Source of the DNA: Thermoplasmatota archaeon
GTDB taxonomy: Archaea; Thermoplasmatota; Penumbrarchaeia; Penumbrarchaeales; Penumbrarchaeaceae
DNA: 64,000 nt
Assembly (NCBI GenBank): GCA_965234725.1
Contig: CBDDUX010000003.1
Coordinates: forward strand, 32,001-96,000
Reading direction: 5' to 3'
Under the pieces are notes generated by a model. It saw only the letters and a list, made by a program, of their open reading frames with translations. It was not told the origin of the DNA and searched no databases. The first letter of the stretch is position 1. Every line of letters begins with the position of its first letter. A program made the translations under genes and the position numbers. Positions 1 through 64,000 of the stretch are shown here, piece by piece.

Positions 1-1200
1 AGGATCAATGTTACCGATCCCTATGAGGATATCCTCAATGTCGATCTGGAAGTCATAAACAATGAAACGAAGGAATTGATACCCCTGGCAAATTGGACAT
101 CAGAGGAAGGGATCCTGATTTTCGAATGGAACACCTTAGAGGTCCTTGATGGTGTTTACCTGATCAATGTTAAAGCCAGGGATGCTTCCGACAAGAACAA
201 TTCCTTCATGATCTGGGTCCGTGTGGACAATACCCCTCCAAGTGCAAATGCTGGAGATGACATTGAGGTTCGCACCGGTGAAGAGGTCCATTTCAACGGG
301 ACCTCTTCCATTGACAATATGGGACCATTCTCCTTGACATTCATATGGGTGTTCAGGGAAAATGGCATCCCGATCGAATTGCAAGGGCCAGATCCTGTGT
401 ATATATTCCAAACTGCTGGAACCTATGATGTCCTCCTAACTGTCCTTGACGATGCCGGAAACAATGGTAATGATACGGTTATGGTATTGGTCAAGGAACC
501 CCCGAGCACCCCAAGGATATCGTCTACCTCAGTACCTGACGGTGCAATAAATGTGAATCTGGATATATCGATCAAGATCGATTTCACAGAACCTATGGAC
601 CGTGTATCAATTGGTGACTCCCTAATCCTTTCACCTCTGGAAAGTTATAGACTGGTCTGGGATGATAATAGCAGGGGCGTGCTCATCGAATTCCCTGACG
701 GATTATCAGAGATCACCAAATATCTGCTGACCCTGGACGGTCCTTTTAGTGAGCAAGGAGTTATCCTATCACCCAGGAATTTCACATTGAATTTCACCAC
801 ACTTGAAAAAGAGAATATAATAATTGAGATAACCTCTGTTAAGGAGGGTGCCACGGTTGGAAAAGGTGAGGTATTCACCGTATCAGGAAGTATCAACGGA
901 CTTCCGGGAGGTTCCGAGGTTACCGTGACATTAGGCGGAAGGACCTTCTCAACGACCCTGGGTTCCTCCAACAGCTTCAATATTGATGTTATTGCCCCTG
1001 AGGAGGTAGGAACACATGAGATGCATGTCAGGGCCGGAAACAAAGATAGAATGATAAATATTCGGGTAGTTGATGAAAAGGAGGGAGGCGAGGGTTATCT
1101 TCCAATGATCATAGGTATTATCCTGATCATCCTTGTCATGGTCCTTGCTGGTTATATCTGGATAAGGAAGGGAAATAGAGCTGAGATAATGGAAGAATGA
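1..1200 (+). CDS. Membrane-anchored surface protein (Ig-like + PKD + SbsA/Big_5-like domains, C-terminal TM); 5'-partial
   Basis: Frame is open from base 1; PKD signature (PSANAGDD...FNGTSSIDN...WVF...AGTYDVLLTVLD); Ig-like 'IKIDFTEPMD'; hydrophobic C-terminal helix followed by a basic tail. Confidence 0.8.
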   Translation, partial: RINVTDPYEDILNVDLEVINNETKELIPLANWTSEEGILIFEWNTLEVLDGVYLINVKARDASDKNNSFMIWVRVDNTPPSANAGDDIEVRTGEEVHFNGTSSIDNMGPFSLTFIWVFRENGIPIELQGPDPVYIFQTAGTYDVLLTVLDDAGNNGNDTVMVLVKEPPSTPRISSTSVPDGAINVNLDISIKIDFTEPMDRVSIGDSLILSPLESYRLVWDDNSRGVLIEFPDGLSEITKYLLTLDGPFSEQGVILSPRNFTLNFTTLEKENIIIEITSVKEGATVGKGEVFTVSGSINGLPGGSEVTVTLGGRTFSTTLGSSNSFNIDVIAPEEVGTHEMHVRAGNKDRMINIRVVDEKEGGEGYLPMIIGIILIILVMVLAGYIWIRKGNRAEIMEE

Positions 1201-1202
1201 GA

Positions 1203-2156
1203 TCAGGATCCGTAATATTCATTGTACCATTCAATGAAATTGTGTATACCTTGTTCCAGAGAGGTCACTGGTTCATATCCCAGAAGTTGCTTTGAATGAT
1301 CAATATCTGCATATGTTTTTGGGACATCACCAGGCTGAAGTGGCATGTAATTCTTCTTCGCTTCCTTTCCAAGTTCTTTTTCTATAAGTGATATGAAATA
1401 TTCCAGGTCGGCAGGTCTGTTATTTCCCAGGTTGAAAACCTCATATTTGAAAGGTCTCTCGAGGCAAGCCGTAATACCACTTACGATATCATCAACGTAT
1501 GTGAAGTCCCTCTCCATCTTTCCGAAGTTGAAAACATCGATCGGCTCATCCTCTTTGATAGCTTTTGTGAACTTGAAAAGTGCCATGTCCGGTCTGCCGA
1601 ACGGACCGTAGACGGTAAAGAACCTAAGCCCTGTTGTATTCATTCCGAAAAGATGGGAGTAAACATGGGCCATCAGTTCATTGGATTTCTTTGTTGCTGC
1701 ATAAAGGGAGATGGGTGAATCCACATTATCCTCAACGGAAAATGGTACCTTGGTATTGCCCCCGTACACCGATGATGAGCTGGCATATACAAGGTCCTTG
1801 ATGCCATTATGTCTGCAGGTTTCCAACACGTTGAGGAACCCAACGAGGTTGGAATCAATATAGGTCCTTGGATGTTCCAGGGAATATCTTACACCGGCCT
1901 GAGCAGCAAGATTGCAGAATTTATCAGGTCTATGTTCCTTTACAACTCTATCCAGTTCTTCCCTGTCACAGAGGTCCGCTTTGTGGAAAATATAATTATC
2001 AAATCCGTCCAGAACCTTCATCCTCGATTTCTTAAGGGTGACATCGTAGTACTCATTGACATTGTCATATCCTATGATCTGGTACCCTCTCTTGAGAAGA
2101 TGTCTTGCCAGGTGAAAACCAATAAAACCGGCGGTTCCTGTGATGAGGACTTTCAT
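1203..2156 (-). CDS. NAD-dependent epimerase, UDP-glucuronate 4-epimerase (CapI/WcaG)-like
   Basis: GTAGFIG Rossmann motif, NLAAQAGVRYS, YAATK, LRFFTVYGPFGRPDMA. Confidence 0.9.
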   Translation of the reverse strand: MKVLITGTAGFIGFHLARHLLKRGYQIIGYDNVNEYYDVTLKKSRMKVLDGFDNYIFHKADLCDREELDRVVKEHRPDKFCNLAAQAGVRYSLEHPRTYIDSNLVGFLNVLETCRHNGIKDLVYASSSSVYGGNTKVPFSVEDNVDSPISLYAATKKSNELMAHVYSHLFGMNTTGLRFFTVYGPFGRPDMALFKFTKAIKEDEPIDVFNFGKMERDFTYVDDIVSGITACLERPFKYEVFNLGNNRPADLEYFISLIEKELGKEAKKNYMPLQPGDVPKTYADIDHSKQLLGYEPVTSLEQGIHNFIEWYNEYYGS

Positions 2157-2173
2157 AAATGGAGAAAAGACTA

Positions 2174-3139
2174 CTATGATTTCAATTTTATCTCTAAATC
2201 CTTCTTTACCGAGGAATAGCAGACCTCAGCAATGGTAACTGCCCTTAAGCCATCTATACTGGGGATAGGTGGGTCCATATTACCTCTTGCAACCCTCACC
2301 ATGTCTCCAAGGAGGGGAATGATCGTGTTCTTTTCTCTCTTAACTCTCCTCTTTTTCATTTTCCCGTTGTTGACATTGTAGATAGTATCGGTGAGGGTGT
2401 CAACCCAGATGAATCCCTCTTCGAGGTCTACCCTGAGATATCTGGTCCTCTGGTTCGTATTCCTTGAGATCCTGAAAGCTCCCTCCAATCCATCAGAGAG
2501 TTTCAGGTTGCCATAAGCATAATCCTCCCAGACAGGGTTGAGTATTCGTTCTGTCCAGCAGGATGTTGAGACTACCTTTCCCATGAGATGTTCGACCAGG
2601 TCGAAAACATGGACCCCGGTATTCAGAATACACCCTCCCATTGCTCTCTCTTCCATCAACCAGGGGGTTTTTGGAGGTTCCAGCGCACTGACAGCCTCGA
2701 ACCACCTCAAAGGACCCTTATCTTTCAGGATCTCCTTTAGTTCAATTATGGTCGGTGAATATCTGAGGGTCTGGGCTATGGTCAAGCTTCCGTCTGATCC
2801 TTTCTCTGCCTTCACTAAGTCCCTGCATTGATCGGAATTCCCGCACATTGGCTTCTCCAGGAGTACATGTACCCCTTTTTCGAGTCCCTTCAGTGCAAGT
2901 TCATGATGGGTATCGGTAGGGGTTGCAATGATAAGAAGATCGATCCCTTCGGTCAGAAGTCCATCGAGATCTCCGAACGATCCAACATTCTTTTCAAGCC
3001 ATCTCTTTTCAAGTCCCAAGGAAGGATCCGATCTTGTTACTCCTGTGAGTTCCATTTCTGGTATGTCGTTAAGGATATGATCGATGTATCTTGATCCGTG
3101 CCTGCCGGCCCCGGCCACTCCCACCTTGATAGGATCCAT
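2174..3139 (-). CDS. Gfo/Idh/MocA family oxidoreductase
   Basis: GVAGAGRHG, IATPTDTH, HVLLEKP, GGCILNTGVH. Confidence 0.88.
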   Translation of the reverse strand: MDPIKVGVAGAGRHGSRYIDHILNDIPEMELTGVTRSDPSLGLEKRWLEKNVGSFGDLDGLLTEGIDLLIIATPTDTHHELALKGLEKGVHVLLEKPMCGNSDQCRDLVKAEKGSDGSLTIAQTLRYSPTIIELKEILKDKGPLRWFEAVSALEPPKTPWLMEERAMGGCILNTGVHVFDLVEHLMGKVVSTSCWTERILNPVWEDYAYGNLKLSDGLEGAFRISRNTNQRTRYLRVDLEEGFIWVDTLTDTIYNVNNGKMKKRRVKREKNTIIPLLGDMVRVARGNMDPPIPSIDGLRAVTIAEVCYSSVKKDLEIKLKS

Positions 3140-3163
3140 GTACCTGTATAGACATATCTCAAC

Positions 3164-3191
3164 AAAAAACTTGCTCAGATCATCTGAACAA
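3164..3191 (-). terminator. Hairpin + U-tract after the sulfur operon (downstream of USP gene)
   Basis: Minus strand TTGTTCAGA-TGA-TCTGAGCAA followed by GTTTTTT. Confidence 0.55.
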
Positions 3192-3250
3192 TATTGTTAT
3201 TTTGACCTTTTCCATGACCAGTGAAAGGAGGACCAAAAGGATGGTTCCGA

Positions 3251-4033
3251 TCAGTTTATTAGAAGAACAGAGGCACTGGACCTCTTTGCGAAACGGGACC
3301 TCAGGTGAAAATATCCTCTTTTCTTAATCCTTCCAAGTATGATCAGGTCCAGGTCCCTTTCCTTTGCTTTCCTGTATATGAACGAGTCCACCCTTTCATT
3401 GGCAACTTCCTTCCATTTAAGCCTGTTGGCGGTTGAGATCCTGTCAGGCTCATCCTTATCAAGTCTTCCCTCCGGGTCCATGATGAAATAAGGCTCCAAT
3501 CTTGAATTGAATGTTCTTTGGAGGACCTTTGCAGCCCGGGGGGATTTTATATTGGGCCCAAGGTTGGTGCAGAATAGACCTATGTTCTTGATCGGACCGC
3601 CATTCCTTTCGATCCATACCGGGACCGGGGATCGGTCCATTATCCTGTATTTCAGAAGATCATAGGACCTGTATTCCATGATCAACAGGTCAGCTTCCTC
3701 TCTCTCGACCGTGTTGGAAACAGTATCTGAATAACTACCTTTCCTGATAATTAGCTGGACAGGTATGTCTCCAAGTATCTTCTGGGCTTCCTTCTTGAGG
3801 ACATCCTTTGCCATCTTCTCATGGGTCCTTATCATCTTACGTTCCCAGATCTCATGTTCCTTATCCGTGAGAACGTGTGTACTCATCTCCTGGACCTTGT
3901 CAAAGACATTATCCTCGATTATATAGGATACCGCCACCTCTGATCCTAGAGCCCGGGAGATGTCCCTTGCTCGCGAAAGAGCCAGGTCCGGGAACTGTTC
4001 CATGGGTAACGATACCACTATTCTCTTGAACAT
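3251..4033 (-). CDS. Universal stress protein (tandem USP-like domains)
   Basis: Start reassigned to ATG 4033 (MFKRIVV), which overlaps the SLC13 stop (TGATG); ADLLIM...RSPVPVWI and DLIILG...SASVLLI. Confidence 0.8.
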   Translation of the reverse strand: MFKRIVVSLPMEQFPDLALSRARDISRALGSEVAVSYIIEDNVFDKVQEMSTHVLTDKEHEIWERKMIRTHEKMAKDVLKKEAQKILGDIPVQLIIRKGSYSDTVSNTVEREEADLLIMEYRSYDLLKYRIMDRSPVPVWIERNGGPIKNIGLFCTNLGPNIKSPRAAKVLQRTFNSRLEPYFIMDPEGRLDKDEPDRISTANRLKWKEVANERVDSFIYRKAKERDLDLIILGRIKKRGYFHLRSRFAKRSSASVLLIN

Positions 4034-5415
4034 CACCACACCCCTATCAATTTCCAGTATGTATAAGCTATTAACATCACCACTCCCATCGTTACAAGGT
4101 TCGCAACTATTCCTGCCTTGAGCAGGTCCTTCTGAGTGAAGTAACCGGATGAGAAGGAGATAAGGTTGCCGGGAGTGGAGATAAGGAACATGAAGGCCAG
4201 ACCTCCGGAGAGGCCAACAAGCATAGCTCCCATCTCGGGTGGGAGACCTACACTGGTGAACACTGCGAAACCTATTGGCAATAGAATAGATACTGCAGCC
4301 GTATTGGACATGAACTCTGTTAACACCTTGGTCAAAAGGATAACTATAATGATCGATAGGAAAACGCTTCCGGATGTGAGTTTGAGTACCTCGAGTGAGA
4401 GCCATTCGGCTGCTCCGGAATTGGCAAGATGCACACCCATTGAGATGGCACCTCCATATAGGAGGATGATGCCCCAAGGTATCTTGTTCTCCACATCCTC
4501 CCATCTCATGCCTCCAACCAGGAAGATCGCGATCCCACCGATCAAGGCGATCACTGCCAGGTCAACTTCGAGGAAGGAGGGGAGGATAACAAAGCATAGG
4601 ACCACAAACATCAATACCACTATTATCAATACATCTTTGAACCGAACCTTTGGCACCTCCCTGACCTCCTCTTCAATTACAGCCATTCCTTTTCTGAGGT
4701 CCTTGATCTCCGGAGGAAATATCACTATCAGCACTATCCAGACAAGAAGGAGGGAGAGTAAAACGATTGGGAGAGATAGGACCATCCATCTAAGGAAATC
4801 CACCTCTATTCCCTGAGACCTGAGGAATCCTATGGTCAGTGGATTCCTGGCTCCACCAAGAGGAGTTGCCAGGCTTCCTATCGTACATCCGTAAGCTGCA
4901 CCAATCATTACACCTTTGGCCAGGTTCGATCTAAGAGGAACCAATCCCATTCCAACAATCGTGAACATGAGTACTGGGACGATCAATACAATAACACCAT
5001 GTTCCGGCATGATGAATGATAGGAGTGCACCGGATACCATCGTCATCAAAACAAGGGCCGATGGTGAATTTCCAGATAACTTCAGGATACGAAGGGAAAC
5101 CAGTTTGTGAATTGGTGTCCGTTCAATGGTAGCTGCGATCATGAAGGCCCCTATTAGGAAGAACACAGCTGAATTTCCAAAGGATGAGAAGGTCTGATCA
5201 ATGTTCGTAACACCCAGAAGTAGGGGAAGAAGAAGAACAAGGACACCTGCCAATCCGAGGGGGATCGGTTGAAGAAGGAAAGCTGTGGCAGCAAAGGCCA
5301 GGACACCGAACATGGCCTGTCCGTCACTTGAAAGCCCATCCGGTCTCGGTAGTGAGATCACCAATAAAAGCAGAAGGACCGGAAGAGAAAGCCTTGCGAT
5401 CCTTCTTGCATTCAA
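4033..5415 (-). CDS. SLC13/DASS family anion:sodium symporter (probable sulfate carrier)
   Basis: Many TM helices; GSLATPLGGARN and TEFMSNTAA...STPGN DASS motifs; lies in the sat/cysC operon. Confidence 0.88.
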   Translation of the reverse strand: MNARRIARLSLPVLLLLLVISLPRPDGLSSDGQAMFGVLAFAATAFLLQPIPLGLAGVLVLLLPLLLGVTNIDQTFSSFGNSAVFFLIGAFMIAATIERTPIHKLVSLRILKLSGNSPSALVLMTMVSGALLSFIMPEHGVIVLIVPVLMFTIVGMGLVPLRSNLAKGVMIGAAYGCTIGSLATPLGGARNPLTIGFLRSQGIEVDFLRWMVLSLPIVLLSLLLVWIVLIVIFPPEIKDLRKGMAVIEEEVREVPKVRFKDVLIIVVLMFVVLCFVILPSFLEVDLAVIALIGGIAIFLVGGMRWEDVENKIPWGIILLYGGAISMGVHLANSGAAEWLSLEVLKLTSGSVFLSIIIVILLTKVLTEFMSNTAAVSILLPIGFAVFTSVGLPPEMGAMLVGLSGGLAFMFLISTPGNLISFSSGYFTQKDLLKAGIVANLVTMGVVMLIAYTYWKLIGVW

Positions 5416-5437
5416 ATAACCACTCCTTCATATGTAT

Positions 5438-5977
5438 TCAGGAGATGAAACCCATCTCCCTAACCTTTGCTACTATAGCATCGATCTCTTCTTCAAGGGT
5501 CTGTTCATGGGAGTAAACTGTCACTTCCGGATCCACAGGGGGTTCGTAGACCCCATCATATCCGGTCAGGTTCGTTATCTCGCCCTTAATAGCTTTGGCA
5601 TAGAGTCCCTTTGGATCCCTTTCTATTCTAACTTCCTTGGTCGATTCGACCATGACCTCAACGAAGTTACCTATTTCCTCTCTGGCCATGTCCCTTACAT
5701 CCTTGAAGGGTGAGATCAGGGAGACTATGTTCGGTATCCCATACTTGGTCATGAGCTTTGCATGGTTGATCACGACCTTATTGTGCATCTTCCTTGATTC
5801 GGCTGAAAAACCGATGTCAGGATAGAGTTTTTTTCTCACAGAATCACCATCGAAGATCTCCAGAGGCAATCCCAAATTCTCAAAGTATTTGCTCAGACCA
5901 TCAGCCAGATAGGTCTTACCTGCTCCGCTAGGTCCTGTTAGCCATATTGTGAATCCTTTGTGTCCGTTTTCTGTCAT
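5438..5977 (-). CDS. cysC: Adenylyl-sulfate (APS) kinase
   Basis: IWLTGPSGAGKT, DGDSVR, SLISP, RDPKGLYAKA, TGYDGVYEPP. Confidence 0.93.
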   Translation of the reverse strand: MTENGHKGFTIWLTGPSGAGKTYLADGLSKYFENLGLPLEIFDGDSVRKKLYPDIGFSAESRKMHNKVVINHAKLMTKYGIPNIVSLISPFKDVRDMAREEIGNFVEVMVESTKEVRIERDPKGLYAKAIKGEITNLTGYDGVYEPPVDPEVTVYSHEQTLEEEIDAIVAKVREMGFIS

Positions 5978-5992
5978 ATAGCATACCTCCTA

Positions 5993-6943
5993 TTATTGTT
6001 CCAATCCTATTTTGGGTCCAAGGATCGAGAGCACATCTTGCACTCTATCACGGGGATAGACGGACCCGACGACCTCACTCTTTCCTCCAGCATTGATCCC
6101 TATTTCCTTCAACTTTGAGATAAGTGCGGCCATATCCATCCTCGAAGCTGTCTCTGAACTAATCCTGAGATAGGTCTGCCCCTTTCCATGGAAATCCCTG
6201 TTAACAACAAGTGCTCCGGCGTATCCTAATTCCCAGACCGCCTTCCTTGCAAGTTTGGAGATCACATTGTAAGGTGTTTCCATATCCATGTAGCAGAACT
6301 CCCCAAACTCCATCCTTGAAGCCAGGGTTTCTTCTATCGTCCTTTCGATCTCTGACAATTTCTTGTTCCATTCCGGATGATCGATCAACCCGGATGGATC
6401 CAACAGAAGGACCTCTCCCACCGCTTTCTCTACAGCTGCAAGGTCCACTGCCAGATAATTGGAATCTATCAGTGAAACAATTTTCAGTGCATCTTCCACT
6501 GTAAGTCCAGCTGAATCCAACTGGCCTTTCACCTTAGGGTGGAGAAGAGCTTTCTCTCCTATATCTCCGATCGCTCCCAGGGAAGAGAGAAGGTCCCATT
6601 GACCGTATCGTTCAGAGATCACAATAGTACAGGATGGGAATCCTTTCGGATCCTCACCGTTTACAAGCGGGTTGATCTGATCGACCAATGGATTTTCGAT
6701 CCTTTCCTGGATATGGTGGTCAATGAAGGTAATCTTCTTCTCCGTATTCTTGATCTCAAGGGGAAGGTTAAGATCGACCACATAGACCTCGACATGTTCG
6801 GAAATGGCATTCCTGATCCTTTCGTTAAAACTGAAATCACCCACTTCCGGGGACATGTTGACATAGTCATTTATCCCGAGGGCGCGAATGAGTTTTGCGG
6901 CGGAGCAGATGCCATCCGTATCCCAGTGGTGAATTATCAGCAT
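5993..6943 (-). CDS. DHH/DHHA1 phosphoesterase (candidate PAP phosphatase)
   Basis: HHWDTDG, VVD, FIDHH, C-terminal AGGK; lies between sat and cysC. Confidence 0.8.
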   Translation of the reverse strand: MLIIHHWDTDGICSAAKLIRALGINDYVNMSPEVGDFSFNERIRNAISEHVEVYVVDLNLPLEIKNTEKKITFIDHHIQERIENPLVDQINPLVNGEDPKGFPSCTIVISERYGQWDLLSSLGAIGDIGEKALLHPKVKGQLDSAGLTVEDALKIVSLIDSNYLAVDLAAVEKAVGEVLLLDPSGLIDHPEWNKKLSEIERTIEETLASRMEFGEFCYMDMETPYNVISKLARKAVWELGYAGALVVNRDFHGKGQTYLRISSETASRMDMAALISKLKEIGINAGGKSEVVGSVYPRDRVQDVLSILGPKIGLEQ

Positions 6944-6947
6944 ATTA

Positions 6948-8093
6948 TCATTCCACGAAGGGGTTCTCGAAGGTTCTGATGGTATCGAACACTTCCTTCC
7001 TCATGTGGTATGGTTTCGGGACCTCACCGGATTTGAGCATCTCCCTCATTTTTGTGCCTGAAAGGAAATCATGGTGTTCCTTGTCATGCGGGCAGATCTT
7101 CGAATTGACAATATTGCCACATTTGTGGCAGTGGAAGAATGCCTTGAAGACCATGGGTTCCATTCCAAGGTCCGGGAACTCCTTGAAGATCTCCTGTGCA
7201 TCGAAAGGTCCATAGTAGTTCCCTACGCCGGCATGGTCCCTTCCGATGATGATATGGGTGCATCCGAAGTTCTTTCTCATGATGGCATGATGGATCGCTT
7301 CCTTTGGACCTGCATATTTCATTTCGTACCTGAGTATGGACATATGGGTGATATCCTTGGGATAGTAGTTCTTGATCAACTCTTCGAAGGTCTTCAAGAT
7401 GACATCGTCCTTGAAATCTCCTGATTTCTTCTTGCCTATTACTGGGTTAATAAAGAGTCCGTCCACGAAGGTGGCAGCGGTCTTCTGGAGGAACTCATGG
7501 CCAAGATGGGAAACGTTCCTGGTCTGGAACGCAACAACGGTGTCCCATCCTTTTTCCCTGAACAGGACCCTTGTCTCTGCGGGGCTTAAGGTATGGTCCT
7601 TGTAGGGATTCTCAAGCTCTCCCAGCATTTCGATGTCGCCACCAAGCAAAGTATCATTCATCTCATAGACCCTTTTAACCCCGGGGTGTGCATTATCCGT
7701 GGTCTTGAAGACCGAAGATGAGAATTCCTTCTTATCGAAACCATAGATATCATCCACATACATCCTGGCAAACGGTCTGTCATTGTAGAACAACATGACC
7801 GCATCTCCTTCGTCCATTGTCTCGGGTTTCCTTTCAACATCAAGGACCACCGGTATTGACCAGGGAACATCATCAGGGAGCCTCATATCGACAAGTACAG
7901 ACTGAAGCTCGTCGGACATCATGAATCCATCCAGAGGTGAATAGACCCCGTGTGCAATAGAATGGACGTCAACCGCTGTTGCCTCATTGATGTCGATGCG
8001 AGGATATTCCTTGACCTCTCCGAGTATCCTTTCTGTGATCTTCTTGTTAACCGTTCTTTTTATCAATCGTCCGCCGTGTGGTTTGTTTACCAT
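6948..8093 (-). CDS. sat: Sulfate adenylyltransferase (ATP sulfurylase)
   Basis: PHGGRL N-terminus, AFQTRNxxHxGH, GRDHAGVG, SGTKMR; start placed at ATG 8093 after a GGTGA SD. Confidence 0.95.
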   Translation of the reverse strand: MVNKPHGGRLIKRTVNKKITERILGEVKEYPRIDINEATAVDVHSIAHGVYSPLDGFMMSDELQSVLVDMRLPDDVPWSIPVVLDVERKPETMDEGDAVMLFYNDRPFARMYVDDIYGFDKKEFSSSVFKTTDNAHPGVKRVYEMNDTLLGGDIEMLGELENPYKDHTLSPAETRVLFREKGWDTVVAFQTRNVSHLGHEFLQKTAATFVDGLFINPVIGKKKSGDFKDDVILKTFEELIKNYYPKDITHMSILRYEMKYAGPKEAIHHAIMRKNFGCTHIIIGRDHAGVGNYYGPFDAQEIFKEFPDLGMEPMVFKAFFHCHKCGNIVNSKICPHDKEHHDFLSGTKMREMLKSGEVPKPYHMRKEVFDTIRTFENPFVE

Positions 8094-8116
8094 ATAATCA
8101 CCATTCATTGAATTTT

Positions 8117-8344
8117 TCAATCAAGATAGCCCAATGCCCTGAGCCTTTCCTTGACCTTCTCCTCTTCCTCTTCGGAAAAGGCCTCTTCCTTATCATCCTC
8201 TTCAAGGGAAGCGAGAACTTCCCTTAGAACATAGGTAACATAGTCTGAAACCGATGTGAAACCGGTTCCATTTATCCTGGCCTTGATCTTCTTGTATAGG
8301 GGTATCGGGATCGAGACCGTGGTGTGCTTTCTTTCCTCTGTCAT
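8117..8344 (-). CDS. CopG/ribbon-helix-helix transcriptional regulator with ERLRALGYL tail
   Basis: TTVSIP..LY..IK...GFTSVSDYVTYVLRE RHH pattern; SD GAGGCGA. Confidence 0.85.
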   Translation of the reverse strand: MTEERKHTTVSIPIPLYKKIKARINGTGFTSVSDYVTYVLREVLASLEEDDKEEAFSEEEEEKVKERLRALGYLD

Positions 8345-8362
8345 GTTATCGCCTCATGGTCT

Positions 8363-8411
8363 TAATGACATTTAATGCGGAGACATTGAGACTATATATA
8401 TATTGTCATTA
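8363..8411 (-). promoter_or_regulatory. TATA region flanked by inverted TAATGACA/TGTCATTA repeats (candidate RHH operator)
   Basis: TAATGACA 8363-8370, TGTCATTA 8404-8411, TATATATATAT between them, upstream of the RHH-sat operon. Confidence 0.5.
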
Positions 8412-8449
8412 GATATTATGTAAGGAAGAATATTGGATCTTGGTTCGGA

Positions 8450-9028
8450 TCAAATATGGGCTTTATTTCGGTATAGGGACATATCAATGGAATCCTTCAT
8501 TTTACTGATATCAAGGTTCTCATCGAAGAATTCATTTATTTCCAGTATCGACATATCAGGATCCAACAGGAGATCGTTGTAGGATATGTAAAGGACCTCC
8601 ATATCCTTTCTTGAGTTTACTGTCTGCTTTAAAAGGACCAGATATCTTTTGAGAAGATCTACCATCTCCTTCTCTGGGACAGCATCAGGGTCCTCACCTC
8701 TTCGGATCATCATCTTCTTCTGTGACCTGATGATCTCATCTATGTTCCTCATCATGAAGACAATCCTATAATCATATCCTGAGGGAAGATGTCTGATAAG
8801 TTCTGCGAGGACCTTGACCACCTTACCTTTTGCATCTTCAAGCCATGAAGTGTCATCGGGCAGGCGCTTCACTCTCTCAAATTCATAGTATCCCTTCGGA
8901 TTATCCTCGTCAGGGGTCCTGATATGGTCGATGAGAGGTTCAAGTCCCCCATTATCGAGCATTCTCATCATCAGGGAGGTTCCTGACCGTGGTAAACCGG
9001 ATACTATGGTGATGACCTGATCGTCCAT
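8450..9028 (-). CDS. Sulfotransferase family protein (PAPS-dependent)
   Basis: 5'-phosphosulfate-binding loop SGLPRSGTSLMM; NPKGYYE; IVFMMR..EIIRSQ; ISYNDL. Confidence 0.85.
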   Translation of the reverse strand: MDDQVITIVSGLPRSGTSLMMRMLDNGGLEPLIDHIRTPDEDNPKGYYEFERVKRLPDDTSWLEDAKGKVVKVLAELIRHLPSGYDYRIVFMMRNIDEIIRSQKKMMIRRGEDPDAVPEKEMVDLLKRYLVLLKQTVNSRKDMEVLYISYNDLLLDPDMSILEINEFFDENLDISKMKDSIDMSLYRNKAHI

Positions 9029-9154
9029 AAGGCACCGCGTTTGTTATTCGGGTTTTATATATCAATCTGTCGTCTGAATCCATGGGTCAGATGAGGAATG
9101 AATATGATGATAAACTGAAAATAGAACCAATGTATATTGGTATGAGGTGAATTA

Positions 9155-9361
9155 ATGGAAATAGACATAGATAATGTGACCTTCATTAGTGAAACGGCAC
9201 TGACAATTCGAGGTACCAGAAGGAGGACAACAGTCCCAAAGACGATCGTGGAGAGGCTATCATTAAATAACGGAGATAAGGTCAGATGGATCCTTTTCAG
9301 GGATGGCAGTATTATGATAAGGAAGGTCATAGATAAGAAATTAAGTGACGATCAGTTATAA
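9155..9361 (+). CDS. AbrB/MazE/SpoVT family DNA-binding protein
   Basis: RRTTVPKTIVERLSLNNGDKVRW swapped-hairpin pattern; SD GAGGTGA. Confidence 0.75.
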   Translation: MEIDIDNVTFISETALTIRGTRRRTTVPKTIVERLSLNNGDKVRWILFRDGSIMIRKVIDKKLSDDQL

Positions 9362-9501
9362 GAATGAAAAAAAATATTACATATCGTTATATATTAACAG
9401 ATATCCCACATCATAAGCAATGGCTGCATCAACATGCATATAGGTGGACATGTATTGGATTGAAACCAAGTTATTATAATGCAATATAATTACATATCAT
9501 T

Positions 9502-10506
9502 ATGAAACCTTTCGGATATGTTCTTGTCCTGTTATCGGTCCTGCTTATGACATTGTCCTCATGCTGCATCGATACCGGTGGTGCAGGGGATGACCTCTCA
9601 ACGATAACCCTTTACGGTTTCAGCGTCAAGGGTGAGGTCTTCGAGGAAAGGATCATTCCGGCTTTCAAAGACATGTGGAAGGAAAAGACAGGCGAAACGG
9701 TCCAGTTCGAAACATCGTTTGCTGGGTCTGGTAAGATCACGAATCAGGTCCTTAACGGAGCTCCAGCCGAGGTAATGGTCCTTTCAACTGAATGGGATGC
9801 ACTTCAGCTTAAAAAAGGCGGAATGGTATCGACTGATTGGAACACATTCCCATTCAACGGAACGATTTCAACAACTCCCTGGGTTATTTTGGCAAGGGAA
9901 GGAAACCCCAAGGGCGTGGTCGATCTGCCAGATCTCGCTGATCATGGTATTGAACTCATTCATGCAGATCCTCTCACTTCCGGAGGGGCCTGCTGGTCGA
10001 TATTCTCCCTCTATGGATCTGAACTGAGGAAGATGAACGGCTCATCTGAAGAGGAGGCGAAAGGATCTGCCAGGGATCTTGTAGATGGTGTTGCAGATAA
10101 TGTCATCTCATGGCAGTCCTCTGCGAGGAAGGCACTTTCACAGTTCACAATGGGATATGGTGACTGCTTTCTTACCTATGAGAACGATGCCAAATTATCC
10201 ATTGCCACCGGGGAGGACCTCGAGATCATCTATCCCAGGTCAACGATCTTCTCCGAGCACAAGGTTGTACTGGTAGATGAAAATTCAGACGCAAAGGAAA
10301 GGGAACTCATTCTGGGATTCATTGATTTCCTTTTCACAGATGAAGTCCAGGAATACATGGTAGAATACCATTTCAGATCAGTACTTGAGGACCTGAACGA
10401 TGGACAGGTAGTAATTGAGGACCCCTTTACCGTTGAATACCTTGGAGGTTGGGAGAAAGCAAGGGAGGAACTGATCGAAGGAGTGTTCCGGGATATCAGG
10501 GGGTGA
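9502..10506 (+). CDS. sbp: Sulfate/thiosulfate ABC transporter substrate-binding lipoprotein
   Basis: Signal peptide with lipobox-like SSCC; SFAGSG, REGNPKG, DPLTSGGA motifs of Sbp/CysP. Confidence 0.88.
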   Translation: MKPFGYVLVLLSVLLMTLSSCCIDTGGAGDDLSTITLYGFSVKGEVFEERIIPAFKDMWKEKTGETVQFETSFAGSGKITNQVLNGAPAEVMVLSTEWDALQLKKGGMVSTDWNTFPFNGTISTTPWVILAREGNPKGVVDLPDLADHGIELIHADPLTSGGACWSIFSLYGSELRKMNGSSEEEAKGSARDLVDGVADNVISWQSSARKALSQFTMGYGDCFLTYENDAKLSIATGEDLEIIYPRSTIFSEHKVVLVDENSDAKERELILGFIDFLFTDEVQEYMVEYHFRSVLEDLNDGQVVIEDPFTVEYLGGWEKAREELIEGVFRDIRG

Positions 10507-10512
10507 GGAACC

Positions 10513-11322
10513 CTGACCAAGGGATTAAAGGATCCGGCTAAATATGCGGTGGTCGGACTTGGGATAATGATATTCTTGTTCCTGATAATGCTTCCACTTT
10601 CTTCACTCCTTCGATTCTCCCTGGAGGATGGGCCTTCAAGTTTCCTGGAAGCGGTAACAAATGAGGATGCCGTCCAGGCATTCAGGAATTCACTCTTCAT
10701 AGCATTTCTATGTACAATTATAAATCTCATTTCAGGGACGGTACTGGCCTTTGCTTTGACAAGGTATCGGTTCGTTGGAAGGTCCTTCCTTAAGGCATTG
10801 ATAGACCTGCCAATAGCGATACCAACTGCGGTAGTGGGTCTTTCACTAATGATGTATTATGGCCCGAAAGGACTCCTCGGCCCATTTCTACAAGATAATG
10901 GGATCGAGGTAGTCATGGCAATGCCAGGTGTAGTCCTGGCCCATGTGTTCGTCACATTCCCCTACATCGTTAGGTCCGTGTCAGTGGTCCTTGAGATGGT
11001 CGACAGAAACCTTGAGGATGCGGCCAGATGTTTAGGAGCCAACCGCGCAAGGACCTTCTTTCATGTAACCCTCCCTTGTATATCAAGTGGTCTTGTGGCC
11101 GGATCTGCAATGACGTTCACAAGGTCCCTTGGTGAGTTCGGAGCAACTCTTTTCATAGCAGGCGGGATGCTTTCAACGGGTCCTCTCCATATTTATGAAC
11201 TATCCGAGGCGAGATTCGACATCCAGGCAGCCTCGTCCGTATCAATCGTTCTGATGGTATTCCCATTCATACTGCTGCTGGTTCTTAATTTCCTTGTCCA
11301 GAAACTGGAGGTGAGGAAATGA
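10513..11322 (+). CDS. cysT: Sulfate ABC transporter permease
   Basis: IDLPIAIPTAVVG, FVTFPYIVRSV, EAA-like loop (LEDAARCLGA), RSLGEFGA; start uncertain (CTG 10513 after a strong SD, or GTG 10549). Confidence 0.88.
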   Translation: MTKGLKDPAKYAVVGLGIMIFLFLIMLPLSSLLRFSLEDGPSSFLEAVTNEDAVQAFRNSLFIAFLCTIINLISGTVLAFALTRYRFVGRSFLKALIDLPIAIPTAVVGLSLMMYYGPKGLLGPFLQDNGIEVVMAMPGVVLAHVFVTFPYIVRSVSVVLEMVDRNLEDAARCLGANRARTFFHVTLPCISSGLVAGSAMTFTRSLGEFGATLFIAGGMLSTGPLHIYELSEARFDIQAASSVSIVLMVFPFILLLVLNFLVQKLEVRK

Positions 11323-12323
11323 GCAGGGGCCTCAAGATAGAAGATCTTCAGGTTAGCTATGGAGATGATAGGATATTGAAAAGTGTCAATATTGAGGTCC
11401 ATGGAGGGGAATTGATGGCTATCCTAGGCCCATCAGGATGCGGAAAATCGACCATGTTGAAAGCCATCGCCGGTTTGATCACGCCTGCAGGTGGAAGGAT
11501 CCAGATAGACGGTAAGGTTCTTGGAGGTATGCCTCCTGAGAAAAGGTCAGTGGGATTTGTGTTTCAGGAGTACACTCTTTTTCCTAAGATGTCTGTCCGA
11601 TCGAATGTTGAGTTCGGACCGAAGATGAGAGGGGTGGGTCGAAATGAAAGGAGAAATCGGTCAGATAGACTGATAGAATTAATGGGGCTATCAGACCAGG
11701 CGGAGAAATATCCACATCAACTATCAGGCGGTCAGAAGCAGAGGGTGGCCATTGCACGGGCTCTTGCAACAGAACCTGATGTTCTTCTCATGGATGAGCC
11801 CTTTTCAGCTCTTGATGCAAAGATCAGGAAAAGGTTGAGGAGGGACTTAAAAGCCCTTATTGAAGAGTTGCGGATAACGACCGTTTTCGTAACCCATGAC
11901 CAGGAAGAAGCTTTCGAACTGGGTGACCGTATAGCCCTTATGAATTGTGGCATTATTGAACAGGTAGGAAGGCCAAGAGACCTGTACGAGGATCCGGTCT
12001 CCCTTTTCGTATCTGGTTTCGTTGGGGTCTGTAACGTTATCGACCTTGGGAACGATCCTCCGATAAAGGTCGTTGTCAGACCTGAGGATATCAGGATCTC
12101 ACCATATGATGGTAGCGTTGATCTTGGGAAGGTGAAAGGGCGACTTCTTTCATATCGTTACATGGGTCCTTTCCTGGAGTGTATAGTATCCCTTCAGAAT
12201 GGAGATGAGCTCAAGGTCTTCCTTTCAAGGGAAGAGTTCAAGCTAAAAGGTCTTAAAAGGGGTATGATGGTCAAGATGAAGGTCCTTAAGTTCCGGTCAT
12301 TTAAGGATGATGTCCTATCCTAG
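11319..12323 (+). CDS. cysA: Sulfate ABC transporter ATP-binding protein with TOBE domain
   Basis: GPSGCGKS, LSGGQKQRVA, LLMDEPFSALD, VTHDQEEA; operon context. Confidence 0.88.
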   Translation: MSRGLKIEDLQVSYGDDRILKSVNIEVHGGELMAILGPSGCGKSTMLKAIAGLITPAGGRIQIDGKVLGGMPPEKRSVGFVFQEYTLFPKMSVRSNVEFGPKMRGVGRNERRNRSDRLIELMGLSDQAEKYPHQLSGGQKQRVAIARALATEPDVLLMDEPFSALDAKIRKRLRRDLKALIEELRITTVFVTHDQEEAFELGDRIALMNCGIIEQVGRPRDLYEDPVSLFVSGFVGVCNVIDLGNDPPIKVVVRPEDIRISPYDGSVDLGKVKGRLLSYRYMGPFLECIVSLQNGDELKVFLSREEFKLKGLKRGMMVKMKVLKFRSFKDDVLS

Positions 12324-12433
12324 ACCAATTTCATTTAAGGATCAGGTGCCAGTTTTAAAAAAAAATCTGTTGTTTTTCAATGATTTAATGACAAGTTTTA
12401 AATTCAAACTTCATCGATACATTGGGGAAACCA

Positions 12434-13375
12434 ATGTCTGGAAGAGGCAACAGTGCGGTGATATCAACCACTGGACTGACAAAATCCTATGGGGACCTCA
12501 TGGCCCTGAAAGGCTTGAACCTGGATATCCAACCCGGACCAGTTGGACTGCTGGGTCCCAACGGGGCGGGAAAATCAACTTTCATCAAATGTATCCTGGG
12601 ACTTTTGGAAGCCACCTCGGGGTCCTCGACCGTTCTTGGTTTTTCCTCCGATACACTCTCTGAAAGACTTTCCGCAAGGATGAAGGTGGGATACGTTCCC
12701 GAGAACGATTGCCTCATCAATTCGATGAACGGACTCAAGTTTGTCAAGTACATGGGTGAGATCTCAGGATTGCCTCCATCGGATGCCATGCAGCGAGCCC
12801 ACGAGGTCCTTCATTATGTTGGTATAGGAGATGAGAGGTACCGGAGGATCTCCACCTATTCCACCGGGATGAAACAGAAGATTAAACTTGCTCAAGCCAT
12901 GGTACACGACCCGGACCTTGTCATTCTGGATGAGCCAACTAATGGAATGGATCCCAAGGGAAGGAAGGAGATGTTGGACCTGATAGTTGACATATCAGAT
13001 TCCCATGGCAAGAACGTGTTGTTCTCCTCACATCTTCTCCCGGATGTTGAATACATTTGTGACATGGTTGTTATAATGGACCAGGGAAGGGTCGTAGAAA
13101 AAGGAAGGATACTGGATCTCAAAGGTGAAGTAACATATTACGAGATCAGGATAAAGGGGGATGAGAAGGGATTTGGCGATATATTGAAGGGAATGGGACT
13201 TACCTACGAGAGGGCAGGGTCATTCTTTAAGGTCCCTTATAAAGAGGGTCTCCTTGACGAAATATATTCAGGTATAGATAGAACGGACATTCAGCTAAGA
13301 CATGCAACAAAATCCACCATGTCCTTGGAGGACCTATTCGTGAAGAACATAGGGAAGGAGGGTGGGAATGGATAG
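12434..13375 (+). CDS. ABC-2 type exporter ATP-binding protein
   Basis: GPNGAGKST, YSTGMKQK, LDEPT; start at ATG 12434. Confidence 0.9.
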   Translation: MSGRGNSAVISTTGLTKSYGDLMALKGLNLDIQPGPVGLLGPNGAGKSTFIKCILGLLEATSGSSTVLGFSSDTLSERLSARMKVGYVPENDCLINSMNGLKFVKYMGEISGLPPSDAMQRAHEVLHYVGIGDERYRRISTYSTGMKQKIKLAQAMVHDPDLVILDEPTNGMDPKGRKEMLDLIVDISDSHGKNVLFSSHLLPDVEYICDMVVIMDQGRVVEKGRILDLKGEVTYYEIRIKGDEKGFGDILKGMGLTYERAGSFFKVPYKEGLLDEIYSGIDRTDIQLRHATKSTMSLEDLFVKNIGKEGGNG

Positions 13376-15338
13376 TAACGATCTGACCAAGAGGAAGAGG
13401 GGGGAAGGTGGGATAAATGAAGATAAGAAGAGATCATCAGTAAATGGGACCGATAGCAAGGGGAGGAAACAAGGATCATTGAGAGGCCCCACAAAGGATT
13501 ACAGGGAGTTCGAGGGTCAATACGGTGGCAGGGCTTACAGTTTCACGAGGATAATGTTGACCAATTTCAGGGAGTTGGCCTCATCAAGGTGGTCCATTGG
13601 CGTGATGATGATCTCATTCCTTTTCGTTTTCTTCAATATATTGACCCTTGTATTTGGGGGAGGGGAGGAAGATCTCCTTGCCCGTTTCGATCAGCTTGAC
13701 CCCGAGGTCCTATTCTGGATAGAACCGATCGATGGCCAGGAAGGAAGGATATCCGTCAATTTGGGTGACACCTATACACTATCATACAAAGTAACTAACA
13801 CAGGGAAGGAAAGGGATGGTTTGAACGTTCTGATACTTCCGCCAAACTCAAACTGGGAGACAGATCACTGGATCGAAGGGGACAGGATGTTGGGGAAGGG
13901 GGATTCCGTCATTGTTCATGTGAATGTGACAATACCTGGGTCAGTTGCTGAATTCGCCGCACAGGGAGACCTGGATGTGTTCAGGAATCTCGGCTACAGC
14001 GGATGGATGGAAGGAGAGACCATATCCTACAGCAGGCCTTATTCCGATAAAGGAGATGACATTCCCATCGGAAGAGAGACACCATCTGCCAATGCCGTAT
14101 ATCAGTTCAATACGTCCAGGATCCTTGGAGTTGCCGCCATTCCTGACCTACTGATGGATGAAATTTCTGATTACGGATTGGACAATATAGACATCAGGAT
14201 AAGATCGACGGGTACGCTACTCATGCTCGATCCTTCTGATACGGATGTCTCGGAAGAGCTCGGGATAGATATCAATTCCTCTCCTTCGAATCTAAGGATA
14301 TGGATGGGCAGTGATGATGACAAGGTATATAGCAAGTCAATGACAGCACCACAGATCAAGGAGCATAAGGTCCACTTGAAGAACATTGGGCAGGAAACTC
14401 TTCAGGTCGAACTTGACTGTTTCTTAATGCCAATTACGGATCCCAGTTGGGTAGTGTTCATAATGGATCCTGAACAGAAGGAGGTCAATGATCCGGTGGT
14501 GATATTGGGACCCGGGGAGGAGAAGGAGGTGATGGTAACTCTTCAAACAGGTGAAGCCCCTTACAAAGCCCATTATTCCCTTCTAATAACAGCCACCGAT
14601 ATTACAAACGGTTCATTCCATGTAACAGATGCTTACCATATGACAGTATCCATTTCAGGTTCATCGTATGCACCACAGGAACCGGGGGAGAGATATCACG
14701 GAATGCTCTGGGGAGGGGGTTTCAACTATGAAAGGTATCTCTGGCTGATACTTCTATCTGCATTTGCAGGAGCTGGAGTTATCGCGAAGGACCTCCAGGA
14801 GAATTCCATAGCACTCTATCTTTCACGACCGATCACCTGGTATGATTATCTCCTCGCCAAATTCTCCTCACTTGTCCTTCTACTTTCTCTAATAACGATC
14901 TTCCCTGCGATCGTTCTATTCTCAACTGGAATGGCCTTCTCAACGAAGGATATCATCTATATCATTGAGCATCTCTACATTCTTGGAGGGATGATCGCCT
15001 CATATATTGTAGCTTTGATAGTATTTGCCTCCATTTGCATGGCTTTTTCTACAATGATGAGAAAATGGATATTTTCAGGGGTTGGAATATTTGTATTCTT
15101 CATTTTCTCATCCACTGTCTCGGATATTCTCCAAGGTCTGTTCAATAACAATTACCTCAAGCTCCTGAATATCAATCTGGTCATGACAAAATTGTTCATG
15201 CCCCTCTTCGGATTGAAATATCCCACATCAGAGGTAGGACTTGATTGGTACTGGCTTCTCCTTACCCTTATCGGGTTGGTTGCGGGATCATGGTTCCTGG
15301 TGATCTCGAGATTCAGAAAGAAGGAGGTGGCAAAATGA
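13368..15338 (+). CDS. ABC-2 type permease with large extracellular Ig-like insertion
   Basis: TM1, then about 350 aa of beta-rich region (YKVTNTG, HLKNIG, LGPGEEKEV), then LYLSRPITW..YLLAK and further TMs. Confidence 0.82.
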   Translation: MDSNDLTKRKRGEGGINEDKKRSSVNGTDSKGRKQGSLRGPTKDYREFEGQYGGRAYSFTRIMLTNFRELASSRWSIGVMMISFLFVFFNILTLVFGGGEEDLLARFDQLDPEVLFWIEPIDGQEGRISVNLGDTYTLSYKVTNTGKERDGLNVLILPPNSNWETDHWIEGDRMLGKGDSVIVHVNVTIPGSVAEFAAQGDLDVFRNLGYSGWMEGETISYSRPYSDKGDDIPIGRETPSANAVYQFNTSRILGVAAIPDLLMDEISDYGLDNIDIRIRSTGTLLMLDPSDTDVSEELGIDINSSPSNLRIWMGSDDDKVYSKSMTAPQIKEHKVHLKNIGQETLQVELDCFLMPITDPSWVVFIMDPEQKEVNDPVVILGPGEEKEVMVTLQTGEAPYKAHYSLLITATDITNGSFHVTDAYHMTVSISGSSYAPQEPGERYHGMLWGGGFNYERYLWLILLSAFAGAGVIAKDLQENSIALYLSRPITWYDYLLAKFSSLVLLLSLITIFPAIVLFSTGMAFSTKDIIYIIEHLYILGGMIASYIVALIVFASICMAFSTMMRKWIFSGVGIFVFFIFSSTVSDILQGLFNNNYLKLLNINLVMTKLFMPLFGLKYPTSEVGLDWYWLLLTLIGLVAGSWFLVISRFRKKEVAK

Positions 15339-16258
15339 AGCAGGCCGTGATAGAACTACATAAGGTCTCAAAGTTCTACGGCCAGGTAATGGGTATGAAC
15401 GATGTGACAGTCGATTTCAGCAGCGGTATGACCGGGCTTCTTGGTCCCAATGGTGCCGGAAAATCGACCATGATGAAGATGATAACTGGACAGATCCAAC
15501 CATCCAAAGGTAGAATAAAGGTCATGGGAGAGGATCCCTGGGACAATCCACATTTGAACCTCAACATTGGGTACTGTCCGGAACAGGACTCGTTCTTCAA
15601 GAACATGACAGGATTGCAGTTTGTCATGTTCAATACCAGACTGTCAGGTTTCTCAAGGTCCAGGGCATTCGACCTATCCCTGGATGCCATAGAGAAGGTT
15701 AACATGAAGAAGGATATGGACAGGAATATATCAGAATATTCCAAAGGTATGAGGCAAAGGATCAAGCTTGCACAATCCCTTGTACACGACCCCGATCTGC
15801 TGATCCTTGATGAACCTCTCGCTGGAACTGACCCTATTGGAAGGGTCAGAATAATCGACCTGCTTTTCGAACTCCAGAAAGAGGGAAGACATCTTGTGAT
15901 TTCATCCCACGTCCTCCACGAGGTGGAGAGACTAACAGAGAGGATCGTTCTGATAGACAGAGGGAAACTTGTGGCTGAGGGTGACATACACTCGATCAGG
16001 GATTCCCTTGACAGATATCCTCTTACTATCAGGATCCAGAGCCCGGAGCAGAGAAAACTTGCAAGGCTTCTTACCTACAATCAAGAGGTATCCTCGATTA
16101 CTTTCAGCGATAAAGGAGAACTTCTTGTTAGGACCACGGATCCAAACAGGTTCTTTGGTGAACTCCAGAACCTAATAGTCAAAGAAAAGATAACGATCGA
16201 AGGAGTGGATTCTCCCGATGACAATCTCAATGCGGTCTTCCAATATCTGGTGGAATGA
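15335..16258 (+). CDS. ABC-2 type exporter ATP-binding protein
   Basis: GPNGAGKST, YSKGMRQR, LDEPL; start at ATG 15335 after GGAGGTGG, overlapping the upstream stop. Confidence 0.9.
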   Translation: MKQAVIELHKVSKFYGQVMGMNDVTVDFSSGMTGLLGPNGAGKSTMMKMITGQIQPSKGRIKVMGEDPWDNPHLNLNIGYCPEQDSFFKNMTGLQFVMFNTRLSGFSRSRAFDLSLDAIEKVNMKKDMDRNISEYSKGMRQRIKLAQSLVHDPDLLILDEPLAGTDPIGRVRIIDLLFELQKEGRHLVISSHVLHEVERLTERIVLIDRGKLVAEGDIHSIRDSLDRYPLTIRIQSPEQRKLARLLTYNQEVSSITFSDKGELLVRTTDPNRFFGELQNLIVKEKITIEGVDSPDDNLNAVFQYLVE

Positions 16259-17053
16259 ATGAAAGGAAATGGAGAAACACCATTTGCATCCTGGACGAAC
16301 AGAGCATCGGTCCAGGTATTGAGGTCAGTGAAGGACCTTCTGTTCAGTAAATGGATGTTCCTTGCATTTCCACTTATCCTTATACCTTTCTTCATATCGC
16401 TGTATACAATATTCGATCCACCGGAAGGGGTGAAGGAGTGGCCAGAAGCTTTCATTGGCTTTGCAGTTATCTTATACATGCAGATACTGGTCCTCATGTT
16501 CTCACTTATTTACGGAACCTCGATAATGAATGAGGAAATAGATTCAAGGACAATTACCTACCTGATAATGAGGGGTTCAAAGAGGTTCGAGGTACTCCTC
16601 TACAAGTTCCTTGGTGTTTACATATCACTGACTGTCCTTTTCACCATTTCAACACTTTTAACATTCTTCACTCTATCGCTCCATACCTCGATGGATGTGA
16701 TGAAGGACCATATCATGGCCTTGGTGGCATTGATAGGGGCGCAATATTTCGGCATCTTTGCTTACCTTGCACTCTTCACACTTATGGGGGTAATGTTCAA
16801 AAGACCCCTGGTAATTGGACTGATCTTCTCATTCTTCTGGGAGGTATTCATGGTCAATATCGCATTGAACGTGCAACAGGTTACGATAATGTACTATATG
16901 CGATCCATCTTCCTGGGAACCGATGCTGTTAGACGGTATGCTGATATTGATGAGAAAGCAGGTGTCATTGGGTCCATTGTCGCTTTGACATTGATGGGGC
17001 TTGGTTTTCTATCCATTGCCTGTCTTGCATTTTCTCGAAAGGATGTAAATTGA
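16259..17053 (+). CDS. ABC-2 type permease
   Basis: About 6 TMs; EEIDSRTITYLIMR..KRFEVLLYKF motif. Confidence 0.85.
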   Translation: MKGNGETPFASWTNRASVQVLRSVKDLLFSKWMFLAFPLILIPFFISLYTIFDPPEGVKEWPEAFIGFAVILYMQILVLMFSLIYGTSIMNEEIDSRTITYLIMRGSKRFEVLLYKFLGVYISLTVLFTISTLLTFFTLSLHTSMDVMKDHIMALVALIGAQYFGIFAYLALFTLMGVMFKRPLVIGLIFSFFWEVFMVNIALNVQQVTIMYYMRSIFLGTDAVRRYADIDEKAGVIGSIVALTLMGLGFLSIACLAFSRKDVN

Positions 17054-17074
17054 TCTTGACAGGTCCGATATTTA

Positions 17075-18529
17075 TCAGGCATAGTCGCTTAAAAGGTGGT
17101 CTTTAAGGACATCCCATGTGAACTGCTCCAGCTTCTTTGGTGTATCATAGAAATATTCTCTAAGATATGGCTCGATCTCTCCCTGCCATATGCTCTTCAT
17201 TTCTAACCTCAGTGCTGGTCCGCTCTTCATGAAGAATGAGATACCTACTTCGAATTTAGGATCGTTGATCTCATGGTTCAAAGCACTGAGGGTGTTGATC
17301 AACTGCTTTGAAGGCAGTTCATTCTTCTCCAGATATTTTGCCAATACTTCGTAATTCGGAGGAATTGTGATGAATGTAAACCTTCTTCTAAGAGCATGGT
17401 CAACGAGAGCGATCGATCTGTCAGCTGTGTTCATGGTTCCGATCAGGTAAACATTGTCCGGGATCCGGAACTTCCTTCCTCCACTGCCCAATGTGACCTC
17501 CTTGTCCCTGTATTCAAGTAGGTACATCAGCTCTCCGAATACCCTTGAAAGCTTTGCCCTGTTTATCTCGTCGATCATCATAACGAACGGCTCGGTGTCA
17601 TTATCCTCTGCTTCCTGACAGAACCTTTTGAAGATCCCATCCTCCATCTCGTATCTGAGGATACGGTTCTCAACGATCGGTCTTAGGCCCTGGATGAAAT
17701 CCTCATAGGTATAGTTGGGATGAAAATATACCAGTTCAACCTTGCCGTCGGTTCCGGCAATGAGGTGGTTTGCCAGCTTCTCAGCAATAAAGGTTTTACC
17801 AGTTCCGGGAGGTCCCTGGAATATCACATTCTTCTTCCTGAATAGCTGTCTCCGCCAGAATTCAACGGTCTCCCTGGGGAATCCGGTCTCTTTGGAGAAT
17901 CTCGTTATTGAATCGTCTGAAAGGTGGATAGAGGAACCGGTCATCCTTTTATTGTATCTGTCAAATACAGTTATAACGGACCTGAGGTCCGATAGGAGAA
18001 CATCATTTTCAGGAATTTCATCTCCATCGTAATAAATATAGGATATGGTGGTTTCTTCGGTCCTGTCCTTCTCCTCATCGAATCCCAATCTCAGGTCCAG
18101 ATTGAATCCCTTTCCGATCAGTCTGTCATAATCTTTTTTGAGTTTGATGTATGGAATGGTATCTCGATCGAACACATCATCCTCTTCTCGGGTCCTTGCG
18201 TTCTGGTGAAGGTAAAGAAAGACTCCGGAAAAATCTTTCTTAAAGATGTAGGCAACATATGTCGCTCCTCTGCGAGGTCTTTCTTCCTCTCTGCCTATGA
18301 TGGATATCCAGTATGCCATGGAGGGAACTTCCATATCACCTGGTGAGAGGACATTCAAGTACTCCCTCTGGTCGATCTCTGGCATTTCTGATATGGACCT
18401 TGCCATACTCTCGAGGGCATCCATCCTGTATACACCTCGACCTTCCTCACCCTTTGAGCCATTAATTATCGAGGTGAGCCATCCATGAAGATCGTAGGTC
18501 CTGAGTTCATCTCCTTTCCCTGATCTCAT
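17075..18529 (-). CDS. mcrB: McrB family AAA+ GTPase (copy 2) with DUF3578-like N-terminal domain
   Basis: GPPGTGKT, FHPNYTYEDF, IDEINR, MNTADRS, ALRRRF; N-terminal WISI...YVAYIF..DFSGVFLYLHQ resembles the McrB DNA-binding domain DUF3578; start reassigned to ATG 18529 just after the mcrC stop. Confidence 0.9.
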   Translation of the reverse strand: MRSGKGDELRTYDLHGWLTSIINGSKGEEGRGVYRMDALESMARSISEMPEIDQREYLNVLSPGDMEVPSMAYWISIIGREEERPRRGATYVAYIFKKDFSGVFLYLHQNARTREEDDVFDRDTIPYIKLKKDYDRLIGKGFNLDLRLGFDEEKDRTEETTISYIYYDGDEIPENDVLLSDLRSVITVFDRYNKRMTGSSIHLSDDSITRFSKETGFPRETVEFWRRQLFRKKNVIFQGPPGTGKTFIAEKLANHLIAGTDGKVELVYFHPNYTYEDFIQGLRPIVENRILRYEMEDGIFKRFCQEAEDNDTEPFVMMIDEINRAKLSRVFGELMYLLEYRDKEVTLGSGGRKFRIPDNVYLIGTMNTADRSIALVDHALRRRFTFITIPPNYEVLAKYLEKNELPSKQLINTLSALNHEINDPKFEVGISFFMKSGPALRLEMKSIWQGEIEPYLREYFYDTPKKLEQFTWDVLKDHLLSDYA

Positions 18530-18530
18530 C

Positions 18531-19829
18531 TCATGCACCACCTTCGATAGATTTTTCAGTGTCACGTGTTTGCGGGTCCCCGGGAACTGAACTAGTAAAA
18601 AGATTCTCTTCACTGTGCATGATTATCTTCTTCCTGTGTTTTCTGAAAAGTGATTCAAGGAATCTCCTTCCCGCTTTGTTCAGATCACCCTCAAGAGGGA
18701 AAGGTATGGCCCTGACAATGATCTTGCCAATGTTTGTATCTATTTGATCTTTAAGTGATCTTGGATATGCCAGAATGACCTCTTGACATCCTTTCTTTAC
18801 AGCAAGGGTAACTCCTCTATAGATGTCCCGCTGGATATCCTCCTTTTCATGGTTGTAGATCGTGCAAATGAGGTATTTTGGAACAGATGTATTGGCATCG
18901 TATATGACGATGTCCATTTCATCTTTGATCCCCATGTGAGGTTCGATATCGGTGGACTCCTTCACCCTTAGGGCCAGGTCACGGGAGAGATTTGATCTGA
19001 TCCATTCAGCAACGAAAGATCTGAAAAGGACTTTCATCGATATGGTGATCGGAATGTATGATCTCTGATCAGAATCATTTTCATTGTTGACCTGGTCAAG
19101 GAAGAACTGACAAAGTCTATGTATATACCTGTAATCCTCATTGAGTCTGTTGTATGTTATGGAAAGACAATCTATCGATGTGTGTTTCTTGACGGTAACT
19201 GTGTTCCTCATTACGTGATAGGCCTTCCTGACCTCGGTCCTGGTCGATTCATCCTTGATACCGAACTTGGATACCTTGAGAAGGGTCCAGGCAATTATCG
19301 TATTCTCATCAATGTCCGGAGTATGTTCCTGGTATTCACAGACAAAATTCGTGTCCCCTTTCATGTAATTGCGCATAGTGGCAACCTGGTCCAGTCTTCC
19401 TCTCAGAAAGTTCATGTCCTCTATCTTTGTGATATAATCCTGATAGAGGCCTTTCCTTATCCTGTCATGGACCCTCTTAGCAAGGTCCATGGCAAGCTGA
19501 TCGAAAAGATCTGTTAGGGAATCCATGCAGAAGATCCCTTCCAGATATTGAGTGGCCTTGATCTTGTATGTATATTCCAACATCTGGAATATATTGACCA
19601 ATGGTGCATTTGGAACCAGTTGGAGAGTTATCCTGCCTGGAAGGGATAGCTGACCTATCCCGTCCTTCACCCTAAGAACGTAATTGCGTCCATTCAGGAT
19701 CGAGGGAAATTCCACATCGATCTTATCCGAGAAGTAGCGGTTGAGCAGCACTGCAGTAGATTCATCCAACTGGTCCTCGGGGATGCTTTCCTCACTCATC
19801 TCTGGAATGGATACCAGTTTCATCTCCAT
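18531..19829 (-). CDS. mcrC: McrC family protein with degenerate PD-(D/E)xK nuclease site
   Basis: GLYQDY....LRGRL, EHTPDIDEN, YNRLNEDY..IH.LC, M..LF..FV McrC scaffold; catalytic segment reads MDIVI...ICTIYN...DIYRGVTL. Confidence 0.85.
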   Translation of the reverse strand: MEMKLVSIPEMSEESIPEDQLDESTAVLLNRYFSDKIDVEFPSILNGRNYVLRVKDGIGQLSLPGRITLQLVPNAPLVNIFQMLEYTYKIKATQYLEGIFCMDSLTDLFDQLAMDLAKRVHDRIRKGLYQDYITKIEDMNFLRGRLDQVATMRNYMKGDTNFVCEYQEHTPDIDENTIIAWTLLKVSKFGIKDESTRTEVRKAYHVMRNTVTVKKHTSIDCLSITYNRLNEDYRYIHRLCQFFLDQVNNENDSDQRSYIPITISMKVLFRSFVAEWIRSNLSRDLALRVKESTDIEPHMGIKDEMDIVIYDANTSVPKYLICTIYNHEKEDIQRDIYRGVTLAVKKGCQEVILAYPRSLKDQIDTNIGKIIVRAIPFPLEGDLNKAGRRFLESLFRKHRKKIIMHSEENLFTSSVPGDPQTRDTEKSIEGGA

Positions 19830-21307
19830 CAGGTCCACTCCTTTAGATGCCCTTCCTTCAAAGCTTCAAAATTATACATCCTTGATTTTTCAGGTGTATC
19901 ATAGAAATATTCCTCAAGATATGGTTCTATCTCTCCTTTCCAAATATCTGGTAGATCGGCCTTAAGCCTCCTTCCATCATGCATGAAGTAGGAGATACCT
20001 AGGAAATAGTTGGGATCGTTAATCTCCCCATTGATGTCCTTTAATACCTCTATAAGTGACCTGTAGGGAAGGTCGTAACTATCAAGGTAATCCTTTAGAA
20101 CGTCGTAGTCAGGATAGAGATTGAGGAAAGTGAATCTTCTTCTCAAAGCATAGTCCACAATTGCTATGGAACGGTCTGCCGTATTCATCGTCCCGATAAG
20201 GTATACGTTCTCAGGGATCCTGAACCTCTCCCCTGATGCCTCCAGTGTGATGTCCTTATCCCTGTATTCAAGGAGATGCATCAATTCACCAAAGACCCGG
20301 GAGATATTCGCCCTGTTGATCTCATCGATAAGCATGACATAAGGTTCCTCAGGGTCTTTGCTGGCCTCGTGGCAGAATGCCTTGAATGTACCATCCTGCA
20401 GCTCGTATGAAAGCATCTTGTTCCTGAGTACTGGTCTGAAACCCTGTACGAAGTCCTCATAGGTGTAAGATGGATGGAACTGGACAAGGCCGGTTTGGCC
20501 GTTGGTCCCTTCAATGAAATTCCATGCCAGCCTTTCAGCGATATAGGTCTTACCTGTTCCAGGTGGCCCCTGGAATATGATGTTCTTCTTCCTAGAGAGT
20601 TCGGATTTAAGCTGTTCTATCTTCTCAATTGAAAGTCCTGTGTCTTTGGAGAAATCTTCATTTGAATATACCCATAATTTCTTCCTCTTTCTCTTAGGGA
20701 AGGACCTTTTCTCGATAATACCAGCGAGGATAGCTAACGAGTTGACAAGGTCCATCACCATCTCTTTCTCTGAGGTATTGTCAAGATCGAGCACTTTCCT
20801 CAGCAATGTTCGTTTGGATCTGATCCCATCCTCACTTTCAATATTGGTAACCCTTGCAATAAAACCGCTTCTGAGGAGATCCTTGAATATGTCCTTTATG
20901 TCCACCAATCCTTTCTTGGGGCCCTTTTTAGTTGTTGTATAATCAAGATATGGGTCATCGGATCCGAAAGCATTGATCAGGTTGATCTCGACACATGATG
21001 GATCATTGGACACTGTAATGGTTAGGAATGGTATTCCATCCATCCCAATATCATCTTTTTTAAGGTGAGCCAAAATGATCTCCCTACCATTACTTCCGAT
21101 CTTTGGTATCAGGATACTTATTGCACCATTCCGTGTGACTGGAAGGTCATTGATCTGAGTCAACAGGTTGTCCATTTCTTTGGATGTTTTCTTTCCCATC
21201 GACCTCTTATCAAGAATTCTCTTCAATGTTGGGATAAGTGATGTTCTCCCATCCTCGATCATTAACGGATCATCGTCCATATCCATGGAAATCCCCATCT
21301 CCTTCAA
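19829..21307 (-). CDS. mcrB: McrB family AAA+ GTPase (copy 1) with divergent N-terminal domain
   Basis: GPPGTGKT, QFHPSYTYEDF, IDEINR, MNTADRS, ALRRRF, W..EIEPYLEEYF. Confidence 0.9.
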   Translation of the reverse strand: MKEMGISMDMDDDPLMIEDGRTSLIPTLKRILDKRSMGKKTSKEMDNLLTQINDLPVTRNGAISILIPKIGSNGREIILAHLKKDDIGMDGIPFLTITVSNDPSCVEINLINAFGSDDPYLDYTTTKKGPKKGLVDIKDIFKDLLRSGFIARVTNIESEDGIRSKRTLLRKVLDLDNTSEKEMVMDLVNSLAILAGIIEKRSFPKRKRKKLWVYSNEDFSKDTGLSIEKIEQLKSELSRKKNIIFQGPPGTGKTYIAERLAWNFIEGTNGQTGLVQFHPSYTYEDFVQGFRPVLRNKMLSYELQDGTFKAFCHEASKDPEEPYVMLIDEINRANISRVFGELMHLLEYRDKDITLEASGERFRIPENVYLIGTMNTADRSIAIVDYALRRRFTFLNLYPDYDVLKDYLDSYDLPYRSLIEVLKDINGEINDPNYFLGISYFMHDGRRLKADLPDIWKGEIEPYLEEYFYDTPEKSRMYNFEALKEGHLKEWT

Positions 21308-21493
21308 CTATATATACGGAGGTCTTACTCCCTCTGCCCATTATAAAAGTTATGGTTCCAGATTCCAATATGATCTGATTTAATCTGAAGAAATTCATAG
21401 AAAAGTAAATGATTCTCTATTAGAGGTGATCAATTACCGATATTGACATTTCAACGAATATTATTAAAAACTAGGAAAATGATATGATGAACT

Positions 21494-21574
21494 GGGGCAG
21501 GAGGTGTCCCTTAACAGGGGCATTAAGTTTTTACTCATCTATTCTCCTCTCTTCCCAAGATGACCTCCTGCTCC
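21494..21574. other. Structured intergenic element (three-stem inverted-repeat arrangement), candidate ncRNA or leader
   Basis: GGGGCAGGAGGT (21494-21505) pairs with ACCTCCTGCTCC (21563-21574); inner hairpins TGTCCCT/AGGGGCA and TCATCT/AGATGA. Confidence 0.4.
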
Positions 21575-21604
21575 TCTCCGTTTTTCTTAGATGGTTATTG
21601 AGCT

Positions 21605-21821
21605 CTATCGAAGGATCATTTTTTCTACATTACCTCTATATTCGAGGATAATAGGATCAAGATAATGGAACCTGATAATGTCTTCTTTTTATAGGACCGA
21701 ACTGATCAATCATAACCTCATTACCTTCAACAATTCTACCCTTGGGATAGGAAATAGCTATTGCTTCTGTAGCTATTTGGAACGCTGATATTAGTCTTAT
21801 CACCTATCTTTCAGCTTTCTT
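21605..21821 (-). pseudogene. Decayed 3' extension (sixth PAS domain) of the HTH-PAS gene
   Basis: Past the stop the frame reads *KKAER*VIRLISAFQIATEAIAISYPKGRIVEGNEVMIDQFG, then after a frameshift KEDIIRFHYLDPIILEYRGNVEKMI. Confidence 0.65.
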
Positions 21822-23915
21822 TCAATCTGTGATATTCCTCATCACACCAATTAACCCAATAGGTTCTCCTTCTTCGTTCCTCAATAAATTAACATTGATC
21901 TCGGTCCAGATAAAATCTCCGTCCTTGTGCTCAAGTTCTAGTTCAAGACCATATGAATCCATTTCCGCCGATTTCCATTTATCCAAGGGTCCCCATTCTT
22001 TTGAGAATCTTCTTATTATTTCATCAAGAGCTGAGGGTTTCACAAGGTCAAAAAGTGATGTTCCAAGGAGTTCGTCCGCTGTGTAACCCAGGTGATCCTT
22101 GGCAGATGAGCTTATATATGTATATTTCAGGTTGAGGTCAGTCATCCAGATCATATCGGTCAGATTCGAATCCAGAAGTTTGTAGCGCTGCTTCACATCT
22201 ATCAATTTCTCGATCATCTCATTCTTTTCTTGTGTGTCCCTACCGAACTGGACAATATATTCTATATTATCTTTTCCTGTTTTAAAAGGAGAGAAGGACC
22301 ACTCCTGCCAGAACTTTCCATTGGGGAGGAGGATCTTATGCTCGACCCTGAATGGTGTTCCATCCTGGAATATCCTCTTCAGGTCATTTTGAAGGATTTC
22401 CATAGATCCATCTGGAATGAAATCAAGGATGGACCTTCCTATTAAGTTCATACCTTTCATCCCGTATTTCACATCAAGTTCTTTAGTACCCCAAAAATCC
22501 TCGAATACAAAGCTTCGATTGATAAGTCCGATAAATGAACCATGTAGGGAGGAAAGGATGTTCTTCAACTTTGCTTCCTTGTTCTGGAGCTCTTTTTGAG
22601 CTTTTACAATATCTGTGATGTCCCTCAACCTTGCTTGAAGAAGTGACTCTTCCCCAATCTTGATGGATTGAAGTTGTACCTCTGCAAGAAAGGTATCTCT
22701 ATCTTTCCTTTGATGTATCCACTTGAAGGTTATCAACCCTTTCTCAAGGACCTCACTTATCTTCTTCCCTATCTCTGATTCTGTAGGAGCTCCATTCAAC
22801 TGCAATGGAGGTGAGAGGTTTTGGGGTTCCAGACCGATCATATCTTCCTTTCTGGAATACCCGAACATTTTAAGGGTTGAATCGTTGCAATCAATGACCC
22901 CTGTGCCCTTGAGGATCAAGATGGCATCCGATGTGAATTCGTAAAGAAGACGATACCTCTCCTCGCTCTCTGACATCCTCCTCTCGTTTTCCTTCATCTG
23001 GGTAATATCTCTGAATACTCCGAAGGAACCGATGAAATTCCTCGAACTATCAAATCTTGGAGTAGCAGTGAGGAGAATGGTCTTCCGTTTGCCGTCTTCA
23101 GCAAGGATCTCGATCTGATAAGTATCCTTCTTCCCCTTTTTTCTTCTCTCGTTGTGGTTCAGGACCCTCTTTGAATGATCCCCTACCAGGAAATCCATGA
23201 CAGACCTTCCGACAAGTCGCCCCGGACCAACTCCCATGAGTTTCTCCGCTGCGGGATTTGCAAAGATGAAAACATCCTGCGAATCCGTTATACCAACACC
23301 TTCTCCCTGGTTCTCAATTAGTTCCCTGTACCTATCCGTACTATCCTTCAATCTCATTTCAACCAATTTCTGATCTGTGATATTCTCCATTATCAGGGTA
23401 ACTCCATTGCCGCCATCTCCAAGTGTGGAGGGTATGAGCTTGCCCTTGAAATAGCGGACATCCTCTTCCATAATGATCTCCATATCGAAATTGGAACTCT
23501 TTCCATTAATGGCATTCCTGATCTTTTTTTGGCTTTCTCTAGATGTGAAGATCGGAAGGTTAGATTGAAGGAGTGGAACATCCAGGAGCATCTCCTTTTT
23601 TACATGGAAGAACTTCTGGAAATTCTCGTTCACTTCTACTATCCTCATGGAACCGTCAAGTACAAGGATATAATCCGCAGAGAAATCTAAAAGAGCTGAT
23701 ATTGGAACCCTTTGAGATATATAGAACACCTTTGCCCTTCCAAGGGGCCTCATATCGATAAGACCGTTAACCCTTAGTATATCGAGATATTTTGCTGTGG
23801 AGTTCCTGTTCAACCTTATATCTCTTGATACCTCTGTTACTGTCGACCCCTTTAAGTTTGCCCTCAAGAACGATAGGATCCTACTCTTGATCATATCCGC
23901 CTCCGATGTATTCAT
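21822..23915 (-). CDS. Winged-HTH + five PAS/PAC domain one-component sensor
   Basis: N-terminal HTH (TVTEVSRDIRLNRNSTAKYLDIL..G); five PAS-PAC repeats ending ENITD/RDITQ/RDITD/RDTQE/RNITD; no kinase domain; start ATG 23915 or 23894. Confidence 0.85.
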   Translation of the reverse strand: MNTSEADMIKSRILSFLRANLKGSTVTEVSRDIRLNRNSTAKYLDILRVNGLIDMRPLGRAKVFYISQRVPISALLDFSADYILVLDGSMRIVEVNENFQKFFHVKKEMLLDVPLLQSNLPIFTSRESQKKIRNAINGKSSNFDMEIIMEEDVRYFKGKLIPSTLGDGGNGVTLIMENITDQKLVEMRLKDSTDRYRELIENQGEGVGITDSQDVFIFANPAAEKLMGVGPGRLVGRSVMDFLVGDHSKRVLNHNERRKKGKKDTYQIEILAEDGKRKTILLTATPRFDSSRNFIGSFGVFRDITQMKENERRMSESEERYRLLYEFTSDAILILKGTGVIDCNDSTLKMFGYSRKEDMIGLEPQNLSPPLQLNGAPTESEIGKKISEVLEKGLITFKWIHQRKDRDTFLAEVQLQSIKIGEESLLQARLRDITDIVKAQKELQNKEAKLKNILSSLHGSFIGLINRSFVFEDFWGTKELDVKYGMKGMNLIGRSILDFIPDGSMEILQNDLKRIFQDGTPFRVEHKILLPNGKFWQEWSFSPFKTGKDNIEYIVQFGRDTQEKNEMIEKLIDVKQRYKLLDSNLTDMIWMTDLNLKYTYISSSAKDHLGYTADELLGTSLFDLVKPSALDEIIRRFSKEWGPLDKWKSAEMDSYGLELELEHKDGDFIWTEINVNLLRNEEGEPIGLIGVMRNITD

Positions 23916-24148
23916 GACAGCACTTCCATGCAATGCACTAATGCAAAGCAAATATATAAATATTATAAATAATCACGAATATGTCAGTATTGTTGTTTTT
24001 ATATACTATATACGTGGTATATGCGTGAGGAGTGGGGCTAGGGAGGGGGATTGGATGTAATGAGATCTATGTATCTTTTTATATCCTTCTACCTTATGAT
24101 ACCTCCAGGTTTTATATCATTATTGGGCTTATGGTCCTGTGATCGATA

Positions 24149-25159
24149 ATGAAAGCGGTAATTCTGGCAGGTGGTTCGGGAGAGAGATTCTGGCCTTTAT
24201 CAACACCTGAAACACCAAAACAATTCCTTAAACTCCTTGATGACCGATCACTCATAAGGACCACTTATGATAGACTCTTAAGTAGGTTCGATCCTGATGA
24301 TATTATGGTGATCACCTCGGTTGAACACCTTGAGATGACGAAAAAGGAACTACCTGAGGTCCGATCTCAAAATATTATCGGTGAACCCAGAAGGATGAAT
24401 ACCGCACCAGCATGCGCCCTTGCGTCCCTCCTATGCAAGGAGGATGAGTTTGTCCTAACAGTACCTGCGGACCATTTGATCAGAAATGAGGATGCTTTCT
24501 GGACCTCTTTTGATCTAGCTATAAATGCCCTCCAAAAGCTTGGAGGTCTCTTCACTTTCGGAATAGAACCCAAACGAGCAGAAACAGGTTATGGCTATAT
24601 CGAGATCGGTAAGCAATTGATGGAGGGAGTATTTGATGTTGTCAGGTTTACAGAAAAACCGGACCAGGTAACAGCAGAAGGATTCCTTTCGAAAGGAGGA
24701 TATCTTTGGAACTCTGGTATGTTCCTCTGGAAAGCAGGAGAGTTCATCAGGGAAATGAGGGAATTTTCACCAGGGGTCATGGATCATCTGGATGGTATCG
24801 ACATCACAGACAGCACCTCCCTTCAGAAAGCTTATGGAAAAATGGATAGGATAAGCGTCGACAATGCGGTAATGGAAAGATCATCCAAGGTAAGGGTCGC
24901 CCCTACAGACCCAGGTTGGTCTGATGTAGGTTCCTGGGCATCGATCAGGGAGATCGTTGGAAATACCCGGGAAAGCCCAAATAGGTCCCTTCAGGCTTCA
25001 AATAATATACTCATCAAGGCTCCGATTTCAAGGAAGATAGCTGTTATTGGTCTGAATAACGTAATTGTTGTGGACACAGAGGAAGGTCTTCTCATTCTTA
25101 ATGCAGATCTTGCCCAGGATGTCAGAAAGTCCGCAAGATCTTTTTTAAAGGGATCCTGA
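24149..25159 (+). CDS. manC: Mannose-1-phosphate guanylyltransferase
   Basis: ILAGGSGERFWPLS...PKQFL, EP..MNTAPA, PADH, TGYGYI, WNSGMF, WSDVGSW. Confidence 0.92.
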   Translation: MKAVILAGGSGERFWPLSTPETPKQFLKLLDDRSLIRTTYDRLLSRFDPDDIMVITSVEHLEMTKKELPEVRSQNIIGEPRRMNTAPACALASLLCKEDEFVLTVPADHLIRNEDAFWTSFDLAINALQKLGGLFTFGIEPKRAETGYGYIEIGKQLMEGVFDVVRFTEKPDQVTAEGFLSKGGYLWNSGMFLWKAGEFIREMREFSPGVMDHLDGIDITDSTSLQKAYGKMDRISVDNAVMERSSKVRVAPTDPGWSDVGSWASIREIVGNTRESPNRSLQASNNILIKAPISRKIAVIGLNNVIVVDTEEGLLILNADLAQDVRKSARSFLKGS

Positions 25160-25210
25160 TTGCCGAAAAGGAATTGAACCATTCCCATATATACCGTATT
25201 GGTGTATAGA

Positions 25211-26125
25211 ATGAAGGGAACAATCAAGGATCTGATCGAACTTGGTAGATTTCCCTTCCTTTTTGGTGGTCTTCTTCTCTACATCCTGGGTGTATTGGTA
25301 TCCGGTAGGATGGGTTATGATATCGACCCCATACGAGCCGTTTTTGGATATCTGGTATTCATGCCAGCCCACCTTTCGGTATCATATTCCAATGACCTTT
25401 TCGACGTATATGCGGATAGTTTCAATGACGGGACCTTATTTTCGGGGGGAAGTGGGGTTCTTAAAAGGAGACCGGAGTTGATGAGAGTCGCATTGTACAT
25501 ATCCATAATCTTGATCCTGATATCAGTATTCCTTTCTATCATATTCACTCTGATCTATTCACTCTCTCCGCTATTTGTTGGACTTGTGATACTTGGGTCT
25601 TTACTGGGTTGGTTCTACACTGCTCCTCCTTTGAAGTTGTCCTACAGAGGTCTGGGAGAGATATCAACTGCTGCTACTGTGGGTGTCCTTGTTCCAATGT
25701 ATGGGTTCATCGTATCAACAGGTACCCTTGATATCTCGTTACTCTATCTCCTCTTTCCAATGTCCCTTTCAGGGTTGGTATTCATAATAAATGTTCAGAC
25801 CCCTGACCTTGAAGCTGATATCAAAGGAGGAAAGAACACCTGGGTCATGCATCTCGGGAGAAAGGGTTCATTGACGATCCTTTTCTTTCTTGTTCTCTTC
25901 CAAACCCTCTATTATGGAGTAGCAGCCCTACTCTCACCTGATCTGAATGGTCTTTCAATAGTACCTTTCCTAATGTTCTCTCTGATCCCATTGACGTTGA
26001 CCCTCCCATGCATCATTTTGAGGTCCGCAAAAAGGAAAACTGTGTCGAAAATTGTAACTGCAAATATGCTGTCCCTTTTCATGTTTAACGGTGGTCTGGA
26101 TATATATTTCCTCATAACTTCCTAG
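25211..26125 (+). CDS. UbiA superfamily prenyltransferase (MenA-like)
   Basis: NDLFD...D, YTAPPLKLSYRGLGE, PDLEAD..GGKNT; multi-TM. Confidence 0.85.
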   Translation: MKGTIKDLIELGRFPFLFGGLLLYILGVLVSGRMGYDIDPIRAVFGYLVFMPAHLSVSYSNDLFDVYADSFNDGTLFSGGSGVLKRRPELMRVALYISIILILISVFLSIIFTLIYSLSPLFVGLVILGSLLGWFYTAPPLKLSYRGLGEISTAATVGVLVPMYGFIVSTGTLDISLLYLLFPMSLSGLVFIINVQTPDLEADIKGGKNTWVMHLGRKGSLTILFFLVLFQTLYYGVAALLSPDLNGLSIVPFLMFSLIPLTLTLPCIILRSAKRKTVSKIVTANMLSLFMFNGGLDIYFLITS

Positions 26126-26852
26126 AAACCCTGTTGCTCAAGGTCTCTATGATCCTCTTTGATTCCATAGTTTGAACATTGACCTGATCCAGACAGATCC
26201 TGTCACCATCAATGTTGATCATATTGAAGGATGGGAAGGATCTCCCCTTCAATCTTCTGGTGCATGCAGTTCCAGCTGTTACAAAATGGGTATCCTCAAG
26301 TTTCCAGGTCCATGGTAGATGCTTGTGACCTGAAAGGACCAGATCGAGCTTTATATCCACACAAAGAGCAAGAACATCCCCTGCATCTGTCAGAATATTC
26401 CATTCCCTACCTGTTCTGGGGACCGGGATAACATGATGATGTAATGCAAGTATGGTAACCTTGTCTACCAAGAGTTTTTCCCTGATTGTCAAGTAGTTAT
26501 GCCTTCCGATCGTTCCGTCATGTATGTCAGGTTCGCTGGAATCCATTCCAACAATGGCGACTTCTTCATTGGAAAACGATGGTTTTCTTGTTCCGAATAT
26601 CTCCTCAAAGATCTCATAACCCTGGTTCATGGCATCATGGTTACCAGGAACGACCATCTTCTTAGGTTCCAATCTATCTATGACCTTCATGGCCTCCTCG
26701 AATTCATGAGGGTGGCCATCCATGGTGATATCTCCGGTCACAATTACCAGGTCAACCCCTCCTTCGTTGATCGATCCTATCATTCTATCAGCCCACTCAG
26801 AAACGAAGTAATGGCTGGAAATGTGTAGATCGGAAATATGTGCTATCCTCAT
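26112..26852 (-). CDS. Calcineurin-like metallophosphoesterase (Icc/CpdA-like)
   Basis: HISDLH, TGD, PGNHD, LHHH, SGHKH; start at ATG 26852. Confidence 0.9.
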   Translation of the reverse strand: MRIAHISDLHISSHYFVSEWADRMIGSINEGGVDLVIVTGDITMDGHPHEFEEAMKVIDRLEPKKMVVPGNHDAMNQGYEIFEEIFGTRKPSFSNEEVAIVGMDSSEPDIHDGTIGRHNYLTIREKLLVDKVTILALHHHVIPVPRTGREWNILTDAGDVLALCVDIKLDLVLSGHKHLPWTWKLEDTHFVTAGTACTRRLKGRSFPSFNMINIDGDRICLDQVNVQTMESKRIIETLSNRVSRKL

Positions 26853-26937
26853 GGGAACCTTTAATGACCAGCAAATAATTAACCTAGCCGGAGGTCCCAG
26901 GGTCAAAAGGGTTCAGCGGACCTCTTCGGGGAATGGG

Positions 26938-27495
26938 ATGCTCATCCTCTATATCATCATAATTTCGGTCTCTCTTGCAGTGGATGCTTTCGCGGCTTCT
27001 CTGTCTTGTGGATTGACAAGGACCAATTCCCGTTTCCTTCTCAGCATCAAGGTTTCAACCTTCTTCGGTCTGTTCCAATTCACCTTGTTCCTCATGGGAT
27101 GGATGGTTGGATCGACCTCCAAGGACCTTCTATCTTCACTTACCGTATGGTTAGCTTTTCTACTGCTATTGATAATCGGGGCCAGGATGATATTTGACTC
27201 GGTTAAAAGCTGGAATCAGAACAAGGAATGCCTTCCCTTATCGAATAGGGCCCTCCTGCTACTTTCACTTGCAACCTCTATCGATGCACTTGTGGTTGGT
27301 CTAACCTTTGGATTCCTGGGTATCTCGATAATTGTCCCTGCACTTATTGTAGGTTCGGTAACCTTCCTATTCTCATTGATAGGTGTCCTTATCGGACATG
27401 GATTGCGAGGTCACCTGGACAAATGGGCCGAGATCGGTGCTGGATTGGTTCTTATCGGTCTGGGGATCAGAATGCTTATCGGTGAACTTTTCTGA
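26938..27495 (+). CDS. mntP: Manganese efflux pump MntP family
   Basis: SLAVDAFAAS, FGLFQ, LATSIDAL.VG, AEI..GLVLIGLG; start at ATG 26938. Confidence 0.88.
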   Translation: MLILYIIIISVSLAVDAFAASLSCGLTRTNSRFLLSIKVSTFFGLFQFTLFLMGWMVGSTSKDLLSSLTVWLAFLLLLIIGARMIFDSVKSWNQNKECLPLSNRALLLLSLATSIDALVVGLTFGFLGISIIVPALIVGSVTFLFSLIGVLIGHGLRGHLDKWAEIGAGLVLIGLGIRMLIGELF

Positions 27496-27548
27496 ATGTG
27501 TAATATTTTTTTTCTTTCCAAAAAAGTGGTAAGTCTTAAAGTCGGATC

Positions 27549-29690
27549 CTATAACTCATCATCCATTTCGATGTCGACCTCTGTGAACCGGTCTTTATCC
27601 CAGGACCTCCATATCATAGCAGACAAAACCATTATGATAACCACAATGAAGGCTGCAATTAGCAGATTAATTGGATCTGAGATCCAGGCACTAACCATTG
27701 ATCCTGCTCCTTCATCCTTTTTAAGTTTCAAGGTTCCTACCCAATTCGTATCCCCGGGGACAGCATTGATCGAGAATGAACCCTTGGAGTAACCATCCTT
27801 AGTGAAGTAAAGGGTGACATTCCCCAATTTTTCCTGAATGATAAATGAACCATCCGATCCCGTGGATGCGTATCGTCCTGTATCAAGTGTGACCGTCACA
27901 TCTTCAAGAGCCCTTCCATATGAGTCAACGACCCTCCCTGATATTGAGACCATGTTTGTGAGATGGAACTCCAGGATGGTACTTTCCAGGAAGTTCCCGA
28001 AAAGGTCCTCCCCCTGAAGATAAATCCTATATGACCTTCCGTATTGGATCTCACCCAGAAGGTCGATCGTGGCGGTATTCCCTCTTTCTGTGATATGGCC
28101 TTCGATCTGTTCACTACTTATCTGGAGACTTCCTCTTCTCATCTCCTTGGAGAAAAGGACCTCGATCTCTCCAGGTCTTTTTGTAAGTGTTCCATTGGGA
28201 TTGTAGGACACCACTTTTGGAGGGATCGAATCCCAAAGTGTATCTATAAACAGATCAACGTAATTCCCTGCCAGATCGATGACCTTCAAACCGACCGAAT
28301 GTCTGCCATCATCGAGGTCTCTGATGGTTAACCCATCCATTTTGATAGTTCTCTTCCATTCATCTCCATCAAGGGACCATTGCACCTCTTTTACTCCGGA
28401 TGTTCTATCAAAGGTCTCCCACTCAAGTACCAGGACATTTTTCCGCGATCTCAATGGTGAGCTCTCGGTGATCAGATCAAGTGTGGGAGGAGTTGTATCT
28501 ATCGTTACTTCGATGGAATGGATCGAGGTCCAACCTCCGAGGTCGGTCGCTTCCGCTTCAATATCATGGGTGCCATCGGGAAGGTTAAAAAAGACATGAT
28601 CTGTTTTTGAACCTTTTTCTATCCAGGCTGTCTCATCATACCTTATCCTGTAAACCGGATCGGTCGCGGTATCCGATCCCTCCCAATTCACGGTTAGGGA
28701 ATTCTTTCCATGGAAGGATCCTTCAGGTGGAGAGATGATGTGTATTTCAGGTTGTTCGAGATCGACAGTTATCCAGATGGTATCCATGGAATCATGTCCA
28801 CCCATGTCTGTAGCACTTATGGAAATCTCGTGATCACCCTCGGAGAGACCATTGATAACAAAGGTTCCTCCATTTTTTATGATAACGGGATTCCCTTGAT
28901 CGATGGTGAGTGAGGTTGATGTTATCTCAGTGAACGACTCCTCAATAGTCCATGAGACCAACACAGAAGATGATGAATGGATGGAAGCATTCATGGGTTC
29001 GGTTATCCTGACATCAGGTGGAGTAAGGTCGACCTTGAAAGAAACCGAATCCTCTCCCATGTTCCCCGCAATATCAGAAGCAATGATCCTGATGGAATGG
29101 TCACCTTCGGAAAGGTTATCGAGGATAATGTTGGTCATTTCAACGATCTCCTTTGGAGATGACTCATCCAAGATGAGTTCCGCCCACTTCAAACCACTCC
29201 CTTCGTCTTCGATATCCCATGTGACAGTGACCTTGCCCACTCCAAAAACATTTCCTTCGGATGGTTTTAACAGCTCAACATAAGGTAGGACGTTATCCGC
29301 GGCAGAGGAGACGATCGGTCCATTATCACTCTGGCCAATGTCAGTATCCGTTCTGAGGAAATATGAGTAGGTATTCCCAATTATGATATCCGTATCCTCA
29401 AAGGAAAAGATATCGATATCAAATGAGATCAGAAAATTAAAATCTATACCGTCATCTGACCTGTATAGGGAGAAACCTGTGGCGGTCAGAAATCCGGAAT
29501 TTGGTTCCTCCCAGGTCAGATATATCCTGTCCTTTCCTGGTATGGCAGCGGTTCCAGAGGGTGGAGAGATCACCTGCGGAATAGGGGGGTCTGCATGAGC
29601 TGGATCCGATAGAACAGTAATGGATATCGAGGTCAAAATAAAGAGGACCAGGAAGATGATAACAGGAATCGAAATTGTAGTACGTCCCAT
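27549..29690 (-). CDS. Membrane-anchored surface protein (FN3 + repeated Ig-like + carboxypeptidase-regulatory-like domains)
   Basis: Signal peptide; repeats of L.EG.H.I.I.A.D..GN...VD.T.P; C-terminal TM. Confidence 0.8.
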   Translation of the reverse strand: MGRTTISIPVIIFLVLFILTSISITVLSDPAHADPPIPQVISPPSGTAAIPGKDRIYLTWEEPNSGFLTATGFSLYRSDDGIDFNFLISFDIDIFSFEDTDIIIGNTYSYFLRTDTDIGQSDNGPIVSSAADNVLPYVELLKPSEGNVFGVGKVTVTWDIEDEGSGLKWAELILDESSPKEIVEMTNIILDNLSEGDHSIRIIASDIAGNMGEDSVSFKVDLTPPDVRITEPMNASIHSSSSVLVSWTIEESFTEITSTSLTIDQGNPVIIKNGGTFVINGLSEGDHEISISATDMGGHDSMDTIWITVDLEQPEIHIISPPEGSFHGKNSLTVNWEGSDTATDPVYRIRYDETAWIEKGSKTDHVFFNLPDGTHDIEAEATDLGGWTSIHSIEVTIDTTPPTLDLITESSPLRSRKNVLVLEWETFDRTSGVKEVQWSLDGDEWKRTIKMDGLTIRDLDDGRHSVGLKVIDLAGNYVDLFIDTLWDSIPPKVVSYNPNGTLTKRPGEIEVLFSKEMRRGSLQISSEQIEGHITERGNTATIDLLGEIQYGRSYRIYLQGEDLFGNFLESTILEFHLTNMVSISGRVVDSYGRALEDVTVTLDTGRYASTGSDGSFIIQEKLGNVTLYFTKDGYSKGSFSINAVPGDTNWVGTLKLKKDEGAGSMVSAWISDPINLLIAAFIVVIIMVLSAMIWRSWDKDRFTEVDIEMDDEL

Positions 29691-29760
29691 CTATATGAGA
29701 ACATTCGTGTTATAGCTTAATAATTTTTTATATCATGTGTCACTTGATGCGTCCGGTGGG

Positions 29761-30378
29761 ATGACCATGTTGGATGGAATAGAGTTCATTTCTGTTGACC
29801 TCCAGAACGATTTTGCATCCGAAGGAGGTATATGCTTTGAGGAAAGACCTTCCGTTTCCTTCATCCACGAGACATTGGTCCCATTTTTACGTAACCATGA
29901 GGTGATGGTTTCCGAGATAATGTCGGATTACAGACAACCCAGAAGGGGTGATCCACGTTACTGCTGCATCCCTGGTGAATGGGGATTCAGATCGATCCTT
30001 CCTCGCGATATAGTGAAGGATGAGGTTTGGGTCAAGTCAATGAACGATCCAACTTGGATAAGGAAGAACGGTGGTGTTCAGGAAGAGGAACCTGGAGAAC
30101 CTTATCAGGACCCGGCTGCATTCGATGACTGGTTGGAAAGGAATGTAGGAACTTATGAAGAGGTGGACCTTCTTGTCCTATTCGGATTGACAGCGGACAG
30201 ATGTATCCTTTGTACTGCTCAACAGCTTGCATTCAGAGGATATGATGTTAGGGTCCTGTCCGAAGCAACAGATGTGAGGAGTGGTGATGTCAAGGAGAAG
30301 GAGAAACTCTTAAAATCAACACTCTTCAATTACTGGTCTGATCCCATAACCTTTGCAGAGATATCTCAATTGATCTGA
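29761..30378 (+). CDS. Isochorismatase/cysteine hydrolase family protein
   Basis: SVDLQNDF, K in VWVKS, GLTADRCILCTA..GYDV.VLSEAT. Confidence 0.8.
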   Translation: MTMLDGIEFISVDLQNDFASEGGICFEERPSVSFIHETLVPFLRNHEVMVSEIMSDYRQPRRGDPRYCCIPGEWGFRSILPRDIVKDEVWVKSMNDPTWIRKNGGVQEEEPGEPYQDPAAFDDWLERNVGTYEEVDLLVLFGLTADRCILCTAQQLAFRGYDVRVLSEATDVRSGDVKEKEKLLKSTLFNYWSDPITFAEISQLI

Positions 30379-30416
30379 AATGATCATCATTAGGGATCTA
30401 CTACTGATCGGATCGC

Positions 30417-33400
30417 CTATTTTATTTTATTAGTGATGGATGTTCCATTGTTATCCGAGATCATCCTGGCCATAGGCGGAGGAGGTAGATGGGAGCTTTT
30501 CCTTCTTTTATGTATGACAAGAACCAGAACTGATAGGACTAAGAGAAGTACGATGGCGGAGCCGATCAGAACCATGATTAGGAGATCTTGGTTATTGCTT
30601 ACAGGGTCAACAGGATGGCTTTGTGGGTCGCCTGGTGATGTGTTCTCGATGAACTCTCTGAGATTATCATAGCCGTCTCCATCCTTATCCTCAAGGGAAT
30701 CATTTGAATATGGATCAAGTCCGTTCTCATATTCCCAGAGATCGTCCATCCCATCCTTGTCGAGGTCCTCGCCCTGGAGGGGGATCCTCTCTCCCGGTTC
30801 TTTATCCAGGATCTCCTCTACGAACTCAATGATGGTCAGGCTGTATCTACCAGAAGTAATGGAATTTCCAACTGCGTCCGAGACTGAGAATGTTACATAG
30901 AGTGTGCCGAATGATTCCAGGGGGATATCGATGGAATGTAAATAGATCCCATCATTTGGAACAAGGTCCTTTACTGTTGGATCTTCACCGCCAAACCACC
31001 ATTTGACAGAAGTAGCTGAGATCATGATATTATCAAAGCATGTCATGGAAACATTGATAGATGTCCCAGCATCAGCCGAGGAAGGGATAGAGATATTGTG
31101 GATCTCCGGTGGGGTTACATCCTTCACACTTATCGTTCCTGGAACAGATCCATTTGAGTTGCCGGAAAGATCGAAGGCTACGAATCTGTATGATATGTCA
31201 TCGATATTGGAAACAGAAGTTGGTATGACAGTCTGCCATGTTCCTTCCATGAATTGAAGTTGTATTTTCTGACTTGGCCCGGTTCCTTGTTGGTGGAAAA
31301 GGGTCACATTTACAACTCCAATGTTGTCGGTCACGGTAACCTGGAATCGCAGGTCCTCTCCTCCTCCGATAATATTCGGTGTTCCATCCGTAAGGATCCT
31401 TGGGGATTCGCCGTCAATGATGGGAACTGAAGTTACTTCTGTGGAATTCCAGTTCCCGGAATCATCACAAGCATGGAAGATATAATGCCTGTCCTTCAGT
31501 TCATCTTCAGGCGCCTCAAGGTCCAAGATCCAATCACCATCTGAAATTTCCATTGTATCGTTGTTGTGGATATGCCATCCATCCGCCCACCATTCAGCAG
31601 TTACTAGAGAAACGGCGATATTGTCCTCCACAACGGTCCTTAACTGCAGGATCGATGATGTGTTGGTTGAACTATCCGATAGGTCCTGGATGAATACAGG
31701 TCGTTCATCATCATTGACAGAGAAGGAGAATATGGGTGAAGATGCCTGATTTCCCTCCAGGTCCTTGAAACTGAAAGAATAGGTCCGTTCGCCGATCTTA
31801 TCGATCGGCATGATCCGATCATAGGTCCAGTAAGATCCATCCGCCATCATGTTAGCCTTCTCTATCTGGCCCTCACCTATCTGGAACTCAACTTCCACCT
31901 CCTCCAATCCGATATTATCCGAGATCATTACCTTGAAGGTCACTGGATCCCCCGTGGTGGTCTCTCTCTTTGTTTCATCTAAAACAAATGATGGGTCATC
32001 ATTGTCAGTGACAGAGATATTCATCCAATCGGTAATGTTGATATTTCCGGACCTATCCATCGCCCTTATCCTAATTGTGATCGGTTCAATGGAATCCAGA
32101 GGGATATCAAGGTCACCTACCCATGATCCATCATTGGATGTAAGGTTCAATGTGGTGTTTGCGCCTTCAAACTCAGCGATCACGGAATCCAATCCGGATG
32201 CATCGAAGGCTGTACAATTGATCCTGTATGGGTCACCTGTAGTTGCGTTTAGGTCAGAGTTCATTATGATAGATGGAGCTACGATATCCACGGTGAGGTT
32301 CATCTCAATTGGAAGATGGTTCCAGGCTGTGACTGTGACATTGAGTTTGTCAAAGTTTCCGGATGAATAATCAAAAAACACCTTACCACTGGCATCGGTG
32401 AGACCGTAAGCATAATAATCGGATTTTTCCAGGCATACCAAAGCTCCTTTCAGCGGAGTATCGTTTGTTGAAAATACTGTGACGGGAAGAGCTGGATAAT
32501 CGAATCCGATCGATCCAGGGATAGATACGTTCATTTCAATCGGTTCCATGGTCCTCACCTTGACCTCAGGATCACCAATGAGGTTCAGTACCATTTCAAC
32601 CCATCTTATCGAGCCGTAGGATCCGGATGATGAGGTGAAGTACTCCTTACCTTCCGCAAAGTGCTCTGCCATTCTTGTGTGGTCGTTGTTGAAAAGCTCC
32701 TGTACCATCTTATACTGGACCCTCTCAGAGGGACCGTAACCAGGACTACTATAGGAATACCAGCCGTAATGGCTGTTACCTATGCCCGCAACAGTTCCAC
32801 CATCCGGTTCCATGACATGAAGCTCCACGATCGCATCGTTCTGGCTGAACTTATTTGCAATGCATCCCACTGTGTTAAGGACACCTAATTTGTATCCGCC
32901 GCTGTAGGAAGGGATATTGGAATTATACATACTTCCTCCATTTGCGGTTCCGACGCTCATGACATTCCAGTTGCAGTGGCCAGCATGGAAGATCATGGAA
33001 GTGCCCTTATCGATCTGTCCCATGAAATTAACCCTATTCAGGTTCCCGAATTTCTGATACTGAGAATCGTAAAGGGAGGTAGCAACTATATTCGGAGGGA
33101 ACAGGTTGTTCTTCAGAAGGTCCATAGCCAAAGAAGAGTTTGTGGACGAATCCAGATATTCTCCGGCAAATGTGGCATTGTCGAGGTAACCTTTTGGTGG
33201 ATCTTTCTCATATGTGAGGGTCTTCAGGACGAAGGTATCAGCCTCATTCTCGGTCTGGACGGAAGCTCTACCCACATAGAGATCCGGTTTCATGTCAATA
33301 TTATCCTCCACCTCACCCCAGTAGCTGTCGTTATCGGCATTCCAGGTCCCATCCAGATCCGAGAAGTATAGATCACTGGGAACTGCGGTCTGTGTGACCC

Positions 33401-34394
33401 AGCCAGATGATCCGGAATATGCTTTTACGTATACTCCCCTGTAAGGAACAACTGAAGTATCCCCTCCAAGTAGAACGATCTCCGTATCCCATCTGTTCAT
33501 GGCATCGATGAGGAAGTTCCTCAGTTTTTCCGCTTTATCTGTCCCGTTGTAGTTGGAATTGATGAAGCTCATCTCGACAATCCTGGTCGGTACTCCTTTC
33601 CTGTTCTTCCATTCCACAAACCCATCAAAGGAATCTCCAATAATCCCGGTATCAGTGACCAGCACAAATTGGACATCGTCATCCTCAAGGACCGACATTG
33701 TGGTCTGGAAAGTCCTTACTGGGAATCTCTCAATGTCCTGGGGATTGAGGAGGTCGGCTTCCAAAGAGGACCTGAAGATCGACGTAGATCTCAGGGATGG
33801 TCTTGCCAATTCAAATCCCGGTTCATCATCTATTTCGAAAACGAGCTTTGCTTCGATAAAGGTAGCGATAGAAAGGTAGCCTGTGTCTTCCATTATTATT
33901 GGATCGAACCTAATATCAAGGATCCTCATCCCTCTTACCCACCCCTCTCCTTCAATTGACATATGCTGTTCTGGATATGATACCGCTTCTTCGATATCCG
34001 TTTCGCCATCACCTTCGATATGATCGAAAGGTGCTATCCCGGCCAGAGGAGCTGAGAGGGAGATTGTCTGGTATGTAATATGTGTGGTCTCGATCCTAAG
34101 ATCATTTGCAGCTGGATGGATGAGGACCTGATAGATCAAGAAAGGAATAGCTGCGGCACCCTGTTCGAAAGGGAGGGATGAATCCGGTGTCGTGATGATA
34201 GAGTAACCCTGTTTAAGGGTTAAGGAGATGGATGTAGGATCGAAACCGATCTGAAGGTCGATAGTTGTTAACTCCGGAGAATTGATATTATCTATTTGGT
34301 CATTGGATATGGAGGATCGACCCATAACCCCAATGGATGAGGATATGATGATTATAACGAAAATGGCTGATATGACCTTCGATCCTGCTTTCAC
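30417..34394 (-). CDS. Gingipain-like C25 cysteine peptidase with propeptide, Ig-like repeats and C-terminal TM anchor
   Basis: LLGGDT.VVP, SDLYFSDLDG, DLYVGR, catalytic AGH...GC, NLIGDP; DxDxDG repeats before the TM; GTG 34394 after GGAGG. Confidence 0.9.
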   Translation of the reverse strand: MKAGSKVISAIFVIIIISSSIGVMGRSSISNDQIDNINSPELTTIDLQIGFDPTSISLTLKQGYSIITTPDSSLPFEQGAAAIPFLIYQVLIHPAANDLRIETTHITYQTISLSAPLAGIAPFDHIEGDGETDIEEAVSYPEQHMSIEGEGWVRGMRILDIRFDPIIMEDTGYLSIATFIEAKLVFEIDDEPGFELARPSLRSTSIFRSSLEADLLNPQDIERFPVRTFQTTMSVLEDDDVQFVLVTDTGIIGDSFDGFVEWKNRKGVPTRIVEMSFINSNYNGTDKAEKLRNFLIDAMNRWDTEIVLLGGDTSVVPYRGVYVKAYSGSSGWVTQTAVPSDLYFSDLDGTWNADNDSYWGEVEDNIDMKPDLYVGRASVQTENEADTFVLKTLTYEKDPPKGYLDNATFAGEYLDSSTNSSLAMDLLKNNLFPPNIVATSLYDSQYQKFGNLNRVNFMGQIDKGTSMIFHAGHCNWNVMSVGTANGGSMYNSNIPSYSGGYKLGVLNTVGCIANKFSQNDAIVELHVMEPDGGTVAGIGNSHYGWYSYSSPGYGPSERVQYKMVQELFNNDHTRMAEHFAEGKEYFTSSSGSYGSIRWVEMVLNLIGDPEVKVRTMEPIEMNVSIPGSIGFDYPALPVTVFSTNDTPLKGALVCLEKSDYYAYGLTDASGKVFFDYSSGNFDKLNVTVTAWNHLPIEMNLTVDIVAPSIIMNSDLNATTGDPYRINCTAFDASGLDSVIAEFEGANTTLNLTSNDGSWVGDLDIPLDSIEPITIRIRAMDRSGNINITDWMNISVTDNDDPSFVLDETKRETTTGDPVTFKVMISDNIGLEEVEVEFQIGEGQIEKANMMADGSYWTYDRIMPIDKIGERTYSFSFKDLEGNQASSPIFSFSVNDDERPVFIQDLSDSSTNTSSILQLRTVVEDNIAVSLVTAEWWADGWHIHNNDTMEISDGDWILDLEAPEDELKDRHYIFHACDDSGNWNSTEVTSVPIIDGESPRILTDGTPNIIGGGEDLRFQVTVTDNIGVVNVTLFHQQGTGPSQKIQLQFMEGTWQTVIPTSVSNIDDISYRFVAFDLSGNSNGSVPGTISVKDVTPPEIHNISIPSSADAGTSINVSMTCFDNIMISATSVKWWFGGEDPTVKDLVPNDGIYLHSIDIPLESFGTLYVTFSVSDAVGNSITSGRYSLTIIEFVEEILDKEPGERIPLQGEDLDKDGMDDLWEYENGLDPYSNDSLEDKDGDGYDNLREFIENTSPGDPQSHPVDPVSNNQDLLIMVLIGSAIVLLLVLSVLVLVIHKRRKSSHLPPPPMARMISDNNGTSITNKIK

Positions 34395-34549
34395 CGGAGT
34401 TCCTCCTGGTCGTCGGAGAGGCTGTAGTCTGTCCAAGTAAAAATCGATGCCGGTTGGCTATATAACTTTCTGGTTCAGTTACAGAGGTATAGAATCAAGA
34501 ACATGTCAAGGATTTCTATAATCTATATCCCATTTACCTTGTGCTTTAC

Positions 34550-34801
34550 ATGGAAATTACTTGCTATCATGCCACATGGTGTCCTTTTTGCAGGGCTTTC
34601 ATTGGTCATTATCGGTCCTTGATTCCAGATGGAAGGGAAAAAGTTCTGGACAGTGAATCCGATCCTGCATGGGTAGAAATGGGGATCGAATACGTTCCAA
34701 CGGTAATAGAGAGTGAGAACGGTGTTGAAAGAAGGAGATTATCTGCCAGACCTGGTGTGGGGATCACAAAAGAGATGCTGGTGAAATGGATGGGTGAATG
34801 A
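34550..34801 (+). CDS. Thioredoxin family protein
   Basis: HATWCPFC, cis-Pro segment YVPTVI. Confidence 0.85.
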   Translation: MEITCYHATWCPFCRAFIGHYRSLIPDGREKVLDSESDPAWVEMGIEYVPTVIESENGVERRRLSARPGVGITKEMLVKWMGE

Positions 34802-35512
34802 TCATTTCGTTAAGGCTTCCTTCTGGATCTCCATAAGTCGATGGATCCCTTTTTCTGCCAGGTCCAGTAGTTTATCGTGCTGTTCCCTTGAGAAGACATG
34901 TTCTTCACCGGATGCCTGGACCTCTATCAGATTCCCCTCATTGTCCATTACGACGTTCATATCTACCTCAGCTTCCGAATCTTCCTTGTAAGCAAGGTCT
35001 AGCTGTAATCTGCCTTTGACAACCCCCACGGAAACAGCAGAGATCTGCCGGAGGATAGGATCCTCGGAAAGGATCCCTTTTCTCATCAGATTGTCAACGG
35101 CAATCTTCAGGGCGACCCATGAACCAGTAATGGCAGCGGTCCTGGTCCCTCCGTCAGCTTGAAGAACGTCGCAATCCACCCAGAGTGTACGAGGTCCTAT
35201 AAGTGTCAGGTCCACGGCTGTTCGGAGCGTTCTTCCGATCAATCTCTCGATCTCCTGTGTCCTTCCCTTAGGTCCTTTCCTCTCTCTCTGAATCCTTGAA
35301 TTGCCTGAAGCAGGAAGCATATTGTATGTAGAGGTCAACCATCCATGGAGTGCGGTACCATCCCTCATTAGCCAAGGAGGAACACTATTTTCAACCATCA
35401 CCGTACATAGGACCTTGGTCCTTCCAAAGGATACGATCACGGAACCTATTGGGTTATCCAGGAAATTGGGGATGATCTCGATCTCTCTAAGCTGGTCGAG
35501 GTTTCTTGCCAA
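34802..35512 (-). CDS. rph: Ribonuclease PH (bacterial type)
   Basis: GWLT..Y.MLP, GRTQEIERLIGR.LR, DCDVLQADGGTRTAAITG, DLAYKEDS.AEVDMNVV; TTG start after GGTGA. Confidence 0.9.
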   Translation of the reverse strand: MARNLDQLREIEIIPNFLDNPIGSVIVSFGRTKVLCTVMVENSVPPWLMRDGTALHGWLTSTYNMLPASGNSRIQRERKGPKGRTQEIERLIGRTLRTAVDLTLIGPRTLWVDCDVLQADGGTRTAAITGSWVALKIAVDNLMRKGILSEDPILRQISAVSVGVVKGRLQLDLAYKEDSEAEVDMNVVMDNEGNLIEVQASGEEHVFSREQHDKLLDLAEKGIHRLMEIQKEALTK

Positions 35513-35564
35513 TCGATCACCGAATAGCCGTAAGGTAACTTTCGTTTAAAGACTTCCCCAATGG

Positions 35565-36854
35565 TCAGATCCCTTTTCTCTTATCGATGACCCTCTTAGC
35601 TTTTCCTTCGGTCCTGGGAAGTGCTCCCGGGGCAAGAAGTTCCACCCTTGCTCTGAGAGTCAATGATGCCTGTAACTTGTCAGAGACCTTTTTCTTGAGC
35701 TGATCCAGATCGATCTTATCCCAGAATTCCTCTTTCACTTCGACCTGGACATAGAGGTAATCCAGCTTGGTATGTTCAAGGATTATCTGGAACTGCTCTC
35801 CCAGTTCATCGATCCCAACAAGGATATCTTCAATTTGCGATGGGAATACATTTACTCCACCAACGATCAGCATGTCATCAGATCTTCCTTTCACCCTCAT
35901 GATCCTTGGATGCGACCTGCCGCATTTACACCTCTCCCAATTGATGACCGCAAGGTCCCTTGTCCGATATCTCAGCAGAGGCATGGCCTCTCTGGTGAGC
36001 ATTGTGAACACGATCTCACCCTTCTGTCCAGGAGGTAGTACCTCTCCCGTATCAGGATCGATGGTCTCCACCAGGAACTCATCCGCCCATATGTGAAGAC
36101 CGTCCTGTTCAGGACACTCAACGGCAACCCCAGGACCATAGAGCTCGGACATGCCGTAAAGGTCCTGGGCTTTGATATTTAGGTTCTTCTGGATATGCTG
36201 CCTTGCCTCTTCTGACCAGGGTTCGGCACCGTGCATGCCTATCTTGAGGTTGAGGTCCTTGGAGTCGATCCCTTCCTTCTTCAACTCCTCTATCAGGTAG
36301 ATCGCATAAGAAGGGGTGCAACAAAGGACGGTGGTCCTCATGTCCTTCATCATCTTGATCTGTCTAGCTGTGTTCCCAGTTGCTGTAGGCACTATCATTG
36401 TTCCAAGCCTTTCCGCACCCATGTGGAATCCAAGACCCCCTGTGAACAGACCATAGCCATATGCATTTTGTACAATATCCTCGGGAATGACACCAGCACA
36501 TGAATAACATCTTGCCATAAGATCGGACCATGTGTCAAGGTCCTGTCTTGTATAGGAGACCACAGTTGGTGTACCTGTTGTCCCGGAAGATGCGTGGATC
36601 CGGTTAAGGGTTTCAAGGGGAACGGCCAGTATCCCGTATGGGTAATGGTCCCTGAGATCATTTTTTACGGTGAAAGGTATCTTGGAGATATCGGAAAGTT
36701 CTTTGATATCCTCCGGTTTGAGTCCTAACTCATCGAACCTCTTTTTGTACATTGGAACGTTGTCATAAGCGTGCTTGACCTGTTTTTTCAATCTTTCCAA
36801 CTGCAGTTCTTTGATCTCTTTCTTCGACATCAACTGGATATCTTCCTGGTACAA
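35565..36854 (-). CDS. paaK: Phenylacetate-CoA ligase family
   Basis: RIHASSGTTG.P, YGYGLFTGGLG, YGMSELYGPGVA.EC, RYRTRD, GRSDDMLIV.GVNVFPSQIE. Confidence 0.92.
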   Translation of the reverse strand: MYQEDIQLMSKKEIKELQLERLKKQVKHAYDNVPMYKKRFDELGLKPEDIKELSDISKIPFTVKNDLRDHYPYGILAVPLETLNRIHASSGTTGTPTVVSYTRQDLDTWSDLMARCYSCAGVIPEDIVQNAYGYGLFTGGLGFHMGAERLGTMIVPTATGNTARQIKMMKDMRTTVLCCTPSYAIYLIEELKKEGIDSKDLNLKIGMHGAEPWSEEARQHIQKNLNIKAQDLYGMSELYGPGVAVECPEQDGLHIWADEFLVETIDPDTGEVLPPGQKGEIVFTMLTREAMPLLRYRTRDLAVINWERCKCGRSHPRIMRVKGRSDDMLIVGGVNVFPSQIEDILVGIDELGEQFQIILEHTKLDYLYVQVEVKEEFWDKIDLDQLKKKVSDKLQASLTLRARVELLAPGALPRTEGKAKRVIDKRKGI

Positions 36855-37126
36855 TTCAAGGCCCCCTTGTATTCATGATCTTCAAATATCCCATGACCAT
36901 GACCCTCTACCATGGAAGAAGGCCTTTTTCCGGGACAGATCTAAAGGTAAATCCTGTCTTTTCCTTTATTTTTTTCCTCTGGCTAAACTTGTCCTTTGGA
37001 AACATTATTAAGACATTCTGACGTTCCCGTGAAAGATTTCGGGGTTTCCGTCCAGTTTTGGGGTAAAAAAGACCTGTTTTTCTTTGAAACGAAGGACGCA
37101 ACAGAACGATCAGGATGTGACTGGAT

Positions 37127-38440
37127 ATGGCTTATGAGTTGAGATGGGGAAACCGGACATGGATCTATGCCCTTGCACTTGGCCTTGGGATCGGAATGGC
37201 AGTCCTGTTGTTGTTCAAGGATATGTTGGGTGAAATAGCATTCTGGAGTTATTATTCTCCCATGCTCGGTTATTATGTCCTCATATCCATTTGCCAGAGC
37301 CATTATTTCAGAAGGGAGCCGAAACCTGATATGGGAGGATTGTTCAGACAATTTGTTTCCATTTTTGGAGCCATAGTCATATTCTTTTTAAATCAGGCGG
37401 TCATGGAATCCATTTTTGTTGTTCCAGATGGTTTCATCATGGCGGGTCATTTCACATTCATTGTCTTTGGATTCTTCATTTACGGATTTGATGATTTCAT
37501 GTTCAAAGGAAAATTGCTAGGATGGATGAAGAATGATACGACCAAGGCATTTTTCTGGTATTTTTTCATATGGCTGATATGGGTAGTTCTTTTCTACAGT
37601 GATTTTGGCATATCAAAAGCCCATTCCAAGGACACCTGGGATGGATTGGCACAGAACAGGATGCTGGCAATAAGTCAATGGGCGATCATTATGTCCCTTC
37701 TCTATGCACTTCTGTTCAAGGATTGGCTTCCAGAACTTCAAAATAAATTAAGATTGAAGAATGATATCGTTTACGGTATCTTTCTCCTTCTTGCAGCTTT
37801 TATCATCGGGGGAGGTATCGCTTACCTGTTGTTTACAATGGCACCTTACATATCCCCGGAAGGGTATGACAGCCTGGTTGCGGATCCGGGTGTGAATGTC
37901 GACTCTGATATGTGGCATCATATCTTGTATATGGGAACTTTCCCATTGATACCTGCTATTCTGATAGGGGTCTATACCAAGAACTTCAACCACCTTCCTG
38001 GACCTGGCGAGAGGGTCATAAAGAGATTGATGATCTTCATACCCTCTGTCATAGTATTGTATTTCGCATATCACTGGTTGATAGCCCGGCCTGAAGTGTT
38101 CATCAATTACTTCTTTGATGATGCGGTTAAACCGGGATTAGGCCTTTTTGGAGAATCACATCATAACTGGTACCATCAACTGGACCTTTACTTCAACTTC
38201 ACTGTTTCCATTATTCCACTGACACATCATTGGTTCTGTGGAAGATATGGTTTCGTCAGGGAGGTTGACGATGAAGAACCTGAGAGTCCACCTCGGAGCA
38301 GGAGACCGGTAACAGTTGATGAGAGAAGGTCCAGGGAGAGGAGGGAAGTTATCTCTTCCGGAAGACCTGTAAGGGCTTCACCCAGGGAAAGGTTCCACTC
38401 TGAGAATGAACGGGACCTATCACGTCGCGAATGGCGATGA
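37127..38440 (+). CDS. Hypothetical polytopic membrane protein with Arg/Glu-rich C-terminal tail
   Basis: About 10 hydrophobic segments; charged low-complexity tail; divergent from paaK. Confidence 0.65.
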   Translation: MAYELRWGNRTWIYALALGLGIGMAVLLLFKDMLGEIAFWSYYSPMLGYYVLISICQSHYFRREPKPDMGGLFRQFVSIFGAIVIFFLNQAVMESIFVVPDGFIMAGHFTFIVFGFFIYGFDDFMFKGKLLGWMKNDTTKAFFWYFFIWLIWVVLFYSDFGISKAHSKDTWDGLAQNRMLAISQWAIIMSLLYALLFKDWLPELQNKLRLKNDIVYGIFLLLAAFIIGGGIAYLLFTMAPYISPEGYDSLVADPGVNVDSDMWHHILYMGTFPLIPAILIGVYTKNFNHLPGPGERVIKRLMIFIPSVIVLYFAYHWLIARPEVFINYFFDDAVKPGLGLFGESHHNWYHQLDLYFNFTVSIIPLTHHWFCGRYGFVREVDDEEPESPPRSRRPVTVDERRSRERREVISSGRPVRASPRERFHSENERDLSRREWR

Positions 38441-38681
38441 ATAAGATTTGGGAAAGATATGTTATTACTTCCCACGAAGTGTTACCGAAAAGGCTTACAA
38501 GTCATTTTTAATGTACCTCGCCCTATGTCACAAAGGATTACAATAACTTACCATCATCTTATAAATGCTGAACAAATTTCGTAATACTGAGCAAGATTAT
38601 TAGTAATCATTTCCAGCAATACATTTTCACTGCCAATAATTTATATCATAACAGATTGTTCAGGAATCCGGTGGTCATTTC

Positions 38682-39965
38682 ATGGCACGACGGGGTATAA
38701 GGGAATACGATGCAAAGAGAGTATTTTACAGAATGATGCCTAAGTATACCGGTGAGAAGGTGACCTTCGATATCATGCCCATATTGGTGGGTCCGGATAC
38801 TGATTTAGATATGCTTGTGGATGACAATCCCTGGCTTGAGAACATCAGATTGGTTGTGAAACCCGATCAGCTTTTCGGAAAGAGGGGGAAATCCGGTCTG
38901 GTCCTCTTGAACTGTTCTTTCGATGAAGCAAAGAACTTCATCAAGCAGAAAATGGGTAAGAATGCCACTGTTGGAAAGGTAAAGGGTAGACTTGAATATT
39001 TTCTAGTGGAACCATTCCTTCCTCATGACCTTGAGTATTATATTGCAATGAAGATGGATGCTGATGGGGACCATATCTATTTTTCAACTCAGGGAGGAGT
39101 GGATATTGAATCTGTCTGGGAGACAGTAAAGGAGGTCACCATCGGACCCCTGGATGATCCAGAACTTGAAACTAAGGATCTTCTCAAGGATAATTCAGCC
39201 CAGGAAAAGAAATTACTTACTCCTTTTCTCAAGGGTATGTACAAATTCTTTGTTAACCATGATCTTGTCTATCTCGAGATAAATCCATTCACCATCGTTG
39301 ATAACAAGATCAAAGTTCTCGACATGGTTGCCAAGGTGGATGACACTTCCATGTGGCAGGATATTGGTACATGGGATTTCAAAGAGTTCCCGGAACCCTT
39401 CGGCAAGGACCCCACCCCTGAAGAAGCATACATCAAATCACTGGATGAGAAGACAGGAGCTTCCCTTAAATTGACGATCCTCAATCCGGAAGGCCGAGTA
39501 TGGACAATGGTAGCAGGTGGGGGAGCATCTGTTGTATATGCGGATACCATAGTGGATATGGGTTTTGGAAAAGAACTTTCCAATTATGGTGAATATTCAG
39601 GTAATCCATCCACCGAGGAGACATACCTTTATGCTAAAACGGTCCTCTCAATGATGACAAAAGAGCCCCATAAGACCGGAAAAGGCAAGATACTGATAAT
39701 CGGAGGAGGTATCGCAAATTTTACTGATGTCGCTAAGACATTCACGGGTATCATTCAAGCACTCCGTGAATATGCTGACCAGATGAAGGAGGTTGGGGTC
39801 AGGATCTATGTTCGAAGAGGCGGTCCCAATTACAAAGCCGGTCTGGAGAATATGAGAGAGGTTGGCTCAGAGATTGGTATACCCATCAAAGTGTTCGGTC
39901 CGGAAGTTCATATGACCTCAATTATTCCAATGGCTTTAAAAGATGAAGGAAAGGGGGTGAACTGA
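38682..39965 (+). CDS. aclB: ATP citrate lyase, small (beta; ATP-grasp/citrate-binding) subunit
   Basis: IREYDAK, VVKPDQLFGKRGKSGL, MVAGGGASVVYADT, NYGEYSG.P, IGGGIANFT, RRGGPNY. Confidence 0.93.
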   Translation: MARRGIREYDAKRVFYRMMPKYTGEKVTFDIMPILVGPDTDLDMLVDDNPWLENIRLVVKPDQLFGKRGKSGLVLLNCSFDEAKNFIKQKMGKNATVGKVKGRLEYFLVEPFLPHDLEYYIAMKMDADGDHIYFSTQGGVDIESVWETVKEVTIGPLDDPELETKDLLKDNSAQEKKLLTPFLKGMYKFFVNHDLVYLEINPFTIVDNKIKVLDMVAKVDDTSMWQDIGTWDFKEFPEPFGKDPTPEEAYIKSLDEKTGASLKLTILNPEGRVWTMVAGGGASVVYADTIVDMGFGKELSNYGEYSGNPSTEETYLYAKTVLSMMTKEPHKTGKGKILIIGGGIANFTDVAKTFTGIIQALREYADQMKEVGVRIYVRRGGPNYKAGLENMREVGSEIGIPIKVFGPEVHMTSIIPMALKDEGKGVN

Positions 39966-41803
39966 TGGAACCATACCTTCTTTTTTCAAGGGATTCAAAA
40001 GCAATAGTATACAATATGCAGACAAAGGCTGTTCAGAGAATGCTGGATTTCGATTACCTTTCAGGTAGGGAGAAACCTTCCGTAGCTGCTATAGTCAATC
40101 CGGGTAACTCCGGTACACATAAAGCTCACTGGGGAACCGGTGAGATACTAATACCCATTATGCCATCGATAAAGGCGGCTACCGATGTCAACAAGGAAAT
40201 CGATGTTGTGGTAAACTTCGCTTCGTTCAGGTCGGCCTACCAGAGCACAAAGGAAGCTTTGATGAACGAGCAGATCAGGGTAGTAGCCGTCATTGCAGAA
40301 GGTATCCCGGAGAGGAAGGCAAGGGAGCTTGCTTATCTGTCGAAGAAGCTTGATAAGGTAATAATTGGCCCTGCGACGGTTGGAGCGATCGGAGCCGGAG
40401 TCTTCAAGGTTGGTAATACTGGTGGAACACTTGAGAACATCAAAGAGCAGAAACTCTACAGAAGAGGTTCTGTGGGACTGGTGACAAAATCCGGAGGCCT
40501 TCTCAACGAGATGTTCAACATTGTTTCGCATAATACAGATGGGATATTCGAGGGAGTTGCCATCGGTGGTGATAAATATCCGGGTTCAAGTCTTATCGAT
40601 CATCTGTTAAGGTACGAAGCAAATCCAAAGATCAAGATGATGGTGGCTCTAGGAGAACTGGGTGGTGATGAAGAATACAAGGTCGTCGAAGCTGTTAAGA
40701 AGGGACTTCTCACCAAACCCATAGTATTCTGGGTGATGGGAACATGCTCCAAGATGTTCCCTTCGGGAGTTCAATTCGGACATGCCGGAGCGAAGGCCGG
40801 AGCGGAGACCGAGACAGCTGACGCAAAGAACAAGGCTCTGAAGAAGGCCAGAGTGATCGTTCCAAGTTCTTTTGATACCTTGGGTGATGAGATCGCAAGG
40901 ACCTTCATCAAACTCAAGGATGAGGGTAAGATAACACCCATCGAAGAACCGAAGCATATTCCATTGATTCCGGTGGATTATGCGGATGCCTTGAAGAAAG
41001 GAATGATCAGAAAACCCACATCCTTCATCACTACCGTTGCGGATGATCGGGGGGAGGAGGTCAATTACGGAGGATATCCAATATCCGAGATCGTCCATGA
41101 CGGTGGAACGGTTGGTGATGTCATAGGTCTCCTATGGTTCGGGAGAAAATTCCCAAAATGGGCTTCCAAGTTCATGGAGATGGCAATTATGGTAGTTGCT
41201 GACCATGGACCCGCCGTATCAGGAGCCCACAACGCCATCATAGCCTCCAGGGCCGGAAAAGACCTTGTCAGCTGTCTTGCTTCAGGTCTGCTTACTATAG
41301 GTCCCAGGTTCGGTGGAGCAATTGACGGTTGTGCCAATTTCATGAAGAATGCCTACTACAGTGATCTGGAACCAAGGGCTTTCGTCAAGGAAATGAAAGA
41401 TAAGAACATAAAGATACCAGGGATAGGTCACCGTGTCAAATCCCTGGAGAATCCGGATGGAAGGGTCACACTCCTGATCGAGTATGCCAGGAAGAATTTC
41501 CCTAAAACAGATATCCTGGATTATGCGATCGATGTCCAGGCTGTGACAACCCAGAAGAAATCCAATCTGATCCTCAACGTGGATGGTACCATTGGAGTTC
41601 TGATGGTGGATATGCTCACCAATGTGGGATTCTTCTCAAAGGAAGAGGTAGACCGGATCGTAGAGCTTGGATACCTCAACGGGATCTTTGTCCTTGGCAG
41701 GTCTATAGGTCTGATAGGACATGCACTGGACCAGAAGAGGCTCAATGAGAGATTGTACAGACATCCATGGGAGGACATCCTCTACATGGTTGAGAGGAAG
41801 TGA
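39965..41803 (+). CDS. aclA: ATP citrate lyase, large (alpha) subunit
   Basis: QRMLDFD, NFASFRSA, phospho-His motif QFGHAGA, ADHGPAVSGAHN, GIGHRVKS, LILNVDG. Confidence 0.94.
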   Translation: MEPYLLFSRDSKAIVYNMQTKAVQRMLDFDYLSGREKPSVAAIVNPGNSGTHKAHWGTGEILIPIMPSIKAATDVNKEIDVVVNFASFRSAYQSTKEALMNEQIRVVAVIAEGIPERKARELAYLSKKLDKVIIGPATVGAIGAGVFKVGNTGGTLENIKEQKLYRRGSVGLVTKSGGLLNEMFNIVSHNTDGIFEGVAIGGDKYPGSSLIDHLLRYEANPKIKMMVALGELGGDEEYKVVEAVKKGLLTKPIVFWVMGTCSKMFPSGVQFGHAGAKAGAETETADAKNKALKKARVIVPSSFDTLGDEIARTFIKLKDEGKITPIEEPKHIPLIPVDYADALKKGMIRKPTSFITTVADDRGEEVNYGGYPISEIVHDGGTVGDVIGLLWFGRKFPKWASKFMEMAIMVVADHGPAVSGAHNAIIASRAGKDLVSCLASGLLTIGPRFGGAIDGCANFMKNAYYSDLEPRAFVKEMKDKNIKIPGIGHRVKSLENPDGRVTLLIEYARKNFPKTDILDYAIDVQAVTTQKKSNLILNVDGTIGVLMVDMLTNVGFFSKEEVDRIVELGYLNGIFVLGRSIGLIGHALDQKRLNERLYRHPWEDILYMVERK

Positions 41804-41817
41804 GTATCTGAAAATGA

Positions 41818-41855
41818 GGGGGTAGGCCATAAGATCCTACCCCCAATTATTTTTT
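41818..41855 (+). terminator. Hairpin + U-rich tract downstream of aclA
   Basis: GGGGGTAGG (41818-26) / CCTACCCCC (41836-44) followed by AATTATTTTTT. Confidence 0.65.
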
Positions 41856-41961
41856 GGTATATTCTAGAATTTTTACACATCAAGCTTCAATTAATGTATT
41901 ATTGAATATTGGGATCAGTATGGATTTTTCGATTTTTGAAATTCCAGGAAATAACTCATTC

Positions 41962-41995
41962 AAAATAGAAAAGAGGGCCTCAATTGAGACCCCCT
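41962..41995 (-). terminator. Hairpin + U-rich tract downstream of icd
   Basis: Minus strand AGGGGGTCTC-AATT-GAGGCCCTCT followed by TTTCTATTTT. Confidence 0.6.
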
Positions 41996-42014
41996 ATAAT
42001 ACAGATCTCGAAGA

Positions 42015-45931
<3,917 letters not shown>

Positions 45932-45932
45932 A

Positions 45933-46832
45933 TCATTCCACCTCTTCTGGGGATGGTATATCAAGTTCTGCAGCCTCGGCCATTGCAAGTATCTTCTCTG
46001 CCTTCAGAACAATAGGCCGATCCACCATTTTCTTTCCAAGCGCAATGACCCCCCATCCTTTTTCTTTGGCGATCTGGATGGCCTTTTTCACTCTGACGGC
46101 ATAGATGATCTCTTCCTTCGTTGGGTTAAAGACATCATGGATGATCTCGATCTGAGATGGATGGATACATGCCTTGCCATCGAATCCCATCTTCCTGATC
46201 ATATCTGTTTCACTTCTGAGACCATCAGAATCGCTGAAATCGGAATATACCGTATCTATTGCCTGGATCCCTGCGGCTTTGGCTGCCAGGACGATCAACT
46301 GCCTTGAGGTATGTATGGCAATACCATCGGATGATCTGATGCCACCTAGGTCAGCTGTTAGGTCTTCTCCGCCAATGGTTATTCCTTCCAGCCTTTTAGA
46401 GCAGAATGCGATCTCCTTTGAGTTGAGAATGCCCTTTGCAGTCTCCATGGTTGCAAAAAGCTTGATCCTTCCGATCGGAAGTCCCTTCTTCTCTTCCATT
46501 TCAGTTACAAGTTCATCGACTTGGATAACATCCTCTGGAGTTTCTGTTTTTGGGATATATATACCATCCAATCTGGGACAGACTATCTGCCTGATATCCC
46601 ATTTTCCCCAGGGTGTGCTGATAGGATTTATCCTTACGGTCACTTCCACATTTGGACCGAAATCCACTACCTTCAAAGCTTCAGATACGAGCATCCTCGC
46701 ATCTACTTTAAAATCGGGATGAACGGCATCTTCAAGATCGAGTGAGATAACATCGGCACCGTAAAGACCGGCGGGAGGTATCATTTTGGGATTATTACCA
46801 GGGACATAGAGTCTGGACCTTCTTAGCTTCAT
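45933..46832 (-). CDS. citE: Citrate lyase beta chain (citryl-CoA lyase)
   Basis: LRRS.LYVPGNNP, DLEDAV, VRIN, ETAKG, GFDGK..IHPSQI, MVD.P. Confidence 0.93.
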   Translation of the reverse strand: MKLRRSRLYVPGNNPKMIPPAGLYGADVISLDLEDAVHPDFKVDARMLVSEALKVVDFGPNVEVTVRINPISTPWGKWDIRQIVCPRLDGIYIPKTETPEDVIQVDELVTEMEEKKGLPIGRIKLFATMETAKGILNSKEIAFCSKRLEGITIGGEDLTADLGGIRSSDGIAIHTSRQLIVLAAKAAGIQAIDTVYSDFSDSDGLRSETDMIRKMGFDGKACIHPSQIEIIHDVFNPTKEEIIYAVRVKKAIQIAKEKGWGVIALGKKMVDRPIVLKAEKILAMAEAAELDIPSPEEVE

Positions 46833-47116
46833 TCGAATGCACCACCCTTGATAGCAGCGGCCTTTATGCGGGCCACTATGGTGAAATTCAATGGGCTGTT
46901 TCCTTTTGACCAGACAAGAGCGTCTTCTATGCCCATGCCTATAAGGGTTTCATGAAAGAGCTTGAATACCTCATCTCTGAACACATCTCTGGATTTCCCC
47001 TCTATCTCGATCTTTATACCTGTTCCAGGTTCCGCAGGGCTGAGTTTTACTATGCAATCCTCTCTCTCTTCGGTCCCTGCGATCCCTTCCCTTTTCAACT
47101 TATACGTCAATGTCAT
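46829..47116 (-). CDS. citD: Citrate lyase gamma chain (ACP-like), lacking the canonical serine
   Basis: 95 aa immediately upstream of citE; IAGTEEREDC aligns with canonical AGTLES(S/G)D; C-terminal TI.ARI.AA. Confidence 0.8.
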   Translation of the reverse strand: MTLTYKLKREGIAGTEEREDCIVKLSPAEPGTGIKIEIEGKSRDVFRDEVFKLFHETLIGMGIEDALVWSKGNSPLNFTIVARIKAAAIKGGAFE

Positions 47117-47143
47117 TTTATCGCCTTTTCTTATTTATCATGA

Positions 47144-49066
47144 TCAGGATATTTGGTTCCTGGTATAGTTCAGAGTGCCTCCCTCTCTAATGACCTCAAT
47201 TTCCCTATCAGAAAGGTCATGGACAAGTGAGATCTTGAGGTTCTTGTTCTTAACTTCCAGGATAAGTTCTCCGGAAAGATCCGATAATCCTATTTGCAGA
47301 AGATCTCCCTGTTCAAGCAGATCGTAGTCCGATTGGTCCTTGAAGGTAAGGGGGAGAATTCCAAAGTTTACCAGGTTAGCCCTATGTATCCTGGCGAAGG
47401 ATTTCACGATAACAGCTTTAATTCCAAGATATTTTGGAGCAAGGGCAGCATGTTCCCTTGAGGAACCCTGACCGTAATTATCCCCTCCGATGATGAATCC
47501 GCCTCCCTTTTCAAGTGCCCTTTTTGGGAAGGTCTCATCGACCTGAGAGAAAACGTATTCAGATATTGCAGGAATGTTCGATCGAAGAGGTAGGATCTTC
47601 GCTCCTGCAGGCATGATATGATCGGTTGTAATATTGTCCTCTACTTTGATAAGAACCTCACCCTCCGCGGAAACCGGTAGTTCATGGAAATCAGGGAGAG
47701 GTTTGATGTTTGGCCCTCTGATTATTTCTACCTTACTAGCTTCATCAGCCGGGAGAGGATGTATGAAAAGGTTGTTATCCACGAGATAGGATTCAGGTTC
47801 CTGGACTTTGGTGAACTTTCCCAGTTTCCTTGGATCGGTTATTTTACCGAAAAGAGCTGTTGCAGCTGCAACCTCAGGGGAGACCAGATAGACATCTGCG
47901 TCCTTTGTCCCCGACCTTCCAGGGAAGTTCCTGTTGAAGGTCCTGACAGATACTGCACCGGATTTTGGTGCAAGTCCCATTCCGATACAGGGACCGCAGC
48001 CAGACTCAAGTATCCTGAATCCTGCCTCAACAAGGTCTCCGTATGCACCAGTTCTTACCATTTCCCTGATGATCGTCCTCGAACCGGGTGATATGGTCCC
48101 TGAGATGTCCTCATGGATCCTTCGTCCTTTTACAGCATTAGCTACGGTCATCAGGTCCCTGAAAGAAGAGTTAGTACAAGACCCGATACAAACTTGGTCG
48201 ACCTTCATTCCCTCTAACTCTGATATCTCTACCACTGATCCTGGGGAATGGGGTTTTGCTGCCATGGGGACAATTGAGGATAGATCGATCTCCATTATTT
48301 CATCATAGACAGCATCCGGATCCGCCTTGATCTCAACCCATTGTTCTCCCCTTCCCATAGCCTCCATGAACTTCTTTGTAACATTGTCTGAAGGGAATAT
48401 CGAGGTTGTAGCACCGGTCTCCGTGCCCATGTTGGTCACTGTGGCTCTGTCAGGTACGGAGAGGGTAGAAACCCCCGGACCGAAGTACTCAAGGATATAT
48501 CCTCTTCCACCCTTGACATCCAATCTTTTCAGTACTTCCAGAATAATGTCCTTACCAGATACCCAATCCGGAAGCTCTCCTGTTAGTTTTATCCCCAAGA
48601 TCTTGGGGTACTTCAATTGGAATGCTCCACCAGCCATTGCAACCGCAATATCCAGACCTCCAGCCCCGATAGATATCTGACCGATACCTCCGGCGGTGGT
48701 TGTATGGGAATCCGATCCGATCAATGTCTTTCCTGGTTTTGAGAACCTTTCAAGGAAGACCTGATGGCATATACCATTCCCAGCCTTTGAGAGGACAATG
48801 CCATATCTCTTTGCAATGGATTGAAGATATCTGTGGTCATCGGCATTCTTGAAATCGGATTGAAGCATGTTGTGATCGATGAAGGAAACGGAAAGTTCCG
48901 TCTTGACCCTGTCGAGGTTCATGGCCTCGAATTGCAGGTACGCCATTGTCCCAGTAGCATCCTGGGTCAAGGTATGGTCCATTCGTATCGCGATCTCTTC
49001 TCCAACTTTTTCAGTTCCTTCCACTAAATGCTCTTTAAGGATCTTCTGAGCCAAGGTAAGTCCCAT
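47144..49066 (-). CDS. acn: Aconitate hydratase (short, ~640 aa type)
   Basis: TLTQDATGT, GSDSHT, [4Fe-4S] ligands IGSCTN and GCGPCIG, FNRNF.GR, ITTDHI.PAG, NYGQGSSREHA. Confidence 0.92.
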   Translation of the reverse strand: MGLTLAQKILKEHLVEGTEKVGEEIAIRMDHTLTQDATGTMAYLQFEAMNLDRVKTELSVSFIDHNMLQSDFKNADDHRYLQSIAKRYGIVLSKAGNGICHQVFLERFSKPGKTLIGSDSHTTTAGGIGQISIGAGGLDIAVAMAGGAFQLKYPKILGIKLTGELPDWVSGKDIILEVLKRLDVKGGRGYILEYFGPGVSTLSVPDRATVTNMGTETGATTSIFPSDNVTKKFMEAMGRGEQWVEIKADPDAVYDEIMEIDLSSIVPMAAKPHSPGSVVEISELEGMKVDQVCIGSCTNSSFRDLMTVANAVKGRRIHEDISGTISPGSRTIIREMVRTGAYGDLVEAGFRILESGCGPCIGMGLAPKSGAVSVRTFNRNFPGRSGTKDADVYLVSPEVAAATALFGKITDPRKLGKFTKVQEPESYLVDNNLFIHPLPADEASKVEIIRGPNIKPLPDFHELPVSAEGEVLIKVEDNITTDHIMPAGAKILPLRSNIPAISEYVFSQVDETFPKRALEKGGGFIIGGDNYGQGSSREHAALAPKYLGIKAVIVKSFARIHRANLVNFGILPLTFKDQSDYDLLEQGDLLQIGLSDLSGELILEVKNKNLKISLVHDLSDREIEVIREGGTLNYTRNQIS

Positions 49067-49235
49067 TTGAAGCCTCCACTGATTGAAACCCCTCTGAGGG
49101 TTGAAGGTTAATTCGAAAAGCCCTATTTATATATTACTGAAATTTGATATTCTGTTTTCCTTTGCGAAATAATGGAAAGAAAAATTTGTAAAGAAGCTCA
49201 ACAATTCATCATATTTAAATAATAGATTACCAATC

Positions 49236-50369
49236 ATGGAAAAAGTGTCAATGATGAAGGGATTATCAACCACAGAGAAGCTTGTCTTCATGGGTCTGAT
49301 CACCTATCCGGACAATAAGGATACAGAGATAGCAGAGATGCTTTCACTTCCAAATTCCACCTTCGCATCGGTAAAATCAAGGATAATGGAGGAAGGTTTT
49401 CTTTACGAGAGATATATTCCCATATTTCCGAACCTTGGATTCGAACTTCTTGCTGCAGTTTACAGTGATTTTAACCCATCTGTATCAGTTGATGAAAGGA
49501 TAGCAAATACCCGAAGGACCGTTGAGATATATCCGGAGATGATACTCTCAATGGGAGAATCCCATAGAGGTTTCTCACTTTCAGTAGCAGAGAATATAAC
49601 CCGGATAATGAGGATATCCCACCAGAGGATGAAGATCCTTGCCGATCTGAACCTTCTGGAGATCGAGTTACCAAGAGAAGTGATATTCCCATTCGAGATG
49701 TCCACAATTCACCGTTTCTTCAACCTGGCCCCCCTCCTGTATGCAAAGCTTTCTGGCGAAAGAGACCTGGTAATGAAGGATATCTCGGGTCTTGAGAGGG
49801 ACATATACAAGAAGGACCCCATCCTTCAGGTAAAGTACCCCAATAGCAAGAAGAGACCGGTGGATGTGAACTTATCTCGGAAGCAGTTGGAGATATTGTA
49901 CTACCTGATAAAACACCCGGAACTATCGGCCTCTCGGCTTTCCACCATCATTCCTTATTCCAGGCATACGATCTCTCGTGCAAGGGAGATGTTAATTGAG
50001 GAAGGATATTTGGCCTGCACTCGTATACCTGATCTTTCCAAATTGGGTTATTCGATGCTTTCACTATTCCATGTGAAGATGGATCCAAAAAACCCCATTG
50101 ATCCTCAGGTATGTAAGAGGAAGGAACTCCTCCAGGATGATACCGTATTCTTTGTATCGAGACCCACAGAGCTGATGATGCTGGCTGTTTACGAGAATTA
50201 CCCACATTATAATAGAGGGATGTCCATATTCAGCCAATATTTGAAAGTCGAGGGATACATGTCAACGATCCCCACGATAAGGAATCATTCTCTTTCCGAG
50301 GCAGTCTGGATCAAGAAGTTCATTCAACATCCGATAATAAAGGATGCTTTCCACCTTGATATTGATTGA
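49236..50369 (+). CDS. Transcriptional regulator with two tandem wHTH + Lrp/AsnC-like modules
   Basis: Two similar units (YPDNKDTEIA...EEGFL...IPIFPNLGFELL and HPELSASRLS...EEGYL...IPDLSKLGYSML); divergent from the acn-cit-icd operon. Confidence 0.7.
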   Translation: MEKVSMMKGLSTTEKLVFMGLITYPDNKDTEIAEMLSLPNSTFASVKSRIMEEGFLYERYIPIFPNLGFELLAAVYSDFNPSVSVDERIANTRRTVEIYPEMILSMGESHRGFSLSVAENITRIMRISHQRMKILADLNLLEIELPREVIFPFEMSTIHRFFNLAPLLYAKLSGERDLVMKDISGLERDIYKKDPILQVKYPNSKKRPVDVNLSRKQLEILYYLIKHPELSASRLSTIIPYSRHTISRAREMLIEEGYLACTRIPDLSKLGYSMLSLFHVKMDPKNPIDPQVCKRKELLQDDTVFFVSRPTELMMLAVYENYPHYNRGMSIFSQYLKVEGYMSTIPTIRNHSLSEAVWIKKFIQHPIIKDAFHLDID

Positions 50370-50394
50370 ACCGGGAAAGGATTATAAGTTATTA

Positions 50395-51099
50395 ATGGAC
50401 AATATAGTGACCATGGAGGAGGTAGTCGGTCTATTCTTGAAGCTTGCCTTAACCCTTCTTCTTTCAGGGATCCTGGGTATTGAGAGGGAGGTTACCGGAC
50501 ATAAAGCAGGGATGAGGACCTTGATCCTTGTTGGTATAGGTGCCGCTTCACTTGTAATGCTCGTTGATCGATTGGATATTCCAAAAGCAGAACTAGGCAG
50601 GATAATAGCAGGTGTTGCGACCGGTATAGGGTTTCTTGGTGCTGGTGCAATTATAAAAGAAGGGATAAATGTAAAGGGACTCACCACCGCAGCCACCATA
50701 TGGGTGACCTCTTCCATCGGGGTGGCAGTAGGTTCAGGTGCTTACTATATTGGGTTCATTACCTTTGCATTCACATTGATAGTCCTTACGATATTCGGGG
50801 TCATAGAAAGGAAGTTCAGGCTCAAACCCAAGGATGGGATCTTGAAGATATCGCTCGAGAAGAACGCTCCGATACCAAGGAAATATCTAAAACAGCTTCA
50901 GGAGAGCGGCGCCAGATTCCCAAGGATCAGTATCGATTCAATAAATAATAAAAAAATTGTGACGATCGATATGGAACTTTCAAGGAAGATGCAGATCCTT
51001 GATCTTATTGATAAGGTAGAAGAGTTCGATGGTGTAAAGAAGGTCGAATGGGAGGACCTTGAAATGAAAGGAACTTCCAATATTCTGAATTCAATATGA
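50395..51099 (+). CDS. MgtC/SapB family membrane protein
   Basis: GIERE..GHKAGMRT..LV, RIIAGVATGIGFLGAG.I, GLTTAATIW. Confidence 0.9.
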   Translation: MDNIVTMEEVVGLFLKLALTLLLSGILGIEREVTGHKAGMRTLILVGIGAASLVMLVDRLDIPKAELGRIIAGVATGIGFLGAGAIIKEGINVKGLTTAATIWVTSSIGVAVGSGAYYIGFITFAFTLIVLTIFGVIERKFRLKPKDGILKISLEKNAPIPRKYLKQLQESGARFPRISIDSINNKKIVTIDMELSRKMQILDLIDKVEEFDGVKKVEWEDLEMKGTSNILNSI

Positions 51100-51133
51100 A
51101 ACCGGATCATGACCCGTTCATTTTTATGGTCTT

Positions 51134-53143
51134 TTACTCACCAGATACCTCTAGCCATCTGTATGCTGATCTTGTATAATCCTGGAAATAACCCCTGTCG
51201 AAGGAGTTACCAGTGCAGAGATAGGATACTATCCTATACAATCCTGGTCCACCCTCTTCCTCTTCCAGCATGAAAGATACAGTGAATGTCTTTTTTTCAT
51301 TCGATGATATATTGAAAGAATGATCCAGTGAGGATATATGGTCACCTCTCAGGTTGTAGATATTGATCCCGAGAAATGCCTCCACATCGTCCTCATCGGA
51401 CAATACTGAATATTGATGCTTCAATGTATCCTTGAATCCGTCACCATCCTCGTCGGTTGTGGTGCAGGAAAGAAGGGCAGTATCGAAATGGAGGACTTTT
51501 GGGGCTCCTGCACCTTCGAGATGATCGAAGTACGTTGAAAGCAGAGCCGTCCATGATGTGTCTTTTGCAAACTTCAGATCTGAATAATCATTGTTCTGGT
51601 CCATAACATCCCTGAAATCCGGCGCGTAAATGGATAATCCCCTCAAACCCTCGATGGACCAACCTCCAACCTGAGTTGAATTGAAGTTCAATACAGCATT
51701 GCTGATATCGTCAAGAACGGTCTGTGACAGTTCTCTGATCGAAGATGTTTCCGTCAATTTCTGTATATTCTCAACGAAATCGAATAGATCGACAGCATCC
51801 GAAGTATGTCCCTCCTGTATGGGTTGAGCATACTTTCTTGCTATGTTCATATTATATAGTTCAGCGGACCCTGATTCTGCAATGGTATTTGAAAGTGTAT
51901 TCAAGGACCTTGCAATGGCATCCATTCCCTTCAGATCATAAACCCCCATGCTCATAGAGGTTTTTGAGCCCAGCTTTCCCATTTGGTCCAGATAGTCAAC
52001 CATGAATAGTTCCGAAAGAGAAGCGGGAGAGATGTATGGATCCTGTTTGAGCTTTCCAAGTGTGAGATAATCCCAACCGTATGCAGGCTCGGTGATCTCA
52101 GATCCTACCATAAGGTCGCAATATGGTGAGATCTCATAAGCTACCTCGAATGCAGACATAAGGCATGCATCGAATCCTAGAATATCCAGATCCCTTCCTA
52201 AATGGGAGGTTATCCTATCCAGAGCCCATCCCAGCTGGTCAATTTTCATGACCTCCTCCTCCTCAAGACTCTGTTCCCAACAGATCCCATCGGTTCCCGA
52301 ACCATGGTTCCATAGGATAAGGGCATTATGATCGGCAGGGTAATTATCCATGGACCAAGTAGCAAAATCCACAAGTTCCTCGGGGTCGGCCGAATCGATC
52401 TCGCCGATATCACTTAACTCCTCTGATGTGATCATTTCACTATCATCATCAAGGTCGATCCTGAACCTCTTTGCAGTTGTCCAATTGCCGTCGGTCCTAT
52501 CATCTTTGGGTGACAGGCTCTCCCATCTATCCAGTTGTACTATAATATTCACAAGGGAAGAAGATCCGATCGACTCCAGCTCATTGATATCTTTCAAAGC
52601 CCAGGATTCAAGATCACAATCGCTCATATAGATCATGAATGTCCATTTGGGAGGGGGTCGATAGACCTTCTCAAATGAGATACTGTCAGAGATATAATCA
52701 GCCTTTTCAGCCGTGATATTTACATTGAAGGTGCCCTCATCATTAAAAGAAGGCAATTCCACAAGTACCTCGAAATTACCATTGGGATCTGAAACAGACC
52801 TGAATTTTTTATCGGAGATACCAGGTATACTCACAGCGACTGATGCGCCATCGATGTCTGCACCCTTTTGGGTCTTGACCTCTCCGGAAAAGGTCATTCT
52901 TGAACCTGAGATCAGCAAGTCAGGACCATCTTTGATGGTAAGAACGAGTTCGGTGTTCTTCTCCTTTCCATCATCTCTTGACGATCCTTGATCATTTATA
53001 TCATAGACAATGTAATAAAAACCAGGGATCGTGAGAAGAAGGAACATCAGAAGTATGACCACTATGACATATAATGCTCTGGATGGAGATCTGGCCTTGA
53101 CCTCAATGGCTCTAATGCTCCTTCCGGTATATCCATTGGTCAT
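51134..53143 (-). CDS. Clostripain-like C11 cysteine peptidase, N-terminally membrane-anchored
   Basis: WTFMIYM..DLE..A..DINELE, LILWNHG.G, ILGFDACLM, SEITEP..GWDY; start ATG 53143. Confidence 0.88.
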   Translation of the reverse strand: MTNGYTGRSIRAIEVKARSPSRALYVIVVILLMFLLLTIPGFYYIVYDINDQGSSRDDGKEKNTELVLTIKDGPDLLISGSRMTFSGEVKTQKGADIDGASVAVSIPGISDKKFRSVSDPNGNFEVLVELPSFNDEGTFNVNITAEKADYISDSISFEKVYRPPPKWTFMIYMSDCDLESWALKDINELESIGSSSLVNIIVQLDRWESLSPKDDRTDGNWTTAKRFRIDLDDDSEMITSEELSDIGEIDSADPEELVDFATWSMDNYPADHNALILWNHGSGTDGICWEQSLEEEEVMKIDQLGWALDRITSHLGRDLDILGFDACLMSAFEVAYEISPYCDLMVGSEITEPAYGWDYLTLGKLKQDPYISPASLSELFMVDYLDQMGKLGSKTSMSMGVYDLKGMDAIARSLNTLSNTIAESGSAELYNMNIARKYAQPIQEGHTSDAVDLFDFVENIQKLTETSSIRELSQTVLDDISNAVLNFNSTQVGGWSIEGLRGLSIYAPDFRDVMDQNNDYSDLKFAKDTSWTALLSTYFDHLEGAGAPKVLHFDTALLSCTTTDEDGDGFKDTLKHQYSVLSDEDDVEAFLGINIYNLRGDHISSLDHSFNISSNEKKTFTVSFMLEEEEGGPGLYRIVSYLCTGNSFDRGYFQDYTRSAYRWLEVSGE

Positions 53144-53246
53144 ATTGGGCCTACCCAGGAGATCAAAGATCATCCCGAAGAAAAAATCAGTTGTTGGACA
53201 CTTAAAGGTTTCCGTCAAACGTTCAAAATGTGAGTCAACCAACATG

Positions 53247-54716
53247 TCATATCCTGTGGCGTCTGTTGATCTTTGCATCCTTTGATGTGGTCCAAAAAAT
53301 CGAAATGAAGAAATAGGATATTACTGCAAGCAGTAAAGAGGATACTATGATGGGAATGAATAATAATTCATTCTCGTTCCAACCTAGTCCATTGAAGATA
53401 TCCAAAGCTATGATCATCGATCCTGTAAGGAATAGCAGGGTCTTTCCGAGTTTCATACTCCAGAAGAACGGGATGAAGGCAAGTATTATGATATAGTATC
53501 CCGAATGGATCTTGGGAAATATCATTAAGAATAATAGTATGAAGAGCATAGAAGTGTTCAGAGTCCCAAATTCCCTTCTGAACGATAAAAGTAGGAGAAG
53601 GGATCCCAGAAGGACAATAACAGCCGTATTGATGAAAGGATAATAGCCGATCTCCCCGAGATACCTCCAGAGGGAGATCCCCTGAAGCTGACCTCCTGAG
53701 TCTCCGGTGAAGTAGAGTTTGGCAAATGTAGCTACACCGTCAGGTGAAAGATAAGTTACAGGAGCAAGGAAGGCTGCAAGGACGACCAAGGCAAAGATGG
53801 ATTTGAAGATCCTCTTGATCAATTTTTCTCTTTCGGATAACAAACCAGGCATCATCAGGAGGTGAAAGACCTTCGTTGCCATCCCGATCCCAATGAGCAT
53901 TGAAGCCCATGCTCCTCTTTTTCGTACGATGGCATGCACCGTCAGGACGAATAGGAATGCCACAATGATATCGTCCTGGACGGCACCGACCGTTGAATAG
54001 ATGGTCAAGGGATTGAGAACAAAAAGGGAACCATATACCACTGATCTCCATTTGCCATCAGGCCAGAATGTTCTCATCACCATGAAGGCTGACATCAGGG
54101 CAAAGAGGGCAAAGTATGTCCTGAATACGATGAATGATCCCCCCAGAAGTGCAGGGAGGATCCAGAATATATTGATCAATGGTGGATTTAGGGTAGGGAC
54201 ATCTTTGTAGATCATCCTGCCTTCGAGCAGGGTCTCTCCTCTGTCTTTGTAGAATGGAGCATCTGTCTCCTTCTTATATACCTCGATCTTCCAGGTTGTG
54301 TTCCTACCTTCCTCTCTTATCTTCTTCACATCACCATCAAGAAGCTTCCAGGTCCGGTTGTCATCATAAGGAGAAGAGGTATAGAGCTTGGTATGGTTCA
54401 CCAGTTCGAGTCTGATGGGAATATAACCACGGGGAGTAAGGACTCGAACATCGCTCCCATTTAAACCGAATTCAATGAAAAGCATGGTGTCGTTGGTTAT
54501 TTCACTATATTCCCAGACATCATCACTTGTGGCAAATAGATCATCCGGTCCTATGGTGACTGTGTAGTGGTCTTCCTGGAAATTCAGACCGGTATATACC
54601 AGTAAAGGTACATAGAATACAAGCCAGGCAGTAAAAATGGTGATAAAGGGATGGAGGGCAAGAGACTCTATCAACTTCCTCTTCAAAGGATGTTTGTTCC
54701 TTGCCCCTCCAGCCAT
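53247..54716 (-). CDS. GT-C fold membrane glycosyltransferase (GT87/PIG-M-like)
   Basis: YKDVPTLNPPL, LNPL.I..T...QDDI, G.ATK.F; many TMs. Confidence 0.7.
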   Translation of the reverse strand: MAGGARNKHPLKRKLIESLALHPFITIFTAWLVFYVPLLVYTGLNFQEDHYTVTIGPDDLFATSDDVWEYSEITNDTMLFIEFGLNGSDVRVLTPRGYIPIRLELVNHTKLYTSSPYDDNRTWKLLDGDVKKIREEGRNTTWKIEVYKKETDAPFYKDRGETLLEGRMIYKDVPTLNPPLINIFWILPALLGGSFIVFRTYFALFALMSAFMVMRTFWPDGKWRSVVYGSLFVLNPLTIYSTVGAVQDDIIVAFLFVLTVHAIVRKRGAWASMLIGIGMATKVFHLLMMPGLLSEREKLIKRIFKSIFALVVLAAFLAPVTYLSPDGVATFAKLYFTGDSGGQLQGISLWRYLGEIGYYPFINTAVIVLLGSLLLLLSFRREFGTLNTSMLFILLFLMIFPKIHSGYYIIILAFIPFFWSMKLGKTLLFLTGSMIIALDIFNGLGWNENELLFIPIIVSSLLLAVISYFFISIFWTTSKDAKINRRHRI

Positions 54717-54766
54717 GGTCCCGGATGTATATTAACGGATATTTTTACCTTTTTACAAGATCGCTT

Positions 54767-55924
54767 TCAACTATCGGATGAAAGTAGGAATTCCTTGCCC
54801 ATCCTTTTAATACCATATTTTTCCTCGATATCCTTGAATTTCTCTAAGAGACGTGTCTTGTCTCCCATAGTGAGATATTTGTTTGCCAGAGGGAAATAAT
54901 ATTCCTCTTCCCTTTTAAGGTGCTCCCTCAAGATCTTGATATATCTTTTTAGAGCCCTTTTTAGCGCTATATGTTTCATGGAGGATCCGATTGACTTCCC
55001 AATAATGGCTGTTACTCCGCTTCCACAATCCGGACATTCTCCTTTGAAAGAGTAGTTACCAGTTTCCATCTGGAAGATCGTAGGTTCTTTCATGATGACT
55101 TTTTCCTTGCATTTCAGACAGTAGGCTGGAAAATCATCTATATGTTCCATTATATTGTAATCCTTGCTGGCTTCAGGGTCTTTATCAAGGCTCTCCTTGT
55201 AGCTTGTGAACAATTCCTTTATCTCTTCAACCACTGTTTCGAGTTTGACATGTTCTTCTTCGATCAACTTCGATGATGATTCCTTCAGGGTCTGATTCAC
55301 CTCTGACTGGGATTTTATCAATCTATCCATAAAGGCAATCGAGTACTCGTTCTCCTTATCCTGATGTATGCTGGTTTCGAGTACAAAAGATCTTCCTGAA
55401 AGCCAGTCCACCAATTTGTTCTTCGCTTCCTGATCGACCCTTTCGATCAGCTCCTCGAGCTTCTTTGCCTGAAACCTTAGGATACCGTGTTCGTCAAGCA
55501 GGTTTTCAACAGGGTCTGTTTCGCTCTTTTCAACCTCTTCAGGAAGTTCTAGGAAATAATCTATTGCTGTCTCCAACCTCTCCATGATAGTGCTCCTATC
55601 GTATGGTTTGGTGAGTAGATCATTGGCTCCCATCTCCGTGGCGTTCATTATATCATATCTACCACCCCTATCACCAGTGATGATGATATAGCAATCCCTG
55701 TTATTGTGGTGGTTGAGCTCCCTGATCTTGGTGGCCAGTTCAAGTCCATCGATGCTGGGGAGGTTCCAATCTAAAAATAAGATGGATATCTCCTCATCTT
55801 TTTTATATGCCGTTAGGACCTCTCCACCTGAATCAAGGATGATGGGATCGTGTTCCTGTGTCCTCAAAGTGTTGGCAATCATCGTCCTGTAAGCCTCATT
55901 CTCATCAGCTATGATAACCTTCAT
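54767..55924 (-). CDS. Response regulator: receiver + hemerythrin-like (HHE) domain with CxxC-CxxC zinc-ribbon insertion (paralog 2)
   Basis: IADE..LFLDWNLP..DG..IITG..TKP; DEH, HQDKE, EEH, HLKREE..YFP; AYCLKC...GECPDCG; start ATG 55924. Confidence 0.82.
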   Translation of the reverse strand: MKVIIADENEAYRTMIANTLRTQEHDPIILDSGGEVLTAYKKDEEISILFLDWNLPSIDGLELATKIRELNHHNNRDCYIIITGDRGGRYDIMNATEMGANDLLTKPYDRSTIMERLETAIDYFLELPEEVEKSETDPVENLLDEHGILRFQAKKLEELIERVDQEAKNKLVDWLSGRSFVLETSIHQDKENEYSIAFMDRLIKSQSEVNQTLKESSSKLIEEEHVKLETVVEEIKELFTSYKESLDKDPEASKDYNIMEHIDDFPAYCLKCKEKVIMKEPTIFQMETGNYSFKGECPDCGSGVTAIIGKSIGSSMKHIALKRALKRYIKILREHLKREEEYYFPLANKYLTMGDKTRLLEKFKDIEEKYGIKRMGKEFLLSSDS

Positions 55925-56114
55925 AATCAGTCCCCTTTTATTTTTCCACAAAAGATTTTTGTGTATTTAAGGGATTGCCTTGAAATAAATGAGGAATAAT
56001 TGGCAATGCAAGAAAAACTGAATAAGGCAATTTCATCTAAACCGGATGACTTGTATTCAAGCCAATATTGGACCTCAATGTGAAATAAGATCGGATCAAA
56101 TATTCATCGATCGA

Positions 56115-57272
56115 TCAATTTGAAGGGGAAAGAAGAAAATCCTTCCCCATCCTGTGAATACCAAATTCATCCTCTATCTTTTTGAATTCTTCAAGGAGCC
56201 TTGTCTTATCCCCGCTTGTAAGGTACCTATTGGCTAGGGGGAAGTAAAGGTCCTCCTCTCTTTTCAGGTGATCCTTAAGGATATTGAGGTATTTTTTTAG
56301 CGATCTCTTCAGCGCTGCATGTTTCATTATGGCTCCTATGGATTTTCCAATAATGGAGGTGACCCCGCCATTACAATCAGGACAGTTCCCTTTGAAAGCA
56401 TAATTCCCTGTCTCCAACTGGAAAATGGATGGTTCCACCATTACTACTTTATTCTGGCATTTAAGGCAAAATGCAGGATAATCATTCACATGCTTCAAAA
56501 TATTGTAATTTTCTGGAAGTTCCTGCGGGGAATCAAGACTCTCTTTGTAGCTGTTGAACCTGTCCTTCACCTCAGAAACGATCGTATCCAGCTTGTTATG
56601 TTCACTCTCCACCCATTGGGAGGATGATTCGGATAGGGCTTGATTCTCTTCCCCGTGGGCATTCATCAACCTTTCCATGAAAGCTACAGAGAACTCGTGT
56701 TCCTTGTCCTGGTGTACTTTAGTCTCAAGGACAAATATCCTTCCCCCCATCCAGTTTATGAGCTTACTAGGTGCCTCTTCATCCACACTGTCAAGCAGGT
56801 CTTCCAACTTGTCTGCTTGGAATCTTAAGATCCCATGTTCGTCCATTAGATGCTCTACAGGATCCTTCTCGGTCTTTTCGACCTCATCAGGCAGCTCAAG
56901 AAAATGATCGATAGCGGTCTTCATTCTGTCAGCTATGATATTGCTGTCATATGGTTTGGTAATGAGGTCATTCGCTCCCATCTCCATTGCATTCATTATA
57001 TCATACCTTCCACCCTTTTCCCCTGTTATGATTATATAACAATCCCTGTTCATGTGGAAATTGAGGTATCTTATCTTTGTTGCAAGTTCCAATCCATCCG
57101 TTCCTGGGAGGTTCCAGTCCAAAAATAGGATATTGATATCATCATCCTTTTCATATGCATCCAGGACATTTTGGGCTGAATCCAATACAATTGGTTCATG
57201 GTCCTGTCTCCTTAGTGTATTTATTAACATGGTCCTGTAAACCTCATTTCCATCGGCTACTATAACTTTCAT
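56115..57272 (-). CDS. Response regulator: receiver + hemerythrin-like (HHE) domain with zinc-ribbon insertion (paralog 1)
   Basis: Collinear paralog of 54767-55924; LFLDWNLP, DEH, HQDKE, SEH, HLKREE; AFCLKC...GNCPDC. Confidence 0.82.
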   Translation of the reverse strand: MKVIVADGNEVYRTMLINTLRRQDHEPIVLDSAQNVLDAYEKDDDINILFLDWNLPGTDGLELATKIRYLNFHMNRDCYIIITGEKGGRYDIMNAMEMGANDLITKPYDSNIIADRMKTAIDHFLELPDEVEKTEKDPVEHLMDEHGILRFQADKLEDLLDSVDEEAPSKLINWMGGRIFVLETKVHQDKEHEFSVAFMERLMNAHGEENQALSESSSQWVESEHNKLDTIVSEVKDRFNSYKESLDSPQELPENYNILKHVNDYPAFCLKCQNKVVMVEPSIFQLETGNYAFKGNCPDCNGGVTSIIGKSIGAIMKHAALKRSLKKYLNILKDHLKREEDLYFPLANRYLTSGDKTRLLEEFKKIEDEFGIHRMGKDFLLSPSN

Positions 57273-57363
57273 ATTCCTGCCACCTTTAAATATAAAAATG
57301 AGGGGATTGCGTATATAAGTGAATGTATAGATAACCTACAACAAGTAGTATATCATTTCAATA

Positions 57364-59262
57364 TTAACCAACGAATTTCGGCCTTTTCGACAGCAAGATA
57401 GGCATACATAGGATATCGAAAGGAAGTCCTCTTTGTTTTGTTCTGAATTCGTCCCTTAGCTCTTCTTTTGTCATCTGGACCTGAGGCTTACCCGGTTCTC
57501 TCTTTCTTATTGTCAGGATGCCGGATTCCTTCTCCTTATCACCAATGACTGCAATATACGGGATCCATTCTTTTTCGGCATCCCTCATCTTTCTTCCCAC
57601 TGTCCTGTCCGTATCTTCAATATCTACCCTTACTCCAGAGAAATCCTCCACAAGGTCCAAGCAGGATTGAAGGTGTTCTTCGCTGACAGGGATCAATCTC
57701 AACTGTGTAGGAGAGAGCCAATAGGGAAGTTTCGTGGGTTCCCCCTTCAAAGAATCCAGATGCGCCTTTTCAAGAAGAGCATATATCTTTCTTTCAATGG
57801 CTCCGGAAGGAGAGAGATGGAGTATGTACGGATACTGATCCTTACCTTCCTGGTCAGTGTATGTTATTCCGTACCTTTCACCATTTTCCACATCTATCTG
57901 ATCAGTGGTAAGGGCCGAGCCTTTCCCCATTGCATCGATGAAATTGAACTCATACTTTAAGAGGAAGTAGAAGAACCTCTCCTTCCACATCTCAACAACC
58001 ACAGGGGTACCATAAGCCTTGACCATTTCCTTAACGAAATCCATGTTCTCCTCGTAGAAGTCCTTGGTGACCCTGATGGCCATCTGAAGCCCCTCCGGCA
58101 CCTTGAATCCCGTTTCTGAGAGGATCGATCTGGCAAGATGGAATCTAACCATCATCTCCTCCTTGGCCTGTTCCATTCCAGCACAGAATGCATGACAATC
58201 GGGCATAGTAAAGGCTCTAAGTCTTCTAAGACCGGCAAGCTCACCCCTCTGTTCCACTCTGAAGCTGTACCTCGTAAGTTCGTAAAGTCTGACAGGCATC
58301 TGTTTGTATGACATGGTGGCGTCATGGGCCATGAGGAACTGTCCGAAGCAGGCAGCGAACCTCAGGAAGACCTTCTTGTCAGGTGTATCTATGGTATATT
58401 GTCTTGCGGGGAATCTATGCATGTACGACTTCAGGGAGGGATGCTCAAAATCATACATTATGGGGGATTCTATCTCCATACCGCCATATTCCTTCACCCT
58501 TTTGGTCACATATCTCTCAAGCAGGGATTTCATGAGCCTCCCCTTGGGGTAGAACCTGAGATTTCCAGGGTCCGAACCCGGTTCGTAATCTGCCAATTCG
58601 AGCGCCCTCATGTATTTGACATGAGGTGGCTCCTCGGAAACCGCCCTTGATTTGGCTATCTCGTAATGGAGGAACCTCTCCAGGTCCTGATGACCTTTGA
58701 AGTCAAATCCCTCGATCTTACCTTCTTGGTCCCTTACCGGATGAAGTAATCCTTCGGTATCCAGGACGAACCATTCCGACCTGGCAGTTTCTTCACTTTT
58801 TAGTGCTTTGGAGACCTCTTCTTTCTTCTTTCTACCTTCAAGCCACGGTCTAATTTCCCTTGAAAGTTCTGATAATGGGTGGCCTTTACATGATATCTCA
58901 AAAGCCTTGTACCATCCAAATGGTGATCGGGTAACCTCGATCTCCTGACCGGAAAGCCGTTCTTCAAGCATTTTAAGGATCGAAATAGCATCAGTTGCTT
59001 TTGCCAGGTCTGATGATAGATGAGCGTAGGGATAGATCATTACCCTGCCTGTGTTGACCTTTGATAGCATATCTTCGATGGCTGATGCAGCTCCTTCGAT
59101 CACATCGTCAAGGAATTCACCATCCTTAGATTCGACGGTGCAGAAGGCGACAAGGCATTCTTCCATTCGTTGAAAATCCTTCAAACCTTCTTCAGCAAGA
59201 CCCTTTATTGCCTTTGTCACCTTGTATTCCATGTGGTCCGAATGGATAAGAAGCAGTTTCAT
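57364..59262 (-). CDS. thrS: Threonine--tRNA ligase, archaeal type
   Basis: Archaeal editing domain MKLLLIHSD, YPYAHLS, PFGWYKAF...CKGHPLSELSR; LRFAACFGQF; RLRAFTMPDCH. Confidence 0.96.
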   Translation of the reverse strand: MKLLLIHSDHMEYKVTKAIKGLAEEGLKDFQRMEECLVAFCTVESKDGEFLDDVIEGAASAIEDMLSKVNTGRVMIYPYAHLSSDLAKATDAISILKMLEERLSGQEIEVTRSPFGWYKAFEISCKGHPLSELSREIRPWLEGRKKKEEVSKALKSEETARSEWFVLDTEGLLHPVRDQEGKIEGFDFKGHQDLERFLHYEIAKSRAVSEEPPHVKYMRALELADYEPGSDPGNLRFYPKGRLMKSLLERYVTKRVKEYGGMEIESPIMYDFEHPSLKSYMHRFPARQYTIDTPDKKVFLRFAACFGQFLMAHDATMSYKQMPVRLYELTRYSFRVEQRGELAGLRRLRAFTMPDCHAFCAGMEQAKEEMMVRFHLARSILSETGFKVPEGLQMAIRVTKDFYEENMDFVKEMVKAYGTPVVVEMWKERFFYFLLKYEFNFIDAMGKGSALTTDQIDVENGERYGITYTDQEGKDQYPYILHLSPSGAIERKIYALLEKAHLDSLKGEPTKLPYWLSPTQLRLIPVSEEHLQSCLDLVEDFSGVRVDIEDTDRTVGRKMRDAEKEWIPYIAVIGDKEKESGILTIRKREPGKPQVQMTKEELRDEFRTKQRGLPFDILCMPILLSKRPKFVG

Positions 59263-59318
59263 GAAACTCCCCATAGCCCGTCAAGGTGAGGGATTACTTA
59301 ACGATATCGAATCCACAT

Positions 59319-61625
59319 TTAGAGTTTTAGAGGAAGGAACTCTTCGCAATAGCGTCTACTGATCTCTACCAGATACTCAGCTGGTACGATGTCCCCTGAG
59401 GAGAAACTTTTCTGGGCTTTTGTATACATTGTTAAAGGTTCGGTGATATCCATTCCCTGTTCTTTTCTCTTATAGATCTCGAACTTACATTCTGTAAGTT
59501 CAGTTTCCACCAACCCCTTTCTATCTTCTGGAAGGATAAGTCCTGAAAATTTATCAGTAAGGTTCCTGTAACTATCCATAGCTTTTCTGTATCTTCCCAG
59601 TTCTTCCATTTTCCGCAACAGGGGAATATATTTGTTCCTGATGTGGAATATTATTGGTTGATCACGGTGCCTGTCCATGACCGCCTCGAGAGAATCCCTG
59701 TGTATGGATGTGAACGTTTTCATGAAATCCTGATTCTCCCTGACCATCTTCCTCATGTCATGAACGATCTTATCCAACTGTTTGAGGCCTTCTGACCTGG
59801 CTTCTTCCTTGAGAAGGTTCTTCGCTTTCCTCACCCTCCGTTCGATATCCATTGTTCCAAGGTTCAGGTTCTTCATTCTCAGAAGAAGGATCCTTATCTC
59901 GATCATTCCATTGACGATCCTCCTTGACCTTTCGACACTGAGGGTCTTGGCCTTTGAACGGAGTTCTTTTAAAAGAACCGCTCCATCCTCTTTCACTTTT
60001 TCATGATCGCCTGATCCATAAGCTGTCTTTATTGATTCGAATGTGGATTGGAAGACCTCATGGTCCTCCAGTTCATTTGCATGGACCATCAGTCCTTCGA
60101 TCTCCTCGATCAGGGATTTGACCTCGATCTCATTCTTGACATGTTCAAGGGAGCTGAGCTCCTTTTCAAGATCTTCTCCGATCACAAGTACATCTTCGAA
60201 CCTTCCATTCTTGATATATCCTTTCAGGAAAGTTAGTTTCTTTTTTGCATCGGTAAGATCATGTTCACTCCCCTCGAGTCTTTTGACCCTGTTGGACAAT
60301 CTGATCTCGATCTCCTTTGCTTCGGAATAGGATTCTACTCTTCTCTTGACATCATCCAATGAACTTGTTATCTGTTCAAGCACCTTTCCAGCACTGGTAT
60401 TATCTCTCCTTTTTATCAACTGTTCAGCCGATTCAAGGATGGAGATGAGCTCATTGATGTCATCTTGGAGAATATTCTTCTCCATTAGTCTCTCGAGTTC
60501 ATGTTTGATATCTTTTGCCCTTTCCTTGATCATGATACTATCCGGTTCCGTTAGATCGATAATAACGTTCATTACTTTCTTTGAAAGCAGGTTTGCTTTC
60601 TCGTACTCATTGGTGAGAAATGCCTTCATAGCATTGTCAATGTCCTTCTTCAGATCATCAATTATTGAGGGGGTGTCGATCTTATCACTCTTTTCAAGGT
60701 CTTCAACCATCTCCTTGGCCTTGTAGAGAGTATTCTGTATGCGGTTCTCTAGGTCATCCTGTGCCTGGATCTTGATAGTTTTCAAACCTTCCAAGGCTAC
60801 CTGATGAGCTTTGTGGAACCTTTTTTCCTTGAAAAGCTCCATAGCTTCAAGACATCTATCTTTTACAGTATTGAACTCCTCTTGAGACAGATCCGCACTT
60901 TCTATGAGGGAGTTCAATTTCTCCAGTGAGTTCTTAGCCTTCTTCTGTAAAAGATCGATCCCTCCTGCCAGGTCGGGATCAAGTACCTTTGTCTCAGTAT
61001 CCTCAAAGGATATCTCAGGTATCTCCTTTTCGATCGGAGCTGAGATGCCGAGTCTTGACATGATGGGAGAGAACTCCTTCTTCATAAGATCAGAAAGGGA
61101 TCCCATTGACATTGCCATTTTGAAAAGGTCCATTGCGGCCTCCTCTTCACCCTTGTTGAGTTTGATCTCGATCAATTTCTTCAAGTTGATAAGTATGTTT
61201 TCCGCTTCACCGGCATAATGTCCCATCAGGTCCGCCTCAATATCGGGGTGGATGCCTCCTTCACTTACCTCATTGTAGGGAGATTCAGTCTGAAGGTAGA
61301 TATGGTCCTCAATAGAATCAAATCCTCCCCTCATGTCGTCATCTTCCAGATCTCCTCCATCCTCTACATCATCGTGGAAAAGTAGCTTTTCCATTTTTGA
61401 TCTCTCGATCTTTTCGATCCTATCAATGGAGTCCATGACCCCATCAACCCTTTCAGAGAAATCTGAGAAATGAGATTCAACTTCCTCCTCTAGTACACCG
61501 GTGCTTTCTATCTTCTTCATCAATGCATCAAGGAGGTCCTGCTCCTCATCATCCGTATCTTGGATGACCTCCATATCTTCCAAAGCATCTCCGGAAGGAC
61601 CTTTTTCCTTCTTTTCCCCTGACAA
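59319..61625 (-). CDS. Hypothetical large acidic alpha-helical/coiled-coil protein
   Basis: 768-aa ORF; D/E-rich N-terminus followed by repeated helical segments; no catalytic motif seen. Confidence 0.7.
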   Translation of the reverse strand: MSGEKKEKGPSGDALEDMEVIQDTDDEEQDLLDALMKKIESTGVLEEEVESHFSDFSERVDGVMDSIDRIEKIERSKMEKLLFHDDVEDGGDLEDDDMRGGFDSIEDHIYLQTESPYNEVSEGGIHPDIEADLMGHYAGEAENILINLKKLIEIKLNKGEEEAAMDLFKMAMSMGSLSDLMKKEFSPIMSRLGISAPIEKEIPEISFEDTETKVLDPDLAGGIDLLQKKAKNSLEKLNSLIESADLSQEEFNTVKDRCLEAMELFKEKRFHKAHQVALEGLKTIKIQAQDDLENRIQNTLYKAKEMVEDLEKSDKIDTPSIIDDLKKDIDNAMKAFLTNEYEKANLLSKKVMNVIIDLTEPDSIMIKERAKDIKHELERLMEKNILQDDINELISILESAEQLIKRRDNTSAGKVLEQITSSLDDVKRRVESYSEAKEIEIRLSNRVKRLEGSEHDLTDAKKKLTFLKGYIKNGRFEDVLVIGEDLEKELSSLEHVKNEIEVKSLIEEIEGLMVHANELEDHEVFQSTFESIKTAYGSGDHEKVKEDGAVLLKELRSKAKTLSVERSRRIVNGMIEIRILLLRMKNLNLGTMDIERRVRKAKNLLKEEARSEGLKQLDKIVHDMRKMVRENQDFMKTFTSIHRDSLEAVMDRHRDQPIIFHIRNKYIPLLRKMEELGRYRKAMDSYRNLTDKFSGLILPEDRKGLVETELTECKFEIYKRKEQGMDITEPLTMYTKAQKSFSSGDIVPAEYLVEISRRYCEEFLPLKL

Positions 61626-61744
61626 TTCATACCACCTACCGGGACGATCTCATTTCCGCACTTCCATTTGGTACTGTAACAATATAATCTTTTCCTTGAT
61701 AATAGTTGAATTGATATATGATTTAACATGGGATTATCATGGTC

Positions 61745-62368
61745 CTATTCGGGGTAGAGGTAGAGAGGAACATCAGACGACCTCATCGAACACATCTTCC
61801 TTTCCAATCTTCCTATCTCATTTCCGTCCTTGAAGACTGTAATAGTTCCACTGCTGGAGAGGACGACCGCGACAGTTCTTGTTCTTTTGGTGATGAACCT
61901 TGCCGCTCTCCATCTTGTTCCTGAGCCTTTTCCCTTTCTCCTTTCGAAATCAAACTCGATTTCACCACATTCAGGTCCTCTGACGTTGATCATCCTTCCC
62001 GCATAGTGGACGAAACCTCGCGAATCGAAGACCATTGCTCCATCCATCTGGGTAAAGGATTCAATTGTGGGGATCTGATCATGGTCTCCAATATTGATAT
62101 CTTTCCACCCTTTAAATGGATTGATTATCATCTGGGTGGAATTCCTTCTGATACCCTCGATATCCCCCACAAGATAAAGGGCTCCGACGGACCTTCCTTC
62201 ATACCCTTTTAGAGAAAGGCCCATAAGGATCTCCATCGCATTCCTCACAGTGGTACCTTTTGTCCCCTTCAGACATAGACCCTCCATTATTGCAGATAGA
62301 TCACCCTGAAGGCAGAGAAGATGTACATCATTGCCATCTTCCGAGTTCTCTCCTTTGAATGAAGACAT
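61745..62368 (-). CDS. Stand-alone diadenylate cyclase (DAC/DisA_N) domain protein with atypical active-site motifs
   Basis: EGRSVGALYLVGD, INPF.G, MDGAMV, GTRWRAA..IT..T..VAVVLS; resembles the DAC domain of archaeal DacZ-type proteins. Confidence 0.8.
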   Translation of the reverse strand: MSSFKGENSEDGNDVHLLCLQGDLSAIMEGLCLKGTKGTTVRNAMEILMGLSLKGYEGRSVGALYLVGDIEGIRRNSTQMIINPFKGWKDINIGDHDQIPTIESFTQMDGAMVFDSRGFVHYAGRMINVRGPECGEIEFDFERRKGKGSGTRWRAARFITKRTRTVAVVLSSSGTITVFKDGNEIGRLERKMCSMRSSDVPLYLYPE

Positions 62369-62434
62369 TGGATCCCACCGAAATTCTAATGGGAAGGACC
62401 GGGGTCCGATCTCTTCACCGAACCCCGTATCACA

Positions 62435-62869
62435 TCAGACCTTGTTCTCTGTATCCCCTTCAAGGTCATCATTCTCATCCAGATCATCCAATATGGACTT
62501 TCCGGAAACGCGGGTGGTAAGCGGTACCGTGGAGGGAAACTCCCTCATGCCATCCAATCTGTTTGCAAAGGAAAGGGTCCGTTCCAGATCGTTCGACAGG
62601 TATGAATCGAAAGCTTTGTGGAACATCTGTTGAGGCTCGGTTATGGCCCCTATCCTTATCAATTGGGTCAGGACATGTGTTTCCATGAGGTTAAGATCTA
62701 TCCTCAAGGAACTGGGTGTTTTCTCGCTCTCCACTTCCCTGATATACTGGATCAGTGCTTTTCTGACGTAATGGCTGACCGAGACATCCGTATCATCGGA
62801 AAGGACCTGGATACGATGAAGGAGCTCCGGTTCGATCTTCACTGTCATCTTGCTGGTAAGTCGAGGCAT
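62435..62869 (-). CDS. Ribbon-helix-helix (CopG-like) DNA-binding protein
   Basis: KMTVKIEPELLHRIQVLS....VSVSHYVRKALIQYI; SD GGAAGGTGG. Confidence 0.75.
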   Translation of the reverse strand: MPRLTSKMTVKIEPELLHRIQVLSDDTDVSVSHYVRKALIQYIREVESEKTPSSLRIDLNLMETHVLTQLIRIGAITEPQQMFHKAFDSYLSNDLERTLSFANRLDGMREFPSTVPLTTRVSGKSILDDLDENDDLEGDTENKV

Positions 62870-62954
62870 TGGCCCACCTTCCTGGTGCCTGTCAATGGGA
62901 TAGGACCTATCCTACCTCCCGCATGACATCCCTAAATCCCCCTTTGTCCAAAAT

Positions 62955-63049
62955 GGTAAGACGAAGGTAAGACCAATAATGACGTATATATAAATATAAC
63001 TTTCGGATACCTCTCCCCTTTCAGATAAAAAGTCATACAAAGGTCATAC
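62955..63049 (-). promoter_or_regulatory. TATA box flanked by opposed 11-bp-period GTA(A/T)GAC heptad pairs (candidate RHH operator)
   Basis: GGTAAGAC at 62955 and 62966; GTCATAC at 63032 and 63043; TTTATATATA on the minus strand at 62985-62994. Confidence 0.55.
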
Positions 63050-63087
63050 TTATTATTAAATTAGAAATTAGCCTGTTATGATCTATG

Positions 63088-63131
63088 AAAAAATAATTTG
63101 GATGGAAATGACCCAAAGGATCCTTTCCATC
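63088..63131 (-). terminator. Hairpin + U-rich tract at the end of the DUF655 gene
   Basis: Minus strand GATGGAAA-GGATCC-TTT-GGGTCA-TTTCCATC followed by CAAATTATTTTTT. Confidence 0.6.
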
Positions 63132-63675
63132 ATCTCTTGATGAAAAGGTGGTACTTCTGAGAATTGTCCTCCATCTCCTGAATGATCCTCTGAGAGAGAT
63201 GCTTTTCAGGATGATGCAGGTGTGTTCTCGAGTCAAGGTCCTGGAAATCCTTGAAAGGTCCTTTCTTCCTTTCTTCAATGATATGCCACATGGTCTTCTT
63301 CCCCAAACCAGGGACCAGTTCCAGCATATGTAGCCTGGTGGATATGGCCTGTGCCTCATTGAAGAATCGGACGAACTTCTCCTCATCTTTGATTATTATC
63401 TCCTCGAGAATATAGGGAAGTTCGGATTGTGCAGCAGCTGTCAGATCTGTGTAGTTAACACGTCTTTTAACGTGCTGGACCTTGTCCCGTAGTTCCAGTT
63501 CCTTCCCAATATATACCTTCTCTCCGATCATTAGACCGGCATTGGGTTTGGGTGAAAGCTCTAATAATTTGAACTCGGTCTCACCCAGACCGAATGCAAG
63601 AGGTTCTCTTTTGAACGTCTTCCTTTCGGGATGACCCTGCGGCAGATAATCCAAGATATAGGCATAATCCTCCAT
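63130..63675 (-). CDS. DUF655 family putative RNA-binding protein (archaeal conserved)
   Basis: MEDYAYILDYLPQG, GE..F.LLEL, L..AAQSEL, RLH.LEL.PGLGKK; follows rpoF. Confidence 0.92.
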   Translation of the reverse strand: MEDYAYILDYLPQGHPERKTFKREPLAFGLGETEFKLLELSPKPNAGLMIGEKVYIGKELELRDKVQHVKRRVNYTDLTAAAQSELPYILEEIIIKDEEKFVRFFNEAQAISTRLHMLELVPGLGKKTMWHIIEERKKGPFKDFQDLDSRTHLHHPEKHLSQRIIQEMEDNSQKYHLFIKR

Positions 63676-63695
63676 AAGCCATCCCTCCTATTCGA

Positions 63696-64000
63696 TCATA
63701 TCCTGTACTTGTCAACGGTAGCTATGATCTTCTTCAGTTCTTCCGGTTCCAGGGTGAACCTGTCCTTGGCAAAAACAGGCCTAAGTTCGGTTTCGTCCCT
63801 GGGCATTATCTCTGCGATCTTGAATGCGTGGATATCAGATACCCTTTCAATATCGGTCAGTTCCTTCATCATCTCATTCGCTTTTTCCTTGTCAATATGT
63901 TTTGTTCCTGAAACATGGTCCATAGTGGCCCTCTTCTCGAAACTGAGCTTGGATAGGGGGTCCAATTCTCCTTCATCCTCAGCTACATCTACGGATTCAT
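63696..64000 (-). CDS. rpoF: RNA polymerase subunit F (Rpo4); 5'-partial
   Basis: LSFEKR.T.DH, A.KIAEIMP...ELR.VFAKDRF.L..EEL..I; frame open to the window edge; conserved adjacency to DUF655. Confidence 0.85.
   Translation of the reverse strand, partial: ESVDVAEDEGELDPLSKLSFEKRATMDHVSGTKHIDKEKANEMMKELTDIERVSDIHAFKIAEIMPRDETELRPVFAKDRFTLEPEELKKIIATVDKYRI

Follow-up and report, generated by a model that had tools for sequence, protein, structure and literature searches.

Gene organisation of the cit locus

The window analysed here is a 64,000 nucleotide stretch of the genome of a sediment archaeon (Thermoplasmatota), and contains a cit operon with the gene order acn-citD-citE-citF-icd, in which all genes are located on the minus strand (Table 1). 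The operon is tightly packed, with intergenic spacings of 27, -4, 1 and 26 bases in the order of the genes. While the list of open reading frames starts citF at a TTG at position 45988, the likely startcodon is the ATG at position 45931, 1 base past the citE stopcodon, and this is supported by the CitF homologues, for which the match begins at residue 20. The aclBA genes (38682..41803), encoding an ATP-citrate lyase, are convergent with the operon, a neighbour that was overlooked in the first-pass annotation of this DNA, and two further genes are divergent from it.

Table 1. Genes of the cit operon and its neighbours, in positions of the window
Gene	Position	Strand	Description
aclB	38682-39965	+	ATP-grasp and citrate-binding domains
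aclA	39965-41803	+	CoA-ligase and citrate-synthase-like domains
icd	42015..44258	-	monomeric NADP isocitrate dehydrogenase, final operon gene; TIGR00178, 1291 bits
citF	44285..45931	-	citrate CoA-transferase alpha subunit; TIGR01584, PF04223
citE	45933..46832	-	citryl-(CoA) lyase beta subunit, 299 aa; start overlaps citD stop (ATGA)
citD-like	46829..47116	-	95 aa; carrier-family subunit without anchor serine
acn	47144..49066	-	aconitate hydratase, operon gene 1; NF005558, 966 bits
TrmB-like regulator	49236-50369	+	divergent from operon; Pfam
MgtC-family gene	50344-51099	+	divergent from operon; Pfam

Much of this arrangement is found in related genomes. The acn gene adjoins the cit genes in 29 loci of the CitF clade described below as clade B (17 from the archaeon's own family and 12 others), icd follows citF in 12/18 own-family loci, and aclA is next to the cit cluster in relatives too. 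Within the family the position of the TrmB-like and MgtC-family genes next to the operon is conserved, with the TrmB-like gene beside the cluster in 16 loci. With regard to expression, an RNA library (run X7) contained three short contigs matching the locus, which is a weak hint of transcription as the library may contain DNA. Parts of the window had no cover in runs X2 and X7.

The CitD-like protein has a basic residue in place of the anchor serine

The 95 aa protein belongs to the CitD family (PF06857, 41 bits, cut-off 25.1), and scores 52.5 bits against the NCBIfam citD equivalog TIGR01608, which is under the cut-off of 63.5. Residues 12-21 read IAGTEEREDC, with Arg at residue 18 (codon AGA, 47063-47065, minus strand). 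In a profile-profile alignment (hhalign, probability 78%, E 1.7e-05) the AGTEEREDC stretch is placed over AGTLESGDV of E. coli CitD (the translation of the annotated citD gene of NC_000913), which puts R18 on Ser14, the attachment site of the prosthetic group. The replacement of this serine by Arg, on which the first-pass annotation had been based, was thus confirmed, and Arg18 is genuine rather than a sequencing error.

The change is conserved well beyond this genome. All 30 aligned homologues, out of 54 close ones found, have either Arg (24) or Lys (6) at the anchor column, and the 19 genes of the own family use five different codons there (AGG in 7, AGA in 6, CGT in 3, AAA in 2 and CGG in 1). 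Over 67 Thermoplasmatota loci the column contains Lys in 36, Arg in 20, Glu in nine, and Gln and Asn in one each, never Ser, and a basic residue is present at the anchor site or at most one position away in 67/67. The gene is under strong purifying selection, as the 19 own-family genes have a dN of 0.11-0.21 with saturated dS, and dN/dS is below 0.1 where computable. When 44 diverse Ser-less CitD sequences were compared, only G14, D20 and R83 were invariant, and no Ser, Thr, Cys or Tyr was common to all of them. A cultured archaeon, Aciduliprofundum boonei T469, also has a CitD-like protein of this form, with the N-terminus MIEAGTHEKGDV.

The first-pass annotation had treated the gene as a single odd case, but it belongs to a large Ser-less clade that branches deeply and is spread over many phyla, including Thermoplasmatota, the cultured Aciduliprofundum boonei, and metagenome-assembled genomes labelled Theionarchaea, Bipolaricaulota, WOR-3, Calditrichota, Krumholzibacteriota, Thermotogae and others. 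A tree made from CitD only (149 representatives) required 17 changes, compared to 47.7 in shuffles, with CitD being too short to either show or exclude a single origin.

Genes for loading of the prosthetic group were not found in the genome

As noted in the first-pass annotation, citC, citG and citX are all absent from the cit cluster, and this absence extends to the genome: searches of the whole 3.54-Mb assembly (97.65% complete, 2.54% contamination, not closed) with homology profiles for CitX and CitG (PF03802, PF01874) and for CitC (TIGR00124) gave no match. The CitX/CitG profiles did match the E. coli control genome. We expanded this search to a further 61 Thermoplasmatota genomes in which a CitD domain is encoded, where CitX was found in 0/61 and CitG in 2/61, both away from the contig carrying citD.

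The proposed link between the loss of the serine and the absence of the loading genes was also borne out in a set of 50 genomes, picked from 77 CitF loci that had been found with a CitF alignment. CitX, CitG and CitC were each present in 20/20 genomes with a Ser-type CitD, whereas CitX was present in 2/20, CitC in 2/20 and CitG in 4/20 genomes with a Ser-less CitD. The two exceptions for CitX and CitC, L114 and L130, have a Ser-less CitD and both genes in the genome, and their CitF proteins sit in the classical branch of the CitF tree; excluding these two, CitX and CitC are found in 0/18 Ser-less genomes each. All three loading genes were present in the archaeal Ser-type control L101 (Bathyarchaeia), which shows that these searches are effective for metagenome-assembled genomes of archaea. 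The CitG-family genes in 2/61 and 4/20 of the Ser-less genomes are a point against a reading without cofactor.

CitF and CitE are predicted to be intact and belong to a separate deep branch

The catalytic parts of CitF and CitE are predicted to be intact. CitF scores 596 bits against TIGR01584, over the equivalog cut-off of 501, and 543 bits against PF04223, and shares 41% identity with E. coli CitF from end to end. CitE scores 206 bits against PF03328 and 319 bits against the citE equivalog TIGR01588, which is under the cut-off of 443. As both CitD and CitE are under their NCBIfam equivalog cut-offs, the substrate could differ from citrate. Among 37 clade-B sequences the CitE residues D32, E34, D35, R67, E130 and D157 do not vary, and E130 and D157 align with the Glu and Asp that bind Mg in malyl-CoA lyase (PMC3832036).

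In a CitF tree of bacteria and archaea there is a deep split between the classical Ser-type and the Ser-less proteins (clade B; UFboot 100, SH-aLRT 99), and a quick mixture-model tree gave the same split. Clade B contains 32 tips, of which 18 are Ser-less, 13 are without a nearby CitD or have an unclassified motif, and one is a basal Ser-type, and the CitF of the window is placed inside it. In the CitE tree a single branch separates 96/101 labelled rows. The CitF alignment has just one column that discriminates the Ser-less from the classical clade, and position 7 of CitE is Arg in 59/62 clade-B sequences vs Met in 31/32 classical sequences. The latter, which separates the two clades better than any other column, was considered as a signature of free-CoA use and rejected, as the solved free-CoA CitE-like enzymes carry E, V, V and Q at this position.

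CitD-CitE fusions and structural models

Natural fusions of CitD and CitE are found in many lineages. The bacterial fusions located directly upstream of CitF have a Lys at the Ser column in 8/8 loci (L081, L086, L093, L096, L099, L123, L124 and L135), and the seven that entered the CitF tree all fall in the Ser-less clade. An AF2 model of the CitD-CitE fusion of one relative had a pLDDT of 93.2 and a pTM of 0.89, with values of 81-98 per 10-residue block in the carrier domain, while the model of CitD by itself, built from 30 close sequences, was poor (pLDDT 54.1). Comparison of the fusion model with the PDB gave CitE-like and malate-synthase-type chains as the best 29 matches (Z 28-33), starting at model residue 94-98, and no docked carrier domain was found among these 29 fold matches. 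Searches for solved structures by sequence, using either the clade profile or E. coli CitD as query, likewise gave no match for CitD. The fusions, the confident two-domain model and the strong purifying selection fit the idea put forward in the first-pass annotation that CitD has been retained for a structural role, with CitD as a probable docked part of the complex.

Comparison with known systems

The closest known system is the classical citrate lyase (CitDEF with CitC, CitX and CitG; EC 4.1.3.6) of E. coli (citCDEFXG), Klebsiella and lactic acid bacteria, which shares all three protein families and their D-E-F order, with a CitF above the equivalog cut-off and the CitE catalytic residues kept. 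The differences lie in the Arg (Lys in relatives) replacing Ser14, in CitX, CitG and CitC not being found in the genome, in the separate deep branch of CitF and the Arg instead of Met at CitE position 7, and in the partner genes, which are acn and icd rather than a citrate transporter or oxaloacetate decarboxylase. The carrier protein MdcC of malonate decarboxylase belongs to the same PF06857 family of small carrier folds, and bears this cofactor as well, attached to a serine by enzymes resembling CitG and CitX, whereas the locus described here has no malonate decarboxylase genes and lacks the serine. Both AclBA and the pair formed by citryl-CoA synthetase with citryl-CoA lyase in Hydrogenobacter also split citrate into oxaloacetate and acetyl-CoA by way of citryl-CoA, but these are unrelated proteins which spend ATP and release acetyl-CoA instead of acetate.

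The CitE-like lyases using free CoA esters (malyl-CoA lyase, CLYBL, citramalyl-CoA lyase and M. tuberculosis CitE) have the TIM-barrel and the Mg-binding Glu and Asp in common with the CitE of the window, and are its best matches among solved structures by sequence, as well as the best fold matches for the CitE part of the fusion model (Z 28-33). They differ in lacking both a CitD domain and a partner of the CitF type, cover the fusion model only from residue ~95 onwards, and lack the Arg at CitE position 7.

An enzyme of the same kind is the two-gene 'ATP-independent citrate lyase' of Ignavibacterium album (PMC3362086), consisting of citF and a citE-citD fusion, for which its authors suggested a role in the reverse TCA cycle. 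This system was compared by its description, and the CitD of the window differs in being a separate 95-aa protein. The portion of that account available to us reports no accessory genes, and mentions neither a missing serine nor missing citC, citX and citG genes (PMC3362086). In searches of the literature, supplementary files aside, we came across neither a Ser-less CitD nor a citrate lyase without citC, citX and citG.

A putative citrate lyase using free CoA esters

We consider it probable, though by no means certain, that the product of the operon is a citrate lyase from a distinct and ancient branch which functions without a covalent cofactor, and acts on free acetyl-CoA and citryl-CoA. In such an enzyme, CitF would move CoA from free acetyl-CoA onto citrate, giving citryl-CoA and acetate, and CitE would then split citryl-CoA into oxaloacetate and acetyl-CoA, so that a catalytic amount of acetyl-CoA would cycle. 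The CitD-like protein would not carry 2'-(5''-phosphoribosyl)-3'-dephospho-CoA, having Arg (Lys in relatives) at the anchor, and would serve as a docked domain. Together with aconitase and isocitrate dehydrogenase, this would link 2-oxoglutarate, isocitrate and citrate to oxaloacetate and acetate without ATP, in parallel to the neighbouring ATP-citrate lyase. The use of free CoA, the choice of citrate as substrate, the role of the basic residue and the direction of the flux are all inferred. The isolated subunits of the classical enzyme are reportedly able to accept acetyl-CoA and citryl-CoA, a finding attributed to Dimroth and Eggerer in 1975. Characterised CitE-like enzymes act on free acyl-CoA esters (PMC3832036), and the alpha subunit is described as working via a ternary complex rather than through a covalent intermediate of the enzyme (PMC9196870). 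Two further points argue against this proposal: strong conservation of a CitD that carries nothing demands a role, which can at best be guessed, and with an ATP-citrate lyase next door a second citrate-cleaving enzyme looks redundant.

The same chemistry might also run mainly in reverse, with CitE condensing acetyl-CoA and oxaloacetate to citryl-CoA and CitF handing the CoA to acetate, so that the thioester would not be hydrolysed and the enzyme would replace a missing citrate synthase. The citrate lyase reaction is near equilibrium, which counts for this direction. A full-length citrate synthase (PF00285) was found neither in the own genome nor in the 18/18 other genomes of the family, 16 of which have a partial PF00285 match of the AclA type only, and in the operon the cit genes are joined by acn and icd, which encode the two steps that follow in the oxidative branch. 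However, the operon suits a reductive route from 2-oxoglutarate equally well, ATP-citrate lyase could itself run backward, the search for citrate synthase covered PF00285 and not the Re-type enzyme of the isopropylmalate-synthase family, and in an Aciduliprofundum-like family the Ser-less citDEF genes are accompanied by a full citrate synthase in 3/4 genomes. We see a mainly reverse enzyme as possible but rather unlikely. It is improbable that the enzyme only looks like CitDEF and is a CoA-transferase plus lyase acting on a different hydroxy-acid, for instance citramalate, malate or a homologue. This would agree with the CitD and CitE scores below the equivalog cut-offs, and with CitE-like enzymes taking many acyl-CoA esters (PMC3832036), but the CitF score is over its own cut-off, a single CitF column discriminates the Ser-less from the classical proteins, and the genes are flanked by a true aconitase, a monomeric isocitrate dehydrogenase and an ATP-citrate lyase, with acn being adjacent in the 29 clade-B loci mentioned above.

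The purifying selection on CitD, and the fact that it is always kept or fused, would suit a carrier that still works, and CitD could in principle hold a covalent cofactor on another residue or on the Lys/Arg site itself, with the attachment made by enzymes that have no relation to CitX or CitG. This is very improbable given that no Ser, Thr, Cys or Tyr is common to the 44 diverse Ser-less sequences, that swapping of Lys and Arg at the site suits a role for charge and not a covalent link, that CitG, which makes the precursor, is missing in 59/61 and 16/20 genomes, and that CitC, which re-acetylates the thiol, is missing in 18/20. With regard to an error of assembly or sequencing, or a decaying pseudogene, the Arg18 codon does lie inside a GAGAGAGAG run, to which the first-pass annotation had drawn attention. 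This explanation is nevertheless hardly credible, as Arg or Lys is retained with differing codons in homologues from many assemblies, dN is far under dS in a tightly packed operon, and a related strain's contig, taken from a different study, covers 46330-47188 with no indel, in a comparison that concerned indels rather than the letters of the codon itself.

Going further than the cofactor-free citrate lyase that we favour, the Lys or Arg at the anchor might dock a phosphate of free CoA, with CitD holding an exchangeable CoA non-covalently at the spot used for tethering in the classical enzyme, and the clade might then be ancestral, with a free cofactor, or else a reversion from the tethered lyase. 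In the archaeon's own family, where no full-length citrate synthase was found, such an enzyme might also form citrate from oxaloacetate and acetate, primed by acetyl-CoA and conserving the thioester, alongside ATP-citrate lyase, thus making this branch of the TCA cycle bidirectional. We offer this combination as a speculation that is doubtful as a whole.

Annotation and pathway tools label genes of this kind as 'citrate lyase' and so presume the textbook holo-enzyme, whereas this deep branch lacks both the anchor and the loading genes. If free CoA esters are indeed used, ATP-free cleavage or formation of citrate would become a realistic step for many anaerobes whose TCA route is reductive or branched, two or three genes would suffice for heterologous use, and the pair of clades would represent a natural experiment on tethered versus free CoA. 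With the Ser-less form present in a cultured archaeon, A. boonei, this question is directly testable.

An arginine at the prosthetic-group position of CitD

The citD-like gene lies in a tight minus-strand operon, and the gene calls bear out the acn-citD-citE-citF-icd composition of the first-pass annotation, which made no mention of the convergent aclB and aclA genes.

Genes and open reading frames of the citrate lyase region and other features of the window
Feature	Position	Strand	Remarks
C25-family peptidase	30417-34436	minus	1339 aa
ORF	37127-38440	plus	437 aa, directly upstream of aclB; nothing matched in Pfam, even at E 0.1
aclB + aclA	38682-41803	plus	bona fide ATP-citrate lyase; convergent with cit operon
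icd	42015-44258	minus	monomeric isocitrate dehydrogenase; last operon gene
citF	44285-45931	minus	likely ATG one base past citE stop; homologue matches begin at residue 20
citE	45933-46832	minus	start overlaps citD stop
citD-like	46829-47116	minus	95 residues; PF06857, carrier family
acn	47144-49066	minus	aconitase; first operon gene
Clostripain-family C11 peptidase	51134-53278	minus	714 aa
Tandem paralogues	54767-55951, 56115-57272	minus	each with response-regulator receiver, DUF5679 and hemerythrin-like domain
ORF	59319-61625	minus	768 aa; nothing matched in Pfam, even at E 0.1

The CitD product matches the citrate-lyase/malonate-decarboxylase carrier family PF06857 (41 bits, cut-off 25.1), and scores 52.5 bits with the NCBIfam citD equivalog model, under its cut-off of 63.5. 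In E. coli CitD, Ser14 is the cofactor-carrying residue. Residues 12-21 of the window CitD read IAGTEEREDC, and profile-profile alignment (probability 78%, E 1.7e-05) with CitD of the annotated E. coli citCDEFXG locus (NC_000913) places AGTEEREDC over AGTLESGDV, therefore Arg18 (codon AGA, 47063-47065) takes the Ser14 position. The replacement of the anchor serine by arginine, as proposed in the first-pass annotation, is thus confirmed by the ORF and the alignment, and also by the homologue column (Arg in 24 and Lys in 6 close CitD homologues, 30 aligned of 54 found) and by the varied codons at this site in 19 own-family (Penumbrarchaeaceae) genes (7 AGG, 6 AGA, 3 CGT, 2 AAA and 1 CGG). These genes differ from the window citD by dN values of 0.11-0.21 with saturated dS (at least 1.8 or not computable), and positions 46330-47188 are spanned without indel by a related-strain contig from a different study; the Arg18 codon is not an error.

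Absence of the loading genes in the genome and the phylum

The roles of CitX, CitG and CitC are as described in PMC10798043. These genes had been noted as missing from the cluster, which is correct and extends further: whole-genome profile searches for CitG (PF01874), CitX (PF03802) and CitC (TIGR00124) found none in the 3.54-Mb, 97.65% complete assembly, with control genomes giving the anticipated matches. Of 401 evenly sampled Thermoplasmatota genomes (own genome included), 62 contained a CitD-family domain, and among the other 61 CitX was found in none and CitG in two, on contigs other than those with citD. The serine column of 67 Thermoplasmatota CitD loci contained Lys (36), Arg (20), Glu (9), Gln (1) or Asn (1) and never Ser. 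In the 11 loci where this column is neither Lys nor Arg, a basic residue stands next to it: Arg at the following position in 10 and Lys at the preceding position in 1.

Distribution of serine-less CitD across phyla

Searched with a CitD profile, 1.84 billion representatives yielded 253 matches, the best 150 of which, a list skewed towards the query's own type, included 149 placeable sequences with Ser (87), Lys or Arg (53) or other residues (9). CitD is too short for a resolved tree, and CitF was therefore used for phylogeny. Scanning one genome per species identified 77 CitF loci from many phyla, accompanied by CitD with serine at the Ser14 column (Ser-type, 36), without it (Ser-less, 20), unclear (2) or not found nearby (19). 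One or more of CitG, CitX and CitC were present in the fetched flanks of 25/36 Ser-type loci versus 0/20 Ser-less loci. Genome-wide searches covered 50 of these loci, namely 20 of the Ser-type, every one of the 20 Ser-less, both with an atypical motif and 8 of the 19 lacking a nearby CitD, and here loss of the serine and absence of citC/G/X co-occur: CitX, CitG and CitC were each present in 20/20 Ser-type genomes, versus 2/20, 4/20 and 2/20 Ser-less genomes, and in 0/8 CitF-only genomes. CitC was scored in all 50 except the Clostridium argentinense genome, which has the atypical motif. Related genomes are not statistically independent of one another, though the pattern covers many phyla.

The CitF tree has a 32-tip Ser-less branch (clade B; UFboot 100, SH-aLRT 99) consisting of 18 Ser-less loci, 13 without nearby CitD or with an unclassified motif, and one basal Ser-type archaeon; a quick mixture-model tree gave the same split, and a single branch of the CitE tree divides 96/101 labelled rows. 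Ser-less CitD was also found in the classical, Ser-type clade, on the CitF tree for L130 (Clostridium thailandense), on the CitE tree for L104 (Selenomonadaceae MAG) and on both for L114 (Sporomusaceae MAG). The genomes of L114 and L130 retain CitX, CitG and CitC, that of L104 CitG only. From their position, L114 and L130 look like secondary losses next to an intact system, and in all three cases the Ser-less CitD is probably a second copy of separate origin.

The atypical motif AGNEKSDDV, with Ser aligned at the site, was found in C. argentinense (L108) and C. hydrogeniformans (L146), with no citC/X/G within 10 kb, CitX and CitG elsewhere in both genomes, and CitC elsewhere in that of L146. 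Seven clade-B CitF genes from Calditrichota, Acidobacteriota and Delongbacteria MAGs (L079, L084, L092, L095, L122, L125, L129) have no CitD or CitE in their flanks (up to 10 kb per side; shorter for L092, L095 and L125) and no CitX, CitG or CitC was found in their genomes; these may be stand-alone CoA-transferases. The own genome has single CitE and CitD genes, and a second CitF paralogue outside the window (G000:C62:31044-32636, equal to L148:9045-10637, plus strand; 530 aa, PF04223 433 bits), which has no CitD or CitE nearby and is flanked by genes for an rRNA adenine dimethylase and a TPR protein.

Subunits and predicted mechanism

The window CitF is a full-length, equivalog-level match, and only one CitF column tells clade B from the classical clade. 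CitE residues D32, E34, D35, R67, E130 and D157 show no variation across 37 clade-B sequences, with E130 and D157 aligning to the Mg ligands of malyl-CoA lyases as given in PMC3832036, according to which the substrates of characterised CitE-like enzymes are free acyl-CoA esters. For the alpha subunit, PMC9196870 describes a ternary complex and no covalent enzyme intermediate.

CitD is commonly joined to the CitE N-terminus in several Thermoplasmatota families, and eight bacterial CitD-CitE fusion loci directly upstream of CitF all have Lys at the site. Modelled with AF2 from a 28-sequence alignment, one natural fusion (L020) has mean pLDDT 93.2 and pTM 0.89, with its carrier domain predicted as confidently as the barrel, and solved CitE-like structures cover this model only from residue ~95 onwards; we read Ser-less CitD as docked rather than as an arm that swings freely. 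An HD-domain ORF (PF01966, ~168 aa) is located within 6 kb of CitD-CitE fusions in L039 (39-542, plus strand; directly upstream of the fusion) and 21 more Thermoplasmatota loci, and in no own-family locus.

Comparison with known systems and metabolic context

The closest described system, classical CitDEF with CitC/X/G, differs in all three features tested, i.e. the anchor serine, CitX/CitG, and CitC. Literature searches found no published description of a Ser-less CitD; the Ignavibacterium album genome contains citF and a citE-citD fusion, named an ATP-independent citrate lyase, and serine loss is not mentioned in the available part of that account (PMC3362086). The comparative evidence supports the first-pass interpretation of a putative citrate lyase without prosthetic group. 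Distinctive here are that CitD is unfused, that acn, cit and icd genes share an operon next to aclBA, and that the family lacks citrate synthase.

In 17 loci of the own family and 12 others of clade B, acn adjoins the cit genes, and icd follows citF in 12/18 own-family loci. Full-length citrate synthase was found neither in the own genome nor in 18 other own-family genomes, where the only match is an AclA-type partial domain; it is present in 3/4 genomes of the Aciduliprofundum-like family. The adjacency of acn and icd and the absence of full-length citrate synthase suggest that the operon could drain 2-oxoglutarate (e.g. from glutamate) to oxaloacetate and acetate, and it could equally serve citrate formation; a partial reverse TCA route of the former sort is discussed for related archaea in PMC12220078. 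The two peptidases in the window are consistent with a protein-degrading lifestyle. The same Ser-less form of CitD is found in Aciduliprofundum boonei T469, which offers a cultured system in which it can be tested.
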